In this document: piece by piece, positions 1 to 64,000 of the stretch | Position numbering within the stretch: the stretch's first letter is position 1 | Layout of the letters: each line of letters opens with the position of its first letter | Source of the DNA: Acidimicrobiia bacterium | GTDB taxonomy: Bacteria > Actinomycetota > Acidimicrobiia > Spongiisociales > ZC4RG35 | Assembly (NCBI GenBank): GCA_041744375.1 | Contig: JBGTLA010000095.1 | Coordinates: forward strand, 131,018 to 195,017 | DNA length: 64,000 nucleotides | Direction: 5' to 3' | Notes under the pieces: generated by a model | What the model was told of the DNA's origin: nothing | Databases searched by the model: none | Seen by the model: only the letters and a program-made list of their open reading frames with translations | Position numbers and translations under genes: made by a program

Positions 1-266
1 TGGGGGGCGCTACCGCTCTGGCGTTGGGACGGAAACTGGCTGCTCTGGCCACCGATCGCCAGGTGCTGTGCGTGACTCATCTCCCGCAAGTGGCCGCCTT
101 CGCCGCCAAGCACTACGTCGTCACACGGCGGGACAACACGGCAACGGTGGGGGTGGTTGCCGGCGACGGGCGCCTGGAGGAATTGTCGAGGATGCTGGCC
201 GGGTTGCCGGCTTCCGAACGTGGCCGTGACGCTGCCGAGGAGCTTCTCGAGCTTGCCACCCGCTGA
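1..266 (+). CDS. recN: DNA repair protein RecN, C-terminal fragment (gene starts upstream of window)
   Basis: ORF 24..266 is in frame from base 1. The C-terminal motif ...LCVTHLPQVAAFA..HYVV...GDGRLEELSRMLAG... matches the conserved RecN tail. Confidence 0.75.
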   Translation, partial: GGATALALGRKLAALATDRQVLCVTHLPQVAAFAAKHYVVTRRDNTATVGVVAGDGRLEELSRMLAGLPASERGRDAAEELLELATR

Positions 267-333
267 GAGGCCCCGGCCCCTCCCCCCAGGAGTAGGTGGT
301 CCATCGGCGCCGGAGGGGGTAGCGTGGAGTCGC

Positions 334-1101
334 ATGAGTTGGAACCACATCGACGTGCAACACGCCGGGCATCGACTTGTGCTCACGCTGGCCCGGCCGC
401 AACTTCGCAACGCCCTGAGCCTGGAGATGATGACTGAGGTGACGAAGGCGTTGCGCCAGGTACCCGACGACGTCCGGGTGGTCGTGCTGGCGGCGGAAGG
501 GCCCGCCTTCTCGGCCGGACATGACCTGTCGGAGATGATCGATCGGCCGGCCGAGTTCTACGAGGCGTTGTTTGCTGCCTGTACCGAGATGATGGAGACG
601 ATCCAGTCGATCCCCCAACCGGTAATCGCGCGGGTGCACGGGGTCGCCACCGCCGCCGGCTGTCAGCTGGTGGCTTCGTGCGACCTCGTCGTCGCCTCGG
701 AGGAGGCGTGGTTCGGCACCCCGGGGGTCAAGATCGGTTTGTTCTGCACGACGCCGGCGGTGCCTCTGGTCCGTGCCATCGGACGCAAGCGAGCGATGGA
801 GATGCTCTTGACCGCCCGCCCGGTCGACGCAGCCACCGCCCTGTCATGGGGCTTGGTCAACCGAGTCGTGCCGCCGGGGGCGCTCGATGCAGCCGTCGAC
901 GAATTTGTCGAGGCGATAGTCTCCAACAGTGGTCGTGTCGTCGGGTTGGGCAAGGAAGCTTTCTATCGGCAGGCATCGATGTCACAAGCAGACGCCTATC
1001 GTTCGGCTCAGCCGGTGATGGTGGAGAACGCCACACTTCCCCACGCTCAGGAGGGCATGACCGCCTTCCTGGAGAAACGGTCCGCCGACTGGCCCGACTG
1101 A
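334..1101 (+). CDS. enoyl-CoA hydratase/isomerase (crotonase family)
   Basis: Crotonase-fold pattern (VVLAAEGPAFSAGHDLSEM..., oxyanion-hole region). The internal ATG at 334 gives the typical ~255 aa; the track ORF starts at 157. Confidence 0.8.
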   Translation: MSWNHIDVQHAGHRLVLTLARPQLRNALSLEMMTEVTKALRQVPDDVRVVVLAAEGPAFSAGHDLSEMIDRPAEFYEALFAACTEMMETIQSIPQPVIARVHGVATAAGCQLVASCDLVVASEEAWFGTPGVKIGLFCTTPAVPLVRAIGRKRAMEMLLTARPVDAATALSWGLVNRVVPPGALDAAVDEFVEAIVSNSGRVVGLGKEAFYRQASMSQADAYRSAQPVMVENATLPHAQEGMTAFLEKRSADWPD

Positions 1102-1153
1102 CCTCAGTCCAAGGCGGCGCTCGGACAGGACTGACCCCCGACGCCTGTCGGCG

Positions 1154-2800
1154 ATGGCGTATCCTTGTCCGCCTGCGACAGAGGACGGTCGTGTGGAACA
1201 CCGAGTGGATGTCACCCAGCTCACCCCCCTGCTCTTCCTGGAGCGCTCCGCTCAGGTGTTGGGGGAAAAGACCGCCGTCACCTACGGCGATCGCTCCCTT
1301 ACCTATTCGGAATTAGCGGCCCTCACCCAGCGAACCGCCGCCGGTTTGGCCGCCCGGGGTGTCGGTCCGGGCGACCGTGTGGCCTATCTCATGCCCAACC
1401 TGCCCGAGATGCTCGTGGGGCACAATGCCGTTCCACTTCTCGGGGCGGTCCTCGTTGCGATCAACACCCGTCTCTCGGCCGCGGAGATCGAGTACATCCT
1501 TCAGCATTCGGGAGCCCGCCTCCTCGTGGCTGACACCGCCCTCCTGGTGCCTCTGGCCGAACGCCTGGGCGAATGTTCCGACCTCGAGTTGGTCGTTCAA
1601 GTCGCAGACGTCGTGGCGGAGATCGAGCTGGCCGTTCCCACTGCCGCACTCGAAGACGTACTGGCAGGTGGCGACGGACGGGCCCGGCCCTGGAGGGTGG
1701 ACGACGAACTGCGGCCCATCTCGATCAACTACACCTCCGGCACCACGGGGCGGCCCAAGGGCGTGCAGTACACCCATCGAGGTGCGCACCTCAATGCCCT
1801 GGCGGAGCTCCTCCACTCCCGCCATAGTCCTGAATCGGTATACCTGTGGACCCTCCCCATGTTCCACTGCAATGGCTGGTGCACGACGTGGGCGCTGACG
1901 GCCATCGGTGGGCGCCATGTGTGCCTTCGTGCTGTCGAACCGGCCGAGATCTGGCGTCTCATAGCCCATGAGGCCGTCACCCACCTCAACGCTGCCCCGA
2001 CCGTGCTCATCTCGATGGCCAATCACGTCGCGGCCAAGCCGTTCGAACGCCCATTCGTCGTCACCACGGCCGGGGCGCCTCCCAGCCCGACCATCATCGG
2101 TCAGATGGAAGAACTGGGAGCCACGGTTGTCCATGTCTACGGCCTCACCGAGACATATGGTCCGTACACGGTGTGCGAATGGCAGCCCGGCTGGCAGGAC
2201 TTGTCCCTCGAGGAGAGGTCCCTGCTCTTGTCGCGCCAGGGGGTGGCCTATATCGGCGCCGACCCGATCAGAGTCGTCGACGACGAGATGAACGACGTTC
2301 CCTGGGATGGAACGAGCATGGGTGAGGTTGTGATGCGGGGCAACAACGTGATGTCGGGGTACTACAACGATGTCGACGCCACAAACAAGGCCTTCCGAGG
2401 CGGTTGGTTCCACTCCGGCGACCTGGCGGTCTGGCATCCCAACGGCTACATCGAGCTGCGTGACCGGGCCAAGGACATCATCATTTCCGGTGGCGAAAAC
2501 ATCTCCACCATCGAGGTCGAGCAAGCCGTCGTTTCCCACCCGGCGGTCCTGGAGGCAGCGGTCGTAGCCGTGCCCCATCAGAAGTGGGGCGAGCGGCCGA
2601 AAGCCTTTGTGGTCCTCAAGGAAGGATCTGAGGCGACGGCCGACGAGATCATCGCGCATGTGCGTGAGCGGTTGGCCCATTTCAAGGCCCCTGATGAGGT
2701 GGCCGTCCTCGGCGAGCTCCCCAAGACGTCGACCGGAAAGGTGCAGAAGTATGTCCTGCGTGACGCCGAATGGGTTGGAATGGACAAACGCGTCAACTGA
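1154..2800 (+). CDS. acyl-CoA synthetase / AMP-dependent synthetase-ligase
   Basis: AMP-binding signature YTSGTTGRPKGV; 548 aa; conserved C-terminal Lys region. Confidence 0.85.
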   Translation: MAYPCPPATEDGRVEHRVDVTQLTPLLFLERSAQVLGEKTAVTYGDRSLTYSELAALTQRTAAGLAARGVGPGDRVAYLMPNLPEMLVGHNAVPLLGAVLVAINTRLSAAEIEYILQHSGARLLVADTALLVPLAERLGECSDLELVVQVADVVAEIELAVPTAALEDVLAGGDGRARPWRVDDELRPISINYTSGTTGRPKGVQYTHRGAHLNALAELLHSRHSPESVYLWTLPMFHCNGWCTTWALTAIGGRHVCLRAVEPAEIWRLIAHEAVTHLNAAPTVLISMANHVAAKPFERPFVVTTAGAPPSPTIIGQMEELGATVVHVYGLTETYGPYTVCEWQPGWQDLSLEERSLLLSRQGVAYIGADPIRVVDDEMNDVPWDGTSMGEVVMRGNNVMSGYYNDVDATNKAFRGGWFHSGDLAVWHPNGYIELRDRAKDIIISGGENISTIEVEQAVVSHPAVLEAAVVAVPHQKWGERPKAFVVLKEGSEATADEIIAHVRERLAHFKAPDEVAVLGELPKTSTGKVQKYVLRDAEWVGMDKRVN

Positions 2801-2863
2801 TCGAGTCGTCGGGTCATCAGCGTTCCTGACCCCGGGCCTCGGCGCCGACGTAACCTTCTAGAG

Positions 2864-3643
2864 TTGCCTCCAATGAACACGACGCGTGCCCGGGTTGCCG
2901 TCTCGGGTGTTCCGGGACGTCTGGCATCGGCAATAGCCGAGGCGATCGTCGCTGCCGACGATCTCGACCTGGTGGCCGCCGTCAATCCCGGCCGCCGGGG
3001 CGAAACCTGGAACGACTTACCGTATCGAAGTCTCGAGGAAGTCGACGCCGAGGTGGTGGTAGAGGCCGGGCCCACGTCCGTCGTCATGGACAATCTGGCT
3101 CGTTGGCGCGCTCTGGGGGTGGCGGTGGTGGTGGGAACGTCGGGGTTCACCGCCGAACGGGTGGAAGCTGTCGAGTCGCTGTGGGGCGACGGCAGACCCG
3201 GCTGCCTCATCGTGCCCAATTTCTCGATCGGTGCAGTCTTGGCAGGCCGTTTTGCCGAGCTGGCAGCGACGCACTTCGAGACAGTCGAAGTGATCGAGCG
3301 ACACGGCGCCAGCAAACCCGACGCACCTTCGGGAACGGCTCTCCACACTGCCGGTCGCATGGCGTCGGCGGGCGGTAGGTCCTCGAGTCGGGGGGAGGAG
3401 CTTGCCCCCGGTGCTCTCGGAGGGGACGTGTCTGGCGTGAGGGTGCATTCGCTGCGCTTGGCCGGCGTTCTCGCCCATCAAGAGGTCGCCATGTCCAATG
3501 TCGGTGAACAGTTTTCGATCGTCCACCACTCCACGAGCTATGGCTCCTTTGCCACTGGTGCGCTGGCCGCGGTGCGCGCCATCGGCGACATCGAGGGTGT
3601 CGCCATGGGCCTCGATGCCATTCTCGGCCTCGACACCGGATGA
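2864..3643 (+). CDS. dapB: 4-hydroxy-tetrahydrodipicolinate reductase
   Basis: N-terminal Rossmann region (RVAVSGVPGRL); DapB motif EVIERHGASKPDAPSGTAL; 259 aa. Confidence 0.75.
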   Translation: MPPMNTTRARVAVSGVPGRLASAIAEAIVAADDLDLVAAVNPGRRGETWNDLPYRSLEEVDAEVVVEAGPTSVVMDNLARWRALGVAVVVGTSGFTAERVEAVESLWGDGRPGCLIVPNFSIGAVLAGRFAELAATHFETVEVIERHGASKPDAPSGTALHTAGRMASAGGRSSSRGEELAPGALGGDVSGVRVHSLRLAGVLAHQEVAMSNVGEQFSIVHHSTSYGSFATGALAAVRAIGDIEGVAMGLDAILGLDTG

Positions 3644-3688
3644 CAAGGCCTTCGGAGCGGGGCGGACGTGCTAGCGTGACCTCCCGTC

Positions 3689-5434
3689 ATGAACGGGCCC
3701 TTTTCCAGCGGTGATTCCAGCAACCAGCCGACTCTCGACTCGGCACCCGCCACGAGCTTCGAAGGCGAGCGAGCCGTGGGAGTGAGGGAGCCCAAGTACG
3801 TGTTCGTGACCGGGGGAGTCGTGTCCAGCCTCGGCAAGGGGATTGCCGCCGCCTCGCTAGGGCGTCTCCTCGAATCTCGTGGTCTGCGGGTGGTGAACCA
3901 GAAGTTGGACCCTTACATCAACGTGGACCCCGGAACGATGAACCCCTTCCAGCACGGCGAAGTGTTCGTGACCGATGACGGCGGCGAGACCGATCTCGAC
4001 CTCGGCCACTACGAGCGGTTCACCGGCGAGAATCTGCGGCGATTGTCGAACGTCACGGCCGGGTCCGTCTACCTGTCCGTCATTCAAAAGGAGAGGCGGG
4101 GCGACTACCTGGGTGACACGGTGCAGGTCATCCCCCATGTCACCAACGAGATCAAGGATCGCATCCGCCGGCTGGGTGAAGAGGCGGACGTCGACGTCGT
4201 CATCACAGAGGTGGGTGGCACGGTGGGCGACATCGAGGGTCTCCCGTTCCTCGAAGCCATTCGCCAGTTCGGCAACGACGTGGGCCGGGCCAATGTGCTC
4301 TTCGCCCACGTGACCCTCGTTCCCTATCTCGGTACCTCCGAAGAGTTGAAGACCAAGCCGACGCAGCACTCGGTTGCCGAATTACGCAGCCACGGCATCC
4401 ATCCCGACGTGATCATCGTCAGGTCCGACCGTGAGATCGACGATGCCGTTCGCCGCAAGATCAGCTTGTTTTGTGACGTCGAAGCCAAAGCGGTGATAGC
4501 GGCGCCCGACGCCCGCGACATCTACGAGGTCCCGCTGACCCTTCACGCCGGTGGGCTCGATTCGGTGGTCTGTGACCGCCTGGGCCTCGTCACCGGTCCG
4601 GCCCGGCTCGAACCGTGGAGAGAGATGGTCAAGCGGGCGATGTCGGCCACGGAGGAGGTGACGGTAGGCATCGTCGGCAAGTACGTGGATCTCCCCGACG
4701 CTTACATGTCGGTCGTGGAGGCTCTTCGCCACGGTGCCGCCGCCCACGACGTCGCCCTCGACATCCGTTGGATACCGAGCGACGAGCTCACCGGGCTGCT
4801 GGCGCAGTCACATCTCGAAGGTGTGAACGGGATCGTGGTTCCGGGGGGCTTTGGTTACCGCGGAGTGGAAGGCAAGATCGAGTCCATCCGCCACGTCCGA
4901 GAGGCCGGGATCCCGTTCCTGGGCCTGTGTCTCGGACTGCAGTGTGCCGTCATCGAGTTCGGGCGCACCGTCCTGGGGTTGGGCGGGGCCAACAGCACGG
5001 AGTTCGATCCGTCCACGCCGCATCCGGTCATCGACCTGATGGAGTCCCAGCATGACGTGGAAGAAAAGGGCGGGACCATGCGTCTCGGCCTCTACGCCGC
5101 CAAGCTGGCCGAAGGGTCGCGGGTACGCGCCCTCTACGGCCAGGAGTTGGTGTATGAGCGGCACCGGCACAGGTGGGAGGTGAACAACCGCTATCGCAAG
5201 GATCTGGAGGCGGCCGGGTTGCGTCTGTCCGGTTTGTCACCCGACGACCATCTTGTGGAGTACGTGGAGCTCATCGATCATCCATTCTTCGTCGCCACCC
5301 AGGCCCATCCGGAGTTCCGAAGCCGTCCCGACGTACCCCACCCGCTCTTCTCGGGCCTGGTGGAGGCGGCTCGCGATCACCGGCGCCGAGCGGTCGGATC
5401 AGTCGTCGAGTCCGAGGTCGACGTCTCCGCATGA
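3689..5434 (+). CDS. pyrG: CTP synthase
   Basis: Canonical PyrG N-terminus [17 protein letters not shown]...; glutamine amidotransferase C-domain (GLCLGLQ); 581 aa. Confidence 0.95.
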
Positions 5435-5970
5435 CGCCGGAGTTCGAGGTAGTCGACACCGAGGTCCTCGCCGAGGGGGTGTTCTTGCGGTTCGAGGCTT
5501 TGACCGTGCGGTCGCAGTCGGGGACAACGGTCCGACGGGATGTGATTCGCCACCCGGGCGGCGTTGCCGTCCTCCCCGTGGGAGATGACCATGTCTGGCT
5601 GATACGCCAGTACCGTGCCGCTCTCGGCCGTCACGTCGACGAGATCCCGGCGGGCAAGCTCGACAGTGCGGACACCGACGCCGAGACGGCAGGGAGGAGG
5701 GAACTCGCTGAGGAGTTAGGGGCCACTGCCGGCCGGTGGCAGCATCTCGCCACCTTTTCTCCCTCTCCGGGCTACACCGACGAGGTGATCGAGATATTTG
5801 CGGCAGAAGATCTGGTGTTCGGGGATCGCCGCCCCGATGGAGTCGAAGAGCATCAGGCGACCTTGCTGTCCCTTCCTATCGACGAAGCGCTGGATAGCAT
5901 CGACCGTGGCGTAATCACCGACGCCAAGACCCAGGTGGCGTTGCTGGCATGGAAGAGGAGGCGAGGGTGA
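5431..5970 (+). CDS. NUDIX hydrolase (ADP-ribose pyrophosphatase-like)
   Basis: ATGA overlap with the pyrG stop. Nudix box region [23 protein letters not shown]. The track ORF 5173.. has a spurious N-extension. Confidence 0.75.
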
Positions 5971-7088
5971 TCGTCGGCGTACCTAAAGAGATCAAGACGG
6001 CGGAGCAGCGCGTTGCGATCACCCCTGTCGGCGTGCGAGAACTAGTGGAGAGGGGACACCACGTCGTCATCCAGAAGACGGCAGGCGAAGGATCCACCAT
6101 TCACGACGAGGAATATGTAGCGCAGGGAGCGAGCATCGTCGATACGGCCGACGACGTCTTCGAACGGGCCGACCTGATCCTGAAGGTGAAAGAGCCTCAG
6201 CCGTCGGAGGTCGACTTGTTCCGTCCGGGACAGGTCCTCTTCACCTATCTGCACCTGGCGGCCTACCCAAGTCTGGCGGCCGATCTGCGGGCGAAGGGCA
6301 TCGTGGCCATAGCCTATGAGACCGTGCAGGTCGCCGACAAGGGCCTCCCCTTGCTTGCTCCCATGTCGGAGATCGCCGGTCGGATGGCCACCCAGGTGGG
6401 TGCCTACTTCCTCGAAGCGGCGCAAGGGGGGCGCGGGATCCTCCTCGGAGGCGTGGCCGGGGTGAAACCGGCCAAGGTGGTGGTGATCGGAGCCGGAATG
6501 GCCGGTTTCAACGCGGCAGTGATCGCGGCGGGGATGCAGGCCGAAGTGGCCGTCTTGGACGTCTCGCTCGAGAAGCTCAGGTACCTCGACTCTCTCTACG
6601 CAGGCCGCATCGTCACGCTGGCTTCGAACCGGCTGACGCTCGAACAGCAGGTGGTCGAGGCAGACCTCGTGATCGGAACCGTGCTCCTCCCTGGCGCCTC
6701 GGCGCCCAAACTCGTGTCCGAGGACATGGTGCGCCAGATGAGGAAGGGCTCGGTGCTGGTGGATGTCGCCATCGACCAGGGGGGTTGCTTCGAGACGAGT
6801 CACGAAACGACCCACGACAACCCCGTCTACGAGTTGCACGATGTGCTCCACTACGCGGTCGGCAACATCCCGGGGGCCGTTCCCCACACTTCAACCTACG
6901 CGCTCACCAACGCTACGCTGCGTTATCTGCTCACTCTCGCCGATCTAGGAGCGGAGAAGGCGGTCTCGGCCCATCCCGAACTGGCGTTGGGGGTGAACGT
7001 GGTCGGCGACGACATCTGTCACCCGGCCGTGGCAGACAGCCTCGGGGTTTCATACGTCCCACCCCTAGAGGCTCTGGCTCGACGTTGA
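5967..7088 (+). CDS. ald: alanine dehydrogenase
   Basis: GTGA overlap with the NUDIX stop gives [20 protein letters not shown]..., matching the AlaDH N-terminus (the ATG at 5949 is an alternative start). NAD-binding motif VVIGAGMAG. Confidence 0.9.
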   Translation: MIVGVPKEIKTAEQRVAITPVGVRELVERGHHVVIQKTAGEGSTIHDEEYVAQGASIVDTADDVFERADLILKVKEPQPSEVDLFRPGQVLFTYLHLAAYPSLAADLRAKGIVAIAYETVQVADKGLPLLAPMSEIAGRMATQVGAYFLEAAQGGRGILLGGVAGVKPAKVVVIGAGMAGFNAAVIAAGMQAEVAVLDVSLEKLRYLDSLYAGRIVTLASNRLTLEQQVVEADLVIGTVLLPGASAPKLVSEDMVRQMRKGSVLVDVAIDQGGCFETSHETTHDNPVYELHDVLHYAVGNIPGAVPHTSTYALTNATLRYLLTLADLGAEKAVSAHPELALGVNVVGDDICHPAVADSLGVSYVPPLEALARR

Positions 7089-7099
7089 TTCCTCCTGAG

Positions 7100-7594
7100 G
7101 TGACGGCGGAAGCAGTCAAACTGCGGCCATGGCGGCCAGAGGAGGCGGGCCTCTATGTTTCCTCGCGAGATGAAACAGTCTTCAGTTTCACCACGGAGGC
7201 TCCCCAACTCGACGAGGCGGAATGCCGAAGCAACATCGAAGCCGCCCGCGCCGACCCATGGCAGGCACCGTTCGCAATTTGTGGTCCCGACGACCGCCCG
7301 GTGGGAAATGTGGCGGTAGTGCAGCGGGGAGACGTGGCGGTGTTGTCCTATTGGCTGGCGCCCCAGGCACGCGGGCGTGGGTGGGCTGTGGCAGCCGTTC
7401 GAGCCGCGACCCGCTGGGCCTTCGATACCTGGGAGGTGTCGGTGGTAGAGCTGGAGATAGACCCGGCCAACCAACCCTCGGTGCGGGTGGCGGAGGCATC
7501 TGGTTTCCGGCGACACGGCATCCGGCTGGAATCGGCCTGCGGAGGTGCGGCTCTGGTCTTTCGTCTCCCCCGTTCGTCCTGTCCCGCTGGTTGA
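7100..7594 (+). CDS. GNAT family N-acetyltransferase (RimJ/RimL-like)
   Basis: Acetyl-CoA-binding motif QARGRGWAVAAVRAATRWAF. GTG start at 7100 (TTG at 7085 possible); ~164 aa. Confidence 0.6.
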   Translation: MTAEAVKLRPWRPEEAGLYVSSRDETVFSFTTEAPQLDEAECRSNIEAARADPWQAPFAICGPDDRPVGNVAVVQRGDVAVLSYWLAPQARGRGWAVAAVRAATRWAFDTWEVSVVELEIDPANQPSVRVAEASGFRRHGIRLESACGGAALVFRLPRSSCPAG

Positions 7595-7605
7595 GGTGTT
7601 GGGTC

Positions 7606-7709
7606 AGAGGGCGCGCAAATAGGTGAGCCATCGTGCTGAGATTTCTGCTCGACACCAGGCGTTGTGGCTGGAAGAGGCTTAAACGCTCGAGCTCTATTTG
7701 CGTGCCCTC
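7606..7709. repeat. ~105-bp intergenic repeat with ~15-bp terminal inverted repeats (copy 1)
   Basis: GAGGGCGCGCAAATAG...CTATTTGCGTGCCCTC. A near-identical second copy in reverse-complement orientation lies at 32480..32584. Confidence 0.7.
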
Positions 7710-7838
7710 CAGGGCCGGAAGGGGTTGAGGCCGGGTGGCCGCAGCCGGCGGCAGGACAATGGAGGGGGCTTCGGTGGGTGTCGAGGCTATGATCGAATCT
7801 CAAAGCCGGCCGGCTTTGGCCCCACGTCGAGGAACGAC

Positions 7839-8189
7839 ATGACCATGCTTGACATCGACCAGATCCGACTGCACCTCGAGGAGCAGCGTGCCCGGCTCCT
7901 CGAACAGCTCGACGATCTCGGCGCAACTCCATCAGGCGACCTCCGCTCCGACGTCGACTTCGGCGACAGTTTCGCCGATGCCGCCGCAACCACTGCGGAG
8001 AGGACGGAACGTCTTGGCTTGGTCGAGACCCTCAAAGGCCAGGTCGACGAGGTCGACCGCGCCCTCGGGCGAATCGCCGACGGCGACTACGGCATTTGCG
8101 CTTCCTGCGGCAAGCCGATTCCGGCCGCTCGCCTGGAAGCCCGTCCCGAGTCGACATTGTGCGTGGAGTGCAAGTCGGCTCACCGGTGA
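7839..8189 (+). CDS. DksA/TraR family C4-type zinc-finger protein
   Basis: C-terminal CASCGKPIPAARLEARPESTLCVECK with an upstream coiled-coil; start at MTMLDIDQ (ATG 7839). Confidence 0.7.
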   Translation: MTMLDIDQIRLHLEEQRARLLEQLDDLGATPSGDLRSDVDFGDSFADAAATTAERTERLGLVETLKGQVDEVDRALGRIADGDYGICASCGKPIPAARLEARPESTLCVECKSAHR

Positions 8190-8695
8190 CTTCCTCCGAA
8201 AGCCACACGTTGGGGGGGTTTGCCCATCTCACGGCCCGGTTCTTCGACGTCGTGACCGCCCCGCCCCTCGATCGTCGTGAGCGGACCACGGTGAGCGGCT
8301 GGCTCAGAGGTGCCAATGAAGAGACGGCCTTTTTCGGCCAGTCCCACGCCGACCAACGTCATGGCTATTCGGCGGCGCTGGTGGTAATGAGGGCAAACCC
8401 AGAGCGAATCGACCTGGCGAGAGCAGCCTTGTTGCACGACATCGGCAAGCGCCACGCAGGTCTCGGACCGCTGGGGCGCGTGGCTGCCTCCGTGGCCATG
8501 CGGCTCCGCTTCCCGCTGAGACGGCGTTGGGCTCTCTATCGGGACCACGGCCCGTTGGCCGCGGCCGAGCTGGCGGGAGCCGAACCCGTTGTCGTCGAGT
8601 TCGCCCGCACCCATCATGGCGAGCGCCCGGCTGCCATCTCACCCCAGGAGTGGGACCTGCTGGTACGGGCCGACTCGACGCGGAGGGGTCGTTGA
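8186..8695 (+). CDS. HD domain-containing phosphohydrolase
   Basis: GTGA-coupled to the dksA-like stop; HD motif (LLHDIGK; H...HADQRHGY). Confidence 0.6.
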   Translation: MTSSESHTLGGFAHLTARFFDVVTAPPLDRRERTTVSGWLRGANEETAFFGQSHADQRHGYSAALVVMRANPERIDLARAALLHDIGKRHAGLGPLGRVAASVAMRLRFPLRRRWALYRDHGPLAAAELAGAEPVVVEFARTHHGERPAAISPQEWDLLVRADSTRRGR

Positions 8696-8750
8696 TTCCC
8701 GTCACCGCAGCGACCACCATTCCGTCGTCGTCCATCATCGGATAGCCACC

Positions 8751-9512
8751 GTGTCATACCACGTGTCGACGGCCGTGTTCGAAGGCCCTCTCGATCTCTT
8801 GTTGCAGCTCATCACCCGGCACCAGGTCGACGTGACGGCGGTGAACCTGACCGACCTCGTTTCCGAGTATCTCTCGTACCTAGACGAGATGCGCCAGCTC
8901 GACCTCGATGTCACATCCGAGTTCTTGCTCATCGCGGCAACCCTTATCCAGATCAAAGCCCACGCCTTGTTGCCGATGAGCGACGACATCGACCTGGACG
9001 AGGATCTCGCCCTCATGGAAGAGCGCGATCGGCTGCTGGCCCGCTTGCTGGCCTGTGTCACCTTCAAAGACGTGGCGGTTGTTCTGCGCCACCGCTTGGG
9101 GGAAGCAAACCGATTCGTTCCTCGCATCTCCGGTCTCGATCAGACCCTGGCCGTAGCGCCTCCCGTGGTCACCGTCCCCCTCGACGTCGCAGGGCTGGCT
9201 CGTGTGGCGGCGGCCGCGCTGGCGGCTGCCGATGCCGAGCCGGATTTGGATCACCTCGACCTGGAGCTGCCGTCGGTCGAGGCCGCCATCGACGAGTTGC
9301 GTGCCCGACTGGCGGCGGACGTGACTGCCAGCTTCGACACGATCGTGGCCCACTGCCGACGGCCTATGGAGATCGCCGCCTACTTTCTGGCGTTGCTGGA
9401 GCTGGCCCGATGGGGTTTGGTCGAGGTCACCCAGCCGGACTGGGCCGGCTCCATCGACATCAAGCGGACCGACCATCCCGACTCGCGGTTCGTTTCCGAA
9501 TGGGCAGTGTGA
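8751..9512 (+). CDS. scpA: segregation and condensation protein A
   Basis: ScpA N-terminus FEGPLDLLLQLITRHQVDVTAVNLTDLVSEYLSYL; GTG start at 8751 gives ~253 aa. Confidence 0.85.
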   Translation: MSYHVSTAVFEGPLDLLLQLITRHQVDVTAVNLTDLVSEYLSYLDEMRQLDLDVTSEFLLIAATLIQIKAHALLPMSDDIDLDEDLALMEERDRLLARLLACVTFKDVAVVLRHRLGEANRFVPRISGLDQTLAVAPPVVTVPLDVAGLARVAAAALAAADAEPDLDHLDLELPSVEAAIDELRARLAADVTASFDTIVAHCRRPMEIAAYFLALLELARWGLVEVTQPDWAGSIDIKRTDHPDSRFVSEWAV

Positions 9513-10069
9513 TGGAGCCACTGGCTGCTCTCGAAGCGATCCTGTTCGTCACGGAAGCACCCGTTCCCGCCACGGAGCTGTCGGAGGTTCTCGAGGTCAC
9601 CATCGAGGAGGTCGAGGACCTCATCGAAGACCTGAAGGGCCATCTCGAGGAGAGAGGTTCGGGTCTGGTCGTGCGGTCGACGTCAGGCGGTTGGCGGCTC
9701 TATTCACGACCGGAGGCGTACCCCTACCTGGAGCGTTTCGCCACCTCAGCCACTGCTCGCAAGCTGTCTCCGGCGGCGCTCGAGGTGCTGGCTGTGGTGG
9801 CCTACCGCCAACCCGTGTCGCGGACACAGCTCGCCGAGATCCGAGGGGTGGACTCCGATTCGTCGCTGCGGACCCTGGTGCAGATGGGCCTCATCGAGGA
9901 GGCGGGACGTTTGACGATTCCCGGCAACCCGACCATCTACCGGACGAGTGACCTCTTCTTGGAGAAGCTGGGTCTCGGGTCGCTGGGTGACCTGCCACCT
10001 CTCGCCGACCATGTGCCCCCTGCCGCAGTGGTCGATGCCCTTGAAGAGACATTTCGCGGGGGTGGCTGA
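9500..10069 (+). CDS. scpB: segregation and condensation protein B
   Basis: LEAILFVTEAPV... motif and winged-helix repeats; overlaps the scpA stop (alternative starts at 9509/9512). Confidence 0.85.
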   Translation: MGSVMEPLAALEAILFVTEAPVPATELSEVLEVTIEEVEDLIEDLKGHLEERGSGLVVRSTSGGWRLYSRPEAYPYLERFATSATARKLSPAALEVLAVVAYRQPVSRTQLAEIRGVDSDSSLRTLVQMGLIEEAGRLTIPGNPTIYRTSDLFLEKLGLGSLGDLPPLADHVPPAAVVDALEETFRGGG

Positions 10070-10805
10070 AACGTCGTCACGGTCGGATCTCCCCAAGCTG
10101 CAAAAAGCCATCGCCCACAGCGGGATGATGTCGCGGAGAGCTGCCGAAGATCTGATCGCCCAGGGTCGGGTGGCCGTCGACGGTCGGGTGGCACTAATCG
10201 GAGAGCGCGTGGACCCCGCGTCGCAGGCCGTGACGGTGGACGGCGTGCGCATTCCTATCAGGCCCGGCCTCGTTACCTACCTGCTCTACAAACCGCAGGG
10301 GGCCATCTCAACGGCGGAGGACCCGGGCGGTAGGCCCACTGTCGTCGACCTGGTGCCGCCCGAGCCGAGCGTGTATCCGGTGGGACGGCTGGACGCCGAT
10401 TCCGAAGGCCTCCTCTTGCTCACCAATGACGGTGACCTCGCCAACATCGTCATGCACCCTCGCTACGGCATACCCAAGACCTACACCGTCTTGGTCAATG
10501 GGCCCCCCGGCCCGTGGGTTGAGTGCCTGGTGGAGGGGGTGGAGCTCTCGGACGGACCGGCCGCCGCCCTGTCGGCTCGGGTACTCGACTCGACGAGAGA
10601 GAGCACGCTGTTGGAGATGGTGCTGGGCGAGGGGAGAAACCGCGAGATCCGGCGCATGTGTGACGCACTCGAGCACCCGGTACAAAGACTGGTGCGAACC
10701 GCAGTAGGGCCGATCACCGATCGGCGTCTGCGTCCCGGTGAATGGCGACGGCTCGAAGTCGGGGAGGTGGAGCGTCTCTACGCCACCGCCGACCCGGTGG
10801 TTTGA
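10062..10805 (+). CDS. rluB: 23S rRNA pseudouridine synthase (RluB/RsuA family)
   Basis: S4 domain (LQKAIAHSGMMSRR) followed by PSU synthase motifs (GRLDADSEGLLLLTNDGDL); GTG start overlaps scpB by 8 nt. Confidence 0.85.
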   Translation: MAETSSRSDLPKLQKAIAHSGMMSRRAAEDLIAQGRVAVDGRVALIGERVDPASQAVTVDGVRIPIRPGLVTYLLYKPQGAISTAEDPGGRPTVVDLVPPEPSVYPVGRLDADSEGLLLLTNDGDLANIVMHPRYGIPKTYTVLVNGPPGPWVECLVEGVELSDGPAAALSARVLDSTRESTLLEMVLGEGRNREIRRMCDALEHPVQRLVRTAVGPITDRRLRPGEWRRLEVGEVERLYATADPVV

Positions 10806-10836
10806 GCGAAACTGGACAGCTGGGTAGCTTTCGGCT

Positions 10837-12087
10837 GTGTTCACCGTTCCCACCATCGGCCGACCGGTAGCCGGCACGGTGCGGCCTCCCGGTTCGAAAT
10901 CCCTCACCAACCGCGCGCTCGTGGTGGCGTCGCTGGCGCGCCCGGCGGCGAGTCGCCTCGAGGGAGCCCTCGACGCGGAGGACACCGTCGCCATGCGGAG
11001 GGCCTTGCGGCATCTCGGGGTCCTGATCGACGACAACGAGGATCCCTGGCTCGTTCTCGGCACCGGGGGAGACCTGAGACCATCAGGAGAAGTGGTGGAT
11101 GTGGGAGCGTCGGGAACCACCGCTCGCTTCGTGACGGCAGTGGCGGCCCTGGCCCGAGATACCACCGTCATCGACGGCACCGCTCGGATGAGGGAACGAC
11201 CGATCGGGCCGCTGATCGCTGCCTTGGAGACGATGGGTGCCACAGTGGCCTCCGCCGGTGGCTACCCACCGGTTCGGGTGGGCGGCGGCCAACTGACCGG
11301 CGGACGTGTGACCGTCGAGAGTTCCCTTTCCTCCCAGTTCGCCTCCGCGGTCATGATGATCGCCCCCCTCGCCGACGCGCCCGTCGAGATCGTGCTGGAG
11401 GGAAAGGTGGCGTCGGCCACCTACCTCGAGGGGACCGTCGACATCATGCGCGCCTTCGGTGCCGATGTCTCCGCCACCTCCTCCGGATACCTGGTCGAGG
11501 CGACCGGTTACCACAAGGCACACATACAGATCGAGGCCGACGCGTCGGCGGCGGTGTACCCGGCGGTGGCCGCCGCCATCACCGGCGGTCGCGTGGTGAT
11601 CGAAGGGATCCCCGCCCATTCGACGCAACCCGACCTGGCCGTGCTGGATGTGTTGGGCGCCATGGGTTGTGACATCGAACGAGCCGCCGGGTCGATCACC
11701 ATCACGGGTCCGAGCCAGCTTCGGCCGGTGGATGTCGACCTGTCCGGCTCTCCCGACGGGGCGCTGGCCGTGGCGGTTGCAGCGCTGTTCGCCTCGGGTC
11801 CCTCGCGGTTGGCAGGCCTCTCGACCTTGCGCCTCAAGGAGACCGATCGGCTCGCCGCCCTGGAAACGGAGCTGAGACGGGTGGGGGCGGAGGTGACGAT
11901 CGAGGCCGACGTACTCACTGTTCGCCCCGGGCGGCTGAATGCAGCCGAGATCGAAACCTACGACGATCATCGCATGGCGATGTCGATGGCCCTGGTCGGC
12001 TTGGTGGTTGCGGGAGTGACCATCCGTCATCCGGCCACGGTCGCCAAGACGTGGCCCGGTTACTTCGACATGTTTTCGCTCCTGTGA
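10837..12087 (+). CDS. aroA: 3-phosphoshikimate 1-carboxyvinyltransferase (EPSP synthase)
   Basis: PGSKSLTNRALVVASLA motif; 416 aa. Confidence 0.9.
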   Translation: MFTVPTIGRPVAGTVRPPGSKSLTNRALVVASLARPAASRLEGALDAEDTVAMRRALRHLGVLIDDNEDPWLVLGTGGDLRPSGEVVDVGASGTTARFVTAVAALARDTTVIDGTARMRERPIGPLIAALETMGATVASAGGYPPVRVGGGQLTGGRVTVESSLSSQFASAVMMIAPLADAPVEIVLEGKVASATYLEGTVDIMRAFGADVSATSSGYLVEATGYHKAHIQIEADASAAVYPAVAAAITGGRVVIEGIPAHSTQPDLAVLDVLGAMGCDIERAAGSITITGPSQLRPVDVDLSGSPDGALAVAVAALFASGPSRLAGLSTLRLKETDRLAALETELRRVGAEVTIEADVLTVRPGRLNAAEIETYDDHRMAMSMALVGLVVAGVTIRHPATVAKTWPGYFDMFSLL

Positions 12088-12746
12088 ACAAGAGCGCATA
12101 CGTGGTGGCGATCGACGGTCCCGGAGGAGTCGGGAAGTCGACTGTCAGCCGGCTCGTCGCCGAGAGACTTGGGGCTGCCCATCTCGACACCGGGGCCTTC
12201 TACCGGGCCGCCACCGCAGTGGTGCTCGCCGACGGAGCAGACCCGGCCGACGACAGTGCCGTGATGCGGGCCTGGGGAAGCCGGAACATACAGCAGCGGA
12301 ACGGCCGCACGTTCGTCGACGGCCGTGACGTGTCCGAGGAAATCCGCACAGCAGAGGTCACTGAGGCTGTCTCCGTCGTGGCTGCCCATCCGCCGCTTCG
12401 AGCCGAGATGGTGGAGGCACAGCGTCGCTGGGTGGGCGAACGGGGTGTCCCGGCGGTGGTGGAAGGACGCGACATCGGCAGCGTGGTGTTCCCCGACGCG
12501 CTGGTGAAGGTATATCTCGACGCCCAACCTTCGGTACGTGCTCGCCGCCGCTCGAGAGAGACGGGGGCGGCGACGGAGTCGGTGGCGAGGGCTCTGCGCG
12601 ATCGTGACAAGATCGACTCCAGTCGCCTCGTGTCCCCCTTGGTGGCCGCGGTCGACGCCGTCGTGATCGACACCACCGATTTGTCGATCGATCAGGTCGT
12701 CTCCCGAGTGATGGAGCTGGTGAGCGCTCACCTGTCCAGGGGGTGA
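12084..12746 (+). CDS. cmk: cytidylate kinase
   Basis: GTGA overlap with the aroA stop; P-loop VVAIDGPGGVGKSTV. Confidence 0.85.
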   Translation: MNKSAYVVAIDGPGGVGKSTVSRLVAERLGAAHLDTGAFYRAATAVVLADGADPADDSAVMRAWGSRNIQQRNGRTFVDGRDVSEEIRTAEVTEAVSVVAAHPPLRAEMVEAQRRWVGERGVPAVVEGRDIGSVVFPDALVKVYLDAQPSVRARRRSRETGAATESVARALRDRDKIDSSRLVSPLVAAVDAVVIDTTDLSIDQVVSRVMELVSAHLSRG

Positions 12747-12788
12747 GTGGCTGTAGCTATCGGATCGCTCATCCCTACCATTGGGACC

Positions 12789-13835
12789 ATGGTTCAACGT
12801 GTCTTGCTGGCGGAGCCTCGCGGTTTTTGTGCCGGTGTCGAAATGGCCATCAAGGCTCTCACCTGGATGGTGCGTGTATTCGAGCCACCCGTCTACTGCT
12901 TTCACGAGATCGTCCACAACGAATGGGTGGTGCGGGCCTTCGAGCGGGTCGGTGTCGTGTTCGTCGACGATATCTTCCAGGTTCCGCAGGGGGCGCCGGT
13001 GATGTTGTCCGCGCATGGCTCTGCCCCCGAGGTGGTGGCCGGCGCGGCCTCTCGAGCCGCCGTGGTCATCGACGCCGTCTGCCCGCTCGTCACCAAGGTC
13101 CATCACGAGGTGAAACGTATGGCGGAACGTGGTTTCGACATCATCTACGTAGGCCATGAAGGCCACGACGAGGCGGTGGGGACCGTGGCGGAGGCGCCGA
13201 CTTCCATCACCCTGGTGGAGCCGGAGGTCGGTCTTCGCCAGTTCCACCCCACCGACCCTTCCAAGGTTGCCCTCCTTGCCCAGACCACACTCGGCATGCA
13301 CGAGTGGGAGGGTGTCCTGAATGCAGCCCAAGGTCGCTTCCCCGAGTTGGAAACTGCCCGCCGCTCGGACCTGTGTTATGCAACGACCAACCGTCAGGAG
13401 GCGGTGGGTCAGCTGGCGGAGAGGTGCGACCTGATCCTGGTGGTCGGCTCGGAGAACTCATCGAACACACAGGCACTGGTGCGCTATTCCATCGAGAACG
13501 GGACTCCGGCCCACCGCATCGACGATGCCGACGGGATACAAACAGGGTGGCTGGAAGCTGTCGAAGTGGTAGGGGTGACGGCGGGAGCGTCGGCGCCCGA
13601 TCATCTCGTCCAAGAGGTGATCGACCGGTTGGACCCGGCGGCCGGGTTCGAGCTGTGGCAGACCACACAAGAGGGCGAATACTTCCCCCTTCCGCCGCAG
13701 TTGCGCAGTTTCGTGGCGACGTTGAGCGCCTTGGTGGAGGCGGGAGTGACCGCCAGTGCCCCGAAGGAGAGAGGCTGGCTGGAGCGCGACAGGGAGTGGA
13801 CGGCCACCGAGGCTCTCGACCTGATCTCACGCTGA
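12789..13835 (+). CDS. ispH: 4-hydroxy-3-methylbut-2-enyl diphosphate reductase
   Basis: LLAEPRGFCAGVEMAIKAL N-terminal motif; ATG at 12789 (a GTG at 12747 immediately after the cmk stop is an alternative). Confidence 0.9.
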   Translation: MVQRVLLAEPRGFCAGVEMAIKALTWMVRVFEPPVYCFHEIVHNEWVVRAFERVGVVFVDDIFQVPQGAPVMLSAHGSAPEVVAGAASRAAVVIDAVCPLVTKVHHEVKRMAERGFDIIYVGHEGHDEAVGTVAEAPTSITLVEPEVGLRQFHPTDPSKVALLAQTTLGMHEWEGVLNAAQGRFPELETARRSDLCYATTNRQEAVGQLAERCDLILVVGSENSSNTQALVRYSIENGTPAHRIDDADGIQTGWLEAVEVVGVTAGASAPDHLVQEVIDRLDPAAGFELWQTTQEGEYFPLPPQLRSFVATLSALVEAGVTASAPKERGWLERDREWTATEALDLISR

Positions 13836-13861
13836 CGGCGCCCGCCAGTAGCGTTCCCCCC

Positions 13862-15199
13862 ATGTCGACTACTCCTCGATCCACGCGGCTGCCCATCGTC
13901 GCCGTGGTGGGACGGCCCAACGTGGGCAAATCGACCCTCGTCAACCGGATTCTGGGTCGCCGGGCCGCGGTCGTCGAGGAGAGACCGGGGGTGACACGCG
14001 ATCGGCGGCAGTTCGACGCCGACTGGGCGGGGAGAGACTTCGTCCTGGTCGACACCGGCGGATGGGAGCGCGATCCCGAAGCGGGCATCGACGAGTCGAT
14101 CCGACGCCAGGCGGAAGCGGCCATGAGTGCGGCCGACGTCGTGATCCTGGTCGTGGACGTCACCACCAGCGTGGGTGATGACGACCTGGGGGTGGTGGAC
14201 ATGCTGCGAAGGTCCGGGCTTCCGGTGGTGGTAGCGGTCAACAAGGTCGACGACCACGCTCGGGAGGGGGACGCAACCGAACTGTGGAACCTCGGTCTGG
14301 GAGAGCCCATGGCCGTGTCCGCCTTCCACGGTCGGGGAGTCGGCGATCTCCTGGATCGGGTGTTGTCGTTGCTGCCCGCGGCTGCGGCCGCTCCCGATGT
14401 CGCTGGTCCCCCCCGGGTCGCCATCGTCGGGCGGCCCAACGTTGGAAAGTCGACACTGCTGAACAGGTTGGTCGGCGAGGAGAGGGTGATCGTGTCCGAT
14501 CGGCCCGGCACGACGCGCGATCCAATCGATGTCGAGGTCGAACTCGACGGTCGACGGTATGTACTGGTCGACACGGCCGGTATCCGTCGCAAGCCCCAGA
14601 TCACCGAGGATGCCGATTTCTACGCGGTGGTCAGGGCACGAGAGGCGTTGGATCAGGCCGATGTCGCTCTCTTGCTCATCGATGGTGCCGAAGGAGTGAC
14701 CCGCCAGGACCAGCGCATCGCCGACGAGATCCTCGAGGCCGGCGCGGGTCTGGTAGTACTCGTCAACAAATGGGACGCGGTGGATCCCGACGATCGGCGG
14801 TTGCTCGAGCGCGACATCGGATCCCGACTGTCGTTCCTCGGGTGGGCTCCCATGTTGCGGGTGTCAGCCATTCGGGGAACGCGCCTCAAGTCACTGGGAT
14901 CTGCGATCGAAGTCGCTCTGGAAGGCCGCCGCCAACGGATCCCCACCGGGACGCTCAATCGTCTGGTGCGAGGGTGGACGGCCGCACATCCTCCCCCGGT
15001 CAAAAAGGGACGGCGTCCGAAGGTCCACTACGCCGTCCAGGCCGGCGTGGCCCCGCCTACGGTGGTGTTGTTCGTCTCGGGCGGGGAGCTGGGTGACGAT
15101 TATCTCCGGTTCATCGAGAACAGGATGAGAGAAGAGATCGATTTCACGGGCACACCGATCAAGGTGGTCACACGTCCGCGGAGCCGGCGTGAACCCTGA
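13862..15199 (+). CDS. der: ribosome biogenesis GTPase Der (EngA)
   Basis: Two tandem GTPase domains (VVGRPNVGKSTL occurs twice) plus a KH-like C-terminus; ATG at 13862 follows the ispH stop. Confidence 0.95.
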   Translation: MSTTPRSTRLPIVAVVGRPNVGKSTLVNRILGRRAAVVEERPGVTRDRRQFDADWAGRDFVLVDTGGWERDPEAGIDESIRRQAEAAMSAADVVILVVDVTTSVGDDDLGVVDMLRRSGLPVVVAVNKVDDHAREGDATELWNLGLGEPMAVSAFHGRGVGDLLDRVLSLLPAAAAAPDVAGPPRVAIVGRPNVGKSTLLNRLVGEERVIVSDRPGTTRDPIDVEVELDGRRYVLVDTAGIRRKPQITEDADFYAVVRAREALDQADVALLLIDGAEGVTRQDQRIADEILEAGAGLVVLVNKWDAVDPDDRRLLERDIGSRLSFLGWAPMLRVSAIRGTRLKSLGSAIEVALEGRRQRIPTGTLNRLVRGWTAAHPPPVKKGRRPKVHYAVQAGVAPPTVVLFVSGGELGDDYLRFIENRMREEIDFTGTPIKVVTRPRSRREP

Positions 15200-15367
15200 G
15201 CACGGTGGACTCCACCCCGATCCCGACGACCACCCCCCACCCAGCCCGATCAGCTTCCGGATCCTCGTCGGGTTGGCAGTGCTGTACCTGGGATGGCGCC
15301 TCGTGGAAGGCATCATCTGGCTGGTGAACCGCTTCGCTTGATTCGACAAGCCGTGATCAGGTCGCGT

Positions 15368-15928
15368 TCACAGTGTTCTGCCCTGGTCGTCGATCCAGTC
15401 TTCCTCGTCGACGCCCAGCCCTTCGGCGATGCGGTTGATGTAGTTGAAGTAGGCACACACCTGTGTGGCGTCGGTGATAGCCCGGTCGTCCCAGCCGGCG
15501 GATCGAAGCGCTTCGATGTGTAGTTTCGTCACCGAGGAAGGAGAGCGGGTCAGGAGTTCGGCATACTCCAACAGGGCGCTGGTGGCTTCGTCGAGCCCCG
15601 CGCTTCGCCAATCGCGCCCGAAGGCGTCGACCATCGTGTCGTCTGCGACCTCGGCCCGGAGGTCGTGGAGATGGGCACCTATTCAATAGTGGCACTCGTT
15701 CACCTGGGACGTCACCACAGCGATCATCTCGCGCTGAGCGCGCGAGATCGGTGAGTCACAGAACATCGCTGCCCCGTAGAGGCGCATCGACTCACGCAGC
15801 GTCTCGGGGTTGTGGCATTGCACTGACACGATATTCCAGAGTCGTCCCGCAGACGTAGCCCTCTGCTCGTAGATTCTTTCCAGGAGTCCGTCGGCGTCAT
15901 CTCGGCCGACGACATCGATGTGAGCCAT
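15368..15928 (-). CDS. AhpD/CMD-family 'peroxidase-related enzyme', interrupted by an in-frame TGA at the second Cys of the CxxC motif (candidate selenoprotein; alternatively a pseudogene)
   Basis: Track ORFs 15683..15928 (...SQVNECHY) and 15368..15634 are in the same frame, separated only by TGA: NECHY-[TGA]-IGAHLHDLRAEV.... The AhpD core motif is C-x-x-C-x-x-A-H, so the TGA sits exactly at the second-Cys position. A hairpin (GACCUC-CGGGCC-GAGGUC) lies ~17 nt downstream. Confidence 0.5.
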
Positions 15929-16085
15929 GCGCCTGCCACGCTACACGAACCATGTTCGGCCACCACGCGGGGATCGGGGCAACCCGGGGTTGCCGGTTTC
16001 ATAGATCCCCAATCGTGAGCTTCGTGGTGTATCGGGCCTGATGGCTCACTTGGGGCGGGTTGAGATTGGGAGGGCGTCGCTGGTG

Positions 16086-17543
16086 TCAGCGAGGTCGCGA
16101 GATCATCTGGTCGACGGGGGCGAAGTCATCCCGAAGGTAGGCGGCACCGTCTATGAACCGATGGAGTTCATCGTGAACGGCCACGACTTCGGAGCCACCG
16201 CGTCCGGCGACAGAGGCACCGATGCCTTTGACGTCGATGCGGGCGTGCGAGCCGACGAGCACGAAGTTCCCACCCCCCTCGCCTCCCAGATAGTGAGGTG
16301 GGGCCAGGACGGCCGTGTGGTCGAAGACGGCGTCGATCGTGGCGGTGGCCGCCCGAGCGAATCGCAAGTCTCCGTAATCGATCAGATTGAGGAGATAGAT
16401 CCCCTCCGGTCCCAGGCGGCGGGCGACTTCGGTGACGAATTCCAGGGTTGTCAGATGCCACGGCACCGACAATCCGCTGAAGGCGTCGCCCATGATGAGG
16501 TCGGCCCACTCGAGCGGAACGTTCTGTAGCGAGCGGCGGGCGTCGTCGACGATCACCGTCGCCTCGGGGTCAAGCCCGAGGCGGGAGTGCCCGATGTCGA
16601 CCAGCAACCGGTCTATCTCCAGCACCACATGCTCTGTGCCGGGTCTGACGGCGTCCAGGTAGGCGCTGAAGGTGAACCCGCCTCCTCCGATGGACACGGC
16701 CCGCAGGGGCTCACCAGGCGCCGTGTGCTCGATCACGTCGCCCATGACCTGGGCGTACCTGAACTCGAGATGGGTCGGGTCGACGAGATCGACGTAGCTG
16801 TTGCGCACACCGTCGAGCCACAAGATCCGCCCGCTCGATCGGTCTGGGTCGATCTCGATGTCGGCGCAGTGATAGGTGGTCTCGTATTCGCACGGCCCGC
16901 CAAGCAAAACCAGTGCCGCAGCCAGTGCCACACTCCCCCCGCCGGCCCGGAGACGACCCCTCCCATGATGGCTCCAGAAGCCCAAACCCGCGACTATCAG
17001 AGCGGCCCCGACGGCGATAATGATCGGGCGCGTGGGGAAAGCTGCGATGAGGACAAAACCGGTGGTGAAAGTCCCGAAGATGGCCCCGGCGGTGCCGATG
17101 GCCGAGTACGACCCGACCACCGAGCCGGTCTCGTCCAGGCTGGCCAGTCGCAGCTTCACCACCACCGGGGGAACGGCCGACAGCACGGCGGCGGGAGCGA
17201 AGAAACCAAGCGTGGTGATGACCACGATGGCCAGCGGCCCGGCCGACGTTGAGGCCGGGCCGACCACATCGACGATCAAGGGGGATGCCAGCGCGGTGAG
17301 GCCCCCGGCTACCAGGAGGGGCCCCACCAGCCGGGAAGGATCGCCCCGGTCTGCTGCTGCTCCCCCGGCCCATGCACCCACGGCGATGCCGGCCAGGATC
17401 ACCCCGATGACGCCGGTGAAGACTTCGAGACTAACCCCGAGGTAAGGAGCCAGGAGCCGCTGAGCGAGGATCTCCAGTACCAGCACCGCCGCCGAGGTGG
17501 AGAAGACGAGAAGTCGAGCGGTCAGCTGTGACATGGGGGCCAC
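16086..17543 (-). CDS. fused polytopic membrane domain / spermidine synthase-like (PABS) protein
   Basis: N-terminal ~200 aa are highly hydrophobic (multi-TM). The C-terminal spermidine-synthase fold includes VSIGGGGFTFSAYL and DLIMGDAF. Confidence 0.7.
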   Translation of the reverse strand: MAPMSQLTARLLVFSTSAAVLVLEILAQRLLAPYLGVSLEVFTGVIGVILAGIAVGAWAGGAAADRGDPSRLVGPLLVAGGLTALASPLIVDVVGPASTSAGPLAIVVITTLGFFAPAAVLSAVPPVVVKLRLASLDETGSVVGSYSAIGTAGAIFGTFTTGFVLIAAFPTRPIIIAVGAALIVAGLGFWSHHGRGRLRAGGGSVALAAALVLLGGPCEYETTYHCADIEIDPDRSSGRILWLDGVRNSYVDLVDPTHLEFRYAQVMGDVIEHTAPGEPLRAVSIGGGGFTFSAYLDAVRPGTEHVVLEIDRLLVDIGHSRLGLDPEATVIVDDARRSLQNVPLEWADLIMGDAFSGLSVPWHLTTLEFVTEVARRLGPEGIYLLNLIDYGDLRFARAATATIDAVFDHTAVLAPPHYLGGEGGGNFVLVGSHARIDVKGIGASVAGRGGSEVVAVHDELHRFIDGAAYLRDDFAPVDQMISRPR

Positions 17544-17579
17544 AGTATGGCGAGGGTGATTTGTTTCGCGACTCCGTGC

Positions 17580-18257
17580 CTAGTCGACACCCTTCCCCAC
17601 CGGGATCAGATAGAGCGGTTCCCACGTATTGGGCAATTCCAGTTGTTTCTGCACCTCACTGTCGTTGAAAGAGCCGATGGGAACGGCTGCCAGGTCCAGC
17701 TGTACCGCCTGGAGGAGGACGTTCTGGGCGGCATGACCGGCTTCGAGATGTACGTATCGCTGGGCCCGGTCGCCATATCTGCGTTCGGTGCGGGCGTACT
17801 CGGCGGCAATGACGAAGACTACCGGTGCCGAGGCGACGGCTTCCTGGCCGAAGGCGGCAGCCGCCAGATCGGCGCGGATGTCGCCGGAACGGGATCGGGC
17901 GAGAAGGTGATCCCCGGGCAGGTAATGAAAGACGCCGGTTTCCTCCACCACGAAAACTTCGAGCGGATAAGTGCCTCCCGCCGAGGGGGCGGTGCGACCC
18001 CCCGATTCTGCCGTAACGCCCTGTGCCGCCCAGAGCAACTGGCCGATCTGCTCGTCGGTGAGTCGGTCCTCTGTATACGAGCGGATGGACCGTCGTCCCG
18101 CCAGCGCCTTCCCCAGTCCGTCGCCTGTTTCCGCCGGTGGGAGCTGTCTGAACTCAGAGGCGTTCTCGAGTCCTGTGGTCGTCCGGTCGGAGCAGGCACC
18201 CACGGCGAGGAACGCCACCAGAACACTGATGAAGGCATGGCCTACAACTCCAGGCAT
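17580..18257 (-). CDS. SagB-type/nitroreductase-family lipoprotein
   Basis: Lipobox AFLAVGACSD; nitroreductase fold motifs (RRSIRSY; HLEAGHAAQNV). Start taken at MPGVVGH. Confidence 0.6.
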   Translation of the reverse strand: MPGVVGHAFISVLVAFLAVGACSDRTTTGLENASEFRQLPPAETGDGLGKALAGRRSIRSYTEDRLTDEQIGQLLWAAQGVTAESGGRTAPSAGGTYPLEVFVVEETGVFHYLPGDHLLARSRSGDIRADLAAAAFGQEAVASAPVVFVIAAEYARTERRYGDRAQRYVHLEAGHAAQNVLLQAVQLDLAAVPIGSFNDSEVQKQLELPNTWEPLYLIPVGKGVD

Positions 18258-18427
18258 CTCGTGTCGTATGTTGCAGAGCTCCATAGGCCAACACCAGGGC
18301 CGGAGGTCCATACCGAGACGGTTCGCCCATCGAGCTCGACACTCGCCCCCACTGATCACGCGTCACCCCGGCCAGTTTCCGAGGCGATAGGTGCCGCGGC
18401 CGACACCGTCTCCAGTCTGGAAGCGAC

Positions 18428-18455
18428 GAAACCCGCTCGGCGTTGAGCGGGTTTC
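18428..18455 (-). terminator. stem-loop (11-bp stem) just outside attL
   Basis: GAAACCCGCTC-ggcgtt-GAGCGGGTTTC. It is homologous to the terminator hairpin that follows the intact tRNA-Pro at 27731..27754. Confidence 0.4.
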
Positions 18456-18460
18456 TCACT

Positions 18461-18507
18461 GTCGGGCCGGGGAGATTCGAACTCCCGACCTCTTGACCCC
18501 CAGTCCA
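18461..18507 (-). repeat. partial tRNA-Pro copy (anticodon loop to 3' end) = attL of integrated element
   Basis: The minus-strand read GACUGGGGGUCAAGAGGUC-GGGAG-UUCGAAU-CUCCC-CGGCCCGAC is identical or near-identical to the 3' half of the tRNA at 27760..27834. The T-stem carries compensatory changes, and the 19-bp core GACCTCTTGACCCCCAGTC is identical. Confidence 0.7.
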
Positions 18508-18740
18508 CGAACGGCCGTCCCGACGAGTCACAGCCCGTCACACGTCGTACTCGGAATGTGGTCTCTACCTGGGGCTTTCAACTCAACCTGTCCCAGCCCG
18601 TCCAAGGTGGTCACGGCCAGTATCCGTCGTGATAGTGGAACGTTAGAGGAACGCTGACCGGGCACTGCCCGTGCCGGGCACTAGGACAAACGTCGCTCAA
18701 GGTCGGAGGGTTTCATTGCGGTGAAACCCTCCGAGCGGCC

Positions 18741-19208
18741 TTAGACGGCAATCCGGGCCAGCTCGAGGATCTCGGCCCGCTCATTGGCGCGGTGGTCACG
18801 GCAGTAGATCGCGTCAAAGTCGAGGCGAACGTCGATGGCCTTCCCGCAAGTCGGGCAGCGAGCCGTCGTCGCCATGGCGTGAGGCAGAGACATTCGGCGG
18901 TCTCGCGCCCATTCGGCGACGGCATGATGCCTGCGCCTGGCGGCAAGCTCGCCCACAGCCATGACCACCATCGCCGCCAGGTCGAGCGGCGACTCCTCCC
19001 ACAACCAGAACCGCACTTCTAGGTGAGTGAGCCCGCCGTCGACACCGGACAGCAACCGCCCGGCCGGATACTCGCGAGCCCAGGCGACCACGTCCTCAGA
19101 GGTCCGACAGTCCGCCAAACCGGCGGCGATTAGCTGAGCCTCCTCGGGACCGACCCAACGTGACACGCCTTCCTCGAAGGTCGGGGATTTGGTCATCGGT
19201 CGGGGCAT
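18741..19208 (-). CDS. hypothetical protein with C-terminal zinc-ribbon-like motif
   Basis: The C-terminal ~155 aa of track ORF 18741..19517 look protein-like (CPTCGKAIDVRLDFDAIYCRDHRANERAEIL); the N-terminal part of the track ORF is Arg/Pro-rich GC artefact. Last gene of the element operon. Confidence 0.45.
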   Translation of the reverse strand: MPRPMTKSPTFEEGVSRWVGPEEAQLIAAGLADCRTSEDVVAWAREYPAGRLLSGVDGGLTHLEVRFWLWEESPLDLAAMVVMAVGELAARRRHHAVAEWARDRRMSLPHAMATTARCPTCGKAIDVRLDFDAIYCRDHRANERAEILELARIAV

Positions 19209-19576
19209 CACGACCACCGGGCCCTGGCCGCCTTGCGCGCCCTTTCGGAGGCCGAGAGGTTGTCCCACTCCGAGACCTCGGCCTGCGCCTCGGGAAGCCT
19301 TATCCGGCTTAAGAGTTGGGCGAGGAGAGACCGCTGCAGACGCAGCTCGACGACAGCCGGGTGAGTGATCGGAGTTCCGGCCGCGTTCGTCGTGGTCAGC
19401 GGCGCAACGGCCACTTCGGCCTCGAGGCGGGCCACGAGATCGGCGGTCCGAGCGGCCTCTTCGAGCACTTTTAACTCGTCTTCGCGCCACAAATAGCCCC
19501 GTTGCAGGCGCCTCCACAACGCCTTTCCGGCCCGCCCCAACCCCAGAGGAGCCCTAAGTGGCTTGGTATCGGCCAC
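19208..19576 (-). CDS. terminase small-subunit-like protein (P27-family-like), tentative
   Basis: 122 aa; the pattern ...KALWRRLQRGYLWREDELKVLEEAARTADLVARLEAEV...THPAVVELRLQRSLLAQLL resembles P27-family TerS. Position matches the terS slot of PICI packaging modules. Confidence 0.45.
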   Translation of the reverse strand: MADTKPLRAPLGLGRAGKALWRRLQRGYLWREDELKVLEEAARTADLVARLEAEVAVAPLTTTNAAGTPITHPAVVELRLQRSLLAQLLSRIRLPEAQAEVSEWDNLSASERARKAARARWS

Positions 19577-19692
19577 TCAGGGCTCCCGAATCCGTGGCTG
19601 GATGCCACCAGGCAGAGCCAGGAATGGTATCCCACTGACCCGGGCCGACCCGGGGGGTGGGGGTCTCCCCCAGGTCGGTGGGGGTGGCATGG

Positions 19693-20523
19693 TCACTGCC
19701 GGGCCGCCTCCATCTCGCGGGTCCGTATCTCGAGGTCGAGGCGGTCACGCCGGTTGTCCTCGTGACCCTTGTGCTTTTGCTCCTGCGTTTGCCGTGACCG
19801 TGTGCGACTGGCGGCGGCGGTTGCGGTGGCCTCGGCCTCGCTGGGGGTGGCGAGGTGGAGCCGGAAGCCGGCCTCGATGAGGGCCAGCCATTTGCGGCCC
19901 AGGTGGGCGGCCCGGTCTAGGTCGTCTTGGGTGAGGTCCTTGCCCGTGATCCACCAGGTTGGCGATTCCTCCCGCGGACCGAACCGATACGTTTCGGCGA
20001 GCGAGGAACGTACTCGGGCGATGGCGGTGAGCTCGGCGGTGGCGGTGGCCCGACGGGTGTGGGTGTCGGTGAGGGTGGGGTCGGCGAGGGTGTGGCGGGC
20101 TCGGGTGGGGAGGGCGACCCCGGTGGTGGCTGCCAGGTCGTCGGCGGCGGTGGCGAAGCGGGGCTGTAGTTCAGAGATGATGGCGTCGCCGTGGTCTCGG
20201 ACCGCTCGGGCGGTGGCCTTGGACAAGGCGGCGACAACCTGGCGGTGGATTGCCTCAGCGGCTTCCTTTGCCGTCTGGGCGCGAGCCGTATCGAGGAATC
20301 GGTCAGCGGCGTCGTCGGGCTCGAGGGTCCCGTCGATGATGGCGGCGGCGAGGTCCTCAGCGGGCGAGACGGCGCTGGCCGCGGAGATGGCGGCTGAGAT
20401 CTTGGCGAGCCGGTCAAGGCCGGGCACCTCGATGTCGAGGTCGTCGAAAGTGGCGAGGGCACGGGCGGGGTCGATCGGGTGGAACATGAGTGGCCTTTCA
20501 GAATCGGTTGCGGGGGATGCCAA
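19693..20523 (-). CDS. hypothetical protein (element accessory gene)
   Basis: 276 aa with ordinary amino-acid composition and a coiled-coil C-terminus; follows the 108-aa gene in the same operon. Confidence 0.5.
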   Translation of the reverse strand: MASPATDSERPLMFHPIDPARALATFDDLDIEVPGLDRLAKISAAISAASAVSPAEDLAAAIIDGTLEPDDAADRFLDTARAQTAKEAAEAIHRQVVAALSKATARAVRDHGDAIISELQPRFATAADDLAATTGVALPTRARHTLADPTLTDTHTRRATATAELTAIARVRSSLAETYRFGPREESPTWWITGKDLTQDDLDRAAHLGRKWLALIEAGFRLHLATPSEAEATATAAASRTRSRQTQEQKHKGHEDNRRDRLDLEIRTREMEAARQ

Positions 20524-20824
20524 GTTTTTCGTGGATGGCTCGTTCGAGTGGGTCGCCGTTGAGCGCTAGCGCCGGCGGTTCGGATCCTGATCGGAGCGGG
20601 GGTGATGGTGCCTGTGTTTCCTCGTCGTACCTTTCGGGGCCTGGCCTCGGTGGGACCTTGGCGGCGAGGAGGGCAGCGAGCCCGTCGCTCGCTGGGGCGA
20701 AGGTGGCGGCGAGTTCGTCGGCCTCCTCAACGGTTTCCGCTAGGTGCCTGAGGCTGGCGGCTTCGGGGAGACCGAGGCCGTGCCGGTGGGCGATCTCAGC
20801 GGCCTCTATTGCAGTGATTCCCAT
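20498..20824 (-). CDS. hypothetical small protein
   Basis: Only the C-terminal 108 aa (from MGITAIEAAEI...) of track ORF 20498..21388 look genuine; the upstream part is Pro/Arg/Ser low-complexity. Confidence 0.4.
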   Translation of the reverse strand: MGITAIEAAEIAHRHGLGLPEAASLRHLAETVEEADELAATFAPASDGLAALLAAKVPPRPGPERYDEETQAPSPPLRSGSEPPALALNGDPLERAIHEKLGIPRNRF

Positions 20825-21201
20825 ACGGTCCTCTTCTCGACGAAGGTGTCCAAGTCTGTGCGTCGGATCATCACCCTTCGCCCCACCCGTACCTCGGGGA
20901 GGCTCCCGTTTCGGCGGAGGCGGTCGAGGTGGGAGGTCGAAACCCCCAGCACCTCGGCCGCTATCCGTCGGCTTAGGAGCATGGCGATGCCACTTGCACC
21001 ATCTTGGGGGACTTCGTTGGTCTCGGCTCTGGTCTGAGGAGCCGTGACGACTGAGGCCGACTCCTGATGACGAAGAGCCCGGATCAGTTGTGCCAGTTCG
21101 GTGGTGGGTGGGTGGCCTCGGGCGAGTCGGTCTGAGGCACCGTGGAGCAGCGTCTCCACCATCTCGGCTCGGAGGCGGTCGCTCACGTCGAGGAGGATCA
21201 C
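20806..21201 (-). CDS. helix-turn-helix DNA-binding protein (excisionase/MerR-like HTH)
   Basis: C-terminal HTH MLLSRRIAAEVLGVSTSHLDRLRRNGSLPEVRVGRRVMIRRTDLDTFVE. The GTG start is GTGA-coupled to the upstream 71-aa gene; a shorter product from the ATG at 20982 is possible. Confidence 0.5.
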   Translation of the reverse strand: MILLDVSDRLRAEMVETLLHGASDRLARGHPPTTELAQLIRALRHQESASVVTAPQTRAETNEVPQDGASGIAMLLSRRIAAEVLGVSTSHLDRLRRNGSLPEVRVGRRVMIRRTDLDTFVEKRTVWESLQ

Positions 21202-21413
21202 AACGGCCGCCAGATGGACTCTTCGCCTTGGGCGGCGACCAGGGCATCCCAGAACGCTTGGCGATGCTCCTCACGTGAGGGGATGGTGGCGTGGCGTCTG
21301 CGCCGGCCGTTGCCGTTGGGACCACCATTTGCGCAGAAGTGGTAGAGCTCGATGACATGCGGCGGGACGTTGTGCCACTCTCGGCCACATGCTGGGCAAT
21401 GGCGGGAGGTCAT
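21198..21413 (-). CDS. small zinc-ribbon protein, first gene after the iteron region
   Basis: MTSRHCPACGREWHNVPPHVIELYHFCANGG... (71 aa). Its stop is translationally coupled to the next gene. Confidence 0.4.
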   Translation of the reverse strand: MTSRHCPACGREWHNVPPHVIELYHFCANGGPNGNGRRRRHATIPSREEHRQAFWDALVAAQGEESIWRPL

Positions 21414-21713
21414 ATCAGGGGACACGGTTGGGACACAGTTCTCTTTTTTCAGCTTCGATGGCGGCACCGATGCGGGGCACCGTGTCCCGTGTCCCTCCTT
21501 AGAGAGGGGGAGGGACACGGTTGAACACGGCTATGTCCCATGACCGTGTCCCTGCTTGGGACACGGTTGGGACACGGGGGACACGGTTGCTGTTTCGTGC
21601 TTGGTTGCTGCGTTTCCGGTTGGTTGGTTGGGACACGGTTGGGACACGGTTTCGGCGGGTGGCTGGTAATTCGGTTTTTTCCGACACGGTGTCGTGTCCC
21701 TGGTCGGGACACG
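21414..21713. repeat. iteron array, putative replication origin of the element
   Basis: At least 12 copies of GGGACACGG(TTG) in both orientations (e.g. 21419, 21476, 21509, 21535, 21558-21589, 21630-21652, 21682-21710), interspersed with AT-richer tracts. Located immediately 3' of the helicase gene. Confidence 0.6.
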
Positions 21714-22790
21714 CTATTTCCCATCATCTTCCAGCCCTTCGCTCTTCTCGATGAAGGTCTCGTAACCCTTGTCGGTGAGGTAGTGGGCGTGGGCTGAGCC
21801 TTGCTTCTCCATGCGGACATACCCGTCTGTGATCATGGCGGCGATGGCCGAGTCGATGAGTTCGCCCTTGCCGCCGGCGTCTCGGATGGATCGTTTCGAT
21901 GATCCGGGCGCGCCGTCGAGGTATTGGGCGATGCGTTGGCGGACTCCGTAGTCGTTGGCGACGGCGTCGGTGGTCACTTGGTAGGTGACGCCGCCGTCGG
22001 GCCACGCGGTGAGTTTGACGGTGGCGGCCAGGTCGCCGGGTGAGTGACCGCGGACGTAGCCGGGCCGATCTTTGGCGACTCGCACCGAGACGATTCCCTC
22101 GACGGGGTCTCCGAGGTAGGCGCGGTGCACCTTGCGTATCGCGGTGACGTCGTAGGAGGCGCCGTCGGTGCCGGCCTTCTTGTGCTGCGATCCGATCGCC
22201 CACCCTTTGCGCCCTTCGGTGGATTTGGTCTGGTGGTCGATCACCGCGACGGCTGGGCCGGTAGCGGCGATCAGTTTGGGGATCCTGCGAATCCACTCGG
22301 CGGTGTCGGGTGTCGAGTTGGGGTCGAGATCTTCGATATTCATCGACTCGGACACTCCGTCGACCACGACCAGGGCCGGCTTGGTGGCGTCGAGAGCCTC
22401 GAACAGCTCGGCGCGCTGGTCGTCGCCTAGCGTTTCGTCGGGGCGCATGTAGACGAAGCGATTGGGGTCGGTGATGACCTCCTCGGGGACACCCAACGCC
22501 TGCAGGCGGGATTTGATGGAAGCCGGATGGTCCTCGAAATCGACATACGCGCAGTTGCCGCCGTCCAAAAGAATCTGCGCCACGGCGATGAGGAGGACCC
22601 ACGTCTTGTGCGATTCGGACTCACCCTGGAACCAGTGGACCCGCCCGGGGTAGATGAGCCCGACGTCGTCCACCCGCATGAAGATGGTGGCTTCCTCGAC
22701 GGTCATCCCGACGAGGGACATGTCGATTGGTGTCCAGGTGGTCTCCGGTGGGGCGGTGCGAGCCTCGTCGTCGAGGGGTGGCACCGTCAT
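21714..22790 (-). CDS. RepA/DnaB-like AAA_25 ATPase (replicative helicase-like)
   Basis: RecA-fold ATPase with Walker-A-like GESESHKTW (the Gly before Lys is replaced by His) and a Walker B (LVVVDGVSE); ATGA-coupled to Prim-Pol. Confidence 0.6.
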   Translation of the reverse strand: MTVPPLDDEARTAPPETTWTPIDMSLVGMTVEEATIFMRVDDVGLIYPGRVHWFQGESESHKTWVLLIAVAQILLDGGNCAYVDFEDHPASIKSRLQALGVPEEVITDPNRFVYMRPDETLGDDQRAELFEALDATKPALVVVDGVSESMNIEDLDPNSTPDTAEWIRRIPKLIAATGPAVAVIDHQTKSTEGRKGWAIGSQHKKAGTDGASYDVTAIRKVHRAYLGDPVEGIVSVRVAKDRPGYVRGHSPGDLAATVKLTAWPDGGVTYQVTTDAVANDYGVRQRIAQYLDGAPGSSKRSIRDAGGKGELIDSAIAAMITDGYVRMEKQGSAHAHYLTDKGYETFIEKSEGLEDDGK

Positions 22791-23647
22791 GCCCGCCTCC
22801 TTAGGTCTCGGCTGTCTCTGAGCGCCTTGGCGGCTGCAGAGAGATCGCCGTCATGTTCGAGGACAGCCCAAGCCCGAAACCGCGTGTAGCCGACCGGGCG
22901 GTCCGGTTCGGTGACCTCAAAAGCAGTGTTCGTGGAGTAGACGAAGAGACAGTCGTGGCGGACGGTGGCCGAGATCGGTGCGGTGGCGGTGGGGTGCCGC
23001 CACTTCTCGCCGGCATGGTCGACCGCGACCCATCCGAAAGGCTCGAGAACCTCGCGCCAAGTGGTCGAAGCTGTGAAAGCGTCCGCTGGCGAATCTCCGT
23101 CTATGGCCCACTGTCTCGGCTTCGGCCGCTTTGGCGGCGGCGGTGGAGCGAGCAAGAGCTGGAGCCGGAGCGGAGCCTCGCCTATGGGGATGCGCGGGTC
23201 GACCCAGGTGTACGGTCGGGCGCTATCGGGATGAATCGAGGGCGGCAGCACGACGTAGCCGGAATGCGTCTTCACGTCGACGCCGCGTGGGAGACGCCTT
23301 GTGTAGATGTTGCCGCCAGGATGCCGCCAGTAGTAATGGCGGCCACCATCACCACGACCCGACAGGGCGGTGAGCGTGTCCGGGAGCTCCCCTACTGCAT
23401 CAATGAGATCTCTGCCGACCGCGGGGTTGGTTCGTGGATCTGTGTCAAGAACGAAACACCCCGCGGGGACCCGGCCGCCGATGTTGGCGTTTGGGTATCG
23501 CTTCCACCATGTGGCGATGACATCGAGATCGGTGGTGGCGTCGAGGACACCGTTACCGCCGTTCCGCTTCGGGATAGCGGGCACTTTCCCGCGGAGCGGG
23601 AAAATCTCCCATCCTTTTCGGGCGTAGTCGAGAGCGTGGTCGATCAT
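22787..23647 (-). CDS. bifunctional DNA primase/polymerase (Prim-Pol) domain protein
   Basis: The N-terminus ALDYARKGWEIFPLRGKVPAIPKRNGG...LDATTDLDVIATWW...NANIGGRVPAGCFVLDTD matches the Prim-Pol N-terminal domain; start at MIDHAL (ATG ~23647). Confidence 0.7.
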   Translation of the reverse strand: MIDHALDYARKGWEIFPLRGKVPAIPKRNGGNGVLDATTDLDVIATWWKRYPNANIGGRVPAGCFVLDTDPRTNPAVGRDLIDAVGELPDTLTALSGRGDGGRHYYWRHPGGNIYTRRLPRGVDVKTHSGYVVLPPSIHPDSARPYTWVDPRIPIGEAPLRLQLLLAPPPPPKRPKPRQWAIDGDSPADAFTASTTWREVLEPFGWVAVDHAGEKWRHPTATAPISATVRHDCLFVYSTNTAFEVTEPDRPVGYTRFRAWAVLEHDGDLSAAAKALRDSRDLRRRA

Positions 23648-24006
23648 TTCAACCTCTGCCAAACCTGATTGAGCGCCTGGCTTGCTCGGCCGTTTCCGCC
23701 GGCGTCGGGATGCCACACTCTCTGAAGCGCCTTCCACGTCGCAGCGCGTATCTCGGCCGGGATTCGCGAGAACACGATCTCCAGCGCATCCTCAAGCGGA
23801 CCGTCGACGACCCCGTTGAGTCGGTCGACCAGACGTTGAACGTCCTCCGCGAATCGGAAAGGCACCCGCCAGCATTTCAGGCCAGGGTCCCACCTCGCCG
23901 CGGGCATGGCCTTGGCGTGGTCCTTGTCCTCAAACGCCACCCACAGACCAATATCACCGTCGCCGAGGTTCCTGAACGTGGCAGGACGCCGATTAGAGTG
24001 CGTCAT
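23644..24006 (-). CDS. DUF5710-like N-terminal domain fused to a C-terminal J-domain (HPD motif)
   Basis: N-terminus: LWVAFEDKDHAKAMPAARWDPGLKCWRVP. C-terminus: ATWKALQRVWHPDAGGNGRASQALNQVWQRL, i.e. J-domain helix II plus the HPD motif. Confidence 0.5.
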   Translation of the reverse strand: MTHSNRRPATFRNLGDGDIGLWVAFEDKDHAKAMPAARWDPGLKCWRVPFRFAEDVQRLVDRLNGVVDGPLEDALEIVFSRIPAEIRAATWKALQRVWHPDAGGNGRASQALNQVWQRLK

Positions 24007-24157
24007 GTCGTCGTCCTGTGAGCAGCTTGAGGGCGACTGGTGGCACCGTGCCCGCCCGCGGTGCGAACGGTGGAGGGGCCCGCTTCGGCGGGCTCCTCGT
24101 CTTGTAGACCAAGCACGGCCAGGAGCGGGGCGCGTGGGGTGATCGTGGTGGTGGTCA

Positions 24158-25078
24158 TCACGCCACCTCCCCGGAGATCAACTTCCGGATATCACCGAGG
24201 ATGGTCTTCTCGGACTCCTCTGCGGCGAGAGTGGAGTTCCACATCTCGGGGTCGTCGACAAGATCGAGAAGTGCCTGTTTCAACCGTTCCCGCAGGATCG
24301 GTGCAGGCAACGCCTCAACTTCAACGGCTTGTGGGACCAGTCCCTCTAATCGGCAATGGGCCAGGAATTTGGCGTAGTTGACGTCGTTCTTGTTGAGATC
24401 GTGGCTGACGAGATCGCCTTGGCGCACGTCATCGGGGGTGATCGCCACCCGGACGAACTCGATGTCGACCAGGTCCTTCGAGTAGCGGCGTAGACGTTCC
24501 TCCAGGGACCGAGCAATCGCCAACCCCGATGGGTCCCAATCACCTACGTAGAGGATGGTGACGGGCTTCCCGATGGTCTTGTACGCCACCGCCGCGTTGT
24601 AGGCGAAGGTCTTGGGAGCTTGGCCTTTGCATGGGAAGAGACCGATCCCGTAAGGGCGTGTGATCGGGTCGAGGACGCCAGCGATGGAATCGGACTCGCA
24701 CCACACTTCTACTCGCCGGGGTTGAGACGCCCACAGGTTTCGCCGGTACGACTCCTGCCAGCGAGCGAACGCGTCCTCGATGTCCTCGTACATGGTGTCG
24801 ATGCGGACGGACCGAGACGAGTCGGTGATCCAACCCCAGGGCAGAACTTCGTCTTCGCGGAGCTTCCCTAGCTCCCGGCAGACCATCTTGTAGTTGCGTC
24901 GCTTCGTCGCGCCAGTGTCCTTGGCCCACAGCACGGCGATACCGGAGTAATAGACGTGGCGGACGTTGCACGGCTGATTGCGTTCCACCAGCTCGTAGAT
25001 GGCATCCCGGAAGTGGGCCATCTCGGCCTTGGTCCGTCGAGCAGACGGCGGATTCTGAGACGTAGAACTAGCGGGCAT
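24158..25078 (-). CDS. Spo11/TopoVI-A-like protein (putative CAP-domain tyrosine + Toprim E...DxD)
   Basis: Putative catalytic Tyr motif NVRHVYYSG. Toprim acidic residues VWCESDS and ILYVGDWDPSG are spaced ~87 and ~65 aa apart, matching TopVIA/JetD-type spacing. 306 aa. Confidence 0.45.
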   Translation of the reverse strand: MPASSTSQNPPSARRTKAEMAHFRDAIYELVERNQPCNVRHVYYSGIAVLWAKDTGATKRRNYKMVCRELGKLREDEVLPWGWITDSSRSVRIDTMYEDIEDAFARWQESYRRNLWASQPRRVEVWCESDSIAGVLDPITRPYGIGLFPCKGQAPKTFAYNAAVAYKTIGKPVTILYVGDWDPSGLAIARSLEERLRRYSKDLVDIEFVRVAITPDDVRQGDLVSHDLNKNDVNYAKFLAHCRLEGLVPQAVEVEALPAPILRERLKQALLDLVDDPEMWNSTLAAEESEKTILGDIRKLISGEVA

Positions 25079-25268
25079 CTACGGACTCCTCCTCCGATTC
25101 GATCCCCAGCACGTCGAAAAGACGAGCACGCGAGAGGAGCAGGCGACGGCCGACCTTGATCACCGGGACGCCGGCCAGGTCGCCGGACTGGGCCTCGGCG
25201 TAGGCGGTGTTGCGGCTGACACCGAGCAGGAGGGCGGCTTCGGGGATTGTGATGGTGGCGGACGTCAT
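25068..25268 (-). CDS. excisionase-like HTH protein (Xis/AlpA-like)
   Basis: 66 aa: ITIPEAALLLGVSRNTAYAEAQSGDLAGVPVIKVGRRLLLSRARL. Confidence 0.6.
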   Translation of the reverse strand: MTSATITIPEAALLLGVSRNTAYAEAQSGDLAGVPVIKVGRRLLLSRARLFDVLGIESEEESVDAR

Positions 25269-25271
25269 TGC

Positions 25272-25505
25272 TCACTGACCCCCTTCGGTCACGAGGCGCC
25301 GTAGGTCCGCTAGGGCTTGGGCGTAGGCGCTGCGAACCCGGCCGGAGGGGTTGCGGTCTCCCGTTTCCCACTTGGCGACGGCTTGGCGGGTGACGCCTAC
25401 GACGTCGGCTACGTCTTGGAGAGTGAGTCCGGCTGCCACGCGCAGAGCTCGCCGCGCTGCGGGGGGCGGAAGGCGCTTCGCATTGGCGATAGTCTCGACA
25501 TCCAT
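25272..25505 (-). CDS. XRE-family HTH transcriptional regulator
   Basis: LTLQDVADVVGVTRQAVAKWETG, the canonical XRE HTH; divergent from the + strand regulator/int operon. Confidence 0.65.
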   Translation of the reverse strand: MDVETIANAKRLPPPAARRALRVAAGLTLQDVADVVGVTRQAVAKWETGDRNPSGRVRSAYAQALADLRRLVTEGGQ

Positions 25506-25570
25506 CTGGTGACATCTTGGCGACAATCTGCTACCTTGGCAACGTCACAAATAACGAATTGAGGAGACAG

Positions 25571-26128
25571 GTGGCGCAGCAAAATAACCCCGAGGGCGGA
25601 TGGTCCCTGAAGGTCAACTTCAAGATGGCGTTTCCGGACCCATTCATCATCCATCGGGGCATGGTCTATCCAAGGGTCCTGTCGGCGATGTGGCGGCGAG
25701 AAGATGGGCTCCAGCTCGACATCGACATCGAGGTGGAGGCTGAGGCTGGGGCGAGAGTTCGGCGCTTCACAGTCACAGGTGCCGACATGATTGACTCGGC
25801 GGACTTTCGGCAGCCGGTTCAGTCGATGGCGAAGCGAGCGGTCGCAGCGATGGCGGCGGAGCCCGATGGGCTTGGCAATGCGACGTTCCCACCGTCTCAG
25901 CCGGCGTCGGTGGTGGTTGGCCGGGTGACGAGCCGTACTAATGACGCTCGGCTAACGCGGGTTGCCGACCTTTATGGGCAGGCTCTCAGCGACGGGGAGC
26001 CAGTGACCTCGTTGATCGAAAAGGAGGAACACGTGAGCCAGTCAACGGCGTATGGACTGATATCGCGGGCGCGTAAGGCGGGATTCCTCCCGCCATCGAG
26101 ACCAGGAAGGAAGGCGACAAGCGAATGA
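25571..26128 (+). CDS. putative regulator co-transcribed with int (Stl-like position)
   Basis: GTG start with a GAGGAG RBS; C-terminal HTH-like segment HVSQSTAYGLISRARKAGFL; its stop overlaps the int start (ATGA). Confidence 0.45.
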   Translation: MAQQNNPEGGWSLKVNFKMAFPDPFIIHRGMVYPRVLSAMWRREDGLQLDIDIEVEAEAGARVRRFTVTGADMIDSADFRQPVQSMAKRAVAAMAAEPDGLGNATFPPSQPASVVVGRVTSRTNDARLTRVADLYGQALSDGEPVTSLIEKEEHVSQSTAYGLISRARKAGFLPPSRPGRKATSE

Positions 26129-27309
26129 GCGACAAGCGTCGACCCAGAGGAACCGGATCGGTTCGGGAGTGGAACGGTCGTGTGCAAGCCCGTTACACGT
26201 TCTTTGATGCACAGGGGCATCGACGCGAACGATCGAAGCTCTTCGACACCAGGACAGAGGCCCGTGGTTGGCTCACAGATCGCCTTGCGGAGGTCGCAGG
26301 CGGTTCTGTGGCCGATGCCAGGTCGATCACCCTAGGCGAGTACCTGGGTCACTGGCTGGGCAGCCTGGGAATGGCACAACTCGAAGCGGCGACATTGTCG
26401 TGGTACCGCTCCGCGGTGGAGCGTCACATCGTCCCTCAGATCGGCCACGTCCGCCTTGACAGGATCACGCCGGTGATGGTGGAGGCGTTCCTATCGGAGC
26501 GGGCCTCGAGCGGCCGGCTGCGGCGACCAGGCGACGACGAGACAACCCCGAAGGGGCTCGGGCCGTCCAGTGTCCGACGTCTCACCGTGACCTTGCATAA
26601 GGCACTTGACGCGGCCGTGCGCAAGGGAATGCTGGCCCGGAACCCGGTCGACTCCGCTGACAAACCCAAGATGCCCGCCTCAGACGTGACTCTCGACGTG
26701 TGGGCACCCGACGAGATAGCAGCGTTCCTTCAGGCGACAAGACAGCATCGCTTGGCGGCCGTCTGGCGTACAGCGGCCATGACCGGGCTGAGACGGTCGG
26801 AGGTGTGCGGACTCCAATGGGGCGACCTCGACCTAGAGACCGGACGCCTATCGGTCCGGCGTGCGATCGTCTCAGTGGATGGTCGGCCTCATGTGAAGCC
26901 ACCGAAGACAGCGAAGTCTCGACGTACGGTCGAGCTTGACGCCGGGACCGTGGCGATACTGCGGGAGTGGCGGAAGTCACAGCTCGAGGAACGGCTGCGA
27001 GCTGGGGAGGTGTGGGAAGCGGGGGAGTGGGTCGTGGCCGACGAGCTAGGCCGGTTCCTCCGTCCCGATCATGTGGGACGCCTGTTCTCCCGTCTGGTCG
27101 CCTCAGCGGGGCTCAGGCCGATCACGTTCCGCAAGTTGCGCCACAGTCATGCCACGGCGCTCCTGGTGGCCGGCGAGGCTCCCAAGGTCGTGCAGGAAAG
27201 GCTCGGGCACGCTTCGATCACGATGACGATGGACATCTACTCGGCAGTCCTGCCCAATATGCAACGAGACGCAGTCGAACGGTTGGCGTCGATGATGGAG
27301 GCCCAGTAG
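26125..27309 (+). CDS. int: tyrosine-type site-specific integrase
   Basis: N-terminal SAM-like domain and a C-terminal catalytic domain (LRHSHATALLVAGEAPKVVQERLGHASITMTMDIYSAVLP). Transcribed toward the tRNA-Pro 3' end. Confidence 0.9.
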   Translation: MSDKRRPRGTGSVREWNGRVQARYTFFDAQGHRRERSKLFDTRTEARGWLTDRLAEVAGGSVADARSITLGEYLGHWLGSLGMAQLEAATLSWYRSAVERHIVPQIGHVRLDRITPVMVEAFLSERASSGRLRRPGDDETTPKGLGPSSVRRLTVTLHKALDAAVRKGMLARNPVDSADKPKMPASDVTLDVWAPDEIAAFLQATRQHRLAAVWRTAAMTGLRRSEVCGLQWGDLDLETGRLSVRRAIVSVDGRPHVKPPKTAKSRRTVELDAGTVAILREWRKSQLEERLRAGEVWEAGEWVVADELGRFLRPDHVGRLFSRLVASAGLRPITFRKLRHSHATALLVAGEAPKVVQERLGHASITMTMDIYSAVLPNMQRDAVERLASMMEAQ

Positions 27310-27701
27310 TGAAGCGCAGAGACGACTTAGATCCAGAGCTCGAAGAACTAGCCCGGACGCTTGAACGGTTCGACGGTGTGACGGTCCAGGGTGGTCGCCT
27401 CGACAATGCCGAATGGTCGGTCATGTTCGCTGCGGCGGTCGAGGATGGTCGCCCCACCGTGGCAGCGTGGCACGGCGTTGAGTTCGTGGCCTGGGCCGTT
27501 CGGGATTTTCGGCTTGCTGGTGAGGGTGACGTGAGCCTGGTGGTCTCGGCCATCCCGCCCATGTTGAACGAGCCGGGCTATGGGGTGACGTTCTTTCTGT
27601 CCGCTCGGCGCTCGTCGAGCCACGAGCGAGTGAATGCGGAGGCGTTTGCCCTGGGGCTCAGCGCTCATGCGGCTGAAAGGGGCTTGATAGTGGAATCTTA
27701 G
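27309..27701 (+). CDS. hypothetical protein between int and attR
   Basis: GTG start overlapping the int TAG stop; 130 aa with no recognisable domain. Confidence 0.35.
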   Translation: MKRRDDLDPELEELARTLERFDGVTVQGGRLDNAEWSVMFAAAVEDGRPTVAAWHGVEFVAWAVRDFRLAGEGDVSLVVSAIPPMLNEPGYGVTFFLSARRSSSHERVNAEAFALGLSAHAAERGLIVES

Positions 27702-27730
27702 AGGAACGGCCCTGGCGGCCACGACCAGGC

Positions 27731-27754
27731 TCCGATGCAGAAACCCCGCTACGG
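27731..27754 (-). terminator. rho-independent terminator-like hairpin after tRNA-Pro
   Basis: GAAACCCCGC-uacg-GCGGGGUUUC followed by a U-rich tail on the minus-strand transcript. Confidence 0.45.
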
Positions 27755-27759
27755 CGGGG

Positions 27760-27834
27760 TTTCTGCCGGTCGGGCCGGCGGGATTCGAACCCACGACCTC
27801 TTGACCCCCAGTCAAGCGCGCTACCAAGCTGCGC
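27760..27834 (-). tRNA. tRNA-Pro (anticodon GGG)
   Basis: Hand-folded cloverleaf: acceptor CGGGCCG/CGGCCCG; D-arm GCGC-AGCUUGGUA-GCGC; anticodon arm CUUGA-CUGGGGG-UCAAG (U33, GGG, G37); variable loop AGGUC; T-arm GUGGG-UUCGAAU-CCCGC; discriminator A; CC encoded. Confidence 0.85.
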
Positions 27835-27919
27835 CACGGCCCGTGTCGGGGGTATCGTAGCGGTTCGCCCGGCGGCTGTGTTGACGGCGGCCCGGGCGGT
27901 ACCCCGCCCACGGAGGCTC

Positions 27920-28588
27920 ATGCGCCGGACCATCGCTGTCATCTGTCTCCTGACAATGGTCGGCTGTGCCAACGGGGAGGCAGTCGAGCCGGCACCGACC
28001 TCGGGTACGACCGAGGTTGTGACGACAGAGCCACCCACCACCACGTCGATCACCCCGCAACCCACAACCACGACCACAGCGCCTTCGACCGGATCCCCTA
28101 CCACCGGAGACGACTCTGGCATCACCTCGTGTGTGGTGGGGGAGTGGGAACTCGACACCGGAGAGTTCGAAGCCCAGGTGGAGACGTTCTACGACGATGC
28201 CGGTATGTCCTCGGACGTGTCGATCACTGGGGGGCGTGTCCTTCTGCATCTCGAAGCGGGCGGGTTGTTCGTCGGTGGTTATGACGAGTTGATGGTCGAC
28301 GTGAGCCTCGGCGATGCCCTTCCGGATCTCACCGTCACCTTCGGTGGGGTGGTTTCGGGCGAGTACTCGGTAGACGGGGATTCTCTCGTCCTCGTCCCCG
28401 ACGATCAATCCACCTTTGCGGCCACCGTCGAGGTTGGGGGTGTGTCGGTGTCACCGGCCGGTGAGCTCGGATTGGGCGACGTCGACCTCTTCACCGAGAG
28501 CGTGTCGGACGTAGTCTGCGAGAACGGTCTTCTCAGGATCGAACCCGCCGCCGGACTGGGCCCTGCTTCGGTGTGGAGGCGGCGGTGA
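27920..28588 (+). CDS. lipoprotein with Thr/Pro-rich linker
   Basis: GGAGG RBS; signal peptide with lipobox (LLTMVGC); low-complexity TTTTS/PT linker; C-terminal domain of unknown function. Confidence 0.6.
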   Translation: MRRTIAVICLLTMVGCANGEAVEPAPTSGTTEVVTTEPPTTTSITPQPTTTTTAPSTGSPTTGDDSGITSCVVGEWELDTGEFEAQVETFYDDAGMSSDVSITGGRVLLHLEAGGLFVGGYDELMVDVSLGDALPDLTVTFGGVVSGEYSVDGDSLVLVPDDQSTFAATVEVGGVSVSPAGELGLGDVDLFTESVSDVVCENGLLRIEPAAGLGPASVWRRR

Positions 28589-28731
28589 CCATGGGAGGGG
28601 GCGGATAGAGACGGGCTGCCGGAAATCGGAGCTGTCCAAGGCAGTGCCCCATGGGTTGGGCCGGCGATGTATCTCTGGAGGCCCTCTCATTCCCCGGGGT
28701 CGAGTGCCGGCGCCGGAGGTAGGCTTGGGAG

Positions 28732-29313
28732 GTGGGCGAACGAATCCTCACGATCCCGAACCTTGTCTCGGCAGCTCGTTTGGCGGCGATCCCCTATTTC
28801 TGGTGGGTTCTGTTGAGCGAGCAAAGGGTGGGCCTGGCGGCCGCACTCATCTTTGTGATCGGCTCGACCGACTGGGTGGATGGGTACCTGGCGCGCCGAC
28901 TCGACCAGGTCACCGAGTTGGGCAAGATCCTTGACCCGGTGGCCGACCGGCTGATGATCGCCTCGGCGTTGGTGGGTGGCCTCCTGGCCGGGGTCATCCC
29001 CGCCGTCTTCGGCTGGCTCCTCATCGTGCGTGAGGTCGTCGTGGTCGTCGGGGGGCTGGTCCTGGCAGGACGGGGGATGGGCAAACTCGTGGTCCGTCCC
29101 CTCGGCAAGGTGGCGACGTTCCTCCTGTACGGTGCCATACCGTCTTTCTACCTCGTGGCGGCCGACATCGCACCGTGGCTGTTCGCCCCACCGGCCTGGA
29201 TCGGTGGCTTCGTCGGTGTCGTCCTCTATTGGTGGGTGGGCGTCGAGTACGCGCTTGACATGAGGTCTTCCATGGTGTCGGTACAGTCTTCGGCCACGAA
29301 CCAGGAGGTGTGA
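28732..29313 (+). CDS. pgsA: CDP-alcohol phosphatidyltransferase (PgsA-like)
   Basis: D-x2-DG-x2-AR...G-x3-D-x3-D motif (STDWVDGYLARR...LDPVADRLM); multi-TM. Confidence 0.8.
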   Translation: MGERILTIPNLVSAARLAAIPYFWWVLLSEQRVGLAAALIFVIGSTDWVDGYLARRLDQVTELGKILDPVADRLMIASALVGGLLAGVIPAVFGWLLIVREVVVVVGGLVLAGRGMGKLVVRPLGKVATFLLYGAIPSFYLVAADIAPWLFAPPAWIGGFVGVVLYWWVGVEYALDMRSSMVSVQSSATNQEV

Positions 29314-29694
29314 GTGAACGTCCCGGACCAGTTGCGTTACACAGAAGAGCACGAGTGGATTGAAGTCGCCGAGGGCGACGCGTTACGTATCGGCATCACC
29401 GATTACGCCCAGGATCAGCTCGGTGACGTGGTGTTCGTGGAACTGCCCGTGTCGGGAGCCGAAGTGGGGGCGGGGGAGATGTTCGCCGAGGTCGAGTCGA
29501 CCAAGTCGGTGGCAGAGGTGTACGCCCCGGTGGCCGGCGTGGTCGAAGCCGTGAACGACGCCCTGGCCGACAACCCCGACCTGGTGAACACGGACCCTTA
29601 TGGTGACGGATGGTTCGTGGTCCTGCGTCCCTCCGATCCCTTGGACCCCGCCGCCTTCTTGGACGCGGCGGGGTATCGGAGCCTCATCGAGTGA
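29314..29694 (+). CDS. gcvH: glycine cleavage system H protein
   Basis: Lipoyl-lysine motif AEVESTKSVAEVYAPVAG; 126 aa. Confidence 0.9.
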   Translation: MNVPDQLRYTEEHEWIEVAEGDALRIGITDYAQDQLGDVVFVELPVSGAEVGAGEMFAEVESTKSVAEVYAPVAGVVEAVNDALADNPDLVNTDPYGDGWFVVLRPSDPLDPAAFLDAAGYRSLIE

Positions 29695-29736
29695 ACCGCT
29701 CGGGCTCGGAAGGATGAGCGCCTCTACAATCGTCTC

Positions 29737-30195
29737 ATGAGATGTCCCAGCTGCGAGGCCGAAATCACCGCAGATGCGAACTTCTGCCCTAGCTGTGGGG
29801 CCGAGATCGAGGCCGACCCGACCGTGGTGTACCTCCCCCTCGACGATCGCCGACAGCATCCGCTGACACCCGCCGAAGCAGCCAGTGTCGAGGGTATTCG
29901 CGGCTTCGCTCTGGTCGTGGAGCGGGGCCCGCGCAGCGGAATGACCTTCGTTCTCAACCCGGGCATGACCACGGTCGGCCGACACCCCGAATCGGACATT
30001 TTCTTGGACGACGTGACGGTGTCACGCCACCACTGCCGGTTTGTGATCGACGATGGCAACCTGTCGGTCGAAGACTCGGGTTCGACCAACGGTACCTATG
30101 TCAACGACGCCCGTGTCGACAGCTCGAATCTGTCGGCGGGCGACGAGGTGCTGGTGGGAAGGTTCCGTTTCCTCGTCGTTCACGGCGATGTCTGA
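29737..30195 (+). CDS. FHA-domain protein (GarA-like position) with N-terminal zinc ribbon
   Basis: CPSCEAEITADANFCPSCGAEI followed by an FHA domain (TTVGRHPESDIFLDDVTVSRHHCRF...NGTYVN). Confidence 0.75.
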   Translation: MRCPSCEAEITADANFCPSCGAEIEADPTVVYLPLDDRRQHPLTPAEAASVEGIRGFALVVERGPRSGMTFVLNPGMTTVGRHPESDIFLDDVTVSRHHCRFVIDDGNLSVEDSGSTNGTYVNDARVDSSNLSAGDEVLVGRFRFLVVHGDV

Positions 30196-30865
30196 AGACG
30201 CTCTCAGCATCGGGGAGGTGATCAACCTGCTTCGTGACGAATTCCCCGACGTGTCCGTGTCGAAGCTCCGTTTTCTGGAGTCACAGGGTCTCGTCAACCC
30301 GGCCCGGGCGGCGAGCGGATATCGACAGTTCGACGCAGAGGATCTCAAGCGCATCCGTTACATCCTCGGTCAGCAACGTGACCACTTCCTTCCCCTCAAG
30401 GTCATCAAGTCGAAGCTAACGCTGTGGGAGCGTGGCGAGGACTACGGCCCGGATGCCACCGAACCTTCCGAGGATGCTTTCGACAGCGAGGGGGAGCCAT
30501 TGACTCGCGCCGATATCGTGCGGCGGAGCGGCCTGAGCGAAGGGGCCCTCGACTCTCTCATCGAGCATGGCCTGCTGCTCCCGGCGGGGGAGTCGGGGGT
30601 CTACCCTCCGGAGGCGCTGGCCATGGCCATCGAATGTCGGCGCCTTCTCGATTCGGGCTTCGAGGCGCGTCATCTCCGCACGGTGCGGCTGGGAGCCGAG
30701 AGAGAAGCCGAGTTGCTGCGTCAACTCACAGCTCCGCTGCTGGCCTCCGAGTCGTCGGAGTTGAAGAGTCGCGCCCGAGACGTGTTGGCGGGTTGCACCG
30801 ATTCGATACAGGCGCTGCACCGCGCCATCCTGACTTCAGAAGTGCGCTCTCTCCTCCACGAATGA
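30188..30865 (+). CDS. MerR-family transcriptional regulator (FHA-associated)
   Basis: ATGTCTGA overlap with the FHA gene stop; MerR HTH LSIGEVINLLRDEFPDVSVSKLRFLESQGLV. Confidence 0.75.
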   Translation: MSEDALSIGEVINLLRDEFPDVSVSKLRFLESQGLVNPARAASGYRQFDAEDLKRIRYILGQQRDHFLPLKVIKSKLTLWERGEDYGPDATEPSEDAFDSEGEPLTRADIVRRSGLSEGALDSLIEHGLLLPAGESGVYPPEALAMAIECRRLLDSGFEARHLRTVRLGAEREAELLRQLTAPLLASESSELKSRARDVLAGCTDSIQALHRAILTSEVRSLLHE

Positions 30866-31926
30866 AACTCTCACGTCTTCTCGCCGTCTTGTCGGCGGCG
30901 GCGCTCATGGCGCTGTCTCCGGTGGCGCCCGCCCTAGGTGCTCCCCTGGTGATACCCGTTCCTCCCCGGGAGGGAATGCCGCTGCCCGACCCGCCGCACG
31001 TCTCCGCCCGTAGTTGGATCGTGTACGACGCCGGCGCCGGGATCGTCCTCGGATCGCACCAACCCGACACGCAGTGGGCGATGGCGTCGACGACAAAGAT
31101 GATGACGGCACTGCTCGCCCTCAAGTATGGCGACCCGAACTCGATCGTCACAGTGAGTGAGAGGGCTGCGGGGATCGGTGAGGCGCAGGTCGGTTTGGAA
31201 CCGGGGGAGCGGTTCCCACTCGCACTCCTCGTGGAGGCGTTGACCATACGCTCCGGCAACGACGCCGCCACGGCGGTAGCCGAGCACCTCTCGGGGTCGG
31301 TCGAGGCCTTCGTAGAGCTGATGAACGAAGAGGCGATCGCTTTGGGGATGACGAACACCCGTTTCGCCAACCCGCACGGTCTCGACGGACCCGACCATCA
31401 CTCCAGCGCCCGTGACCTACTCATCCTGGCTCTCGCCGTGATGGATTATCCGGAGTATCGGAACATGGTCACCACCCACGAGTTGCCCTTCCCCGACGCT
31501 CCCGACGGGACCGAGCGTGTGATCCGGGCGACAAATCGACTGGTCGAGGAGTATCCGGGGGCTATGGGGATCAAGACCGGCTTCACCAACCAGGCGCTGT
31601 TGGTGCTGGCGGCAGCCGCCGAGAGAGAGGGACGAACGTTGTTCACCGTCGTGATGGGCTCCGACGGTCGGGGCGGCCATTTCGAGGACTCAGAAACACT
31701 TCTCGACTGGGGCTTCGGCCGATTTGGTACGTTGGCCACGGTGGCTGGTTTCGCACCTTACGTCCCCGAGGAGCCGGTGCGGTTGGTCGAAGCTGACCCG
31801 GCGCTGGAGCCCGAGCCCGAACCCGTCGTGGTGGAGACCATTCGCACCTCGGATGGCGATCCGCCCGATCTGGCGGCGGCATTCGGATGGGCGGGGCGGA
31901 TCTTCGAGAGGTTCCAGAGTGGCTGA
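30862..31926 (+). CDS. D-alanyl-D-alanine carboxypeptidase (serine-type, PBP5/6 family)
   Basis: Signal peptide; active-site motifs ASTTKMMTA, SGND and KTGFT; ATGA-coupled to the merR stop. Confidence 0.85.
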   Translation: MKLSRLLAVLSAAALMALSPVAPALGAPLVIPVPPREGMPLPDPPHVSARSWIVYDAGAGIVLGSHQPDTQWAMASTTKMMTALLALKYGDPNSIVTVSERAAGIGEAQVGLEPGERFPLALLVEALTIRSGNDAATAVAEHLSGSVEAFVELMNEEAIALGMTNTRFANPHGLDGPDHHSSARDLLILALAVMDYPEYRNMVTTHELPFPDAPDGTERVIRATNRLVEEYPGAMGIKTGFTNQALLVLAAAAEREGRTLFTVVMGSDGRGGHFEDSETLLDWGFGRFGTLATVAGFAPYVPEEPVRLVEADPALEPEPEPVVVETIRTSDGDPPDLAAAFGWAGRIFERFQSG

Positions 31927-32479
31927 TGCCGCCGCTGTGGAGGTAGTGAGCGCAACCGACATCGCGGCCCGCGTGCATGAATTGGGGACCGCACTTGCGG
32001 TTGACTACGCCGGCAAGGATCCTCTTCTCGTTGCAGTCCTGGTGGGGTCGCTCCCGTTTCTCGCCGACCTGGTGAGGGCGATCTCGGCACCCGTAGAAAT
32101 CGACTTTCTCGGTGTGTCACGTTTCGGTGAGGGTGGGCGGATTCGCATCTCCCTCGACACTTCGGAGAACGTCGCCGATCGCAACGTTGTGATCGTCGAA
32201 GATATCGTCGATACAGGTCTCACCTTGACGGTACTTCGGCGCATGCTGGAAGCGAGAGGGGCCGCCTCGGTGGCGACGGTGACCCTGGTCGACAAGGTGA
32301 GGCGTCGCCTGGTGGACGTGCCGCTGGAGTACCGCGGCTTCGAGGTGGGCGACGAATACCTGGTGGGCTACGGGCTGGATTGGCGGGGGCGCTATCGCAA
32401 CCTCCCGTCTCTGTGGGCCGTCATGGACATGGAGGCGTTGGTGGCCGACCCCGATGCGCTGGTCGAGGCCGTGTACTGA
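31919..32479 (+). CDS. hpt: hypoxanthine-guanine phosphoribosyltransferase
   Basis: PRPP-binding motif VVIVEDIVDTGLTL; GTG start overlapping the upstream stop by 8 nt (a GTG at 31937 is an alternative). Confidence 0.8.
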   Translation: MADAAAVEVVSATDIAARVHELGTALAVDYAGKDPLLVAVLVGSLPFLADLVRAISAPVEIDFLGVSRFGEGGRIRISLDTSENVADRNVVIVEDIVDTGLTLTVLRRMLEARGAASVATVTLVDKVRRRLVDVPLEYRGFEVGDEYLVGYGLDWRGRYRNLPSLWAVMDMEALVADPDALVEAVY

Positions 32480-32584
32480 GGGGGCGCGCAAATAGAGCTC
32501 GTGCGTCTTAGCCTCTTCCAGCGACAACGCCTGGTGTTGAGCAGAAATCGCAGCACGATGGCTCACCTATTTGCGCGCCCTCTG
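32480..32584. repeat. ~105-bp TIR-flanked intergenic repeat (copy 2, inverted relative to copy 1)
   Basis: Its reverse complement is ~95% identical to 7606..7709 and carries the same GGGCGCGCAAATAG termini. Confidence 0.7.
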
Positions 32585-32757
32585 AGGGGACGGGCGGATG
32601 GGGACGGCTGCGGGAGCCGGAGCCGTCCTTACGAAACGCTCCCTGGCCTGGCCGGCCGTCTATCCGCGCGTTCCCAGAACTCGAACGGACACCAACTATC
32701 GGAAGTATTACGGCGGAACATTCCAGATGGAGGGTGATCCGCTGATAATCTCGGAGC

Positions 32758-33273
32758 ATGAAGGTGGACGCCATCGCCATGACGGTGGTGGGAGTACGGG
32801 TCGAACTCCCATCGAACAACCCGATCGTGCTGCTGCGCGAGGTGGAGGGCAACCGATACTTGCCCATCTGGATCGGTGCTGCCGAAGCCACGGCCATCGC
32901 CACCGCCATGGAGGGCCTCGACCCGCCTCGTCCTCTGACGCATGATCTCATGCAGGCGGTGATCGAGCGGCTCGGAGCGACGATCGAGCGGGTGGTGGTC
33001 ACCGAGATGAGAGACAGCGTTTTTTACGCCGACCTGATCCTGGTCACCGAAGGTGGCGAAGTGAGCATCTCGGCTCGTCCGTCGGACTCGATCGCTCTCG
33101 CCGTCCGTGTCGCCGCCCCGGTGTTCGCCGACCCGACGGTGCTGGCTGAAGCGGGCATCGAGATCGAAGAGGAGTCCCAGGAGGAACAGATCGAGCGGTT
33201 TCGGGAGTTCCTGGAAGAGGCCACGGTGGAAGACTTCTTGGGCGAGGAGGGCCCCGCTCCTGAGGAGGATTGA
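32758..33273 (+). CDS. bifunctional nuclease family protein (BFN/DUF151)
   Basis: NNPIVLLREVEGNRYLPIWIGAAEATAIA...DLMQAV pattern; acidic C-terminus. Confidence 0.7.
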   Translation: MKVDAIAMTVVGVRVELPSNNPIVLLREVEGNRYLPIWIGAAEATAIATAMEGLDPPRPLTHDLMQAVIERLGATIERVVVTEMRDSVFYADLILVTEGGEVSISARPSDSIALAVRVAAPVFADPTVLAEAGIEIEEESQEEQIERFREFLEEATVEDFLGEEGPAPEED

Positions 33274-33415
33274 GGCTCCCCAGCCCCAAGGTGTTTTCCA
33301 CAGGTTGTTGACAACTTGGGAGCGGGCCGGGTAGCTTTCTTGCACGCTCGGAATTACGCTCCTGTAAGCAACCCGAGCAGCACCAGACGAGGCGGCGCTC
33401 CGGAGGAGACCTGAC

Positions 33416-33895
33416 GTGGAACACACCACCCCGATACACGGCTACCGAGCCCCACAGGTGTGTGGCCTCGTAGATATCACCTATCGCCAGCTCGACTACT
33501 GGGCGCGCACCGGCCTGCTCCGCCCGTCTCTCCAGGAGGCGGCAGGGTCGGGTTCCCAACGGCTCTACTCCTTCACGGACGTCGTGCAGTTGAAGGTGAT
33601 CAAGCGACTTCTCGATGCCGGGATGTCGCTCAAGAAGATCCGCTCGGCCATCGAGATCCTCAGCCAGCAACTGGCGAGCGCCAAGCCCCTGGCCGATGTC
33701 ACCCTCCTCTCGGATGGGCAGACCATCTATGCCGCTACCAGCGCCGATGAGGTCGTGGACGTGTTTCGTCGTGGCCAGGGTGTGTTCGGTATCGCCATCG
33801 GTCCGGTTCAGGACGAGGTGGAAGGAGCTATCCACGAGTTGTTCCCGGCGCGAGAAACAGAGGGCGCTCCCACCGTCAAGGCAGGAGCCCACTGA
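33416..33895 (+). CDS. MerR-family transcriptional regulator
   Basis: HTH ICGLVDITYRQLDYWARTGLLRP. Preceded by a TTGACA-N17-TAGCTT promoter-like element whose -35 lies inside the palindrome GTTGTTGACAAC (33304..33315). Confidence 0.75.
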   Translation: MEHTTPIHGYRAPQVCGLVDITYRQLDYWARTGLLRPSLQEAAGSGSQRLYSFTDVVQLKVIKRLLDAGMSLKKIRSAIEILSQQLASAKPLADVTLLSDGQTIYAATSADEVVDVFRRGQGVFGIAIGPVQDEVEGAIHELFPARETEGAPTVKAGAH

Positions 33896-33897
33896 CT

Positions 33898-34329
33898 GAC
33901 AAGACCCAACTCCGGGCCAGCGAAGTCGATTTCGCTCACAACAGTGAGCGCCAGTTCGCTCTCCTCCTCGACTTCTACGGGATCCCCTGGGAGTACGAGC
34001 CCCGCTCATTCCCCATCTCGTGGGACCGCGATGGGCAACCCCAGCAATACTTCACGCCCGACTTCTACCTGCCGGACGACGATCTCTTCATAGAGATCAC
34101 CACCATGAATCAAAAATTGGTGACGAAAAAGAATCGCAAGGTGCGCCTGCTGCGAGAGATCCACCCGGAGATCCGCTGCAAAGTGCTGTATCAGCGCGAC
34201 TACCTCAACATGGTCACGAAGTACGGCCTCGAAGAACCCGACCATCTCGAGGACGTCACGCCTCCCACCCGGATGCCGGGCAGGCCGGTGGTCACCCGGC
34301 TCGACGCCCGGGGCAGCCGGACGGGATGA
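33898..34329 (+). CDS. protein-like ORF lacking an ATG/GTG/TTG start (possible non-canonical start or pseudogene)
   Basis: ~140 codons open after the in-frame stop at 33748, with protein-like composition (…EVDFAHNSERQFALLLDFYGIPWEYEPRSFPISW…) but no canonical start until the ATG at 34105. Locally AT-richer than its surroundings. Confidence 0.3.
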   Translation, partial: DKTQLRASEVDFAHNSERQFALLLDFYGIPWEYEPRSFPISWDRDGQPQQYFTPDFYLPDDDLFIEITTMNQKLVTKKNRKVRLLREIHPEIRCKVLYQRDYLNMVTKYGLEEPDHLEDVTPPTRMPGRPVVTRLDARGSRTG

Positions 34330-35363
34330 GCGAGACCTCACCCCTAAACGACCACCACGTCGCTCTCGGGGCGAAGTTCGTCGACTTCGGTGGATGGGAT
34401 ATGCCCGTGCAGTACGAGTCGGTGCTGGCCGAGCATCGAGCAGTCAGAGAGTCGGTCGGCCTCTTCGACGTCTCCCACCTGGGGCGTCTCTCCGTGAAAG
34501 GCCCTGGCAGCGCCGAGACCCTCGCCGCGCTCTTCAGCAACGATGCCCGCAAGTACGAACCAGGTCGCACCCACTACACCACCATGCTGACCCCCGAAGG
34601 AGGGATTCGCGACGACATCGTCATCTGGCGCTGGAACGACGACGAGTTCTGGGTCATGCCCAACGCCGGTAACGCTCCCGTCGTGGCGGAGGCGATTGCC
34701 GAGCGAGCACCCCAGGTGATGGTCGATGACATCCGACCGACCACGGTGCTGCTGGCGGTTCAGGGCCCCACCGCCTCCACGCTCCTGTCGGAGGTGCTGG
34801 GGGAGGCGCCCGTCCGGTTCCGGACGCTCGAAGTGGGCGGGATCAGGTCGGCAGGTACCGGGTACACGGGCGAGCGCGGAGGAGAACTGTGTGTGGAGGT
34901 CGGTGCGGCCGGCCGGCTCTTCGAAAGTCTCGTGGGAGCCGGGGCCCGACCGTGTGGCCTCGGTGCCCGTGACACCCTGCGGCTCGAGGCCGGCTTGGTC
35001 TTGTGGGGCGCAGACATCGACGTCACCACGACTCCGCTCGAAGCAGGTCTCGAATTTGCCGTCGACTGGGATCACGACTTCGTCGGTCGAGCGGCCCTCG
35101 AAACACAGCGGTCGAGTGGGATCACGCGCCGTCTCACCGGGTTGGTTATGGATGGCCGGGGCATTCCCCGGTCCGGACATGCGGTGAGATCGGGGGGATC
35201 GAAGGGAGTGGTCACTTCCGGCAACATCAGTCCCATTCTCGGAACCGGCATCGCCTTGGCGTACCTATCCCCCCCAGCCGCAGTGGGAACAGAAGTCGAG
35301 GTAGAGATCCGGGGAGCATGGACGCCGGCCACGGTGACGTCGCCGCCTTTCCATCGGCGGTGA
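34326..35363 (+). CDS. gcvT: glycine cleavage system T protein (aminomethyltransferase)
   Basis: Starts MSETSPLNDHHVALGAKFVDFGGWDMPVQY; GcvT fold throughout. Confidence 0.9.
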   Translation: MSETSPLNDHHVALGAKFVDFGGWDMPVQYESVLAEHRAVRESVGLFDVSHLGRLSVKGPGSAETLAALFSNDARKYEPGRTHYTTMLTPEGGIRDDIVIWRWNDDEFWVMPNAGNAPVVAEAIAERAPQVMVDDIRPTTVLLAVQGPTASTLLSEVLGEAPVRFRTLEVGGIRSAGTGYTGERGGELCVEVGAAGRLFESLVGAGARPCGLGARDTLRLEAGLVLWGADIDVTTTPLEAGLEFAVDWDHDFVGRAALETQRSSGITRRLTGLVMDGRGIPRSGHAVRSGGSKGVVTSGNISPILGTGIALAYLSPPAAVGTEVEVEIRGAWTPATVTSPPFHRR

Positions 35364-35438
35364 AATCCGGGGCGTTCTATTGCCGTGAAGGTATCGGGGT
35401 CGTCCACCGCGGCCGGTGTCGTTTCTAGAGTGATACAC

Positions 35439-36257
35439 ATGTCCATCACCAGCACGGCCACACCCCGCCCCCACTCAGTCGTCGGCTCCGAATTGGTCCG
35501 CCGGTGGGAGCCGCTCTCGGAGCCGGTGGCTGAGGTGGTCTTCGTGCACGGAATCGCCGAGCACAGCGGGCGCTACGAGAAACTGGGATCCCATTTGGCG
35601 GCAGAGGGCATGGCGATGACGGCTCCCGACCTCGTCGGGTTCGGCGTGACGGGCGGCCGGAGAGGCCATGTAGACGACTGGGTGCTTTTCTTGGACCAGG
35701 TCGAGGGCCATGTCACCGAGGCCGCGGCCACCGGCCGGCCCGTGGTCTTGATGGGCCAATCCATGGGTGGGCTCATCAGTCTCGAATATGCGTTGGCGGA
35801 GAGGCCCCGACCCGACCTGCTCGTGCTGATGGCCCCTGCCCTGGCCGGCGGCAAGCCCTGGCAACGACTGCTGGCCCCGACAATGGCCCGGCTCGCCGGG
35901 TCGCTCAGGCTGCCCAACGTGCTGGAGGGAGAGCAGTTGTCGCGCGATCCGGCGGTAGGCGAAGCGTATTTCAGCGATCCGCTGGTGGTTACCAAGTCGT
36001 CGTGTCGGCTTGGCCACGAGTTCTTCGTCGCCATGAATCGAACCAGGGTCGTCATCGACCGCCTCGATGTTCCCACCCTGGTGCTCCACGGGGGCCTGGA
36101 CACCATCGTGGCGCCGACGGCGACCGTCGACTTGGCAGCGCACCCGCAGGTGGAGCGGCGTCTGTATCCCCCGCTTCGCCACGAAGTGCTCAACGAACCT
36201 GAGGGCCCCGAGGTGATGGCCGAAATCTCTGCTTGGATCCGAGCGCGCATCACCTGA
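35439..36257 (+). CDS. alpha/beta hydrolase (lysophospholipase/monoacylglycerol lipase family)
   Basis: HGIAEHSGRY... followed by GQSMGG (nucleophile elbow). Confidence 0.75.
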   Translation: MSITSTATPRPHSVVGSELVRRWEPLSEPVAEVVFVHGIAEHSGRYEKLGSHLAAEGMAMTAPDLVGFGVTGGRRGHVDDWVLFLDQVEGHVTEAAATGRPVVLMGQSMGGLISLEYALAERPRPDLLVLMAPALAGGKPWQRLLAPTMARLAGSLRLPNVLEGEQLSRDPAVGEAYFSDPLVVTKSSCRLGHEFFVAMNRTRVVIDRLDVPTLVLHGGLDTIVAPTATVDLAAHPQVERRLYPPLRHEVLNEPEGPEVMAEISAWIRARIT

Positions 36258-36279
36258 AGCGCGATCGCCCGGATGACGC

Positions 36280-36915
36280 TCAGGCCAAGTCGACCACGAG
36301 TGCTCGGTGATCTGATCCGGCTACCCGTTCCACGCGAGTGTCTTTGACTTCGACACCCGCCACGAGAACATGGTCTATCCGCAGCATGGCCGGAAGCCAC
36401 GGTTGATACCCCCACGTGCGGCCGGGTCGTGTGCGTACACGGCGAGCCCAGGCGGCGACGCCGTCGACGAGGGTGCCATCCGTCAGCTGCCGGTAGGCCG
36501 GCCACAGGGGGGTGGCGTTGAAGTCGCCCACCACGACCGTCCGCGCCACGCCGTCGAGATGCGCGGTGAGCGCCTCGACCTGAGCGCGGCGGGCGGCGAA
36601 GGGAGGAGGGAACCCCACGGGATTGGCCAGGTGGACACTCCAGATCGTGATGTCGCCAGACTTTCCCACCATGGCGTCGCGATGGGGGAGGGGCACTCGG
36701 GTCACATCCATCGGAGAAAACGACGCCAAGCCGAGGCCGCTGTGATCGATGGCGGGATCGAGGCGCCCCTCGGGCAGCCGGGCCGCGATGACCTCGGCGG
36801 CATTCGGCGCCATCTCCTGGGTCGCCATCACATCGGGCCGGACGCGTTCGACCAATTCGGCCAGGAGGCGAGGATCGGCTCGGCCGTTGTACAGATTGGC
36901 GGTGAGGAGACGCAT
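36280..36915 (-). CDS. endonuclease/exonuclease/phosphatase (EEP) family protein
   Basis: LLTANLYNG...MATQEM...GDFNATP...SDHRALVVDL motifs. Confidence 0.7.
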   Translation of the reverse strand: MRLLTANLYNGRADPRLLAELVERVRPDVMATQEMAPNAAEVIAARLPEGRLDPAIDHSGLGLASFSPMDVTRVPLPHRDAMVGKSGDITIWSVHLANPVGFPPPFAARRAQVEALTAHLDGVARTVVVGDFNATPLWPAYRQLTDGTLVDGVAAWARRVRTRPGRTWGYQPWLPAMLRIDHVLVAGVEVKDTRVERVAGSDHRALVVDLA

Positions 36916-36947
36916 CCGAAGGCTGCATGGTATGGCAGGATTGGCCG

Positions 36948-37448
36948 ATGACGTGCAGCGGCCGTCTCTTGGTGGCGACACCACTCATCACGGATCCGAA
37001 CTTCGCCCACACCGTGGTCTACATCTACGCCCATGACGAGGGCGAGGGAGCAGCGGGGGTGGTGCTCAATCGACCCACCGACGAAGTAACAGTCGAGTAT
37101 CTCCCCGGGTGGCGGTCGGTGTTGGCGGCACCACCCACCGTGTTCTGGGGAGGGCCGGTGGCTCAGGACAGCGGCGTGGTCGTCATGGTCCGCGACGGCT
37201 CGATCGAATTGGTCGGCGACCCAGAGCCTCCACCCGACGGTCGGGCTCGACTGTTCGTTGGTCAGGCTGGGTGGGGCCCGGCTCAACTCGAAGCCGAGCT
37301 GGCCGAAGGCGCATGGCTCGTGGTCGATGCCCAACCCGACGACGTCTTGTCACCGTTCCCTTCGGAGCTCTGGTCCCGGATCCTTCGGCGTCAGGGTGGG
37401 CGCTTCGCCATGTGGGCCACCCATCCCCTCGACCCTTCCGCCAACTGA
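36948..37448 (+). CDS. YqgE/AlgH family protein (UPF0301)
   Basis: GRLLVATPLITDPNFAHTVVYIYAHDEGEGAAGVVLNRP...; start at 36927 or 36948. Confidence 0.7.
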   Translation: MTCSGRLLVATPLITDPNFAHTVVYIYAHDEGEGAAGVVLNRPTDEVTVEYLPGWRSVLAAPPTVFWGGPVAQDSGVVVMVRDGSIELVGDPEPPPDGRARLFVGQAGWGPAQLEAELAEGAWLVVDAQPDDVLSPFPSELWSRILRRQGGRFAMWATHPLDPSAN

Positions 37449-37571
37449 GAGGACAAACTTCTTGAACAAGTTTGCTGCAGCCATCGACGACAGTTCTCCT
37501 CTCAGGCCACGTCGACGCACCGACGGCCGGGCTTCCGCTCTTGTTGAACAACGTCCTCTAGGCTGACCCCG

Positions 37572-38270
37572 ATGTCGGTACCCAGACTTCGGTCCGCGCT
37601 GCGGGCTCACCCGCCCGGACTCGAAGTCGAGCACTTCGCATGGTCGGCCGGTGCCGATGTCGTGGTCGGGGTTGACGAGGTGGGGCGGGGAGCCTGGGCA
37701 GGGCCGTTGTCGGTGGGGGCGGCCGTTGTCCCGACCGACCGCAGGATCTACAAGGTCCGCGACTCGAAGCTTCTCACCGAGAGCGAACGTGAGGCCCTAT
37801 TCGACCGTGTCGCCGGGTGGTGCCGGGCGTGGTCGGTGGGCCACGCCACCCACCTCGAATGCGACGAGCTGGGGATGTCAGAAGCGCAACGGTTGGCCGC
37901 TCGGCGGGCCATCGACGGCCTCGGACTGGCTCCAGACCGCGTTCTGGTCGACGGCAACTGGGACTTCGTCGGCGGTGCCCAAAGGATTGTCGGCGGCGAC
38001 CGAACATCGCTGTCGATCGCGGCGGCATCCATCTTGGCCAAGGTCACGCGAGATCGCCTCATGCGGGAGCTCGCTCCCGAGTTTCCCCCCTACAACTTCG
38101 AGGGGAACAAAGGGTATCCCTGCCCAAACCACAAAGCAGCCCTGCAGGGCTGGGGACCCAGCGCCGTGCACCGTCAGAGTTGGGTCTTCATGGATCATCT
38201 GATGTGGAATGGCCTCACCCGACATCGGCGTCTGGGTGAGCAGCTCGAGCTGGGATTCGGCGCAACCTGA
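37572..38270 (+). CDS. rnhB: ribonuclease HII
   Basis: VVGVDEVGRGAWAGPLSVGAAVV...DSKLL...VDGN motifs. Confidence 0.85.
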   Translation: MSVPRLRSALRAHPPGLEVEHFAWSAGADVVVGVDEVGRGAWAGPLSVGAAVVPTDRRIYKVRDSKLLTESEREALFDRVAGWCRAWSVGHATHLECDELGMSEAQRLAARRAIDGLGLAPDRVLVDGNWDFVGGAQRIVGGDRTSLSIAAASILAKVTRDRLMRELAPEFPPYNFEGNKGYPCPNHKAALQGWGPSAVHRQSWVFMDHLMWNGLTRHRRLGEQLELGFGAT

Positions 38271-38387
38271 CTCGCCCTGGCTTGGTTGGAGGCGTGGCGC
38301 CTTTCGGGGAGGGACCGATCCAGCGGTGTGTGTCGGCCGAGCCACACGGCAACCCGGTTGGCCGTCCCCGGCTGCCCAGCACCAGGG

Positions 38388-39116
38388 TCATCGGGTCAGC
38401 TCGTCGAGATAAAGCGGCAGCATCTGGCGCCAGGTGGCCCAGTCGTGGGCATGGTCGGGTCCCCAATCGTCGACCCGATTGGGGACACCCCGCGAGCCGA
38501 CTAGTCCGGCGGCATGCCAGCTCTCGCCGGGGTTCTCCCACGCCCCCGAGCCGTGGGCGAAGATCACGAAGCGCCGGCGAAGCATCTCGATGTGGGGGCC
38601 CTCGGGAAGTCCGGGGAGATAGTGGAGGGGAGAGGACCAGTAGAAGTCGTCCCACCACGTGCCTTCGAGCCAGCGGCTGAGATCATACGTTCCCGACATG
38701 CAGACGGCGGCCCGGAAGACGTCGGGGTGTCGGCACGTCACCGCCAGGGCATTGAACGCTCCGATCGATGGCCCGGCGGCGATGATCTCGATGTCGTCTG
38801 AGTGGCAGTCGGCGCGCACGGCCGCAACCACCTCGTTACGAACCACCGCGTCGAATTGGTTCTGGACCCAAGATGCATGACCAGGAGGGGCGCCCCTCAA
38901 CCATGCTCGCCCGTTGAGCGAGTCGACGGAGTACACCTTGATCCTCCCGGCCGCCAGCAACGGTTGCAGGGCATCGACGAGACGGAACCGCTCGATCTCT
39001 TCGGAGTCGCCCCCCGCGGTGGGAAAGACCAGAACAGGCACCCCGGTGGCACCCCAGCGCGTCAGGCTCAGGGATTCACCGAGCCGGTCCGAGTGCCACC
39101 ACTCCCGAGCTTTCAT
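38388..39116 (-). CDS. esterase-family alpha/beta hydrolase (PF00756-like)
   Basis: ...VLVFPTAGGDSEE...CMSGTYD...; ATGA-coupled to the ATP-grasp gene upstream. Confidence 0.65.
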   Translation of the reverse strand: MKAREWWHSDRLGESLSLTRWGATGVPVLVFPTAGGDSEEIERFRLVDALQPLLAAGRIKVYSVDSLNGRAWLRGAPPGHASWVQNQFDAVVRNEVVAAVRADCHSDDIEIIAAGPSIGAFNALAVTCRHPDVFRAAVCMSGTYDLSRWLEGTWWDDFYWSSPLHYLPGLPEGPHIEMLRRRFVIFAHGSGAWENPGESWHAAGLVGSRGVPNRVDDWGPDHAHDWATWRQMLPLYLDELTR

Positions 39117-40375
39117 GCCGATGCGAGGCCGTCGATCCGATCCCTCTCCGTCTTGCGCCAGAACTCCAAGAGCCCCCAGAAGTGATCGGTGAACCGGTCG
39201 ACCTCGTGGGGGGGAAAGAGCATCTCCACCTTTCTTCGCACGGTCTCCTTGGCGCGGGCAGTACCGAAATACTCCCAAGCCACCTCATCGAGGTGGGTCA
39301 GGTTCTGGGCGCAGAAGTCTTCGAATCGATCGGTTTCATACACTACGGACGCAATCTGAGCGTAAGCCGAGAGCTTGTCGCGGTAGGGCATGGCGGAATC
39401 GGCGATCGCGAAGAACGGAGTCCAGTCGGGATGATGCCTCATCCGGCGTCTGGTCGCCGCGCAGTAGAGCGACCAACGTATCTTTGCCTTCACCAGCCAC
39501 GGTAAGTGGTAGTGGAGGCTCGTCACCTGGGAGTCGGGGCAAGCGTTGGCGAAATCGATGGGATGGAAGACGCCGTTCGAACGAAGAGCCTCGACAGAAT
39601 TGAAGTCCCAATTGAAGAACGTGTTGATCGTCATCGCCAGGTCGGTGAGGAGCTGCCAGTCGTCGGCGTCGAGGAAGTCGAAGTCCACCAGGTATCGCTC
39701 GTGGAGCGGAGCGGCGGGGTCGTAGTGGATCATGTGCACCTGGGGACCCACCGCCAGCACCCGGACGAAGAGGTCATAGGGTTCGATCGCCGCCTGCAGG
39801 TGCATCACCTGGCGCCCGCTTCCCTCGTAGGCCCGACGCAGGGCCTCCACCGAATCGACGCGCGACACCCCCCGCCAAGCCCCGCCGTCGAACGGCTTCA
39901 GGTAAGCCGGCAGTCCTACCCGATCGGCGACGTCGGAGAGGTCGAAATGTCGGGCATACGATTCGAGGGTCCTTCGCAAGTCCGGCTGGTCTTCGTACTC
40001 CTTGGGGGGAAGCAGAATCGTTTTCGGGACCGGCAAGCCCAGCCGGAGCATGGCGGAGTAGGACGTGTGCTTTTCCATCGCCTGGAGGGTGAAGGGGTTG
40101 TTGAGGACGTAGAGGTCGTCGTGGACGACGGCCTTCTTGATCCACTCACGCGAAGTGTGATACCAGTGGGTGAGCCGATCCAGCAACACGTCGTAGCGCA
40201 CGGGCTGGGCGAGGTCGAACGGCTCGATCGTAACCCGCTCCACCCGGAAGTCGATCGTCTCTCCGCCTATCCGAACCTTGGGATCGAGTCGAGAGAGGAT
40301 GTCTTCGTAGAAGATCGGCCAGCACAGGTCGGCACCCAGGCTGAGACCGATGAGTCGGGTGGATTCGGGGCTCAT
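39113..40375 (-). CDS. ATP-grasp domain protein (putative ligase) with long C-terminal extension
   Basis: Central ATP-grasp motif AYLKPFDGGAWRGVSRVDSVEAL; 420 aa; lies between two esterase genes. Confidence 0.5.
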   Translation of the reverse strand: MSPESTRLIGLSLGADLCWPIFYEDILSRLDPKVRIGGETIDFRVERVTIEPFDLAQPVRYDVLLDRLTHWYHTSREWIKKAVVHDDLYVLNNPFTLQAMEKHTSYSAMLRLGLPVPKTILLPPKEYEDQPDLRRTLESYARHFDLSDVADRVGLPAYLKPFDGGAWRGVSRVDSVEALRRAYEGSGRQVMHLQAAIEPYDLFVRVLAVGPQVHMIHYDPAAPLHERYLVDFDFLDADDWQLLTDLAMTINTFFNWDFNSVEALRSNGVFHPIDFANACPDSQVTSLHYHLPWLVKAKIRWSLYCAATRRRMRHHPDWTPFFAIADSAMPYRDKLSAYAQIASVVYETDRFEDFCAQNLTHLDEVAWEYFGTARAKETVRRKVEMLFPPHEVDRFTDHFWGLLEFWRKTERDRIDGLASA

Positions 40376-40384
40376 CTCGTGAGC

Positions 40385-41488
40385 CTACCGAAGCGAGTGG
40401 ATGAGGGCCGGGCCCAGGCGATCACGCCACGACAGCCACTGGTGCCCTTCCCAGACTTCTTCGTAGCGGACATCCAGACCCCCGGCACGTAGCCGGGGAA
40501 CGAGTGCTCGATTGAGGTCTACGAGACTCTCGTACCGACCCGCCGACACGTAGGTGGACACGCCCGCCAGCCGTCGGGCGTCGTCGATCCGGCCGACGAG
40601 ATCGACGATCGTTCCGAAGATTTCTTCTGGCCGGGTGTCGTCGATTCGATTGGCGAAGGATCCCGAGAGCAGCCCCAGGCCAGAGAACAGGTTGGGATGC
40701 TGCCAGGCAGTCGCCAGCGCGGCGGCGGCGCCGAGACTGGACCCGATGAGTACCGTACGGGTGGCGTCCACGTTCATTCGCTGGGCGACATGGGGGAGCA
40801 GCTCGTTCACGATGTGAGTGCCGTGGCCGGGGTGGTTGGAGTATTCGCTGAGCCTCCTCCGTGGGTGATGGAGGAGGGCGATAGCTGGGGGTATGGCTCC
40901 TGAATGGATGAGGTTGTCCAACACCGTGGTCAGGCCGGAGTGTTCCACGAAGTCGGGACCGTCGTGGACGATCACCAGTGGATAGGAATGGCCCGGATCG
41001 TGGCCGGCGGGGAGGTAGATCGAGTGGTGGCGACGTTCCCCCCATGCTTCTGATTTCACGCGAATCTCCACGAGGCGCCCCTGAGTGGATTCGGGTCGTG
41101 GGTGTGCCCACTGCGGCGAGCGGTAGCCGGGGCCGGTGGCGAGGGAGTTCGTTCCAAAGGGGTTGGTCGTCTTTCGCGGGTTCAGCGGATCCAGGATCTC
41201 GATGCTGCGGCCGTGGCGATGAACGGCCAACCGGTACTCGATCATGGCCGAGGCCGGAATGCTGACTGGTTTGACCCAAACGTCCGAGCCGGCGAGCCGG
41301 CTGAACTCGGGAGGTTGAGGGAACCCCGGCATCCAGGTGAGGAGGTCGACACCATCGGCCCGACCGCGCCACACGAACAGGGTTCTTCCCCCTTCGAGAT
41401 GGACCGGGGTGACGAGCTTGCCGTCGGCGAGCGACCGCTCGAGGTAGAAGGCGCCGGCGACGAGGCCGAGGTCGGAGACGTGATTCAC
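40385..41488 (-). CDS. esterase (enterochelin-esterase-like alpha/beta hydrolase with N-terminal domain)
   Basis: YPLVIVHDGPDF... followed by LIGSSLGAAAAL (nucleophile elbow). Confidence 0.7.
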   Translation of the reverse strand: MNHVSDLGLVAGAFYLERSLADGKLVTPVHLEGGRTLFVWRGRADGVDLLTWMPGFPQPPEFSRLAGSDVWVKPVSIPASAMIEYRLAVHRHGRSIEILDPLNPRKTTNPFGTNSLATGPGYRSPQWAHPRPESTQGRLVEIRVKSEAWGERRHHSIYLPAGHDPGHSYPLVIVHDGPDFVEHSGLTTVLDNLIHSGAIPPAIALLHHPRRRLSEYSNHPGHGTHIVNELLPHVAQRMNVDATRTVLIGSSLGAAAALATAWQHPNLFSGLGLLSGSFANRIDDTRPEEIFGTIVDLVGRIDDARRLAGVSTYVSAGRYESLVDLNRALVPRLRAGGLDVRYEEVWEGHQWLSWRDRLGPALIHSLR

Positions 41489-41521
41489 GACTTTGAGGGT
41501 ATCTCAAGCACAATCAGGCCG

Positions 41522-42757
41522 ATGCCTGTGAAATTGACTGAACGTGACCGAGAGTTGTTGGACGGCGTCGAGGGCGAGGGCACGGCCCTCGCCATGCGTA
41601 TCATCGTCGGAACGGCCGAGGCGATGGGTGCAGACGCCTTGCTCGATATCGTCTCGGCCCATGTCGACGGCTGTCTCCATCACGGCGTCGTGAGTCTCGA
41701 CTTCGCCCAGCGGCTTCTCGACGGTGGGGCGCAAGCTGTGGTTCCCACCACACTCAATGTCGGTTCGGTCGATCTGCTCCATCCCGAGCTTTTTAGGGGA
41801 ACCAAGGAGTCGGCCAGGGCTGGGGCCGAAGTGATGCACGCCTACGAGCAGTTGGGCTGTCGACCCACCTTCACCTGTGCCCCCTATCAGCTGGAGCAGC
41901 GTCCCGGCCGTGGTGATCAGATTGCATGGGCGGAGTCGAATGCAATCGTGTTCGCCAACTCGGTGTTGGGCGCTCGCACGGAGCGTTATGGAGACTTCAC
42001 CGACATTTGTGCTGCGGTGACGGGGCGGGCACCGGCGGTTGGCCTCCACCTGGATGCGGGGCGACAGGCCCACCTCATCGTCCGTCTCGAACTCCCCGAC
42101 GAACTACTCGATGAAGACGCCGCCTATCCGGCGTTGGGCCATCTCCTCGGAGCAGTGGCCGGCTCGACGGTGGCTGCCATCGTCGGCCTACCTGCTGCGA
42201 CTACGGAGGATCGCCTCAAGGCCCTGGGAGCGGCCGCGGCTTCGTCTGGTCCGGTGGGAATGTTCCACGCCGTGGGAGTGACACCCGAGGCCCCCGACCT
42301 GGCATCGGCGCTGGCCGCAGGAGGCGTCCGAGAAGTCACTGTCGACGAGTCGCGTCTGCGCGGGGCGGCGCGCCAACTGTCCACCGTGCCCGGCGGGCGG
42401 GTCGATGCCGTGTGCCTGGGGACCCCCCACTATTCGGCGGTTGAGCTGCGGCGTCTGGCAGCACTGCTGGCCGCCAAGACCTGTCGGATTCCACTTTTCG
42501 TCAACACCGGACGAGAGACCCTGGCGACCCTCGAGTCGCCGACCCGCGCCGGGCTCGAAACGGCCGGTGTGACGATGGTTGTCGACACCTGCACCTATAT
42601 AACCCCGATCCTCCATCCGACGCTGAAGACCGTCATGACGGACTCCGCCAAATGGGCTTACTACGCACCCGCCAACCTAGGCGTAGACGTGGTCTATGGG
42701 TCAATGGAGGCATGTGTCGCCGCCGCGACCGGAGAGGGGGAGGGAGAACCTTGGTGA
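41522..42757 (+). CDS. aconitase X catalytic (large) subunit, DUF521 family
   Basis: Starts MPVKLTERDRELLDGVEGEGTALAMRIIVGTAEAMGADALLDIVSAHVDGC... (AcnX-like). Confidence 0.7.
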   Translation: MPVKLTERDRELLDGVEGEGTALAMRIIVGTAEAMGADALLDIVSAHVDGCLHHGVVSLDFAQRLLDGGAQAVVPTTLNVGSVDLLHPELFRGTKESARAGAEVMHAYEQLGCRPTFTCAPYQLEQRPGRGDQIAWAESNAIVFANSVLGARTERYGDFTDICAAVTGRAPAVGLHLDAGRQAHLIVRLELPDELLDEDAAYPALGHLLGAVAGSTVAAIVGLPAATTEDRLKALGAAAASSGPVGMFHAVGVTPEAPDLASALAAGGVREVTVDESRLRGAARQLSTVPGGRVDAVCLGTPHYSAVELRRLAALLAAKTCRIPLFVNTGRETLATLESPTRAGLETAGVTMVVDTCTYITPILHPTLKTVMTDSAKWAYYAPANLGVDVVYGSMEACVAAATGEGEGEPW

Positions 42758-43164
42758 GAGTGTCCGGCCGGCTCCTCTCGCCGGGAGAAGGGAGCGGAGA
42801 GACGCTTCATCTCTCGGCTCCGGTGTCGTTCTGGGGAGGGGTCGACCCCCACGACTCCAGGATCATCGAACGCCGCCATCCCCAATTCGGGGTTCTCATC
42901 CGGGGGCGCGTGGTGGTGATGGAGGGAGGGAAGGGTTCGTCGTCGGGATCGTCGGTGTTGGCCGAGATGGTCAGAATGGGGACCGCTCCGGCCGGAATCG
43001 TGGTGAGCCGCGCCGATCCGATCCTGGCGGTCGGGGCGCTGGTGGCCGCCGAGCTGTACGGCCACCGCCTGCCCGTCGTCCTCGTGACCGAAGGCGATCT
43101 CGACGCCCTGACGAGTGTCCGTCACGTACACATCACCGATGGCGGGGTGGTGGCAGGTGGGTGA
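42754..43164 (+). CDS. aconitase X swivel (small) subunit, DUF126 family
   Basis: GTGA-coupled to the large subunit; conserved motifs include LSAPVSFWGGVD, VLIRGRVVVMEGGKGSSSGS and ...AGIVV... (DUF126). Confidence 0.65.
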   Translation: MRVSGRLLSPGEGSGETLHLSAPVSFWGGVDPHDSRIIERRHPQFGVLIRGRVVVMEGGKGSSSGSSVLAEMVRMGTAPAGIVVSRADPILAVGALVAAELYGHRLPVVLVTEGDLDALTSVRHVHITDGGVVAGG

Positions 43165-43181
43165 AATGTGATCCAGAAGTC

Positions 43182-44639
43182 ATGCCGATGGGCCGATATT
43201 CGATACCGATGGATGAGCTCGAGCACCAAGGGGACTTGGGCGACCTGTTTGGTCGTCTTCCCGTTGCCCTTTACCGGACCTCACCCGATGGTGAGGTGCT
43301 CACGGCCAATGCCGCCACTGCAGAGCTCCTCGGCTTCGAGACTCTCGGCCAAATGCTCTCCATGGGCGGAGTCGCCGGGAACGCCTACGTGGACTCAGGA
43401 GCTCGGGAGTCGTGGCGTGAGATCATCGAAGAGCACGGGACCGTCCACGGTTTTCTCAGTCGGCTTCGGAGGCGTGACGGCGAGATCATCTGGGTGCGAG
43501 ACACCGCCCGGACGGTGTGCGACGAGGCCGGAAGGGTCCGGTTCTACGAGGGGGTCCTTACCGACGTAACCCTCGAGATTCGGGCCACCAACGCGTCTTC
43601 GGTACTGGCCGGTGTCCTGGAAGCGACCACGGACTACGTGATCGTCTTCGACGAGGATGGGCTCCTCCAGTACGCCAATTCGGCTGCCCGGCGGTTCCTC
43701 GGCATCGCCGACGAGTTTCAGCGCCGGCGTCCCGAGTTTGAAGAAGTGTTTCCGGGGCGGGCATGGGAACCGACATTCGCTCATCTGAGCAAGGCCGGCG
43801 GCTGGTCGGGCGAGTTCACTGCGACCGACGCCGATGGCAACGACACTCCGCTGTGGACGGTTACGACCGTGCACGAGGGACGAGACAGCACCCGCTATGT
43901 GTCGGCGATCGCACGCGATCTCACTTCGATGAAGATGACACAACGGCGGCTAGAGGAGCTCGTGACCGCCAAGAACATATTCGTCGCCACGGTGTCGCAC
44001 GAGCTGCGCAACCCGCTGGCGGGTGTGGTGGGCCTGGCCGAGGAGATGAGGGACAGGTTCGAAGATTTCGCAGATGCCGAGCGACACGACCTCATCACGC
44101 TCATTGCCCACCAGGCCGCGGAGATGTCGTCGATTGTCGAAGACCTGTTGGTGGCCGCCCGCTCTGATGTCGGTGAGGTGGCTGTGGTGCCTGAGTTGGT
44201 CGAGGTCACCGAGCAACTCACCGGGGCGACGGCCGGTGTCAAGACCCCCCTGAGCTTTGACATTCCGGCGAAACAGCTGTGGGCGTGGGTTGACCCCCAG
44301 CGTTTCCGCCAGATCGTTCGCAACCTCATCAGCAACGCCGAACGGCATGGTGGTGATCACATTCGGATCTCCGCCGTCCGATCGAACGAGATGGTGATCG
44401 TAGAAGTTGCCGACGACGGCCCAGGAGTAGGCGCAGCCGACGCCGAGCGGATCTTCGAGCCGTACCAGCGCGCCAACGGTTCTGAGACGAAGAGCGGGTC
44501 CGTGGGCCTGGGGTTGAGTGTGGCTCGACGCCTCGCCCGGTTGATGGGGGGTGAGCTCGCCTATCGCCACGACGGAACGTGGGCGACGTTCCAAATCAGC
44601 GTTCCCGCTGCCGAGCGGTTCCGGGTTGAGAGCCGTTGA
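43182..44639 (+). CDS. sensor histidine kinase with tandem PAS domains (orphan)
   Basis: Two PAS-like segments, an H-box VSHELRNPLAGV, and HATPase N/G boxes (ISNAERHGG; DDGPGV; GSVGLGLS). Confidence 0.8.
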   Translation: MPMGRYSIPMDELEHQGDLGDLFGRLPVALYRTSPDGEVLTANAATAELLGFETLGQMLSMGGVAGNAYVDSGARESWREIIEEHGTVHGFLSRLRRRDGEIIWVRDTARTVCDEAGRVRFYEGVLTDVTLEIRATNASSVLAGVLEATTDYVIVFDEDGLLQYANSAARRFLGIADEFQRRRPEFEEVFPGRAWEPTFAHLSKAGGWSGEFTATDADGNDTPLWTVTTVHEGRDSTRYVSAIARDLTSMKMTQRRLEELVTAKNIFVATVSHELRNPLAGVVGLAEEMRDRFEDFADAERHDLITLIAHQAAEMSSIVEDLLVAARSDVGEVAVVPELVEVTEQLTGATAGVKTPLSFDIPAKQLWAWVDPQRFRQIVRNLISNAERHGGDHIRISAVRSNEMVIVEVADDGPGVGAADAERIFEPYQRANGSETKSGSVGLGLSVARRLARLMGGELAYRHDGTWATFQISVPAAERFRVESR

Positions 44640-44656
44640 CCCGTACCATCCCGGAG

Positions 44657-45664
44657 ATGAATGTGATCGTCACCGGAGGGGCCGGCTTTGTGGGCAGCCA
44701 TGTCTGTGTTGCCCTCGCAGAGGCCGGCCACGTACCAGTCATCATCGACAACTTCTGCAACGCAAAAGAAGACGTGCCGGAGCGGATCGGCAAGATCGTG
44801 GGGCAGGTGCCCGACGTATACCACGCCGATGTGCGTGATGAAGGCGCCCTCGGGTCCATCCTCGGCGATCTCCCGGTCGAGGCCGTCATCCACTGCGCCG
44901 CCCTCAAGGCAGTGGGTGAGTCGGTGGCAGACCCGCTCGGCTACTACGACAACAACGTGTCGGGAACCGTCAGCCTCCTGAAAGCGATGGATCGGACCGG
45001 TGTCCGCGCCATCGTGTTTTCGTCGTCGGCGACCGTGTACGGGGACCCGGTGGCGGTGCCCGTCACCGAAGAGTCGCCGGTTGGGCTGGCCACGAACCCT
45101 TACGGTTGGACCAAGGTCATGATGGAGCAGGTGATCTCCGATCTTCAGACGGCCGATCCGCGCTGGTCGGTGGCCTTGTTGCGCTATTTCAATCCGGTGG
45201 GTGCGCACCCGAGCGGGCTCATCGGCGAGGACCCCTCCGGTGTCCCCACTAACTTGATGCCCTTCGTGGCCCAGGTGGCAGCCGGGCGTCTCGACCGTCT
45301 CGAGGTTTTTGGCGACGACTACCCGACGCCTGACGGCACCGGCATCCGCGACTACATCCACGTAGTCGACCTGGCCGAAGGCCACGTCTCGGCTCTGGAG
45401 GCGATGGCGGAGCCGGGATCACGGCTCGTGTACAACCTGGGCACCGGGCGCGGAACCTCGGTTCTGGAGCTGGTGGCAGCTTTCGAGACCGCCACCGGGG
45501 CCGAGGTCGCCTACGAGGTGGTGGAAAGACGGCCGGGCGACGTGGCCGAGACCTGGGCCGATGTCACCAAGATCGAGAGAGACCTGGGGTGGGCGGCGGA
45601 GAGGTCGGTCGAAGACATCTGCGCCGACATGTGGCGCTGGCAGCGCTCCGAATACGCCAACTGA
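44657..45664 (+). CDS. galE: UDP-glucose 4-epimerase
   Basis: VIVTGGAGFVGSH Rossmann motif; catalytic YxxxK region; SDR family. Confidence 0.85.
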   Translation: MNVIVTGGAGFVGSHVCVALAEAGHVPVIIDNFCNAKEDVPERIGKIVGQVPDVYHADVRDEGALGSILGDLPVEAVIHCAALKAVGESVADPLGYYDNNVSGTVSLLKAMDRTGVRAIVFSSSATVYGDPVAVPVTEESPVGLATNPYGWTKVMMEQVISDLQTADPRWSVALLRYFNPVGAHPSGLIGEDPSGVPTNLMPFVAQVAAGRLDRLEVFGDDYPTPDGTGIRDYIHVVDLAEGHVSALEAMAEPGSRLVYNLGTGRGTSVLELVAAFETATGAEVAYEVVERRPGDVAETWADVTKIERDLGWAAERSVEDICADMWRWQRSEYAN

Positions 45665-45735
45665 CGAGCGGAGACCGGCCCTCTCACAACCTCGCATCCA
45701 GCCCGTGACGTCAGGGTGCGATAGCGTAGGGCGCC

Positions 45736-47442
45736 ATGAGCGGCCCCAACGACCTCGCTGCCCGCACCCGTGCGTGGATCGAGGGAGACCCCGATCACCG
45801 AACCCGCCGCCAGCTGGAGGCCCTGCTCGAGGCGGGGGATTGGGAGCAGTTGGCTGAGAGGATGGACGGTGAGCTCGAGTTCGGGACGGCCGGGCTGCGA
45901 GGGGCCGTCGAGGCGGGTTCCAACCGGATGAACCGGGCCACGGTCATCCGCACCACCGCGGGACTGGCCGAGTACTTGAAGGGGAGGAACGGGGTGGTGG
46001 TTGTCGGGTACGACGGCCGAACCTCCTCCCGGGGCTTCGCCGAGGACACGGTGGGTGTGTTGGCGGCAGCCGGCCTCGATGTCCGCTACTTTGCCGAACC
46101 CGTCCCAACTCCGATCGTCGCTTTCGCCGCCAAACAGCTCCAGGCCGCGGGAGCTGTGGTCATCACCGCCAGCCACAACCCTCCGGCCGACAATGGATAC
46201 AAGGTCTACGATTCCAATGCCGCCCAGATAGTCCCGCCGGCCGACGCGTTGATCTCAGAGGCCATCGCTCGAGTCGGCCCAGCCCGGGAGGTCCCCGGAG
46301 TCGACACCTCGTTGGAAGACGCCGAGGGAACGTCGGTGCTCGACATCGACGAGGTGTACGAGCAATACCGGTCCCAGGTCGATCTGATGAGGCCAAGGGT
46401 CCGGAGCCGCCAGACATTGATCATTGCCTACACGCCGATCCATGGGGTCGGCTGGCGGTTCCTGGAACGATTGATGCGAGACGGGGGTCATGACCGGGTG
46501 TCGGTCGTTCCGTCCCAGCGGGATCCCGATGGGCAGTTTCCGACGGTTCCGTTCCCCAATCCGGAGGAGCCAGGGGCGATGGATCGGGTGATGGAGCTGG
46601 GAAGCCGCATCGAGGCCGCCCTGGTCGTGGCGAACGACCCCGACGGAGACCGATTGGCTGTGGCCATCCCCCAAGGCCCTTCTCGATGGAGAAGCCTCAC
46701 GGGCAACCAGGTGGGAGTCCTCTTGGCCGATTGGCTCCTCGAGACATGGGCAGGCCCGTCGCGTGCCATCGTGGTCAACTCGATCGTTTCCTCGCCGATG
46801 CTCGCCGAGGTGGCTGCCGCCCACGACGCTCACTTCGAGCAGACCTTGACCGGGTTCAAATGGATCGCCAACGCCGCCATCGATCTCGAGGAACAGGGTC
46901 AGGGCCGATTCTTGTTCGGGTACGAGGAGGCACTCGGCTATTCGGTGGGTCCGGTGGTTCGGGACAAAGACGGCCTGTCGGCGGCGCTGATGTTCGCCGA
47001 CATGGCTTCCTCTCTGGCCGAGGCGGGCTCTTCGGTGGAGCAGAGTTTGGAGGACCTCTACCGGCGTGTCGGCCTCTGGGTGAGCACCCAGCTGAGCATC
47101 ACTCGCCCCGGGTCGAGCGGTTTGTCGGATATCGAAGCGGCCATGAACAGGCTCGGCACGAACGTCCCCGACTCGGTCGCCTCCCATACCGTGCGCCAAG
47201 CAGTCGACTACCGGCATGGTGCCGATCATCGTCCCCGCTGGCTGGCTGCCACCCCCTTGGTTGTGCTCTCCCTGGAGGAAGGGGGTCGCGTCCTCGTCCG
47301 GCCCTCCGGCACCGAACCCAAGCTCAAGATCTATGTTGATCTTCGGGGAGCGATAGGGGATGACCTGGCGGCCTCAGAGGGGGCGTTGATCGCCCGAGCA
47401 GACGAGATCGCCCGAGACATGGCGCGGTTCATCGGGCTGTGA
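45736..47442 (+). CDS. phospho-sugar mutase (phosphomannomutase/phosphoglucomutase family)
   Basis: Active-site loop ITASHNPPADNGYKVY; Mg loop DPDGDR. Confidence 0.85.
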   Translation: MSGPNDLAARTRAWIEGDPDHRTRRQLEALLEAGDWEQLAERMDGELEFGTAGLRGAVEAGSNRMNRATVIRTTAGLAEYLKGRNGVVVVGYDGRTSSRGFAEDTVGVLAAAGLDVRYFAEPVPTPIVAFAAKQLQAAGAVVITASHNPPADNGYKVYDSNAAQIVPPADALISEAIARVGPAREVPGVDTSLEDAEGTSVLDIDEVYEQYRSQVDLMRPRVRSRQTLIIAYTPIHGVGWRFLERLMRDGGHDRVSVVPSQRDPDGQFPTVPFPNPEEPGAMDRVMELGSRIEAALVVANDPDGDRLAVAIPQGPSRWRSLTGNQVGVLLADWLLETWAGPSRAIVVNSIVSSPMLAEVAAAHDAHFEQTLTGFKWIANAAIDLEEQGQGRFLFGYEEALGYSVGPVVRDKDGLSAALMFADMASSLAEAGSSVEQSLEDLYRRVGLWVSTQLSITRPGSSGLSDIEAAMNRLGTNVPDSVASHTVRQAVDYRHGADHRPRWLAATPLVVLSLEEGGRVLVRPSGTEPKLKIYVDLRGAIGDDLAASEGALIARADEIARDMARFIGL

Positions 47443-47457
47443 AAGGGCCAGGCGGCA

Positions 47458-47634
47458 GTCAGGGCCGTGTCGGCCGGTGCTGGTTGTAGAGGTACCACCA
47501 ACCCAGCCCGTGGATGGCGACTCCCAGGCCCAGAACCCAGGTGACAATCCACTGGCCGAATGCCGCCGCGACGAGAGCGGCGAGAACGGCGACGGCGACC
47601 AGAGCGGCGCGTGCTCCGTTCAGTGGCCCGAACA
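47458..47634 (-). CDS. possible small hydrophobic protein (58 aa)
   Basis: Translated by hand: MFGPLNGARAALVAVAVLAALVAAAFGQWIVTWVLGLGVAIHGLGWWYLYNQHRPTRP. Below the ORF-track size cutoff. Confidence 0.25.
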
Positions 47635-47656
47635 TGGTCTCAGAGGGCGCACCCTC

Positions 47657-48160
47657 TCAGCCTACCGCTGTCTGGCGCTGACCCAACTCCCGGTCAAGGA
47701 TCAACAGGGCGGAGCCGTCCTCACCGAGTCGCCTGATCTGAGCAATGATCTCATTGACCGATGCTTCCTCTTCGATCTGTTCCGCCACGAACCATTGCAG
47801 GAGAGGCAGGGCGTCGATGTCGCCGGCTTCGTTGGCGAGGCGGTACAGATCCCGGATGGCCTCGCTGACGTTTCTCTCCTGTTCCAATGCCTCCTGAAAG
47901 GCGCTCAGTGGCGAGGCGATGCCGTGCTCGGGGGCAGGTATGGCCCCGATCCGCACCTCTGTTCCCCGGTCGATGAGATGTCGCATGAATCGGTCGGCAT
48001 GTTGGCGTTCCTCGCCGGCCTGGGCGCGCATCCACGACGCCATCCCGGGTAGGTCGACCGATTCGAAATAGGCCGACAGCTGCACGTAGGCGATGGAACT
48101 GGCCAACTCCAGCGTGACCTGCCGGTTGAATGCTTGGGCGAGTGGTTCGGGCATTTTCAT
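47657..48160 (-). CDS. ferritin (non-heme, Ftn-like)
   Basis: Ferritin di-iron ligands in ...LELASSIAYVQLSAYFE...EERQHADRFM...; start at MKMPEPL. Confidence 0.8.
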   Translation of the reverse strand: MKMPEPLAQAFNRQVTLELASSIAYVQLSAYFESVDLPGMASWMRAQAGEERQHADRFMRHLIDRGTEVRIGAIPAPEHGIASPLSAFQEALEQERNVSEAIRDLYRLANEAGDIDALPLLQWFVAEQIEEEASVNEIIAQIRRLGEDGSALLILDRELGQRQTAVG

Positions 48161-48255
48161 CTGCCCGAGACTATCGGATCCCTGCCGACGAGGATGCACG
48201 GTGCCTCCACCTGGAAAAGTGCTTTCCACGCCTGGCGTAAGATCCCCTCCCAGTC

Positions 48256-49050
48256 ATGTTCGATGCTCTCTTCGAAGTACTCCCCGATTCCTCTCTTCAG
48301 CCCACCGGGCTGACCAGGGGTGGTTGGTCAGACGACGCCCAGCACGGGAGCCCTCCTTCGGGTTTGATGGCTCGAGCCATCGAAGCCGTGCCGACGGCCG
48401 TACCCATGGAGGTGGCCCGTTTCACCGTCGATCTCTTCCGGGCGGTTCCTCTCACCCCGCTCCGAGTCGAGACGGATATCGTTCGTGACGGCAAGAGGAT
48501 CCAATTGGTCGATGCGTTCCTCTCGTCCGCAGGTCTCCCGGTGGGGCGGGCCAGCGCCTTGCGTGTCCGCCAGGGTGCGATTGGACTGAGACGCACACCC
48601 ACGGACCGGTTGGACCCGGGCCCCGAGCATCTCGACGTTTTGGATTGGCGTGATGCGTTCGGGGATTCAGATGGGATCGAACGTTTCCACACAGACGGAG
48701 TGGAGATCCGCACGATCGACGACTCGTTCATCCGTCCCGTACCCGGCCGCTCATGGTTCCGTCTCTTGGCGCCGGTGGTGCCGCACGAAGAGGTGTCACC
48801 CTTTGTACGTGCCGCCACACTCGCCGATCTGTCCAACGGAAACTCTCAGGTTCTCGATCCCCGTCAGTATGTGTACGTGAACCCCGACATCACCCTCTAC
48901 CTTCACCGTCAACCTGAGGGTGAGTGGTTGGGGATGCACTCGGCGGTCTATCAGGGACCCGAAGGGGTGGGGATGGCCGATACCGCGCTCTACGACCGCA
49001 CTGGCCGGGTAGGTCGGGTGGTGCAGGCTCAACTACTCGAAGAACGTTGA
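48256..49050 (+). CDS. acyl-CoA thioesterase (TesB-like / 4HBT_3 family)
   Basis: Double hot-dog organisation; 264 aa. Confidence 0.6.
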   Translation: MFDALFEVLPDSSLQPTGLTRGGWSDDAQHGSPPSGLMARAIEAVPTAVPMEVARFTVDLFRAVPLTPLRVETDIVRDGKRIQLVDAFLSSAGLPVGRASALRVRQGAIGLRRTPTDRLDPGPEHLDVLDWRDAFGDSDGIERFHTDGVEIRTIDDSFIRPVPGRSWFRLLAPVVPHEEVSPFVRAATLADLSNGNSQVLDPRQYVYVNPDITLYLHRQPEGEWLGMHSAVYQGPEGVGMADTALYDRTGRVGRVVQAQLLEER

Positions 49051-50111
49051 TCTTCTAGGCGTCGGAACGAGTCGCAGATGGCATCGACGAGGGCACTTCG
49101 GTGCTTCCTCCACAGTGTGGCGTGGCCCCCGGGTAGCCAGCGGATCTCGGATCCGTCCCAGTGTTCGGCGAGAGCGGCGCAAGCGGCCGCGGGGACGAAC
49201 CCGTCGCTGCGCGCGGCAACCATCACCACCGACCGATGATGGGAACCCGGAGGGGTAGACAAGGCGCTGACCGAGCCGAGAAGCTCTGCGAGTTCACGGC
49301 GGGTGTCACGTCCACCTAGCGCCCTCCAGTCGATGGCGTGTCGAAGGGTCCCCTCCAGGTAGACAGGAGCGGGAGAGTGCGATGCGGCCATCAATCCGGT
49401 GGCCAGATGGAGCCTGGTGCGGGCCGTCACGAGAGCGGCGAGGTTGCCGCCCATGGAGAAACCACCCACCCCGAGCAGGCTGTATTCGCCGGCCAAGCTG
49501 GTCAGGAGCGACTCGCATTCCGCCACTGCTCCTCCACCCATCAGAGCGAAGTCGGCGACCGTACGTATGGGCATGCCGGTCGACCCGTGACGCCGCCGCA
49601 GCCCATAGAGGGGAATCTCTGCCATGAGGGTCGACACGTGCCGCTGCGCCAGCGGCTCGGCGAAGAGCCGGCGCCTTTCGAACCCCTCGTCGTTCCACGA
49701 AGGCAGAAGCACTACGAGACGGTCGGAGCCCCCGGCCGGTTCGATCAATTCAACCGGCACCACCCGGGCGGCGTCGGGAAGGAGTTCGCCCAGGGGGCTG
49801 GAAAAGGTGCCACGGCGACGCCGGTATCCCCGGTGTTCGGTCTTCGGCTGCCACACGAGCTCCGGGGGCGTCGCCGGGGCGGGTTCGCCGAGGCGGGTGA
49901 GAAGCTCCGCCGTGAGCCGGTCGCCCCAACCGTCGGGGAAGATCGTGGTGCCCGGGTTGGGCATGGCCAACGCCACCCCTGCCAGCCGGTCGATGAGATG
50001 GGACACATCTGAGATGCTGGCATGCTCACCACGGGGGGGCGAGCCGGAACTCACGCTCATGCCCGAGGTCGATCTGGTGGCGGCGATTGGGGGCCTGTTC
50101 GTCGCCAGCAT
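49029..50111 (-). CDS. alpha/beta hydrolase family protein
   Basis: 360 aa with a GGFSMGG nucleophile elbow. Confidence 0.6.
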   Translation of the reverse strand: MLATNRPPIAATRSTSGMSVSSGSPPRGEHASISDVSHLIDRLAGVALAMPNPGTTIFPDGWGDRLTAELLTRLGEPAPATPPELVWQPKTEHRGYRRRRGTFSSPLGELLPDAARVVPVELIEPAGGSDRLVVLLPSWNDEGFERRRLFAEPLAQRHVSTLMAEIPLYGLRRRHGSTGMPIRTVADFALMGGGAVAECESLLTSLAGEYSLLGVGGFSMGGNLAALVTARTRLHLATGLMAASHSPAPVYLEGTLRHAIDWRALGGRDTRRELAELLGSVSALSTPPGSHHRSVVMVAARSDGFVPAAACAALAEHWDGSEIRWLPGGHATLWRKHRSALVDAICDSFRRLEDQRSSSS

Positions 50112-50124
50112 CTATGCTTGACGG

Positions 50125-51126
50125 ATGAGCGCGCGTCCGCCCTTCGGCACGGTGTTTGGACCCGTCATGGCCACCGCCAGGTGGTCGGATGGCTCGTGGT
50201 CGGAGTCGTCGCTGGAAACGGTAGCCCCCATCCCCATGCACCCAGCTGCACACGTGCTCCACTACGGAAGCGCCTGCTTCGAGGGGCTGAAGGCTCATCG
50301 CGGCAACGATGGGATCGTGCGGATCTTTCGCGTGGATCGGCATGTTGGGCGGATGCGGGCGAGTGCGGCTCGCCTGTGGCTGCCGGTACCGGAGGCGACG
50401 GAGCTCACCTCGATGGTGGTCGACACGGTTGCCGCCAATCTGGGAGTGATCCCGCAAGTGCCCGGCTCTCTCTACCTACGCCCCACCCTGGTCGGCACAG
50501 CCGCCAACATCGGAGCGGCCGGATCCCCCGCATCCGAAGCCCTTCTCTTCGTGCTCACCAGCCCGGTCGGCGACTACTTCGCCGGGGGTATCCGACCCCT
50601 GAGGATCTCCGTCGAAAGCCGGCGTCCGCGTACCACGCCGCAGTTCGGGTCGGTGAAGACGGGGGCCAACTATGCCATGGCCCTGGGCGTGACGATGGAG
50701 GCGCGGGCGGCCCACGATGTGGCCCAGGTCTTGTTCGCCCCCGACGGCGTCGTGCAAGAGACCGGAGCATCGAATGTGCTGCTGCTCGAGGGCGACACGG
50801 TCGTGACCCCTGCCGTCGATGGTTCGTTCCTGGAGGGAGTCACCCGGGCTTCGATCTTGCAGCTCGCCGCCGACGCGGGGATGTCGGTGGAAGAACGCGA
50901 GCTGAAACTCGACGAAGTGCTCACCTGGGCCGACCACGGCGAGATTGCGCTGGCCGGCACAGCCGCGGTGTTGACTCCTGTGGGAACTCTGGTGGTGGAC
51001 GGCGTCGAGAAGATGGTGCGAGACGGCGGCGTCGGGCCTGCTACCACCCGCCTGAGACAGCTCCTGATGGACGTTCAGGCCGGACGGGCCCCGGACCGCC
51101 ACGGGTGGACGCTGCCGGTCGGGTGA
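50125..51126 (+). CDS. ilvE: branched-chain amino acid aminotransferase
   Basis: Class IV aminotransferase motifs (YGSACFEGLKA; ETGASNVLL). Confidence 0.85.
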   Translation: MSARPPFGTVFGPVMATARWSDGSWSESSLETVAPIPMHPAAHVLHYGSACFEGLKAHRGNDGIVRIFRVDRHVGRMRASAARLWLPVPEATELTSMVVDTVAANLGVIPQVPGSLYLRPTLVGTAANIGAAGSPASEALLFVLTSPVGDYFAGGIRPLRISVESRRPRTTPQFGSVKTGANYAMALGVTMEARAAHDVAQVLFAPDGVVQETGASNVLLLEGDTVVTPAVDGSFLEGVTRASILQLAADAGMSVEERELKLDEVLTWADHGEIALAGTAAVLTPVGTLVVDGVEKMVRDGGVGPATTRLRQLLMDVQAGRAPDRHGWTLPVG

Positions 51127-51228
51127 ATCGGTGAGGCTGCGGCCCGATGTGCCCGGATCCCTGCCACCGGAGACGCGGTGGGGGAGTGGTTGCCCCCGGT
51201 TTGAGCTCCTCGACTAACATGCGAACGC

Positions 51229-51864
51229 ATGTTCGCTGTTCAACACTCCTTGTTCGGAATCGGTGAGCCGACCATCGACCCTGACTTCGCCACGTGGCAC
51301 CGCACAGAACTCGAAGCGGGGGCGTGGCTCGATGTCGTACCCCACTGGCTCCAGGGGGACGGAACATTGTATGACATCCTGGCTGAGAGCCAACCATGGC
51401 AACAACCCGACGTGGTCATGTACGAGAGGTTGGTGTCTACTCCTCGGCTGGTCGCCAACGCAGCGGGGGATAGCCACCCGGTGCTGAGGGAGATGGTGGC
51501 GGCGCTGACAGGGCGCTACGGAGTGCACCTCCATCGCCTCACCACCAACTGGTACCGCGATGGGTCCGATAGCGTGGCGTGTCATGGGGACAGGGTGGCG
51601 CGTGACCTGGAGCGCTCCGTGGTGGCCGTCCTGTCGCTTCGGGGTCCGCGTGAGTTTCGTTTCAAGCCCGCCGCCGGGGGGCCGTCGCGGTCGATCTCGG
51701 CGGGCTTGGGGACGTTGGTCGTCATGGGGGGCACCTTCCAGCGAACCTGGCGCCACGCCATCCCCAAGTGCGCCTCAGCTCCTCCCAGAATGGCCGTGAT
51801 GTTTCGCCACGACTACCACTCCGACTACGACTCCGGGTCGGCCGGTCGCCTGCGGGATCCCTGA
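51229..51864 (+). CDS. alkB: alpha-ketoglutarate-dependent dioxygenase AlkB
   Basis: HxD...H iron ligands (CHGDRVARDLE; RHAIP) and the AlkB N-terminal pattern. Confidence 0.8.
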   Translation: MFAVQHSLFGIGEPTIDPDFATWHRTELEAGAWLDVVPHWLQGDGTLYDILAESQPWQQPDVVMYERLVSTPRLVANAAGDSHPVLREMVAALTGRYGVHLHRLTTNWYRDGSDSVACHGDRVARDLERSVVAVLSLRGPREFRFKPAAGGPSRSISAGLGTLVVMGGTFQRTWRHAIPKCASAPPRMAVMFRHDYHSDYDSGSAGRLRDP

Positions 51865-51875
51865 TCCGCCAAGGC

Positions 51876-53525
51876 TCATTCGAGGGGGTCGAGGGCGGCG
51901 CGTGTGTAGGTGGTGGCCGCATCCCACAACAGGATGTTGGGCACCCCGGCGTCGCGAGACGCCTCGATCTGTGCCCTCACCTCGGCCGGACCGTAGGCGA
52001 TCCCGAGCGAGAAGTCCTGGAGCCATGACACGACATGGGCGCCGGTGCCTTCGGTCAGCTCGACGAAGTCCACCAACGACCGGAAGGTGATGTCGTATGG
52101 TTGGGCGTTGGGGTTGTCGACCCCGTACTCTCCCGGTCCCCAATGCGAGGGGTACACCATCGGCGCCACGTAGTCGACGTGTTCGGCCATTCGGGGGATG
52201 TCTTGGGCCACCTCCGTGGGGCGCGTTGCGGCGATACCGAACACGGCCGCGCCCAGGCGGGCGCCGGACTCGATGACCCGGGGGCGGCTCTCTTCCAAGA
52301 AGCTGACGATGGCGTCTTCGGGGGTGCCGTCACCGCCGGGGTACACCAACTCGGAGAGGGTGTCGGGGCGGCGCACGTAGTCGAACATGACGTCGTCGAC
52401 CCCGAGTCGGGCTGCCTCTTCCGCCAGGGCGATGTTGTATTCGCGCACGTCGGGGTCGAAGGGATTCGTGAATCCTCCATACTGGCCGTAGGCGCTGCCG
52501 TCCGGGTTCTGAACCACCCAGTTCATGTTGCCGGTGGCGATGGCGTAGTTGGCCAAAATCGGGTCGCGGAAATTGACGATACGCGCCACGACCCTCACTC
52601 CTTTTTGGTGCAGTTCCTCGACGACGGTCGGGAGATCGAAGAGGACGGTGACCGCCCCGATCTCATGGGCGAGCTCGACTTCGGTGTCGTACCAGATTTC
52701 ACCCGCCTCGTCCTTGAGGTCCAATTGCACCGTGTTGATGAGGCCGGCGTCGATCATGTCCATGATCGGATCCTTGAGGATCGGGGTAGCCCACGTCCAA
52801 CCGGTGGCGTGCACCCCGAAAATGGGAGGTGCCCCCGGGGCTCCCGGAAGCGCCAATTCGACGGAGACGACCTCAGAGGCAGTGTTGCCGAGGTGGTCGG
52901 TGGCAGTAATGATCACGGCAGAGTTGGGTGGCTCCGCAAATAACCTCTCGAACGACCCGTCGGTAGCCACCGCCACCTCACGGCCGTCTACCAGCACCGC
53001 CGCTTCGAGGTCGTCGACGGTGCCACCGACCAGCACCTCCGAGCCGACCGGGACCGGGCCGTCGGGGCTGAGGATGCGCACGGTAGGTGGCGTGGTGTTG
53101 AGAGTGAAGGTGCGAGACTCCGACAGCGCCCCGAATGGGAACGAGCGAGGCAGAACTGCTTCCAGGGTGTGCTCGCCGTCGGGAAGGTCCGTCAACGTCG
53201 TTGTGAGCGAACCGTTGGGGCCCCTCGTCAGCGTGATGGGCTCATCGTTGAGTGTCACCGCTAGTTCGTCGGTCGATAGCTCGGTGGCGACGGTGATCGT
53301 CACCTCGGAGGAGTCTCCACCCAAGACGGCGCCATCCTCGACCCCGGAGAGAGTCATCTCGCCGCCGCCCGATCCGATCAGCCACGGGACCACCAGGATT
53401 ATCACCGGCAGGGCGACGAAGACGACCTTGCCCCGTCTCGTCAGCCGGTAACGAGGCTTGGGCGCAGAAGGCTTGGCCCGAACACTGTCGGCTCTCGTGG
53501 TGGGCGGCGGGGAGACATGAGACAT
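51876..53525 (-). CDS. membrane-anchored putative glycoside hydrolase (DUF4015/GHL-like)
   Basis: N-terminal TM anchor, Ig-like middle region, C-terminal TIM-barrel-like domain (...FGVHATGWTW...DYVRRP...). Confidence 0.55.
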   Translation of the reverse strand: MSHVSPPPTTRADSVRAKPSAPKPRYRLTRRGKVVFVALPVIILVVPWLIGSGGGEMTLSGVEDGAVLGGDSSEVTITVATELSTDELAVTLNDEPITLTRGPNGSLTTTLTDLPDGEHTLEAVLPRSFPFGALSESRTFTLNTTPPTVRILSPDGPVPVGSEVLVGGTVDDLEAAVLVDGREVAVATDGSFERLFAEPPNSAVIITATDHLGNTASEVVSVELALPGAPGAPPIFGVHATGWTWATPILKDPIMDMIDAGLINTVQLDLKDEAGEIWYDTEVELAHEIGAVTVLFDLPTVVEELHQKGVRVVARIVNFRDPILANYAIATGNMNWVVQNPDGSAYGQYGGFTNPFDPDVREYNIALAEEAARLGVDDVMFDYVRRPDTLSELVYPGGDGTPEDAIVSFLEESRPRVIESGARLGAAVFGIAATRPTEVAQDIPRMAEHVDYVAPMVYPSHWGPGEYGVDNPNAQPYDITFRSLVDFVELTEGTGAHVVSWLQDFSLGIAYGPAEVRAQIEASRDAGVPNILLWDAATTYTRAALDPLE

Positions 53526-53548
53526 GGTGGAAGTGAGCTACCAGCGTA

Positions 53549-55036
53549 GTGAATCGGCCGACATTCCCGACGTTGGGCCCACCCGTCGGTAGCATTCGGC
53601 CTCGTCGTCGATCCAGGTTTCCTGTGCTCTTCCCGACCATCCAGTTCGCCCTGTTCTTCGTGGTGGTGCTGACCGCCAACTGGCTACTGCTTCCCCATCG
53701 ACAGCGGTGGAAAGGGTTCATGCTGGCCGCCAGCTACGTCTTCTATGGGGCGTGGGACTGGCGCTTCATTCTGCTCATCATGACGTCGACTCTCCTCAAC
53801 CAGGCGGCGGCGACGGTCATGAGTCGCACCGAGGATCACGGGCGAAGGAGAGCGGCGGTGATCTCGGCGGTGGCGGCCAACCTCGGGATCCTGGGTTGGT
53901 TCAAGTACTACGGATTCTTCGTGAGTTCGGCGCTCAACCTGTTCAACAGCATCGGCGTGGAGTTGCCTCTGCCCTTGCTGCAGGTCACGCTGCCGGTGGG
54001 TATTTCGTTCTTCACCTTCCAGGCTCTCTCCTATGTCATCGACATCTACCGGGGGGAACAGGACAAGGCCCCCCTCTTGGACTTTGCGGTGTACCTGGCG
54101 TTCTTTCCGCAATTGGTCGCCGGTCCGATCGTCCGCAGCCGAGAGTTCTTGCCTCAACTCCACGGTCCCAAGGACCCGCGTGCCGTCGATGCCACCCGGG
54201 CCTTTGGGTTGATCGCAGGCGGACTGTTCAAGAAGGTCGTCGTGGCCAACACCTTGGCCACGACCATCGTCGACCCTGTCTTTGCCTCGCCAGGTCAGTT
54301 CAGCGCCCTGGAAGTCCTGATGGCGGTCTACGGGTACGCTGTCCAGATCTACGCCGACTTCTCGGGATACACCGACATCGCCATCGGCGTCGCCCTCTTG
54401 ATGGGCTTCAGATTCCCCGACAACTTCAACTCGCCGTACACCGCCGTCTCCATCCAGGACTTCTGGCGCCGGTGGCACATGACCCTCAGCCGATGGCTGC
54501 GCGATTATCTGTACATCCCGTTGGGAGGGAATCGCGACGGGCGAGCGGCCACCTATAGGAACCTGTCTCTCACCATGCTTTTGGGAGGGCTCTGGCACGG
54601 GGCGGCGTGGACATTTGTGCTGTGGGGAGCATTCCACGGGGGCCTGTTGGCCTGGGAGAGGTACCGGGGTGAGATGACGGCCCACCAGCCTGCCGTCGAA
54701 ACCCCGCTGAACCGAGCCGTCAGTCGCCTGGCGACGTTCCATCTCGTGTGTCTCGGGTGGGTCCTCTTCCGAGCCGACTCCCTCGGTCATGTGGGTGAGA
54801 TCCTCTCTCGACTCCTAGACTGGGGAGCGGCCCCGGCCGTGACTCCGGCGGTGTTGTTGCTGGTGGCGGGTGGGATCGGCGTCCAATACGTGCCCACCGA
54901 CTTCCGAGCCAGGCTGCAGGCGGGATTTGCCCGATTGGGGCCGGTAACGATGACGGCGGCGTTGGGAGTGTTCCTCTTGATCCTGGACGGGCTCGGGCCT
55001 GAAGGGGTTGCTCCATTCATCTATTTCCAGTTCTGA
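53549..55036 (+). CDS. MBOAT family membrane-bound O-acyltransferase (AlgI/PatA-like)
   Basis: Multi-TM; MBOAT catalytic His region (...FWRRWHMTLSRWLRDYLYIPLGG...). An alternative GTG start at 53624 is possible. Confidence 0.8.
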   Translation: MNRPTFPTLGPPVGSIRPRRRSRFPVLFPTIQFALFFVVVLTANWLLLPHRQRWKGFMLAASYVFYGAWDWRFILLIMTSTLLNQAAATVMSRTEDHGRRRAAVISAVAANLGILGWFKYYGFFVSSALNLFNSIGVELPLPLLQVTLPVGISFFTFQALSYVIDIYRGEQDKAPLLDFAVYLAFFPQLVAGPIVRSREFLPQLHGPKDPRAVDATRAFGLIAGGLFKKVVVANTLATTIVDPVFASPGQFSALEVLMAVYGYAVQIYADFSGYTDIAIGVALLMGFRFPDNFNSPYTAVSIQDFWRRWHMTLSRWLRDYLYIPLGGNRDGRAATYRNLSLTMLLGGLWHGAAWTFVLWGAFHGGLLAWERYRGEMTAHQPAVETPLNRAVSRLATFHLVCLGWVLFRADSLGHVGEILSRLLDWGAAPAVTPAVLLLVAGGIGVQYVPTDFRARLQAGFARLGPVTMTAALGVFLLILDGLGPEGVAPFIYFQF

Positions 55037-55039
55037 TTC

Positions 55040-56056
55040 ATGGATCAATCCGACACGAGATCTCCGGTCAGCTTGCGGCGCTCGATGCCCGCCGGCATCG
55101 CCCTATTCGTGACGATCGGGGCGCTGATCCTCGGTCTCCTGCTCAATGCGGCCGATATCCGACGGACGGCCGAGCGGCAACCTCTCGGATGGCAGCGATC
55201 GGTGGCTGTGGCACTCGTCGAGCCGGTTTACCACGTCAGCACCTTCTTGCGTCTCGACCGGCCCCGAGCGGCGCTGGACTCGGCCATGGGCCGTGAGACG
55301 GCCCTGCCTCCGGCCACCCAATCCCCGGAGGTCACTCCGTCGGCACCGAGCACCACGTCCACCAGCTTGGCGGTGACGACCACCACCGTTCCCGGTAGGC
55401 GGGTGGTGACCGAGGAAGAACCCCTCGTGATGTACATCGGTGGGGACTCGATGGTGGGCCAGTTCGGCCCCATGCTGCAGAACCGTGCCAACCGCAGCGG
55501 AATGGTGGACTCCGAGTTCGTGTACGAATTCGAGTCCGGCCTCAGCCGCCCCGATTTCGTGGACTGGCCGGAGCGGCTCGACGGGGTCCGCGAGGAGCTG
55601 GACCCAGATGTCTTCGTGCTTTACTTCGGCGGCAACGACGCCCAGGCCATCTACATGCCCGACGGTACCTGGATTCCCTTCGACACACCGGAGTGGGAAG
55701 CCGAGTATCGACGGCGGGTGGCTGAAGTCATGTCCACGCTCGACGCGGACGGGCGCTGGGTCTACTGGATGGGCATGCCCATAGTCCAGTCGGAGACCTT
55801 CCGACCGCGAGTGGAGCTGATGAACTCGGTCTATGAGAGTGTGGCAGACGAATACACCCGGGTCACCTTTGTCGAGTCCTGGTCGGTATTCGTGGATGCC
55901 GATGGGAACTACAGCGAGTATCTACGCGACGAGAGTGGGGACCTGGTCGACATGCGGCTCAACGATGGAGTCCACTTCACCACAGCCGGCGCCATCCGTT
56001 TGGCCGAAGTCTTCTACGGCGTGCTGGCCGGCGACTGGGACCTGCCCTTGGACTAA
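55040..56056 (+). CDS. SGNH/DUF459 hydrolase (AlgJ/PatB-like partner of MBOAT)
   Basis: N-terminal TM, Thr-rich linker, SGNH block GGDSMVG and a C-terminal DxxH-like region (NDGVHFT). Confidence 0.65.
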   Translation: MDQSDTRSPVSLRRSMPAGIALFVTIGALILGLLLNAADIRRTAERQPLGWQRSVAVALVEPVYHVSTFLRLDRPRAALDSAMGRETALPPATQSPEVTPSAPSTTSTSLAVTTTTVPGRRVVTEEEPLVMYIGGDSMVGQFGPMLQNRANRSGMVDSEFVYEFESGLSRPDFVDWPERLDGVREELDPDVFVLYFGGNDAQAIYMPDGTWIPFDTPEWEAEYRRRVAEVMSTLDADGRWVYWMGMPIVQSETFRPRVELMNSVYESVADEYTRVTFVESWSVFVDADGNYSEYLRDESGDLVDMRLNDGVHFTTAGAIRLAEVFYGVLAGDWDLPLD

Positions 56057-56088
56057 GAACGACGCAACGGATCAGAGGGCCGGTGGGT

Positions 56089-57219
56089 TCAAAGGACGCG
56101 AACGGCGACGAGGGTGGCGTCGTCTTGGATCGAACCGGCGACGTGTTCGACCACGCGGGCCAGTACCTCTTGTGTGAGGTTGACGAGAGGGAGCTCGGAG
56201 AGACCACTAACAGAGTCCACCAGCCGGGCGATGCCCCACTCCGAACCGGAGGGTTGGCGGGCTTGAACGACCCCGTCGGTGTAGAGCACCACCGTGTCGC
56301 CGGAAGCGATCGGGAGACGGGTGGGCGCCGCCCCCATCTGGCCGAGGCCCAGCGGTGGACTGGTCGGTGTGAGGGGCATCGCCTCGGTGAGCCCCTCCGT
56401 CGAGAGAATGGGTGGAACGTGGCCGGCACACCACACCGACAGGACCCCCTGTTCGAGGTCGATACGGGCAAGGACGCCGGTGACGTACCCGCAGTCGGTC
56501 CACTGGAAGGCGATCCGGCGGTCGATGGCGGCGGCGATTTCGGCGAGGGACCAGTCCTGCCTGCGTCGCAGCCGGTATTCGCCCAAGGCGACACTCGACA
56601 TCAGCGTGGCCTCCAGGCCGTGGCCGACGGCGTCGAAGATGGCGATGTCAACGCTCTTGTGGTCCACGGCATAGTCGAAGGTGTCTCCGGCGATGTCGTA
56701 GGCCGGTTCCAGCTTGCCGGCTACCTCCACCTGGTTGTCCTCGAAGGACGACGGGGGCAACATCTCGTACTGAATGGTGGCGGCCAGATCGAACCGCCCC
56801 GCCCCCCTGATTCGCTCGACGACATCGCTGTACTGGCGGGCGTCGAGGATGGCGGCGGCTATCACCGAGGCCATGGCCAGCAACGTTCTCTCGTCGAGTC
56901 GGCTGCCGGTCAACTCGAGGACTCCCACTCGTTGGGATCGCCGTGCCAGCGGAACGAAAGCCGTGCTGTCGACGACCTTGAGGGACATCTCCTGAAAGGC
57001 ATCACCCACAGGACCGTTGTCGGCACTAGCTGTTGCGTTGCCGTCATCGAGGGCCGTGAACGATTCGAGGGCGTAATCCACCACCCACACCCTCACTCCG
57101 GTACACATCTCGCCGAGCACCGAGGCGAGTCGTTGGTGGAGTTGGTGGATCGGGGTCGTGTCGAGGGCACCGACCAGGGTTTCGACCATCATCGTCGAGT
57201 CGGGGGGCTCGGATGTCAT
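56089..57219 (-). CDS. PP2C-family serine phosphatase with N-terminal sensory (GAF-like) domain
   Basis: PP2C motifs (DIAGDTFD; DAVGHG; YTDGV). Start ATG 57219 overlaps the stop of the upstream recombinase gene (ATGA). Confidence 0.7.
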   Translation of the reverse strand: MTSEPPDSTMMVETLVGALDTTPIHQLHQRLASVLGEMCTGVRVWVVDYALESFTALDDGNATASADNGPVGDAFQEMSLKVVDSTAFVPLARRSQRVGVLELTGSRLDERTLLAMASVIAAAILDARQYSDVVERIRGAGRFDLAATIQYEMLPPSSFEDNQVEVAGKLEPAYDIAGDTFDYAVDHKSVDIAIFDAVGHGLEATLMSSVALGEYRLRRRQDWSLAEIAAAIDRRIAFQWTDCGYVTGVLARIDLEQGVLSVWCAGHVPPILSTEGLTEAMPLTPTSPPLGLGQMGAAPTRLPIASGDTVVLYTDGVVQARQPSGSEWGIARLVDSVSGLSELPLVNLTQEVLARVVEHVAGSIQDDATLVAVRVL

Positions 57220-58205
57220 CGTTCTGAGAGGATGCGACGGGCGGGGTTGGCCATTGCCGTGTCCTCCACACCGCGGGCGGCGACGTCGATGTAGGCCTGG
57301 GTCGTGGCCAGGTCGGAGTGGCCCAGCAGGCGCTGCACTTCGGGCACCGACCCGGATTGTTCTACCAGCAAGGTGGCGTAGGTGTGACGAAGTGAGTGGG
57401 CCAAGGCGCCGGGGGGAGGGGCCACCGCGGCCCGCCGGAACCAACCCAACACCAGGTGGTCGATGACCTTGGGAGTGAGGGGTTTCCCACCGGGACGGAC
57501 CACGAGGCGGTCGGTGGCCTCGAACCCCCCGACGAGATCGCGGCGCGACTCCAGGTATCTGTCGATGATGACGACGACCTCGGGCGGGATGGGGACGGTT
57601 CGGATTACGCCGCCTTTGCCCGCTACCGACAGCTTCGTCATCTCGGTGGGGGAGCGCCGCACATCCCCGACTCGCAGCCCGATAGCCTCCGAGACCCGGA
57701 TGCCGGCCCCCACGAAAAGAGCGCACAACACCTGCTCGAGTTCGGGCCAGGGCGTCCTCGTGCGTTCACCGGGGACTTGGGCGGCCGCTACCACTCGGGT
57801 CAGATCGTCTTCGGATATCGGTTTCGGTCGCCACCGCTGGGCCTTGGGTGGCTCGACGAAGTCGATCGGGTTGGTTTCGAGGAGTTGGCGGTGGACCACG
57901 AGCCAGCGGCAGAAGCCCGACCACGTCGAGCGACACCGGCGGATGGTAGAGGCGGCATGATCAGAGGCGTAACGGGCAAAGACGTCGGTCATGACATCCG
58001 GAGTCAGGTCGGCGACCGTGAGGCGCCCCAGGTGGCGCTCGAAGGAATCGGGTCCCTCGCCGACGTCGTGTCTCAACTCCTCGGTCATCAGCCGGCCGAT
58101 GATGGCCAGGTCGGCACGGCGGGCGCGCCTGGTGGCAGACGACGGCTTGGATGTGTTCTTCCACGCCAGCCACCGTTGCGCCAGATCGGAGAGTGGTTCT
58201 TGCAT
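57216..58205 (-). CDS. tyrosine recombinase (XerC/XerD family)
   Basis: C-terminal catalytic motifs ...LRHTYATLLVEQSGSVPEVQRLLGHSDLATTQAYIDV...; 329 aa. Confidence 0.8.
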   Translation of the reverse strand: MQEPLSDLAQRWLAWKNTSKPSSATRRARRADLAIIGRLMTEELRHDVGEGPDSFERHLGRLTVADLTPDVMTDVFARYASDHAASTIRRCRSTWSGFCRWLVVHRQLLETNPIDFVEPPKAQRWRPKPISEDDLTRVVAAAQVPGERTRTPWPELEQVLCALFVGAGIRVSEAIGLRVGDVRRSPTEMTKLSVAGKGGVIRTVPIPPEVVVIIDRYLESRRDLVGGFEATDRLVVRPGGKPLTPKVIDHLVLGWFRRAAVAPPPGALAHSLRHTYATLLVEQSGSVPEVQRLLGHSDLATTQAYIDVAARGVEDTAMANPARRILSER

Positions 58206-58314
58206 GGCGCCACCTTAGACGATGAGGGCCCATTGAGTGCGGATAATACAGATTATCCGCAACAAGCAGAGGTCAGGCACCAAGGTGGTCAGCAAGGGCC
58301 ATCCGGGGCCACTC

Positions 58315-58683
58315 TCAACCGGTGGCGAGAGGTTCCAGGGCGATGGTGCGAGCTTCACCACAGGCTCGATAGAGATGCCAGAGCGCTTGGCGTGTGCCGG
58401 CGTCGGAACCGTCTTCACCCAGATCGGTGTCGACGTCGTCCATGGCGGCTTCGATGCGATACACGAAATCGCGTATGTCGTCGAGGCGGGACTGGGCCAT
58501 GAGGACCTGATCGGGTTGCAACCGGTGAGTCGTTGCCAGTCTGCGGGCCTCGTAGGCGCGCTGGCGATGGCTACGCCGACAGTATCGCGACGGCCGCCCG
58601 GCACCGGAGGTGATAGCGAAGCGCCGACCACACCACTGGCACCTCTGCTCTCGGGGACTGTGGCCTTCGGTTGATAACGTCAC
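58315..58683 (-). CDS. zinc-ribbon hypothetical protein
   Basis: CQWCGRRFAITSGAGRPSRYCRRSHRQRAYEARR, the same C-x2-C-G...YC..HR..A.E.R pattern as the element protein at 18741..19208. Confidence 0.45.
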   Translation of the reverse strand: MTLSTEGHSPREQRCQWCGRRFAITSGAGRPSRYCRRSHRQRAYEARRLATTHRLQPDQVLMAQSRLDDIRDFVYRIEAAMDDVDTDLGEDGSDAGTRQALWHLYRACGEARTIALEPLATG

Positions 58684-58722
58684 TGTGACGATATAGTAGC
58701 CGCTTGCGCCGGTGGGGCGACG

Positions 58723-59088
58723 TCAGTCCGCTGCCGGCTGGAGGATCTCGACGCGGTTGCCGAACGGGTCGGTGATGTACATCCGATCGTAACCGGGAAG
58801 CGGCTCATCGACCGCGATGGGGATCCCGGATCGTTCCAATCGCCGCTTCATGCCGCCGAGGTCGTTGGTGAGCAATGCCGGATGAGCTTTGCGGGTCGGA
58901 CGGAAGTCTGCGTCCACCCCCAGGTGGATGTGGGCAGAGCCTCCCACGAACCAGCACCCACCTCGCGCGGCCAAGTGGTGAGGCTTTGGTGTCTGCACGA
59001 GGCCCAGCACCCCGGCGTAAAAGGCCACAGCCTCTTTCTCCTGACCGGGGGGCATGGCCAGTTGCACGTGGTGAAGGCCGGTGATCAT
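58723..59088 (-). CDS. VOC/glyoxalase-family protein
   Basis: HVQLAMPPGQEKEAVAFYAGVLGL... and ...YITDPFGNRVEIL. Confidence 0.75.
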   Translation of the reverse strand: MITGLHHVQLAMPPGQEKEAVAFYAGVLGLVQTPKPHHLAARGGCWFVGGSAHIHLGVDADFRPTRKAHPALLTNDLGGMKRRLERSGIPIAVDEPLPGYDRMYITDPFGNRVEILQPAAD

Positions 59089-59639
59089 CCAGCCGCGGCC
59101 TTCGCCGCCTCCTTTTCGGTCGATGCACCCGCGCTGGTCAGCTCGCCGGCGGCGTTCTCGAGATGGGCCCGAACGAACCAGTGGTTCTGCTCCAGTTCGC
59201 CGATCTGGCCGACCAGGATGTCTTCGGTGACCGGGTCGAGCTCACCGAGGGCCTCTTGGGCTTTGCGGTGATCTTCGATGACTCCTGCATACACGAGATC
59301 GAGGGCGGCGAGATGCGCATCTGTCGTGGCCCGCCCGATGGAGTAATCCTCCCAGCGACGGGCGTCCACGACATGGCCGGGAGTGCCGTTGGGCGACCCT
59401 CCCAGGGTGGCGATCCGCTCGGCGAGGACGTCGACCATCGCCTGCACCGAAGCATGCTGGGGGTCGAGCATCTCGTGGACGCCGATGAAGCTGGGGCCCA
59501 CCACGTTCCAGTGGATGTGTTTGAGGGTAAGGGCCAGGTCGATGAGCGAAACCAGGCGATCGTCGAGAGTGGTGATGATATCTCGGGCCGATTCGAGGCT
59601 GAGGCCGGGAGTGGTGTAGGCGGGGGTGTCGGTATTCAT
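59085..59639 (-). CDS. dps: DNA starvation/stationary-phase protection protein Dps
   Basis: Dps ferroxidase motif LKHIHWNVVGPSFIGVHEMLD...; start at MNTDTP (ATG 59639). Confidence 0.85.
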   Translation of the reverse strand: MNTDTPAYTTPGLSLESARDIITTLDDRLVSLIDLALTLKHIHWNVVGPSFIGVHEMLDPQHASVQAMVDVLAERIATLGGSPNGTPGHVVDARRWEDYSIGRATTDAHLAALDLVYAGVIEDHRKAQEALGELDPVTEDILVGQIGELEQNHWFVRAHLENAAGELTSAGASTEKEAAKAAAG

Positions 59640-59730
59640 ACGCCAATACTGCCACGAAGCCGGAGTATCCAAACACGGGATGGCTTTGACATGCCGCCTC
59701 ACCGATGCTGTACTCGACACGTTGACAACG

Positions 59731-59875
59731 CGCTCATCCAGAGCGGCGGAGGGACAGGCCCTGTGAAGCCGCGGCAACCGGCCGGATCGGTGACAACCGA
59801 ATCGGACCACGGTGCCAATGCCTGATCGATGAATGCTTCGGCGGAAGTTACCGCTCGAAGCGCTCTGACTGGAGC
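59731..59875 (+). promoter_or_regulatory. SAM-I (S-box) riboswitch
   Basis: gCUCAUCcAGAGcGGCGGAGGGACaGGCCCugUGAAGCCgCGGCAACC...GGUGCCAAUgCCUG...GAUGAA matches the SAM-I consensus (P1-P4, kink-turn region, GGUGCCAAU). P1 closes with CUGGAGCG. Lies upstream of osmC-like/metY. Confidence 0.75.
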
Positions 59876-60073
59876 GTAACAAGCGAGCAAGAGGAACCAC
59901 CGCCATGACACACCCCCACTCCCCCACCTTCCTCCCGCCGGTCTCTGTGTCGGCACCCATGTACATGCCCGGGCTCCGGGCGCCATGTCTCTGTACCCAC
60001 TGACTCACCGCACCGCCCGCGAGCACAGGCCCTGCGGTGAGCCATCTGCAGACTTATCCACTACATGGAGGAC

Positions 60074-60594
60074 ACATGACCACTACCTACACATTGAATG
60101 AAGTCGATATCGCCACCGTCGCCGCCCTGACAGAAGCAGTGACGGCAGACCCCTCGGCCGCTCTCACCACTTGGAGCGCCGACGTGAGATGGACAGGGGG
60201 GTTCCGGAGCGAGGCGAGCATCGGCGACCACACGCCCATCCCCTCCGACGAGCCAACCGGCCTCGGGGGAACTGCCACCGCCCCCAATCCCGTCGAGCAG
60301 GTGCTGGGAGCCTTCGGCAATTGCTTGGCGGTGGGGATCGCGGCCAACGCCACCGCCCGGAACATCCAGATCGAGGAACTCAGCATTTCGGTGACCGGCG
60401 ACCTCGATCTGCGGTGCTTCCTCGGCGTGACGGAGGGTCACGCCGGATTCGATGCCATCCGCGCCAGCGTCTACCTCGACACCACAGCCGAAGCGGAGGC
60501 GGTCGACGACCTGATCCGACACGTCGTGGCGACATCCCCGGTGGGCCACACGCTGGCCGGCGCCATTCCGGTGAACGTGACCCGAGACGAGTAA
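60074..60594 (+). CDS. OsmC-family protein
   Basis: GGAGG RBS before the ATG; OsmC/Ohr fold with ...LGAFGNCLAV... Cys motif. Confidence 0.7.
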
Positions 60595-60644
60595 GGACCG
60601 AGAGATGGCTCCGGGGCGGGTTCTCCCCGCCCCGGGGCCACTAG

Positions 60645-61955
<1,311 letters not shown>

Positions 61956-61976
61956 CCGAGCAGGGGCGGGAGGGCG

Positions 61977-62720
61977 TCAGCCCTCTCCTCCCTGCTTGCG
62001 ATACACGGTCACATGAGTGGGCGACTCGTGGGTGAACGGCGACTCGTCGTACCACTGATAGCGCTCAGTCGGCTGTAGCCCGGCCGCGGCCGCCAGGGTG
62101 TCGATCTGGTCTGGGAACAGGTACCGGATGGGCACGGGAAGCATGTGGAACGTGCCATCGGCCCGACGGACCTCCACGACCGAGTCGACCTTTTGCTCGG
62201 CGGGGTGGTGCACGCTGTACTCCACCACCACCTGATCGACCGACACCTGGCGCGTCCTCACCGTCTGGCCCCGGTCGAAACGCCCGAGGTCCGGGACGAA
62301 CGCCTCGATGACGAAGGACCCACCCGCAGAGAGAGCCCCAGCTACCGAGCGGAAGACGTCGGCCTGTTGGGCGCCATCTTGGACCGCGAAGAGCGTGTTG
62401 AATACGAGGAGGGCGAGGGGATATCGCTCTTCCAAGGAGAAGTCGGTCATGTCGGACGCGACGATGGGCACCTCGGCTCCGCCCGGTCGGGAGCGAAGTT
62501 GCTCCAACATCTTCGGAGAGATCTCGATTCCATGCACCTGTAAGCCGCGGGCCAGGATCGGAATGGCCATGCGGCCACTCCCGATCGCCAGCTCCAGGAT
62601 CGGCCCCCCACCGGCGCGCGACTCGACGAAGTCGAGGACGTCTTCTTGCGGCGGGGGGAAGAGGTCGTCGTAGTGCTCGGCCCACATGTCGCCGTAGGTG
62701 CTCTTGTGGTAGCTCTCCAT
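61977..62720 (-). CDS. class I SAM-dependent methyltransferase
   Basis: Motif I LELAIGSGRMAIPLA; start at MESYHKSTYGDMWAEHYD. Confidence 0.75.
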   Translation of the reverse strand: MESYHKSTYGDMWAEHYDDLFPPPQEDVLDFVESRAGGGPILELAIGSGRMAIPILARGLQVHGIEISPKMLEQLRSRPGGAEVPIVASDMTDFSLEERYPLALLVFNTLFAVQDGAQQADVFRSVAGALSAGGSFVIEAFVPDLGRFDRGQTVRTRQVSVDQVVVEYSVHHPAEQKVDSVVEVRRADGTFHMLPVPIRYLFPDQIDTLAAAAGLQPTERYQWYDESPFTHESPTHVTVYRKQGGEG

Positions 62721-62809
62721 CCCTGGAGTCTTCCACGCCGGTGGGGGCGCTGGCGGTGAATTTGGAGCGGCGGACGGACGGTGACGGCTGCGCCTCCCCA
62801 CCCGTGTCT

Positions 62810-63739
62810 TCAGGGCAGGGCGGATATCCGTTCGACGACCAGCTCAGCGAAGCGGTCTCCGTCGATGGCCATTCCTACCCGCACGTTGGGGGGCTGGTCT
62901 GTGACATGCCAGCGATCGACCACCGTCCGGCCGGCGGTGAGAGCCGAGGATGTTTCGATCTCCACGTAGAAGCGCTCCGCCTCGATGAGATCCGGCCAGA
63001 TCACATCGGCCACGGCCACGGCGTCGTGGATGGGCGATGAGTCGAGGCCGTACACCTCTTGGTGGAAGCGGACGTAGAACTCCAACAGCTCGGCCACGAA
63101 GGTGCCGCAGGAGCCTTCGCCCCGGAGTCTTTCGCCGTGGGCCCGTCCCATCCGCGCTTGATGAGTGACGTCGAGGCCCACCATCGTCAGGTCGAGACCA
63201 CTCCCGAACACGATGGCGGCAGCTTCCGGGTCGGTCCAGATGTTGAACTCCGCCGAAGGTGTGATGTTGCCGAGGCCGATGGACCCACCCATGACGACGA
63301 CCCGCTCCACAAACTCGCTCACGTCCGGATGTCGTCGGATGAGCATGGCCACGTTCGTCAGAGGCCCCACCGCCACCAATGTGACCGGCTGGGGAGCCGC
63401 CCGCAGGGTCTCGGCCGTGAAGTCGACGGCGTGAGCTTGGACCGCAGCGGCCTTCGGGGCGGGTAGAGAAGGGCCGTCCATACCTGAGCGGCCGTGGACG
63501 TGATCGGCGGTTCGCAAGGGCCTGACGAGGGGGTGATCGCAGCCGGCGGCCACGGGAACGTCGGTGCGCCCTGCCACTTCCAGCACGGTGAGGGCGTTGC
63601 GGGTGGTGTTGGCGAGGCCCGAGTTGCCTCCCACGGTAGTGACACCGAGGACCTCGAGTTCGGGGCTGGCGAGCGCCAAGAGCAAGGCAATGGCGTCGTC
63701 GTGCCCCGGGTCGCAGTCGATGAGGACGGGAATGCTCAC
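62810..63739 (-). CDS. nucleoside hydrolase (IU-NH family)
   Basis: N-terminal DCDPGHDDAIAL aspartate cluster. Confidence 0.85.
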   Translation of the reverse strand: MSIPVLIDCDPGHDDAIALLLALASPELEVLGVTTVGGNSGLANTTRNALTVLEVAGRTDVPVAAGCDHPLVRPLRTADHVHGRSGMDGPSLPAPKAAAVQAHAVDFTAETLRAAPQPVTLVAVGPLTNVAMLIRRHPDVSEFVERVVVMGGSIGLGNITPSAEFNIWTDPEAAAIVFGSGLDLTMVGLDVTHQARMGRAHGERLRGEGSCGTFVAELLEFYVRFHQEVYGLDSSPIHDAVAVADVIWPDLIEAERFYVEIETSSALTAGRTVVDRWHVTDQPPNVRVGMAIDGDRFAELVVERISALP

Positions 63740-64000
63740 GAGCCCATGACGGCGGCGATGTCGGCTCCGCGGGGTGCCGACACCTGCGCTCCCCTACGGG
63801 TGGTGGCCAACGCCCCGGCGGCACAGGCCCAGCGGAGAGCAAAGGCCACGCTCCTGCCTTCGAGGAGGGCCGTCACGAGCGCACCGCAGAATGCGTCCCC
63901 GGCACCGACCGTGTCGATCGCCACCACAGCCGGGGGTTGCGCCTCGGCCACCAACCGCCCGGAGCGGAAGGCCTTGGCGCCGGCGGCTCCCATCGTGACA
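63736..64000 (-). CDS. PfkB-family sugar kinase (ribokinase-like), C-terminal fragment; gene continues beyond window end
   Basis: GAGDAF motif and ribokinase C-terminal region; the reading frame is open to the window edge. Confidence 0.7.
   Translation of the reverse strand, partial: VTMGAAGAKAFRSGRLVAEAQPPAVVAIDTVGAGDAFCGALVTALLEGRSVAFALRWACAAGALATTRRGAQVSAPRGADIAAVMGS

Follow-up and report, generated by a model that had tools for sequence, protein, structure and literature searches.

A probable AhpD-like (TIGR01926) selenoprotein gene with a C-x-x-U motif and a SECIS-like hairpin written in conserved peptide codons

Within a 64-kb stretch of bacterial DNA (64,000 nucleotides; henceforth the window, by which we mean the whole of the stretch that was analyzed), we uncovered a minus-strand coding sequence at 15368..15928, spanning 186 codons, for an AhpD-like protein of the TIGR01926 family that is interrupted by one stop codon, a TGA best read as a selenocysteine (Sec) codon. 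The frame opens with an ATG at 15928..15926 (minus strand), giving an N-terminus (MAHIDV..) that agrees with the starts of the orthologues, and is closed by a terminal TGA at 15370..15368 (minus strand). Its sole internal stop is the TGA at codon 82 (15685..15683, minus strand), which stands at the second position of a C-H-Y-U motif. In translation, the context of this codon reads ...REMIAVVTSQVNECHY-[TGA]-IGAHLHDLRAEVADDTMVDAF..., with N-E-C-H-Y-[TGA]-I-G-A-H as the core motif. The open reading frames listed for the interval, namely 15683..15928 (81 aa) and 15368..15634 (88 aa), share one common frame; indeed, as the initial annotation had proposed for these adjacent minus-strand ORFs, they make up a single frame with one internal TGA in the context VTSQVNECHY*IGAHLHDLRAEVADDTMVDAF. 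GC3 is 0.80 over the last 50 codons ahead of the TGA and 0.78 over the first 50 beyond it, and hence both flanks are coding-like in this frame, in a window with a G+C content of ~65% throughout. TGA closes 40 of the 44 high-GC3 stop-to-stop segments and is thus the main stop codon in the window. No second selenoprotein candidate, that is, a further in-frame TGA with a coding signal on both sides, was found in the 64 kb. Five other in-frame-TGA matches in the window proved to be ordinary gene junctions, such as those involving CDP-alcohol phosphatidyltransferase, GcvH and FHA at 28723..30195 and 53537..56056.

The gene lies downstream of that for a 485-aa membrane protein (16086..17543) without a match in Pfam, which shares its strand, and it converges on der/engA (the GTPase gene der). 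The same arrangement is seen in its closest relative, which comes from an Acidimicrobiaceae MAG. No gene for an E2 component, a peroxiredoxin, AhpC or another redox partner adjoins the window gene.

Profile and structure comparisons were performed with the 186-aa protein in which U was replaced by C. It matches the NCBIfam model TIGR01926 (“peroxidase-related enzyme”) with 136.2 bits against a cutoff of 81.8, with residues 3-176 aligned to positions 2-176 of the 178 in the model, and the Pfam CMD domain (PF02627) over residues 41-124 with 51 bits against a gathering score of 23 (E = 1.5e-13), which bears out the earlier placement of the gene in the AhpD/CMD family as a peroxidase-related enzyme. 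Three other models scored below their cutoffs: canonical AhpD (TIGR00777) with 25.1 bits, far under its cutoff of 191.95, the Sec-containing AhpD relative NF041238 (AhpD_rel_CFYUT) with 59.3 against 175, and the YciW-related selenoprotein NF053654 with 24.9 against 310. The nearest solved structures are 2oyo, 6k40, 3c1l, 2pfx and 2prr (E = 4e-18 to 3e-24). Four of these, 2oyo and 2pfx (both labeled “uncharacterized peroxidase-related protein”), 6k40 (“Alkyl hydroperoxide reductase AhpD”) and 3c1l (Mlr4105), align over residues ~7-173 of the window protein with E = 1e-22 to 3e-24; they are clearly diverged from it (89 bits over ~156 residues) and have Cys where it has Sec, in the second position of the motif. 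In 2oyo and 6k40 the TGA falls on the second Cys of the CxxC motif (N-R-C-x-Y-C-A-V-S-H against N-E-C-H-Y-U-I-G-A-H), and the alignment with the Cys homologues likewise places it there, in accord with the position given by the initial annotation.

The active-site segment (15671..15730, minus strand) displays, in both sequence and spacing, the proton-relay residues of AhpD-type proteins as known from PA0269 and the Mycobacterium tuberculosis AhpD. These are Glu67 (15730..15728) and His86 (15673..15671) at proton-relay positions and Cys79 (15694..15692) as the first Cys of C-x-x-U, all on the minus strand, with Tyr81 and Sec82 lying between Cys79 and His86. The spacing E-x11-C-x-Y-U-x3-H is identical to that in the relays of PA0269 (Glu36/Cys48/Tyr50/Cys51/His55) and M. 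tuberculosis AhpD (Glu118/Cys130/His132/Cys133/His137) (PMC3141380). Both the R-E-M and the C-x-Y motifs are present in every relative. In selenoenzymes, Sec usually occupies the attacking position. The same can be said of Sec82, given that the second Cys of M. tuberculosis AhpD, Cys133, is the exposed nucleophile that attacks Cys61 of AhpC (PMC6626918). Hence, the replaced residue, which had been taken for a resolving Cys, is instead the counterpart of the nucleophile that attacks the partner.

When 5.8 billion proteins were searched, full-length homologues made up a minority of the matches. Dozens of the matches were ~102-110 aa long and covered half of the query, yet showed a higher identity to it (60-73%). 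These short matches are C-terminal fragments that start directly past the site (MRAHLHDLR...), and N-terminal fragments (P0033 and P0101) correspondingly end in ...VNECHY. Such half-length fragments imply that the selenoprotein gene has been split in two by gene callers. A candidate replacement of Sec by Trp in two database proteins with “CHYW” at the site (P0001 and P0017) was rejected, as their DNA reads TGA and had been translated with another code.

With the C-terminal alignment as the query, a search of one genome per species (GTDB representatives) yielded 533 relatives, of which the best 80 loci were taken with their flanks. These best 80 of 533 stem mainly from Acidimicrobiia MAGs, and the other taxa among them include Acidobacteriota/Bryobacterales, Anaerolineae, Gemmatimonadales, Phycisphaerae, Myxococcota and Nitriliruptorales. 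At the DNA level, the identical codon (C-x-Y-TGA) is TGA in 76 of the 79 loci with a locatable site among these best 80 of 533; in one locus (L058) the motif was not located, the N-terminal half being seemingly absent. Addition of the JGI contig coding for P0001 (L083) brings the related TGA loci to 77, and the window gene makes 78 sequences. Thus, aligned over the orthologues, the site is TGA in 77 related loci and TGC in three, and none of them has TAA or TAG, a pattern that supports the selenoprotein reading offered in the initial annotation. The three TGC loci (L073, L078 and L079) constitute a distant subclade with the context S-T-R-Y-C, in which the first Cys is gone. Cys is also found at the site in the database proteins P0024 and P0093, and one further locus (L084, coding for P0003) has a genuine CGA with the hairpin described below still intact. 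The nearest relatives of the window gene all have TGA. Across the related loci the protein sequence is strongly conserved both before and after the TGA, and the window protein retains 24 of the 24 invariant columns of the C-terminal alignment.

Downstream of the UGA and within the coding sequence lies a SECIS-like hairpin at 15646..15665 (minus strand), delineated by folding, RNAalifold, codon usage and pairing. Its 7-bp stem is formed by a 5′ arm CGACCUC (15665..15659) and a 3′ arm GAGGUCG (15652..15646), which enclose a 6-nt loop CGGGCC (15658..15653), all on the minus strand. The spacer from the UGA to the stem is 17 nt, the isolated hairpin has a dG of -10.5 kcal/mol, and its sequence is encoded by the codons of H-D-L-R-A-E-V. 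A hairpin ~17 nt past the UGA had been predicted beforehand: both its position and its sequence hold, and its stem is longer by one base pair than had been claimed. In being in-ORF, with a 17-nt spacer and a G-containing 6-nt loop, it fits the description of the bacterial SECIS as an in-ORF stem-loop just past the UGA whose small apical loop has a G (PMC1088965). Taken alone, the hairpin stands out only mildly: some 2.8% of the TGA triplets of the strand have a perfect 7-bp hairpin that begins 8-30 nt downstream, and the 86-nt fold around the UGA is no better than that of shuffled sequences (z = -0.18). Searches against Rfam, both of the whole window at the gathering score and of 15500..15800 at E <= 10, retrieved no SECIS family and only chance matches; bacterial SECIS elements are poorly represented in Rfam, according to a preprint on Actinomarina (bioRxiv 10.64898/2026.04.03.716425). 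The evidence that rises above chance is comparative.

Over the 78 TGA sequences the hairpin is almost invariant, while the proteins share only 55-75% identity. As its bases also spell a conserved peptide (H-D-L-R-x-E-V), codon counts over the 78 sequences, set against the background in the same genes, were needed to separate conservation of the RNA from that of the peptide. The Leu of the hairpin is CTC in 76 of 78 sequences (background CTC 36%), the Val is GTC in 70 of 72 and never GTG (background GTG 41%), the Arg is CGG in 64 and CGT in 14 and never CGC (background CGC 30%), and the Glu is GAG in all 78 (background GAG 76%). The restriction of the Arg codon to CGG or CGU fixes the second loop base as G and limits the third to G or U. 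A control Leu three codons upstream is spelled CTC 12, CTG 27, TTG 6, CTT 5, CTA 8 and TTA 4 times and is replaced by another residue in 16 sequences, and a control His four codons past the TGA is CAC in 40 and CAT in 38. The synonymous sites are thus frozen within the hairpin and free just upstream, which, like the conserved TGA, supports the selenoprotein reading.

The pairing itself can also be followed across the relatives. Four loci (L026, L031, L059 and L064) have a compensatory change of GAC..GUC to GAU..AUC, which preserves the pairing. Of the cells in the proposed structure 98.8% are paired, a share that drops to 19-50% if the 3′ arm is displaced by 1-3 columns, and RNAalifold independently predicted the same seven pairs from the 78 sequences. 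True covariation is thin, with four compensatory cells in two of the seven pairs, for the hairpin is almost invariant. In the Cys forms the 5′ arm reads GAUUUC or GACUAU, and the stem is weakened by wobble pairs (L073) or partly broken (L078 and L079). The hairpin sequence overlaps the conserved peptide motif D-L-R-x-E-V, in whose codons the SECIS stem is wholly written; hence, RNA and protein constraints may be locked together here, which is possibly why the peptide motif persists.

We detected no gene for SelA, SelB, SelD or tRNA-Sec within the 64-kb window. ARAGORN found a tRNA-Pro(GGG) as the only tRNA of the window, and no tRNA-Sec there or in 60 related loci; scans for the G1 box of SelB and the [C/U]GCK motif of SelD in the window and in all the related loci with their flanks likewise produced nothing credible. 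The presence of selA, selB, selC and selD in 84 of 84 complete genomes of Actinomarina, of another acidimicrobiial order, Actinomarinales (bioRxiv 10.64898/2026.04.03.716425), places the Sec pathway within the class Acidimicrobiia. Judging by the intact state of both the gene and its SECIS and by the behavior of its relatives, we infer that the source organism probably decodes Sec.

We hold with high confidence that the TGA is a genuine Sec codon in the gene for a functional AhpD-like (TIGR01926, C-x-x-U) thiol/selenol oxidoreductase, with strong support for the fold, for the motif and for the assignment of Sec. The alternatives each draw on some of the above observations. That the gene belongs to a true selenoprotein family but terminates at codon 82, in an organism that has lost the Sec machinery, would agree with the lack of Sec machinery genes and tRNA-Sec in the window, with the lack of another in-frame-TGA candidate in the 64 kb, and with the replacement of the site in some lineages, as exemplified by the CGA-bearing locus with its intact hairpin. 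However, the window copy retains every invariant C-terminal residue and the exact consensus hairpin, its GC3 stays at 0.78 past the TGA, and its syntenic closest relative is arranged alike, whereas sel genes are not to be expected in 64 kb sampled from a several-Mb genome; such a relic is accordingly improbable. Still less probable is that an ordinary AhpD-like gene of the Cys type has recently acquired a nonsense mutation, or that its TGC or TGG was misread as TGA in sequencing, which would leave a pseudogene or an artifact: though a single substitution separates TGA from both TGC and TGG, and Cys forms do exist (the three TGC loci and the two database proteins), TGA recurs at precisely this codon in 77 independent loci spread over many phyla, it is found in all the nearest relatives, and the Cys forms make up the distant subclade that lacks the first Cys, while the “W” of certain database forms is TGA under another code and not TGG. 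The same recurrence in 77 other loci effectively excludes the freshly inactivated redox gene that the initial annotation had entertained.

Equally slim is the chance that the TGA is a true stop between two small genes, whose products of 81 aa (N-terminal) and ~88-104 aa (C-terminal) assemble non-covalently. The halves are annotated separately in many assemblies, and in 15 of the 78 sequences the codon past the TGA is GTG or ATG. Yet in the other 63 it is no ATG, GTG or TTG start (it is ATA, ATC, ATT, ACN, GTC or GTA), and the first start codon in the window lies 17 codons downstream, past His86; a split at this point would cut the helix bearing the CxxC/His active site at the catalytic residue, and the exclusive use of TGA (77 TGA and no TAA or TAG) is unexpected of a plain stop. 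A genome-wide reassignment of UGA to Trp or Gly, which would make this an ordinary sense codon and could call upon the W at this position in some JGI gene calls (P0001 and P0017), is the least credible of all, as 40 of the 44 high-GC3 stop-to-stop segments close with TGA, the site aligns with the catalytic Cys and not with Trp or Gly, and the window has no other coding-like in-frame TGA.

Under the favored reading of the TGA as a Sec codon, UGA codon 82 would be decoded as Sec during translation, with the 7-bp stem-loop 17 nt downstream recruiting SelB along with Sec-tRNA(Sec), a role suggested by the conserved RNA element. The predicted product is an all-helical CMD-fold protein of ~20 kDa, in which Sec82 would stand in for the exposed Cys that acts as nucleophile (Cys133 in M. 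tuberculosis AhpD), Cys79 would serve as its resolving partner, and Glu67, Tyr81 and His86 would provide the proton relay. Sec82 could then attack either an oxidized partner, such as the sulfenate or disulfide of a peroxiredoxin, or a peroxide; resolution of the intermediate by Cys79 would generate a Cys79-Sec82 selenenylsulfide, and the enzyme might be regenerated by the dihydrolipoyl arm of the E2 component of a 2-oxoacid dehydrogenase or by another dithiol. It would most likely function as a redox adaptor or a weak hydroperoxidase that reduces a peroxiredoxin-type partner or peroxide. As regards the partner, the reductant and the function, this scheme is what we infer from the homologues.

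The relatives of the window gene display a distinct neighborhood. The start of the AhpD-like gene abuts the stop codon of a gene for a dihydrolipoamide acyltransferase (E2), part of a 2-oxoacid dehydrogenase operon, in 33 of 79 relatives, the three Cys forms among them. The linked E2 genes code for the lipoyl (PF00364), PF02817 and PF00198 domains; in 27 loci the gene for an E1 component was found upstream of that for E2, and in 32 loci a serine carboxypeptidase-like gene lies downstream of the AhpD-like gene. The mycobacterial AhpD is recycled via Lpd and the lipoyl-bearing E2 SucB (PMC6626918), and the linkage in these other genomes, as opposed to the window, suggests a lipoamide-based reductant for the Sec-containing proteins too. 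It is possible, though we put this forward tentatively and regard it as rather doubtful, that an antioxidant relay driven by lipoamide has the Sec-containing AhpD-like protein as its terminal acceptor, making this relay a selenium-dependent counterpart of the mycobacterial Lpd-SucB-AhpD-AhpC system, with the window copy having moved out of the operon. If true, this would be a relay hitherto undescribed for the AhpD-like selenoprotein family.

The family itself has been known for some time. In 2005, Zhang et al. described a new selenoprotein family in the Sargasso Sea data, the AhpD-like proteins with CxxU, represented by 27 sequences in COG2128 (PMC1088965), and “AhpD-like 1” (COG2128, CxxU) ranked as the fourth most abundant family in the GOS data in 2008, with 299 sequences (PMC2398784). 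These 299 sequences, and its presence in nearly all of the best 80 of the 533 species-level matches, are at odds with the initial description of the family as sparsely sampled. A 2026 review has the entry “AhpD-like protein | TIGR01926 | CxxU” (PMC13188914), and as the window gene matches the very model named there, it is a member of the catalogued family. The catalogued selenoproteins and the window protein share the same HMM, Sec at the second Cys, a stem-loop with a G in the loop and the existence of Cys homologues; the former come mostly from marine metagenomes and the relatives found here mostly from Acidimicrobiia MAGs, and there is no essential difference between them.

The M. tuberculosis AhpD (Rv2429; TIGR00777) is a Cys-x-x-Cys adaptor that reduces AhpC via lipoamide on SucB/DlaT and Lpd. 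The window protein resembles it in the CMD fold, in the spacing of Glu/Cys/x/Cys/His and in having the second Cys (here Sec) at the position of the nucleophile, and the linkage to E2 genes in the 33 of 79 relatives echoes the link between AhpD and SucB. Unlike the M. tuberculosis protein, it has Sec, scores merely 25 bits with TIGR00777, lacks an ahpC neighbor and bears the active-site helices in the N-terminal half of its ~186 aa. A more remote likeness is to the N-terminal domain of the eukaryotic sestrins (PA26, PF04636), with weak similarity over the AhpD-like helical core (PDB 5dj4, E = 2e-8); the PA26 match, at 26 bits, is under the Pfam cutoff of 29.4, and the sestrins, in contrast to the window protein, are 480-aa multi-domain proteins and not selenoproteins.

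Thus, the family was already known, as were its motif and its type of SECIS, the window gene represents neither a new kind nor a new variant, and the current understanding of selenoproteins is unchanged by the finding. What is modestly new is that the SECIS stem is tied, codon by codon, to a conserved peptide motif, and that the gene is linked to E2 operons in relatives. For annotation, the consequence is that a single selenoprotein gene, its internal TGA marked as Sec, should replace the two short ORFs; more generally, members of this family are often mis-annotated in public data, either as fragments of ~100 aa or as false “CHYW” proteins in which the TGA was read as Trp. For the organism, most likely an Acidimicrobiia bacterium, the reading predicts that it has selA, selB, selC and selD and needs selenium. 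For the family, which is widespread and uncharacterized, the E2 linkage provides an idea as to what the physiological reductant might be.

Among the best 80 of 533 loci related to the AhpD-like gene, the only Cys forms are L073, L078 and L079, with the motif S-T-R-Y-C: Cys is kept at the second motif position, Thr stands in place of the first Cys, and the stem beyond it, with GAUUUC or GACUAU as its 5' arm, is degenerate. In one further relative, the database protein P0003 (L084:820-920, Logan SRR14116348), the TGA is replaced by CGA (Arg), and the hairpin GACCUCCGGGCCGAGGUC is unbroken; possible explanations are a read error, a recent loss of selenocysteine and inactivity of this copy. A third set of apparent variants, with Trp in the active site, was rejected: P0001 (L083:86-652) and P0017 (L085:588-1046) carry “CHYW” or “CEYW” in the protein database, where JGI gene calls read TGA as Trp, and the DNA shows TGA in both. 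These proteins are thus annotation artefacts of the same AhpD-like selenoprotein, and P0002 is probably another of this kind. Finally, the AhpD-like protein of the related locus L058 (about 10001-10276) is recognizable only over its C-terminal ~92 residues and is preceded by an unrelated frame, so that it looks like a truncated copy or a pseudogene.

The species-level representative genomes contain no near-identical copy of the window's AhpD-like gene, the best match being that of the Acidimicrobiaceae MAG L018 at 75%. The two share the adjoining gene, which codes for a 485-aa polytopic membrane protein (16086-17543, -) with no Pfam match at E <= 1e-3; the same holds for the ORFs farther upstream at 19208-19576 (-) and 19693-20565 (-). 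An exact match to the window's GcvH protein occurs only on short Logan contigs (L081, L082) from the runs SRR28170463 and SRR28170462, an indication of the kind of sample in which the organism lives. The sole tRNA in the window is tRNA-Pro(GGG) (27768-27843, -); two relatives likewise carry it at a distance of a few kb from their AhpD-like gene (L018:5346-5421 and L004:7563-7639), which hints that regional synteny is partly conserved. Elsewhere in the window, the ORFs 60004..60594 and 60645..61955 are preceded by a SAM riboswitch (RF00162, 72.5 bits; 59731-59835, +). Two runs show genes in one frame with a TGA alone between them: a CDP-alcohol phosphatidyltransferase, GcvH (29314-29694, +) and a zinc-ribbon-FHA protein at 28723-30195 (+), and a membrane O-acyltransferase-like protein with its downstream neighbor at 53537-56056 (+). 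Read-through was rejected for both, as each gene has its own start codon; hence, these are ordinary gene junctions.

In the window and L018 the AhpD-like gene is not linked to a gene for the E2 component of 2-oxoacid dehydrogenases. Such linkage is seen in 33 of 79 related loci (including L012, L019, L020, L024, L025 and L028), where the stop codon of an E2 gene encoding lipoyl, E3-binding and catalytic domains adjoins the AhpD-like start; in L025, for example, the region concerned extends from that start back to a point ~1.7 kb before the TGA. The Cys forms are likewise positioned behind the E2 gene. In 27 loci there is an E1 gene farther upstream, and in 32 a Peptidase_S10-like gene downstream. 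This arrangement in relatives suggests a lipoamide-linked redox relay for the AhpD-like (seleno)protein.

Follow-up and report, generated by a model that had tools for sequence, protein, structure and literature searches.

Boundaries and integration site

The window, i.e., the whole 64-kb stretch of DNA analysed, contains an element of 9,308 bp, measured core to core, located between two copies of a 20-bp core in a tRNA-Pro(GGG) gene. Its ends are marked by the following features:

18428-18455, minus strand: terminator hairpin native to tRNA-Pro (-20.8 kcal/mol, z -5.0), separated from it by the insertion and lying in the chromosome immediately beyond the end of the element
18461-18505, minus strand: attL, the displaced native 3' half of tRNA-Pro, with the 20-bp crossover core at 18486-18505
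18631-18653, plus strand: arm-type repeat GATAGTGGAAcgTTAGAGGAACG, a candidate P'-side arm site for Int
27686-27708, plus strand: arm-type repeat GATAGTGGAAtcTTAGAGGAACG, a candidate P-side arm site for Int
27737-27766, minus strand: element-borne terminator hairpin (-29.1 kcal/mol, z -6.4), now terminating the tRNA
27768-27843, minus strand: tRNA-Pro(GGG), its 3' part up to the core (27768-27793) element-derived; attR core at 27794-27813

The coordinates confirm the preliminary description of this DNA, in which insertion at tRNA-Pro(GGG) and a far end made of a diverged duplicate of the tRNA 3' half plus terminator were proposed. The 45-nt copy in attL is 41/45 identical to positions 27769-27813 (E 4e-11), with four compensatory mismatches in the T-stem; the 20-bp core is the same in both copies, and a strong hairpin follows each of them. 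The distal copy is the native tail of the tRNA and, joined to the 5' half, gives a valid tRNA-Pro. An empty site in the strict sense was not found in a close relative; the reconstructed uninterrupted tRNA-Pro sequence is present exactly in 91 metagenome contigs, some of them with a similar terminator, e.g., L170, in which the sequence following the intact tRNA resembles the native hairpin (91% over 78 nt). Integrases 26-37% identical to that of the element adjoin the same tRNA in 12 metagenome contigs. The pattern of the 23-bp arm-type repeat occurs exactly twice in the 64 kb, with no occurrence expected, both times just inside an att site and in the same orientation. The GC content of the element equals that of its flanks, the host lineage is a singleton in databases, and two independent read assemblies contain no sign of an excised circle.

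Gene content

The element carries 16 genes, not 18 as counted earlier, and all ORFs are intact, with no frameshifts or stops. The operons are tightly coupled by overlaps of 1-26 nt and interrupted only twice, by the iterons and by the stretch ahead of terS. Proceeding from the tRNA, the features are:

27309-27701, plus strand: orf130, its start overlapping the int stop; independent gene call, coding-like GC3
26125-27309, plus strand: int, tyrosine integrase transcribed toward the tRNA; PF00589 at 2e-24
25571-26128, plus strand: orf185, candidate master repressor co-transcribed with int, 4-nt overlap with the int start
25506-25570, unstranded: 65-bp divergent control region with repeated CTTGGCRAC half-sites, by direct sequence reading
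25272-25505, minus strand: regulator of the XRE family (Cro/Str-like), heading the leftward operon; PF01381 at 5e-12, start (77 aa) from an independent gene call
25068-25268, minus strand: HTH_17 protein, 66 aa, probable excisionase/AlpA-type regulator; PF12728 at 1e-8
24158-25078, minus strand: Mini-A-type stand-alone type IIB topoisomerase A-subunit homolog (5Y-CAP + Toprim); phrog_6247 at 1e-36
24003-24161, minus strand: orf51, small coupled ORF called in an independent assembly, overlapping junctions
23644-24006, minus strand: DUF5710 protein with a C-terminal HPD-containing helix pair (putative J-like motif); PF18974 at 1.7e-6
22787-23647, minus strand: Prim-Pol primase-polymerase, 286 aa; PF09250 at 8e-36, start as in an independent gene call, overlapping each neighbour by 4 nt
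21714-22790, minus strand: AAA_25 (RepA/DnaB-like) helicase, its C-terminal tail resembling a winged helix and its Walker A deviant (GESESHKT); PF13481 at 7e-13
21419-21714, unstranded: iteron array, probably the replication origin; CCGTGTCCC/GGGACACGG is present 13 times, 10 of them exact, in either orientation and separated by A-rich spacers
21198-21413, minus strand: orf71, a small CxxC protein resembling a zinc ribbon, encoded immediately beyond the repeat array; sub-threshold Zn-ribbon matches only
20806-21201, minus strand: second HTH_17 (AlpA/Xis/MerR-type) DNA-binding protein, 131 aa; PF12728 at 2e-11
20498-20824, minus strand: orf108, overlapping genes on both sides; GC3 and junction analysis
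19693-20487, minus strand: orf264, helical, Ala-rich; a 276-aa ORF in the preliminary description, the database call starting at M13
19577-19692, minus strand: 116-bp non-coding gap with palindrome GGGGGAGACCCCC (19659-19671), candidate cos/pac or TerS-binding site
19208-19576, minus strand: terS, homolog of small terminases of the P27/HK97 type, not followed by a TerL gene; phrog_1496 at 6e-17
18741-19217, minus strand: orf158 with a Cys-rich C-terminus (CxxC...CxxH), its start overlapping the end of terS by 10 nt; the gene is also called in L003, an independent assembly
18703-18734, minus strand: terminator hairpin closing the distal operon after orf158 (-22.8 kcal/mol, z -5.05)

The reported arrangement of int next to a putative repressor, opposite a divergent XRE regulator followed by Xis-like HTH genes, is confirmed, with Pfam matches for int, the XRE gene, and both HTH_17 genes. 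The candidate repressor orf185 has a weak C-terminal HTH, matching only HTH_28 (E 0.18) and DUF6214 (E 0.028); in L044 (HTH_23, E 0.0023), L095 and L088 (both weak HTH_3), and L187 (no family match), the place next to int is likewise taken by a small gene. The second HTH_17 protein matches phrog_66, 'excisionase and transcriptional regulator'. A sigma-70 consensus scan of the divergent control region yielded nothing, and orf130 has no family match. Both orf130 and the 23-bp arm-type repeat had previously been overlooked.

Within the replication module, Prim-Pol and the AAA_25 helicase were recognized correctly from the outset. The latter is 39-42% identical to ATPases of small actinobacterial replicons, and 39% identical to that of a Streptomyces 7.9-kb replicon carrying FtsK/SpoIIIE and DUF2637; no canonical Walker A ATPase is encoded in the element. 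Directly 3' of the helicase stop codon, as also noted earlier, lie the 9-bp iterons, comprising all 10 exact CCGTGTCCC copies of the 64-kb window and three one-mismatch copies. Repeat arrays at or after rep are also found in L095, L093, and L090.

The Spo11/TopoVI-A-like Toprim identity first assigned to the Mini-A product is borne out by its AF2 model (pLDDT 82.6), the top fold matches of which are Topo VI-A (probability 1.0), and by the conserved motifs R40-x-x-Y43-Y44, E128, D180xD182xxG185, and VEVEAL. Mini-A, described in PMC7671362, is a phage/provirus-associated family, with homologs in 75 phage records. Of the proposed DUF5710-J-domain gene the DUF5710 part stands, but the J-domain is unsupported: there is no DnaJ match at E<=10 in Pfam and no PDB match, and the resemblance consists of an HPD motif and 12 of 42 residues matching locally in the J-domain of E. 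coli DnaJ.

The distal genes are six in number, as previously stated, but instead of a single translationally coupled series they form two groups, of four and two genes, split by the 116-bp gap. The start of orf71 was shifted downstream because a longer ORF would run through the repeats. While orf108 has no family match, orf264, with no annotation from Pfam, PHROG, or PDB, belongs to a family of 75 representatives of similar length, members of which lie near terS in L004, L089, and L090 and beside Mini-A in L039. For orf158, an assignment as HNH is not supported, the matches being a weak HNH PHROG (E 0.006) and a sub-threshold DUF7575 only, with no PDB match. No recognisable capsid-size or interference gene is present in the element.

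The earlier statement that capsid, tail, portal, lysis, and conjugation genes are missing proved correct: nothing similar to TerL, portal, capsid, TMP, or FtsK was detected in the 64-kb window, nor were tail, lysis, or Tra genes, and the element itself contains no Tra, Spd, GntR, or Nudix genes.

terS and the upstream palindrome

The terS-like (P27-type) gene is likewise confirmed. A profile search gathered 608 relatives, with PF05119 matched by 28 of the 45 aligned members, and the AF2 model (pLDDT 85.5) has as its top BFVD matches the TerS of Mycobacterium, Corynebacterium, and Gordonia phages and as its top PDB match HK97 TerS. Judged by the PHROG match, by PF05119 in its relatives, and by the predicted fold, the product is a genuine TerS homolog. 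Its closest relatives of known context reside in TerL-less islands (L004, 52%; L190, 50%) and in phages with TerL directly after terS (L191, 46%; L091, 40%; L192, 33%). In a tree built on about 125 columns, the window copy and three TerL-linked phage copies are separated from three copies of tra+ AICEs by a bipartition with 82-84% bootstrap. A tblastn search with terS against 50,697 phage records gave no match, and no homolog was found in 72,556 PLSDB plasmids. Whereas in the phages TerL follows directly, in the element terS is succeeded by a small gene, a terminator, and attL, with no truncated TerL.

The palindrome 95 nt upstream of terS belongs to the class GGGGG-N3-CCCCC, of which it is the single representative in the element. 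The pattern was defined post hoc, after viewing the data. Of 15 loci, 7 have it ahead of terS at a distance of 66-144 nt, approximately 34-fold over background; all three phages are among them, and the HNH-bearing L044 and L088 have the palindrome too. It can be considered a candidate cos/pac or TerS-binding site.

Related islands

TerL-less and Tra-less islands with the same order, int - HTH_17 - replicase - terS, are recurrent (L093, L095, L044, L043, and L040), and the one in L093 is fully delimited by chromosomal genes. Further genes of phage origin are present in some relatives: L044 has HNH, and L044, L085, and L089 encode TMP-like proteins. L093 carries M78 and DUF4411 as cargo after terS. 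P27-type terS genes are also found in L088, L089, and L090; of these, L089 and L090 keep the order seen in the window for AAA_25 (35% identity for the L089 gene), a gene resembling orf264, and terS, with an FtsK-like ATPase in addition. L187 is a single 14.3-kb AICE in tRNA-Thr, bounded by 44-bp repeats, in which int, HTH_17, Prim-Pol, and terS are combined with GntR, a TraB-like 664-aa protein, a TraA-like protein, and DUF2637.

Nature of the element

The best explanation of this comparative sequence evidence, with roughly an even chance of being right, is that the element is an intact, helper-dependent integrative replicon, a PICI-like phage satellite that relies on AICE-type functions for integration and replication. 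This reading is partly supported. A phage link is favoured by the predicted TerS fold, the terS bipartition, the common palindrome, and Mini-A; the intact boundaries, the coupled operons, the origin-like array, the missing virion and transfer genes, and the recurrent islands of like gene order also speak for the satellite. Against it, the part devoted to integration and replication is no less typical of AICEs, and the helicase family serves FtsK-type replicons. The preliminary description was right about the anatomy, with terS as the only packaging gene and no structural or Tra genes, but its reading of this anatomy as the signature of a satellite rather than of an AICE was too strong, because AICEs share int, xis, Prim-Pol, and the rep repeats, and terS occurs inside the L187 AICE. 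Nor do terS and the palindrome alone imply satellite status, since P27-type terS is present in L187, L088, L089, and L090, and the palindrome in L088.

While quiescent, the element occupies tRNA-Pro(GGG), restoring the 3' end of the tRNA and providing its own terminator. The opposition of the orf185-int-orf130 operon and the divergent XRE-led operon suggests a switch of the repressor/Cro type, in which a helper signal would derepress the leftward operon. The Xis/AlpA-type HTH_17 protein together with Int would then excise the element at the 20-bp core by way of the 23-bp arm repeats, and Prim-Pol and the AAA_25 helicase would fire the 13-iteron origin, with Mini-A and the DUF5710 protein as putative accessory factors of DNA topology or replication. 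TerS may bind at or near the GGGGG-N3-CCCCC site and recruit the helper TerL (and HNH, if the helper needs one), so that helper capsids would take up element DNA in multimeric form, or small capsids would be made by remodelling; the remodelling or an interference role may fall to orf264 and orf158. After injection, Int would re-integrate the element at tRNA-Pro. No helper phage was identified, the most likely being a temperate or virulent HK97-like (P27-TerS, cos-type) actinophage.

Alternatively, the element could be a Tra-less AICE derivative, its FtsK/TraB-Spd module lost or never acquired, which persists by integration and occasional replication. The TraB of a co-resident AICE or plasmid may mobilise it in trans, with the 9-bp array possibly acting like clt, and the TerS homolog would have a DNA-binding or regulatory role unrelated to capsids. 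Repeats recognized by TraB of the pSVH1 type are the basis of the clt idea. This explanation is unlikely. In its favour, the defining features of AICEs include an int gene located upstream of attP, xis, replication proteins of the Prim-Pol type, and, where rep ends (3'), arrays of identical 8-bp repeats (PMC2440964), the helicase is roughly 40% identical to the ATPase of the Streptomyces FtsK/SpoIIIE replicon, L187 unites terS with transfer genes inside one att-bounded element, and L089 and L090 add an FtsK-like ATPase to the shared gene order. Against it, the element contains none of the Tra, Spd, GntR, and Nudix genes, its terS groups with phage and not with AICE copies, and the tra+ relative L090 also has an array at rep, favouring an origin over clt; moreover, terS is missing from the PLSDB plasmids, and the AICE literature searched contains no mention of a terminase.

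Rather improbable is a non-mobile remnant, i.e., a piece of an AICE, satellite, or prophage in decay, with some genes still intact but the capacity for excision and transfer lost. The missing excised form, the singleton host lineage, and a GC content compatible with long residence would fit such a remnant; however, the att copies, arm repeats, three terminators, 13 iterons, and 16 overlapping ORFs are all intact, no truncated TerL lies between terS and attL, and independent islands have the same compact design.

Satellites and islands often carry defence genes, and the Toprim DxD region gives a weak JetD-like PADLOC match (E 0.001), while L093 has M78 and DUF4411 after terS; nevertheless, it is very improbable that this is a resident accessory or defence island, selected for cargo such as Mini-A or DUF5710 acting against phage or plasmid DNA and only incidentally mobile, as no complete known defence system was detected and Mini-A, which lies in the replication operon between xis and Prim-Pol, overlapping both neighbours, and recurs beside replicases in other islands, thus appears to have a role in the element's own DNA metabolism.

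Comparison with known systems

The view that phage satellites are barely described in high-GC Actinobacteria was overstated: PICI-type elements are predicted by SatelliteFinder in 66% of Mycobacterium genomes and also in Rhodococcus, and MiniFlayer/MulchRoom, Ando, and EPIPs are isolated actinobacterial satellites. With AICEs the element in tRNA-Pro(GGG) shares the int/xis/Prim-Pol/repeat backbone, but not the FtsK/TraB transfer genes, whereas with PICIs, by SatelliteFinder criteria, it shares four of the five core functions and has no forbidden genes.

Gene Content of the Element

Gene calling guided by GC3, separate calls made on Logan contigs of identical sequence and inspection of the junctions put the number of genes in the element at 16. 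It can be considered a candidate capsid-less, TerS-only satellite, in which a small terminase gene (terS) of the HK97/P27 type is placed on a backbone of the type found in the integrative and conjugative elements of actinomycetes (AICEs). It is rare, its proteins forming singleton clusters. The features referred to below are the following:

18461-18505, attL, distal copy of the tRNA 3' half
18741-19217, minus strand, orf158
19208-19576, minus strand, terS
19659-19671, palindrome upstream of terS
19693-20487, minus strand, orf264
21419-21714, iteron array
21714-22790, minus strand, AAA_25 helicase
24158-25078, minus strand, 306-aa Toprim protein (Mini-A)
25571-26128, plus strand, orf185
27309-27701, plus strand, orf130
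27768-27843, minus strand, tRNA-Pro(GGG), with the attR core at 27794-27813

The rightward operon, directed toward the tRNA, consists of orf185, the tyrosine integrase gene (PF00589) and orf130; the GTG start of the latter, an ORF with no family assignment that was missing from the preliminary description, overlaps the int stop. The leftward operon begins with the XRE regulator gene, followed by HTH_17, the 306-aa Toprim protein, orf51, the DUF5710 protein, Prim-Pol and the AAA_25 helicase; after a 300-bp gap come orf71, a second HTH_17 gene, orf108 and orf264, and after a further gap of 116 bp terS, orf158, a terminator hairpin and attL. All junctions other than these two gaps overlap by 1-26 nt.

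Replication is represented by the element's own Prim-Pol and AAA_25 genes and by the iteron array which had been described 3' of the helicase gene and was found there in 13 copies. Exact copies of CCGTGTCCC number 10 in the 64-kb window, and all of them are in the 300-bp gap, together with three copies that have one mismatch; the copies occur in both orientations and are separated by A-rich spacers. Origin activity is predicted. Repeat arrays at rep are also present in a Tra-positive relative, L090, which favours a replication origin over a clt-type transfer site for this 9-bp array. No ORF of the element has a canonical Walker A motif. That of the helicase is deviant, GESESHKT (residues ~55-62, window 22620-22650), with His replacing the usual Gly before Lys.

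The regulation module comprises two HTH_17 (PF12728) genes, the divergently read XRE gene, and orf185, which lies upstream of int in the same direction and for which the repressor function suggested earlier is plausible by position only. A small gene occupies the equivalent position beside int in four related elements (L044, L095, L088 and L187), in three of them with weak HTH signals.

Pfam and PHROG scans of all ORFs, together with tblastn using phage TerL, portal, capsid and tape-measure (TMP) sequences, yielded no ORF matching TerL, portal, capsid, tape measure, lysis or FtsK/Tra proteins in the element or in the rest of the 64-kb window. The earlier statement that capsid, tail, portal, lysis and conjugation genes are missing is thereby upheld, and neither genes nor remnants for virion structure, TerL or lysis point to a complete or defective prophage. 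An NCBIfam scan of the element gave no match, and scans for sigma-70 promoters and U-tract terminators were not informative. Pfam, PHROGs, NCBIfam, PADLOC and PDB offer no annotation for the products of orf264, orf158, orf108 and orf71; for orf264, searches of Pfam, of PHROGs with 45 family members and of PDB with a profile returned a single match, to apolipoprotein, which was rejected as spurious. Also rejected were orf158 as an HNH protein (one PHROG match at E 0.006, no HNH motif, no PDB match) and the J-domain previously assigned to the DUF5710 gene, which goes no further than an HPD motif and a weak local match, with no Pfam or PDB support.

Integration Site and Flanks

The tRNA-Pro(GGG) gene at 27768-27843 (minus strand) is the only tRNA gene of the window according to ARAGORN and Rfam. 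Its 3' 45 nt are repeated at 18461-18505 with 41 of 45 positions identical (E 4e-11). The four differences are paired changes that leave the T-stem intact, and the terminal 20 nt, CGACCTCTTGACCCCCAGTC, are the same in both copies and form the crossover core; from core end to core end the element measures 9,308 bp. Each copy is followed by a strong hairpin, the two being different in sequence and comparable in strength (z -6.4 and -5.0). The duplicated tRNA 3' half with its terminator, noted previously at the far end, is therefore real, its extent being 45 nt. Exactly two occurrences of the 23-bp motif GATAGTGGAANNTTAGAGGAACG are present in 64 kb, against none expected; they have the same orientation and each is placed a little inward of an att site, as arm-type integrase sites should be. 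The integration module of a PICI is thus represented by a PF00589 integrase, a 20-bp core within the 45-nt tRNA repeat and arm-type repeats.

Joined to the distal 3' half, the 5' half of the tRNA gives a valid tRNA-Pro(GGG), and a 39-nt stretch of this reconstructed gene is uninterrupted in 91 metagenome contigs (L096-L186), in several of which a terminator resembling the distal hairpin comes next (in L170 with 91% identity over 78 nt). For these reasons the distal copy is the native tail of the tRNA, displaced by the insertion, and the 3' end and terminator now in use are supplied by the element. A strict empty site, proposed earlier as a check, was not found: the relatives with an uninterrupted tRNA are all distant, their Der proteins being 41-49% identical, and their tRNA has the opposite orientation relative to der and pgsA. 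Such loci support the native tRNA sequence and a hotspot rather than constitute a true empty site. In 12 of the 91 contigs a tyrosine integrase 26-37% identical to that of the window is encoded within ~400 bp of the same tRNA-Pro, which marks tRNA-Pro(GGG) as an integration hotspot for this integrase family. In the contigs checked (e.g. L119) int is directed away from the tRNA, opposite to its direction in the window.

Core genes make up the flanks: Der/EngA is encoded in one of them and PgsA, GcvH, an FHA protein, MerR and a D-Ala-D-Ala carboxypeptidase in the other, and their GC content does not differ from that of the element. In distant relatives (L099, L146, L136 and others) der, tRNA-Pro and pgsA-gcvH are co-directional. 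In the window (13304-18505 and 27768-29694) the tRNA runs opposite to both flanks, which points to a local rearrangement in the window's lineage. Between der and attL lies a 485-aa ORF (16086-17543, minus strand) with a strong coding signal and no Pfam family; beside it, the 17.5-18.4-kb stretch is ambiguous, with overlapping ORFs on both strands. No excised circle was detected in two Logan read assemblies, both contigs of which show integrated junctions only.

The Small Terminase Gene and Its Upstream Palindrome

The TerS protein matches phrog_1496 at 6e-17. By itself it has no Pfam match at E<=10; a profile search with it collected 608 proteins, and 28 of 45 aligned members match PF05119. 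Its AF2 model (pLDDT 85.5) matches in BFVD terminase small subunits of Mycobacterium, Corynebacterium and Gordonia phages as well as P27-family entries, the matches to phage TerS having probability 1.0 and TM up to 0.66. A PDB sequence search with the terS profile was empty; the fold search placed HK97 TerS at the top, with TM 0.51 and a weak E value. The P27-type assignment made earlier therefore holds by transitivity, through phrog_1496 and PF05119 in relatives, and by fold. The small terminase of a PICI is represented here by presence and homology, and redirection of packaging is a predicted property. The gene following terS is orf158, succeeded by the terminator and attL, with no adjacent TerL, unlike in phages L091, L191 and L192. 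By tblastn the window terS has no match in 50,697 phage records, its phage relatives having been found only through profile and IMG/VR searches, and no homolog is present among 72,556 plasmids.

Neighbour-joining bootstrap analysis of terS proteins of known context gave one bipartition, supported at 82% and 84% in two analyses, in an unrooted tree built on a short alignment of ~125 columns. It separates the window lineage, the HNH-bearing island L044 and all three phage copies from all three Tra-linked copies.

The 116-bp gap upstream of terS, the only long non-coding stretch of the distal operon, contains the 13-nt sequence GGGGGAGACCCCC (19659-19671), the element's only G4+N2-5C4+ palindrome. 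Motifs of this class are found 66-144 nt upstream of terS in seven of 15 loci, namely the window, phages L091, L191 and L192, and elements L044, L093 and L088, often with a GGGT lead-in and a C-rich tail (GGGT-GGGGG-N2-5-CCCCC). Its density upstream of terS is 2.9 sites per kb versus 0.086 per kb elsewhere in the same sequences, a ~34-fold enrichment obtained with a pattern that was spotted by eye and set after the sequences had been viewed, so that the palindrome is a lead and not a test. Ten-mers are shared upstream of terS at chance level only. We regard the palindrome as a candidate cos/pac site, its position being the one at which cos lies in HK97-type phages. Another motif, CTGAAWCGMA, is found 22-62 nt upstream of terS in L088, L187, L089, L043 and L085, that is, only in the AICE-side terS clade, and is absent from the window and the phage clade.

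Contexts of the terS Family

Members of the terS family are found in four kinds of context: phages, islands with neither TerL nor Tra, islands with extra phage-derived genes, and conjugative elements. The islands lacking TerL and Tra share the order int - HTH_17 - replicase - ... - terS. The loci compared with the element are:

L091/L092, phages, terS directly followed by TerL, then portal and capsid genes; terS 40% identical to that of the window
L191 and L192, phages, terS directly before TerL, portal and capsid genes after it; 46% and 33% terS identity
L004 and L190, islands with neither TerL nor Tra; the closest terS copies, 52% and 50%
L093/L094, island of the same kind with chromosomal genes at both limits: serine integrase, Prim-Pol/D5_N, terS, WhiB, M78 and DUF4411
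L095, island of the same kind: int with co-transcribed HTH gene, HTH_17, Prim-Pol, AAA_25, repeats in the gap after the helicase, terS; identity to the window 37% (int), 38% (Prim-Pol) and 45% (terS)
L043 and L040, further islands of the same kind
L044, island: int with co-transcribed ORF, Mini-A, TMP-like 786-aa protein, HNH, then terS
L085, island: serine integrase, Mini-A, AAA_25, terS, PhageMin_Tail protein
L187:4221-18589, a single 14.3-kb element with perfect 44-bp terminal repeats derived from tRNA-Thr(CGT): int, HTH_17, Prim-Pol, terS (PF05119), GntR, a 664-aa TraB-like membrane protein, TraA-like, DUF2637
L088, laid out as L187
L089 and L090, two copies in one genome sharing ~12 kb that include AAA_25, an orf264-like gene, terS, a TMP-like 889-aa protein and an FtsK/SpoIIIE-like ATPase

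The HNH assignment in L044 is solid (PF01844; phrog_333 at 3e-23). The 664-aa protein of L187 is 44% identical to a 667-aa Walker-A protein of L088, which resembles FtsK-like ATPases. Large tape-measure-like proteins are encoded beside terS at L044:14221-16581, L089:10799-13468 and L085:16213-19647 (phrog_1272 1e-42; phrog_305 5e-69; PF10145), in islands that are small and otherwise free of tail genes. Within the library searched, no AICE paper mentions a terminase, and no paper links AICEs with terminases or satellites.

The Mini-A Topoisomerase-Like Protein

The 306-aa Toprim protein matches PHROG 6247, 'DNA topoisomerase', at 1e-36, and R40-x-x-Y43-Y44, E128 and D180-x-D182-x-x-G185 are invariant in an alignment of 25 sequences. 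A PDB sequence search with its profile was empty; a fold search with the AF2 model (pLDDT 82.6) gave Topo VI subunit A with probability 1.0, and the initial Spo11/TopoVI-A-like assignment is confirmed. Mini-A proteins are stand-alone A-subunit homologs of ~300 aa from phages and proviruses, the function of which is not known (PMC7671362). The window protein resembles them in its length of ~300 aa, its 5Y-CAP and Toprim domains, the RxxYY and E...DxDxxG motifs and the lack of an adjacent B subunit, no GHKL domain being detected in the element by Pfam scans. Unlike the published family (PMC7671362), it has VEVEAL in the C-terminal T2BI box in place of xWELDAL; the box is conserved as [AST]VEVEA[LI], between the WELDAL signature of Mini-A and the RVELNAM signature of Topo VIII.

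Homologs were found in 75 phage records. A Mini-A homolog of Streptomyces (L086/L087:9131-10942) is located outside any island, with a LexA-like repressor and a mutasome cassette (ImuB/DnaE2) as neighbours, a setting that hints at an SOS-linked chromosomal role for the family. In L044, which also has Mini-A, the 302-aa product of the gene directly after terS (17709-18617) shows a sub-threshold GHKL/HATPase_c match (E 1e-4; phrog_3364) and may be the missing 'Mini-B' partner. The orf264 and Mini-A families also co-occur outside the window, in an Acidimicrobiia MAG (L039:10001-12362) where the orf264-family member is ~0.6 kb downstream of the Mini-A one.

Satellite or Conjugative Element

In a review, AICEs are characterised by an attP immediately downstream of int, by xis, by regulators of the XRE or GntR kind and by replication proteins of the Prim-Pol type, with identical 8-bp repeats arrayed at the rep 3' end (PMC2440964). 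The element has int, xis and an attP directly downstream of int in a tRNA gene, and a plasmid-type replication module with repeats 3' of rep. Two small actinobacterial replicons have ATPases with 39-42% identity to its helicase, and one of the two also encodes FtsK/SpoIIIE and DUF2637. On these grounds its integration and replication half belongs to a common AICE/plasmid stock, and a P27 terS does not by itself exclude conjugation, as L187 carries both. Neither Pfam nor tblastn with the Tra-like proteins from L088 and L089 revealed an FtsK/SpoIIIE-type Tra (TraB/TraSA), and without it the element does not qualify as an AICE. Pfam scans also found no Spd, GntR/Kor or Nudix gene in the element; these are present in L187 and L088.

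When the functional criteria of the SatelliteFinder paper are applied, the element has four of five PICI core components (int, regulator, pri-rep and terS) and no forbidden gene, which would make it a 'Type B' PICI. The balance is tilted toward a phage helper by the absence of Tra, Spd, GntR and Nudix genes and of plasmid terS homologs, by the terS bipartition and by the palindrome upstream of terS. The view that the architecture is that of a satellite rather than an AICE is accordingly sustained for the missing Tra functions and the phage-side terS, and weakened by the AICE-like integration and replication half and by the occurrence of terS in L187.

The reading we prefer, for which the case is about evenly balanced, is that of a helper-dependent integrative replicon packaged by means of its own TerS and a helper TerL. 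The element would be excised at the 20-bp core and replicated from the iteron origin by Prim-Pol and the AAA_25 helicase, after which its TerS, at the palindrome-bearing site, would recruit the TerL (and HNH) of a helper phage for packaging. To the observed sites, gene identities, absence of other transfer genes and relation to phage terS, this scheme would add induction, excision, replication, packaging and any capsid remodelling, as well as putative roles for Mini-A, DUF5710, orf264 and orf158. No helper phage, excised form or strict empty site was found in the data searched.

With the same integration and replication genes, the element might be a derivative of an AICE that has no Tra and is mobilised by conjugation in trans or not at all; in view of the phage-side terS this seems doubtful. 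That it is an immobile remnant is unlikely, as the att core, arm-type repeats, replication genes and terS are all present. A cargo or defence island is very unlikely, since there is no complete defence system and PADLOC gave only a local JetD-like Toprim match.

A wider reading, tentative though possible, makes the helper-dependent replicon the minimal terS-only form of an undescribed actinobacterial continuum. One HK97/P27 packaging cassette, a G5-N3-C5 site with terS, would circulate among phages, islands with neither TerL nor Tra, TMP- or HNH-bearing islands and att-bounded AICEs that have a TraB-type conjugation module as well. Were this so, AICE-type backbones would repeatedly have swapped conjugation for phage hitch-hiking or combined both, and some AICEs would be dual-route elements using conjugation and phage packaging.

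Every satellite so far isolated from Actinobacteria encodes a capsid protein or another virion protein, and the element, if packaged by a helper, would be the first PICI-style satellite lineage there to lack a capsid and to use a TerS of the HK97/P27 type. The terS family, and in one case (L088) the upstream motif too, is common to phages, Tra-less islands and a genuine AICE and thus links two transfer strategies normally kept separate; this wider pattern may matter more than the single element, the more so if the sharing of the packaging cassette proves functional. It would alter the classification of small 'cryptic' islands in antibiotic-producing and pathogenic actinomycetes. Points of entry are the 13-nt palindrome as candidate cos/pac, orf264 as the conserved partner of terS, and the position of the Mini-A gene within the replication operon.

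Comparison with Known Systems

With SaPIs and PICIs (core set in PMC10085698) the element shares its size, 9.3 kb against a PICI median of 9.5 kb; a regulatory half with int and a co-directional putative repressor, a divergent Cro/XRE-like gene and HTH genes of the xis/AlpA type; and a primase, a replicative helicase with iterons immediately 3' of it, small genes and, toward the far end, terS, with no tail, holin, portal or capsid genes. It differs from characterised PICIs in having no protein close to theirs and no recognisable capsid-morphogenesis or interference gene, and carries a TerS of the P27/HK97 (cos-phage) type and a Prim-Pol and AAA_25 pair of the actinomycete plasmid/AICE type.

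Like pMEA/pSE-type AICEs (PMC2440964) it is integrated in a tRNA gene, with attP next to int, an HTH_17 xis, Prim-Pol, repeats 3' of rep and an XRE-type regulator; its helicase family is shared with FtsK-type replicons and its P27 terS family with L187 and L088. It differs from AICEs in the absence of FtsK/SpoIIIE-type Tra, Spd, GntR/Kor and Nudix and in the phage-side position of its terS.

Phage satellites are better documented in Actinobacteria than the preliminary description held: PICI-type elements were predicted by SatelliteFinder in Mycobacterium (phiRv1/2-like) and Rhodococcus (PMC10085698), and EPIPs, Ando and MiniFlayer/MulchRoom have been isolated. Small actinobacterial 'prophages' have also been suspected in the literature of being satellites. 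The phiRv1/phiRv2-like elements of Mycobacterium are similar to the element in being predicted satellites, integrated and of ~10 kb, with a primase-type replication gene and a small terminase. Their integrases are of the serine type, and a capsid protein and a prohead protease are among their products, whereas the integrase of the window element is of the tyrosine type and structural genes are missing there. EPIPs (PMC12822802), Ando (PMC13587820) and MiniFlayer/MulchRoom (PMC10690885) are likewise small (11-13 kb) actinobacterial elements with a terminase small subunit, and depend on a helper; capsid, scaffold or connector proteins are among their products, whereas the element encodes no structural protein, and in EPIPs the integrase is of the serine instead of the tyrosine type. 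The TMP-like genes beside terS in L044, L085 and L089 recall the tape-measure gene of EPIPs.

Follow-up and report, generated by a model that had tools for sequence, protein, structure and literature searches.

The DNA analysed here, referred to as the window, is a stretch of 64 kb with ~65% G+C throughout. Within the window, an island of ~9.3 kb lies between the 3′ half of a tRNA-Pro gene and a displaced copy of this half, and the original terminator hairpin follows the displaced half. The features of the island are collected in Table 1.

Table 1 Features of the island, including the repeat array as putative origin (positions in the window)
Feature	Position	Strand	Remark
Displaced partial tRNA-Pro 3′ half	18461..18506	-	attL; 20-nt exact core 18486-18505
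158-aa ORF, final island gene	18741..19217	-	weak HNH / zinc-ribbon matches
Small terminase subunit, 122 aa	19208..19576	-	phrog_1496 E 6e-17
276-aa ORF, no family match	19693..20523	-
131-aa HTH_17 protein	20806..21201	-
71-aa Cys-rich ORF, first gene past the array	21198..21413	-	75% identical to an ORF in L005
Whole iteron array, putative ori	21414..21713	.	12 exact + 1 near-exact GGGACACG cores, ~3 degenerate
Two tandem copies, 11 bp apart (GGGACACGGTT GGGACACAG)	21419..21438	+	5 nt from the downstream ATG
A/T-rich tract AGTTCTCTTTTTTCAG, sense strand CTGAAAAAAGAGAACT	21438..21453	.	candidate unwinding element
Central inverted set	21480..21530	.	two - copies (21480-21495), 10-nt spacer, exact + copy (21512-21520), degenerate copy (21523-21530)
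One - copy (21544-21552) facing three tandem + copies (21558, 21569, 21578)	21544..21586	.
Extension specific to the window	21587..21713	.	127 bp, unaligned in 8 relatives
358-aa AAA_25 / RecA-fold P-loop ATPase, putative replicative helicase and initiator	21714..22790	-	Pfam AAA_25 E 7e-13
Predicted C-terminal winged-helix domain, residues 281-338	21777..21950	-	AF2 model
Prim-Pol, 286 aa as called in L001	22787..23647	-	Pfam Prim-Pol E 8e-36; PHROG primase/polymerase matches
DUF5710	23644-24006	-	upstream of Prim-Pol
51-aa ORF	24003-24158	-	upstream of Prim-Pol
306-aa phrog_6247 protein	24158-25078	-	upstream of Prim-Pol
HTH_17 excisionase-like	25068-25268	-	upstream of Prim-Pol
HTH_3 Cro/cI-like	25272-25505	-	upstream of Prim-Pol
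185-aa ORF, divergent operon	25571-26128	+	candidate repressor, without HTH match
Tyrosine integrase, divergent operon	26125-27309	+
130-aa ORF, divergent operon	27309-27701	+
tRNA-Pro(ggg)	27768..27843	-	3′ half 27768-27813 = right attachment repeat (attR)

Gene content of the island and its ATPase

The original prediction presupposed a replication module in a mobile element, and such a context is present. Prim-Pol and AAA_25 genes stand directly upstream of the repeat array in an island with an integrase and a small terminase, and no capsid, tail or lysis genes were found among the island ORFs by Pfam and PHROG matches. The longest ORF of the Prim-Pol gene extends to 23737. The island ORFs also include no FtsK/SpoIIIE (FtsK/TraB) gene, no ParA, ParM or ParB-type gene was found in the island, and its Pfam matches contain no Rep_3-type protein. 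A 485-aa ORF at 16086-17543 was considered as a large terminase like that of L003, but it showed no similarity by BLASTP and no Pfam or PHROG match. It lies outside the att repeat and was treated as host DNA.

An AF2 model of the ATPase has a mean pLDDT of 83 and a RecA/KaiC-like core. KaiC and RecA are the best Foldseek matches and RecA is the sequence-profile match, these two being the only PDB sequence or fold matches. The C-terminal part is modeled as a winged helix with helices at residues 281-293, 299-306 and 309-321 and a hairpin at 325-338. The predicted recognition helix, residues 309-321, corresponds to 21828-21866. Because AAA_25 proteins were still a family with 'no known function described yet' in 2022 (PMC8965321), we infer helicase activity from the RecA/RepA-like fold only.

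The repeat array behind the ATPase gene

The minus-strand ATPase ORF ends at 21714 and the next minus-strand ORF has its ATG at 21413, placing the array 3′ of the putative helicase gene and 5′ of the downstream genes, as originally described. The last repeat overlaps the stop codon of the ATPase gene, and the first repeat is 5 nt from the downstream ATG.

About 12 repeats in direct and inverted orientation had been claimed within these 300 bp, and counting bears this out. The 8-mer core GGGACACG has 12 exact copies in 21419-21713 and a single other copy in the 64-kb window, at 12629. One further copy in the array, at 21430, has one mismatch, and about three degenerate copies were recognized by eye (21523-21530, 21534-21541 and 21684-21691). 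The plus strand has nine of the good copies and the minus strand has four. The longer 9-mer GGGACACGG occurs exactly 10 times in the window, every time inside 21419-21649, whereas dinucleotide-preserving shuffles average 2.4 copies per whole window, and a count of 10 was not reached in any of 100 shuffles.

Start-to-start spacings are irregular (7, 9, 11, 11, 11, 13, 13, 24, 33, 51, 52 and 52 bp), being 7-13 bp within blocks and 24-52 bp between blocks. The central set contains perfect 12-nt inverted arms, 21487-21498 and 21509-21520. The extension specific to the window begins with a repeat-free spacer (21587-21629), which is followed by two tandem copies (21630-21649), an A/T-rich tract (21666-21683), and a degenerate, an inverted and a direct copy (21684-21714) up to the helicase stop codon. 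Gene callers put spurious ORFs over such arrays, and short-read assemblies break there.

The original prediction also spoke of unusually AT-rich stretches, which holds for two short tracts but not for the array as a whole. In stability, the tracts 21438-21453 and 21666-21683 rank within the lowest 0.16% and 0.44% of the window 20-mers, respectively. However, 20-mers of comparable instability also occur elsewhere in the island, and the G+C content of the array is 60% vs. 65% for the window.

A CRISPR array, with regular repeats of ~24-48 bp in one orientation and cas genes, is excluded, as had been argued before, because the 8-9-bp units here are in mixed orientation at irregular spacings of 7-52 bp and the island has no cas genes. 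An RNA element was likewise dropped, as Rfam gives the array region no match at the gathering score and only chance matches below it.

The cluster could in principle be unrelated to the island, arising by chance, from a host-wide dispersed (REP-like) repeat or from a degenerate CRISPR. In a host of high G+C content, G/C-rich words have a higher background frequency, and when one mismatch is allowed, the motif is not enriched over shuffles in the whole window. The latter result means that the signal is a local cluster rather than a dispersed repeat. Within the 64-kb window, 12 of 13 exact cores are packed into 295 bp, and the count of the 9-mer was not reached in any of 100 shuffles. As homologous arrays moreover lie behind the same gene in unrelated hosts (see below), the probability of an unrelated cluster is practically negligible.

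Arrays in related elements and their likely reader

Homologues of the ATPase were traced to contigs from genomes, metagenomes and IMG/VR. The score of a locus was the number of copies of its most frequent 8-mer, both strands counted, within 300 bp past the ATPase stop codon, with a threshold of at least 5 copies. The threshold is reached at 32 of 54 evaluable genome and metagenome loci and at 27 of 40 IMG/VR loci, so that 59 of 94 related loci have kept the array in this position, while 0.54% of 2,589 background windows taken from these loci reach it. In most loci, the cluster after the ATPase gene is the densest repeat of the whole ~13-kb locus. The remaining ~40% of the loci are below the threshold, but the counts are underestimates, as L003 was mis-scored owing to a frame problem and the unit in L056/57 is 7 bp long.

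The hosts named for the related loci are Actinomycetota (Acidimicrobiales, other MAGs and Knoellia). The module is not specific to satellites, as it also occurs in phage contigs of full size and in a plasmid. Many of the IMG/VR contigs with the module are 40-75 kb, a full phage size, and no terminal overlaps were found in the satellite-sized IMG/VR contigs examined for circularity. In the isolated phage MinS1, the ATPase gene is followed by 9-10 copies of CCTCGTCC. In the 7.9-kb Streptomyces plasmid p-XQ-29-C, it is followed by 8 copies of CCTGCCC and a palindrome. By annotation alone, this plasmid has no other gene for a replication protein, and 6 of its 9 genes are hypothetical. A fused Prim-Pol-ATPase is also present in the family (P0004/L051). 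pKRAD02 of Kineococcus was rejected as a further example, since its 891-aa ATPase has no iteron array after it and the densest 8-mer is in the coding C-terminus.

The plasmid bears on another explanation, in which the array would be a centromere-like partition site or a conjugative clt locus recognized by TraB. The 8-bp TRS repeats of Streptomyces plasmids serve TraB recognition and ParR-type centromeres are clustered short repeats, so clustered 8-bp repeats do resemble both, and p-XQ-29-C, which carries a relative of the module, also has an FtsK/SpoIIIE gene. Its array, however, is directly behind the ATPase gene and 1.8 kb upstream of the FtsK/SpoIIIE gene. Phage contigs carry the array too, and the island has none of the partition or transfer genes named above. 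A partition or transfer site is thus exceedingly unlikely.

Repeat motifs vary by element and include CCGTGTCCC, CCGTGCCC, CCTGCCC, CCGTGGCG, CCTCGTCC, CCTCGCCC, CCCCGTCC, GCGTGACCC and CCGGTTCC, among others. When nine close relatives are aligned, ~10 homologous sites are found, each with the motif of its own element (TGTCCC, TGCCC, CTGCCC or TGGCG). Their common architecture after the stop codon consists of three direct copies and one inverted copy, 1-2 more copies, a palindrome centred on TATAG/TTTAG, an A-rich tract, and the last two copies immediately ahead of the next gene's ribosome-binding site. The array of the window consists of this shared core (21414-21586) and the extra 127 bp (21587-21713). 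Its block 21544..21586 is homologous to the direct and inverted copies after the helicase stop codon, its central inverted set to the palindrome, and its tandem pair 21419..21438 to the final two sites, while 21438..21453 is equivalent in position to the A-rich tract.

The motif change is accompanied by changes in the ATPase. Among ~350 columns in 10 close homologues, residues 309 and 311 alone separate the CGTGTCCC class from the rest, and both are at the start of helix 3, the predicted recognition helix. After three cases, a prediction was fixed beforehand that 'GKGE' at the helix-3 start goes with CGTGTCCC and other residues with other repeats. It was correct in all three definite loci, as the motif is kept in P0009 and other motifs are found in P0010 and P0014. 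P0014 (GNSD) shares CCGTGCCC with P0005 (GNND), giving a common pattern 'GN[NS]D'. P0012 (GRGE), for which there was no definite prediction, keeps CGTGTCCC. At residues 308-311, the window ATPase has KGEL, as against NNDT in the P0005 type and GRET in the P0003 type. Arrays of the L052 and L003 types carry CCGTGCCC and CCGTGGCG, respectively, and variation affects positions 5-7 of CCGTGTCCC. The motif classes are not phylogenetic, because P0003, at 82% identity to the window ATPase, goes with another motif, whereas P0008, P0009 and P0012, at 62-64% identity, share that of the window.

As proof of the reader, the test on discriminating columns was downgraded after two controls. Nine of 210 random relabellings place all discriminating columns in 306-316 (p ~0.04), which is weak on its own because this segment is hypervariable, the most variable part of the ATPase. 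When subsets of equal size are compared, the number of discriminating columns is as high for the HTH_17 protein as for the helicase. However, HTH_17 fits worse as the reader, since the relatedness of these proteins is out of step with the motif: elements that share a motif have HTH_17 proteins that are unrelated or just 36% identical over 36 residues, while those of the window and L003 are 62-71% identical and the motifs differ. Prim-Pol is disfavored because L055 and L056/57 keep the array but have no Prim-Pol gene, which points to the helicase C-terminal domain. The ATPase C-terminus of p-XQ-29-C differs, though its repeat equals that of L056. Judged from sequences and the modeled fold, the repeats are likely read by the winged helix on the ATPase's own C-terminus.

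The same data bear on two explanations in which the array serves the downstream genes. One of them takes the array for a pac or cos-binding packaging site of the island's small terminase. Terminase small subunits can recognize arrays of short repeats, which makes such arrays possible TerS targets in general, and the island encodes a small terminase together with a weak HNH match. But terS is 1.8 kb away from the array, and arrays also occur where no terS was detected, in the Streptomyces plasmid and in L055/L056-type loci. Furthermore, the motif covaries with the ATPase recognition helix, and the window and L005 have the same motif with TerS proteins that are just 36% identical. A packaging site is therefore very unlikely.

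The other takes the array for a transcriptional operator or roadblock that would control read-through into the packaging genes, bound by the ATPase winged helix or another regulator and having no origin function. No sigma-70-like promoter was found anywhere in the island, by a scan that omits actinobacterial promoter types and so is weak evidence. With no separate promoter detected for them, the downstream genes would have to be read through the array. An operator would also agree with the closeness of the last two repeats to the downstream ATG, or to the ribosome-binding site in the relatives, and with the several HTH proteins of the island. Against it, elements with a common array architecture do not have the same first genes downstream, while the upstream ATPase is always conserved, and HTH_17 similarity fails to follow the motif. 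The 13-16 sites in both orientations with a central palindrome are far beyond the needs of known operators, and p-XQ-29-C has the same arrangement with its ATPase as the sole candidate among the genes annotated for replication. An operator without origin function is thus rather improbable, whereas a dual role in origin function and regulation may apply and is compatible with an origin.

Proposed origin function and comparison with known systems

Based on its sequence and on analogy with known origins, we consider it quite likely that the array is the replication origin of a PICI-like satellite island of 9.3 kb in tRNA-Pro. The original reading of an iteron-type satellite origin is thereby supported by the island context, by the 59 of 94 loci, by the concerted motif change and by its covariation with the recognition helix, except that the module is not peculiar to satellites and that the repeats are probably read by the C-terminal domain of the helicase and not by Prim-Pol.

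Origin function could proceed as follows. Upon derepression and excision, the minus-strand operon would express Prim-Pol and the 358-aa AAA_25 ATPase. The ATPase recognition helix (residues 309-321) would read the 8-9-bp iteron CCGTGTCCC, and protomers would occupy the tandem and inverted iterons. Rings might then meet on both sides of the central inverted set 21480-21530, beside the A/T-rich tracts, and melt the DNA there. The ATPase would load itself as the replicative helicase and Prim-Pol would prime synthesis. The replicated DNA could later be packaged via the island's small terminase, presumably with the aid of a helper phage.

We lean slightly towards a broader proposal as well. AAA_25 ATPases with a C-terminal winged helix would make up an additional class of initiator-helicases that load themselves, one with a RecA fold that has converged on the AAA+ Reps of SaPIs and P4. 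Actinobacterial phages, satellites and small plasmids would commonly use the module as their replicon. A few residues where the recognition helix begins (308-311 here) would determine the iteron specificity, in a code that could be deduced from natural covariation and reprogrammed.

If so, a branch of the AAA_25 family acquires a testable candidate function as origin-binding initiator-helicases. Prim-Pol, the ATPase and an origin of 200-300 bp would make up a compact candidate replicon of ~2.3 kb for high-G+C Actinomycetota, and the natural variants of iteron specificity might yield mutually compatible vectors. Sharing of the module also bears on how satellites acquire replication modules. Our literature search, which covered the field incompletely, found no paper on an iteron origin for AAA_25 proteins or for actinobacterial PICI-like elements, and candidate PICIs in Mycobacterium have been reported from genome scans only.

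Among known systems, a classical iteron plasmid origin (Rep_3/RepA with direct iterons of 17-22 bp) was rejected, as the sites here are 8-9 bp in both orientations and there is no Rep_3-type protein. RSF1010 (IncQ) is closer in that a RecA-fold hexameric helicase of RepA type and a dedicated primase (RepB′) act at an iteron origin. The iterons of RSF1010 are recognized by a separate protein, RepC. In the island, on the other hand, the ATPase itself bears the predicted winged helix, and there is no obvious gene for a separate initiator. RSF1010 RepA is likened to the ATPase via a grouping of RepA and AAA_25 among related RecA-like families (PMC8965321), whereas the top Foldseek matches of the ATPase are KaiC and RecA.

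AICEs of the SLP1 type encode a Prim-Pol (SCO4617) and a 'RepPP' (SCO4618) and have tyrosine integrases at tRNA genes (PMC3218068). The island resembles them as an integrative element, probably actinobacterial, with a tyrosine integrase at a tRNA gene and a Prim-Pol followed by a second replication gene. An AICE requires a Tra protein with an FtsK/SpoIIIE domain (PMC3218068), whereas the island has a small terminase instead. The reading as an AICE with a clt was rejected, since no island ORF is of the FtsK/SpoIIIE type. PMC3218068 describes no iteron origin for AICE modules, the term 'iteron' having 0 occurrences there.

The satellite phage P4 provides another likeness. Its alpha protein combines primase, helicase and a C-terminal origin-binding domain in one polypeptide, and its octamer repeats are direct and inverted. 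The C-terminal domain of a helicase protein and octamer repeats in both orientations thus have counterparts in the island, although the alpha helicase belongs to superfamily 3 and has no sequence relationship to the AAA_25 protein, and in P4, one part of the repeats is at ori and the other at a distant crr. The alpha protein and ori of P4 are mentioned in PMC6092414 (see also reference B69 of PMC8965321).

The closest parallels are with the SaPI and PICI origins (SaPIbov1, SaPI1 and SaPI5; EcCICFT073). PICIs are elements of ~9-15 kb with att repeats and an integrase at one end, and the island has 9.3 kb between att repeats and its integrase gene (26125-27309) at one end. PICI genes are laid out as int, regulators, xis, pri, rep, ori and terS (PMC6092414, PMC10085698). 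Genes for interference or packaging are also part of the set (PMC9371898, PMC6092414). PICIs have no structural or lysis genes of a phage, and a helper phage induces the element, which is packed in phage-like particles. In the island, HTH_3 is divergent from the operon of the 185-aa ORF and the integrase and is followed by the excisionase-like HTH_17, Prim-Pol, AAA_25, the array and TerS. A pri-rep-ori segment of PICIs replicates autonomously, and the layout of their origin has been called unique to PICIs (PMC6092414).

SaPI origins have 6-12 iterons immediately 3′ of rep, with inverted sets around a melting region (PMC9371898). The SaPI Rep is a helicase whose C-terminal winged helix binds the iterons, and it loads itself with no separate loader (PMC9371898). 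A primase gene stands before rep in these elements or is fused with it (PMC9371898, PMC6092414). The island likewise has an array immediately 3′ of a putative helicase gene, with multiple short iterons of element-specific sequence in both orientations. Its ATPase has a C-terminal winged helix according to the model, and in the family the primase gene precedes or is fused to that of the ATPase. Inverted sets can be seen in the array, the two minus-strand copies at 21480-21495 facing those at 21512-21530, but what they enclose is a 10-nt spacer and no AT-rich melting region, which in SaPIs has at least two iterons on each side.

The two kinds of origin differ in several respects. Judging from its relatives and from 65% G+C, the island probably belongs to a high-G+C, actinobacterial host lineage. 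Its iterons are 8-9 bp vs. 5-6 bp in SaPIs, and instead of a long central AT-rich region, it has a 10-nt spacer that is not AT-rich, with A/T tracts of 16-18 nt at the sides. SaPI Reps are AAA+ proteins of superfamily 3 or 6, whereas the ATPase here is of the RecA-fold AAA_25 family, so the likeness of the origins would be analogy rather than homology. The comparison suggests that the array functions like a PICI origin whose layout was apparently reached here with a different helicase fold, and phages, satellites and one plasmid have it in common.

Forms, targets and packaging genes of related elements

One contig that shares the iteron of the tRNA-Pro island is a 10,135-bp Logan contig from SRR13588938 (L051), which carries a fused Prim-Pol-ATPase. 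Its ATPase part is 80% identical to that of the window, and its array is likewise built from CGTGTCCC. A 25-nt sequence is identical at both contig ends, and no tRNA was found on the 10,135 bp. The contig may represent a related element of 10.1 kb in circular form, excised or episomal; alternatively, its ends may be att repeats.

Among the relatives whose iteron differs, the closest (L003) is flanked on each side by a tRNA-Ala(ggc) call, the two calls being separated by about 9.4 kb, and contains a large terminase (TerL_ATPase). Thus, in close relatives the tRNA target and the packaging genes are not those of the window island. On a Janibacter terrae contig (NZ_BCUV01000006.1), two loci 44 kb apart, 471107-484087 and 515604-528584, encode a 769-aa ATPase relative with identical match statistics and ORF translations, suggesting a duplicated element. 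With four copies of CCGTCCCC, both loci missed the repeat threshold.

Island ends, first ORF after the array and an early gene in the window

At the island ends, the displaced host 3′ half of tRNA-Pro (18461-18506) and the island-supplied one (27768-27813) show about five differences, located in the T-arm and acceptor region. This makes the reconstituted tRNA-Pro chimeric, and it is still called by ARAGORN.

No recognisable Shine-Dalgarno sequence precedes the 71-aa ORF that follows the array (window 21405-21413, CCCCTGATATG). In another ATPase-bearing locus (L005), the homologue of this ORF is translationally coupled to an additional 97-aa ORF, and in other relatives GGAGG precedes the first downstream gene. 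The arrangement in the window may have resulted from a deletion. In the early region, a 306-aa gene (window 24158-25078, minus strand) matches phrog_6247, labeled ‘DNA topoisomerase’ (E 1e-36), with no Pfam family match; L005 and L058 have homologues of 303-313 aa at the corresponding position.

Assembly and annotation of iteron arrays

Three short-read metagenome contigs with close ATPase homologues end at the first repeats, no more than roughly 20 bp past the ATPase stop codon (8 bp in L001, 23 bp in L053, 20 bp in L054). Iteron arrays seem to interrupt de Bruijn assemblies, so that islands of this type can be expected to be cut in two frequently at the putative origin. Gene callers and one GenBank record also place ‘hypothetical proteins’ of 64-139 aa fully over the arrays, and these ORFs are probably not genes.

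tRNA calls flanking the L003 element and ORFs annotated over arrays
Feature	Position	Record
tRNA-Ala(ggc)	L003:4337-4411	
tRNA-Ala(ggc)	L003:13822-13899	
ORF over array	L003:9053-9472	
ORF over array	L055:3199-3408	
ORF over array	L058:3964-4176	
ORF over array	L103:3625-3819	UIU47017.1, phage MinS1

Phage MinS1

L103 is MZ923504.1, a record named ‘Microcystis phage MinS1’, of which 4.1 kb have 71% G+C and code for an Lsr2-family protein and an actinobacterial-type ATPase with its array. Such content is surprising in a phage assigned to Microcystis, a cyanobacterium with low G+C, and suggests that the host assignment of MinS1 is worth checking.
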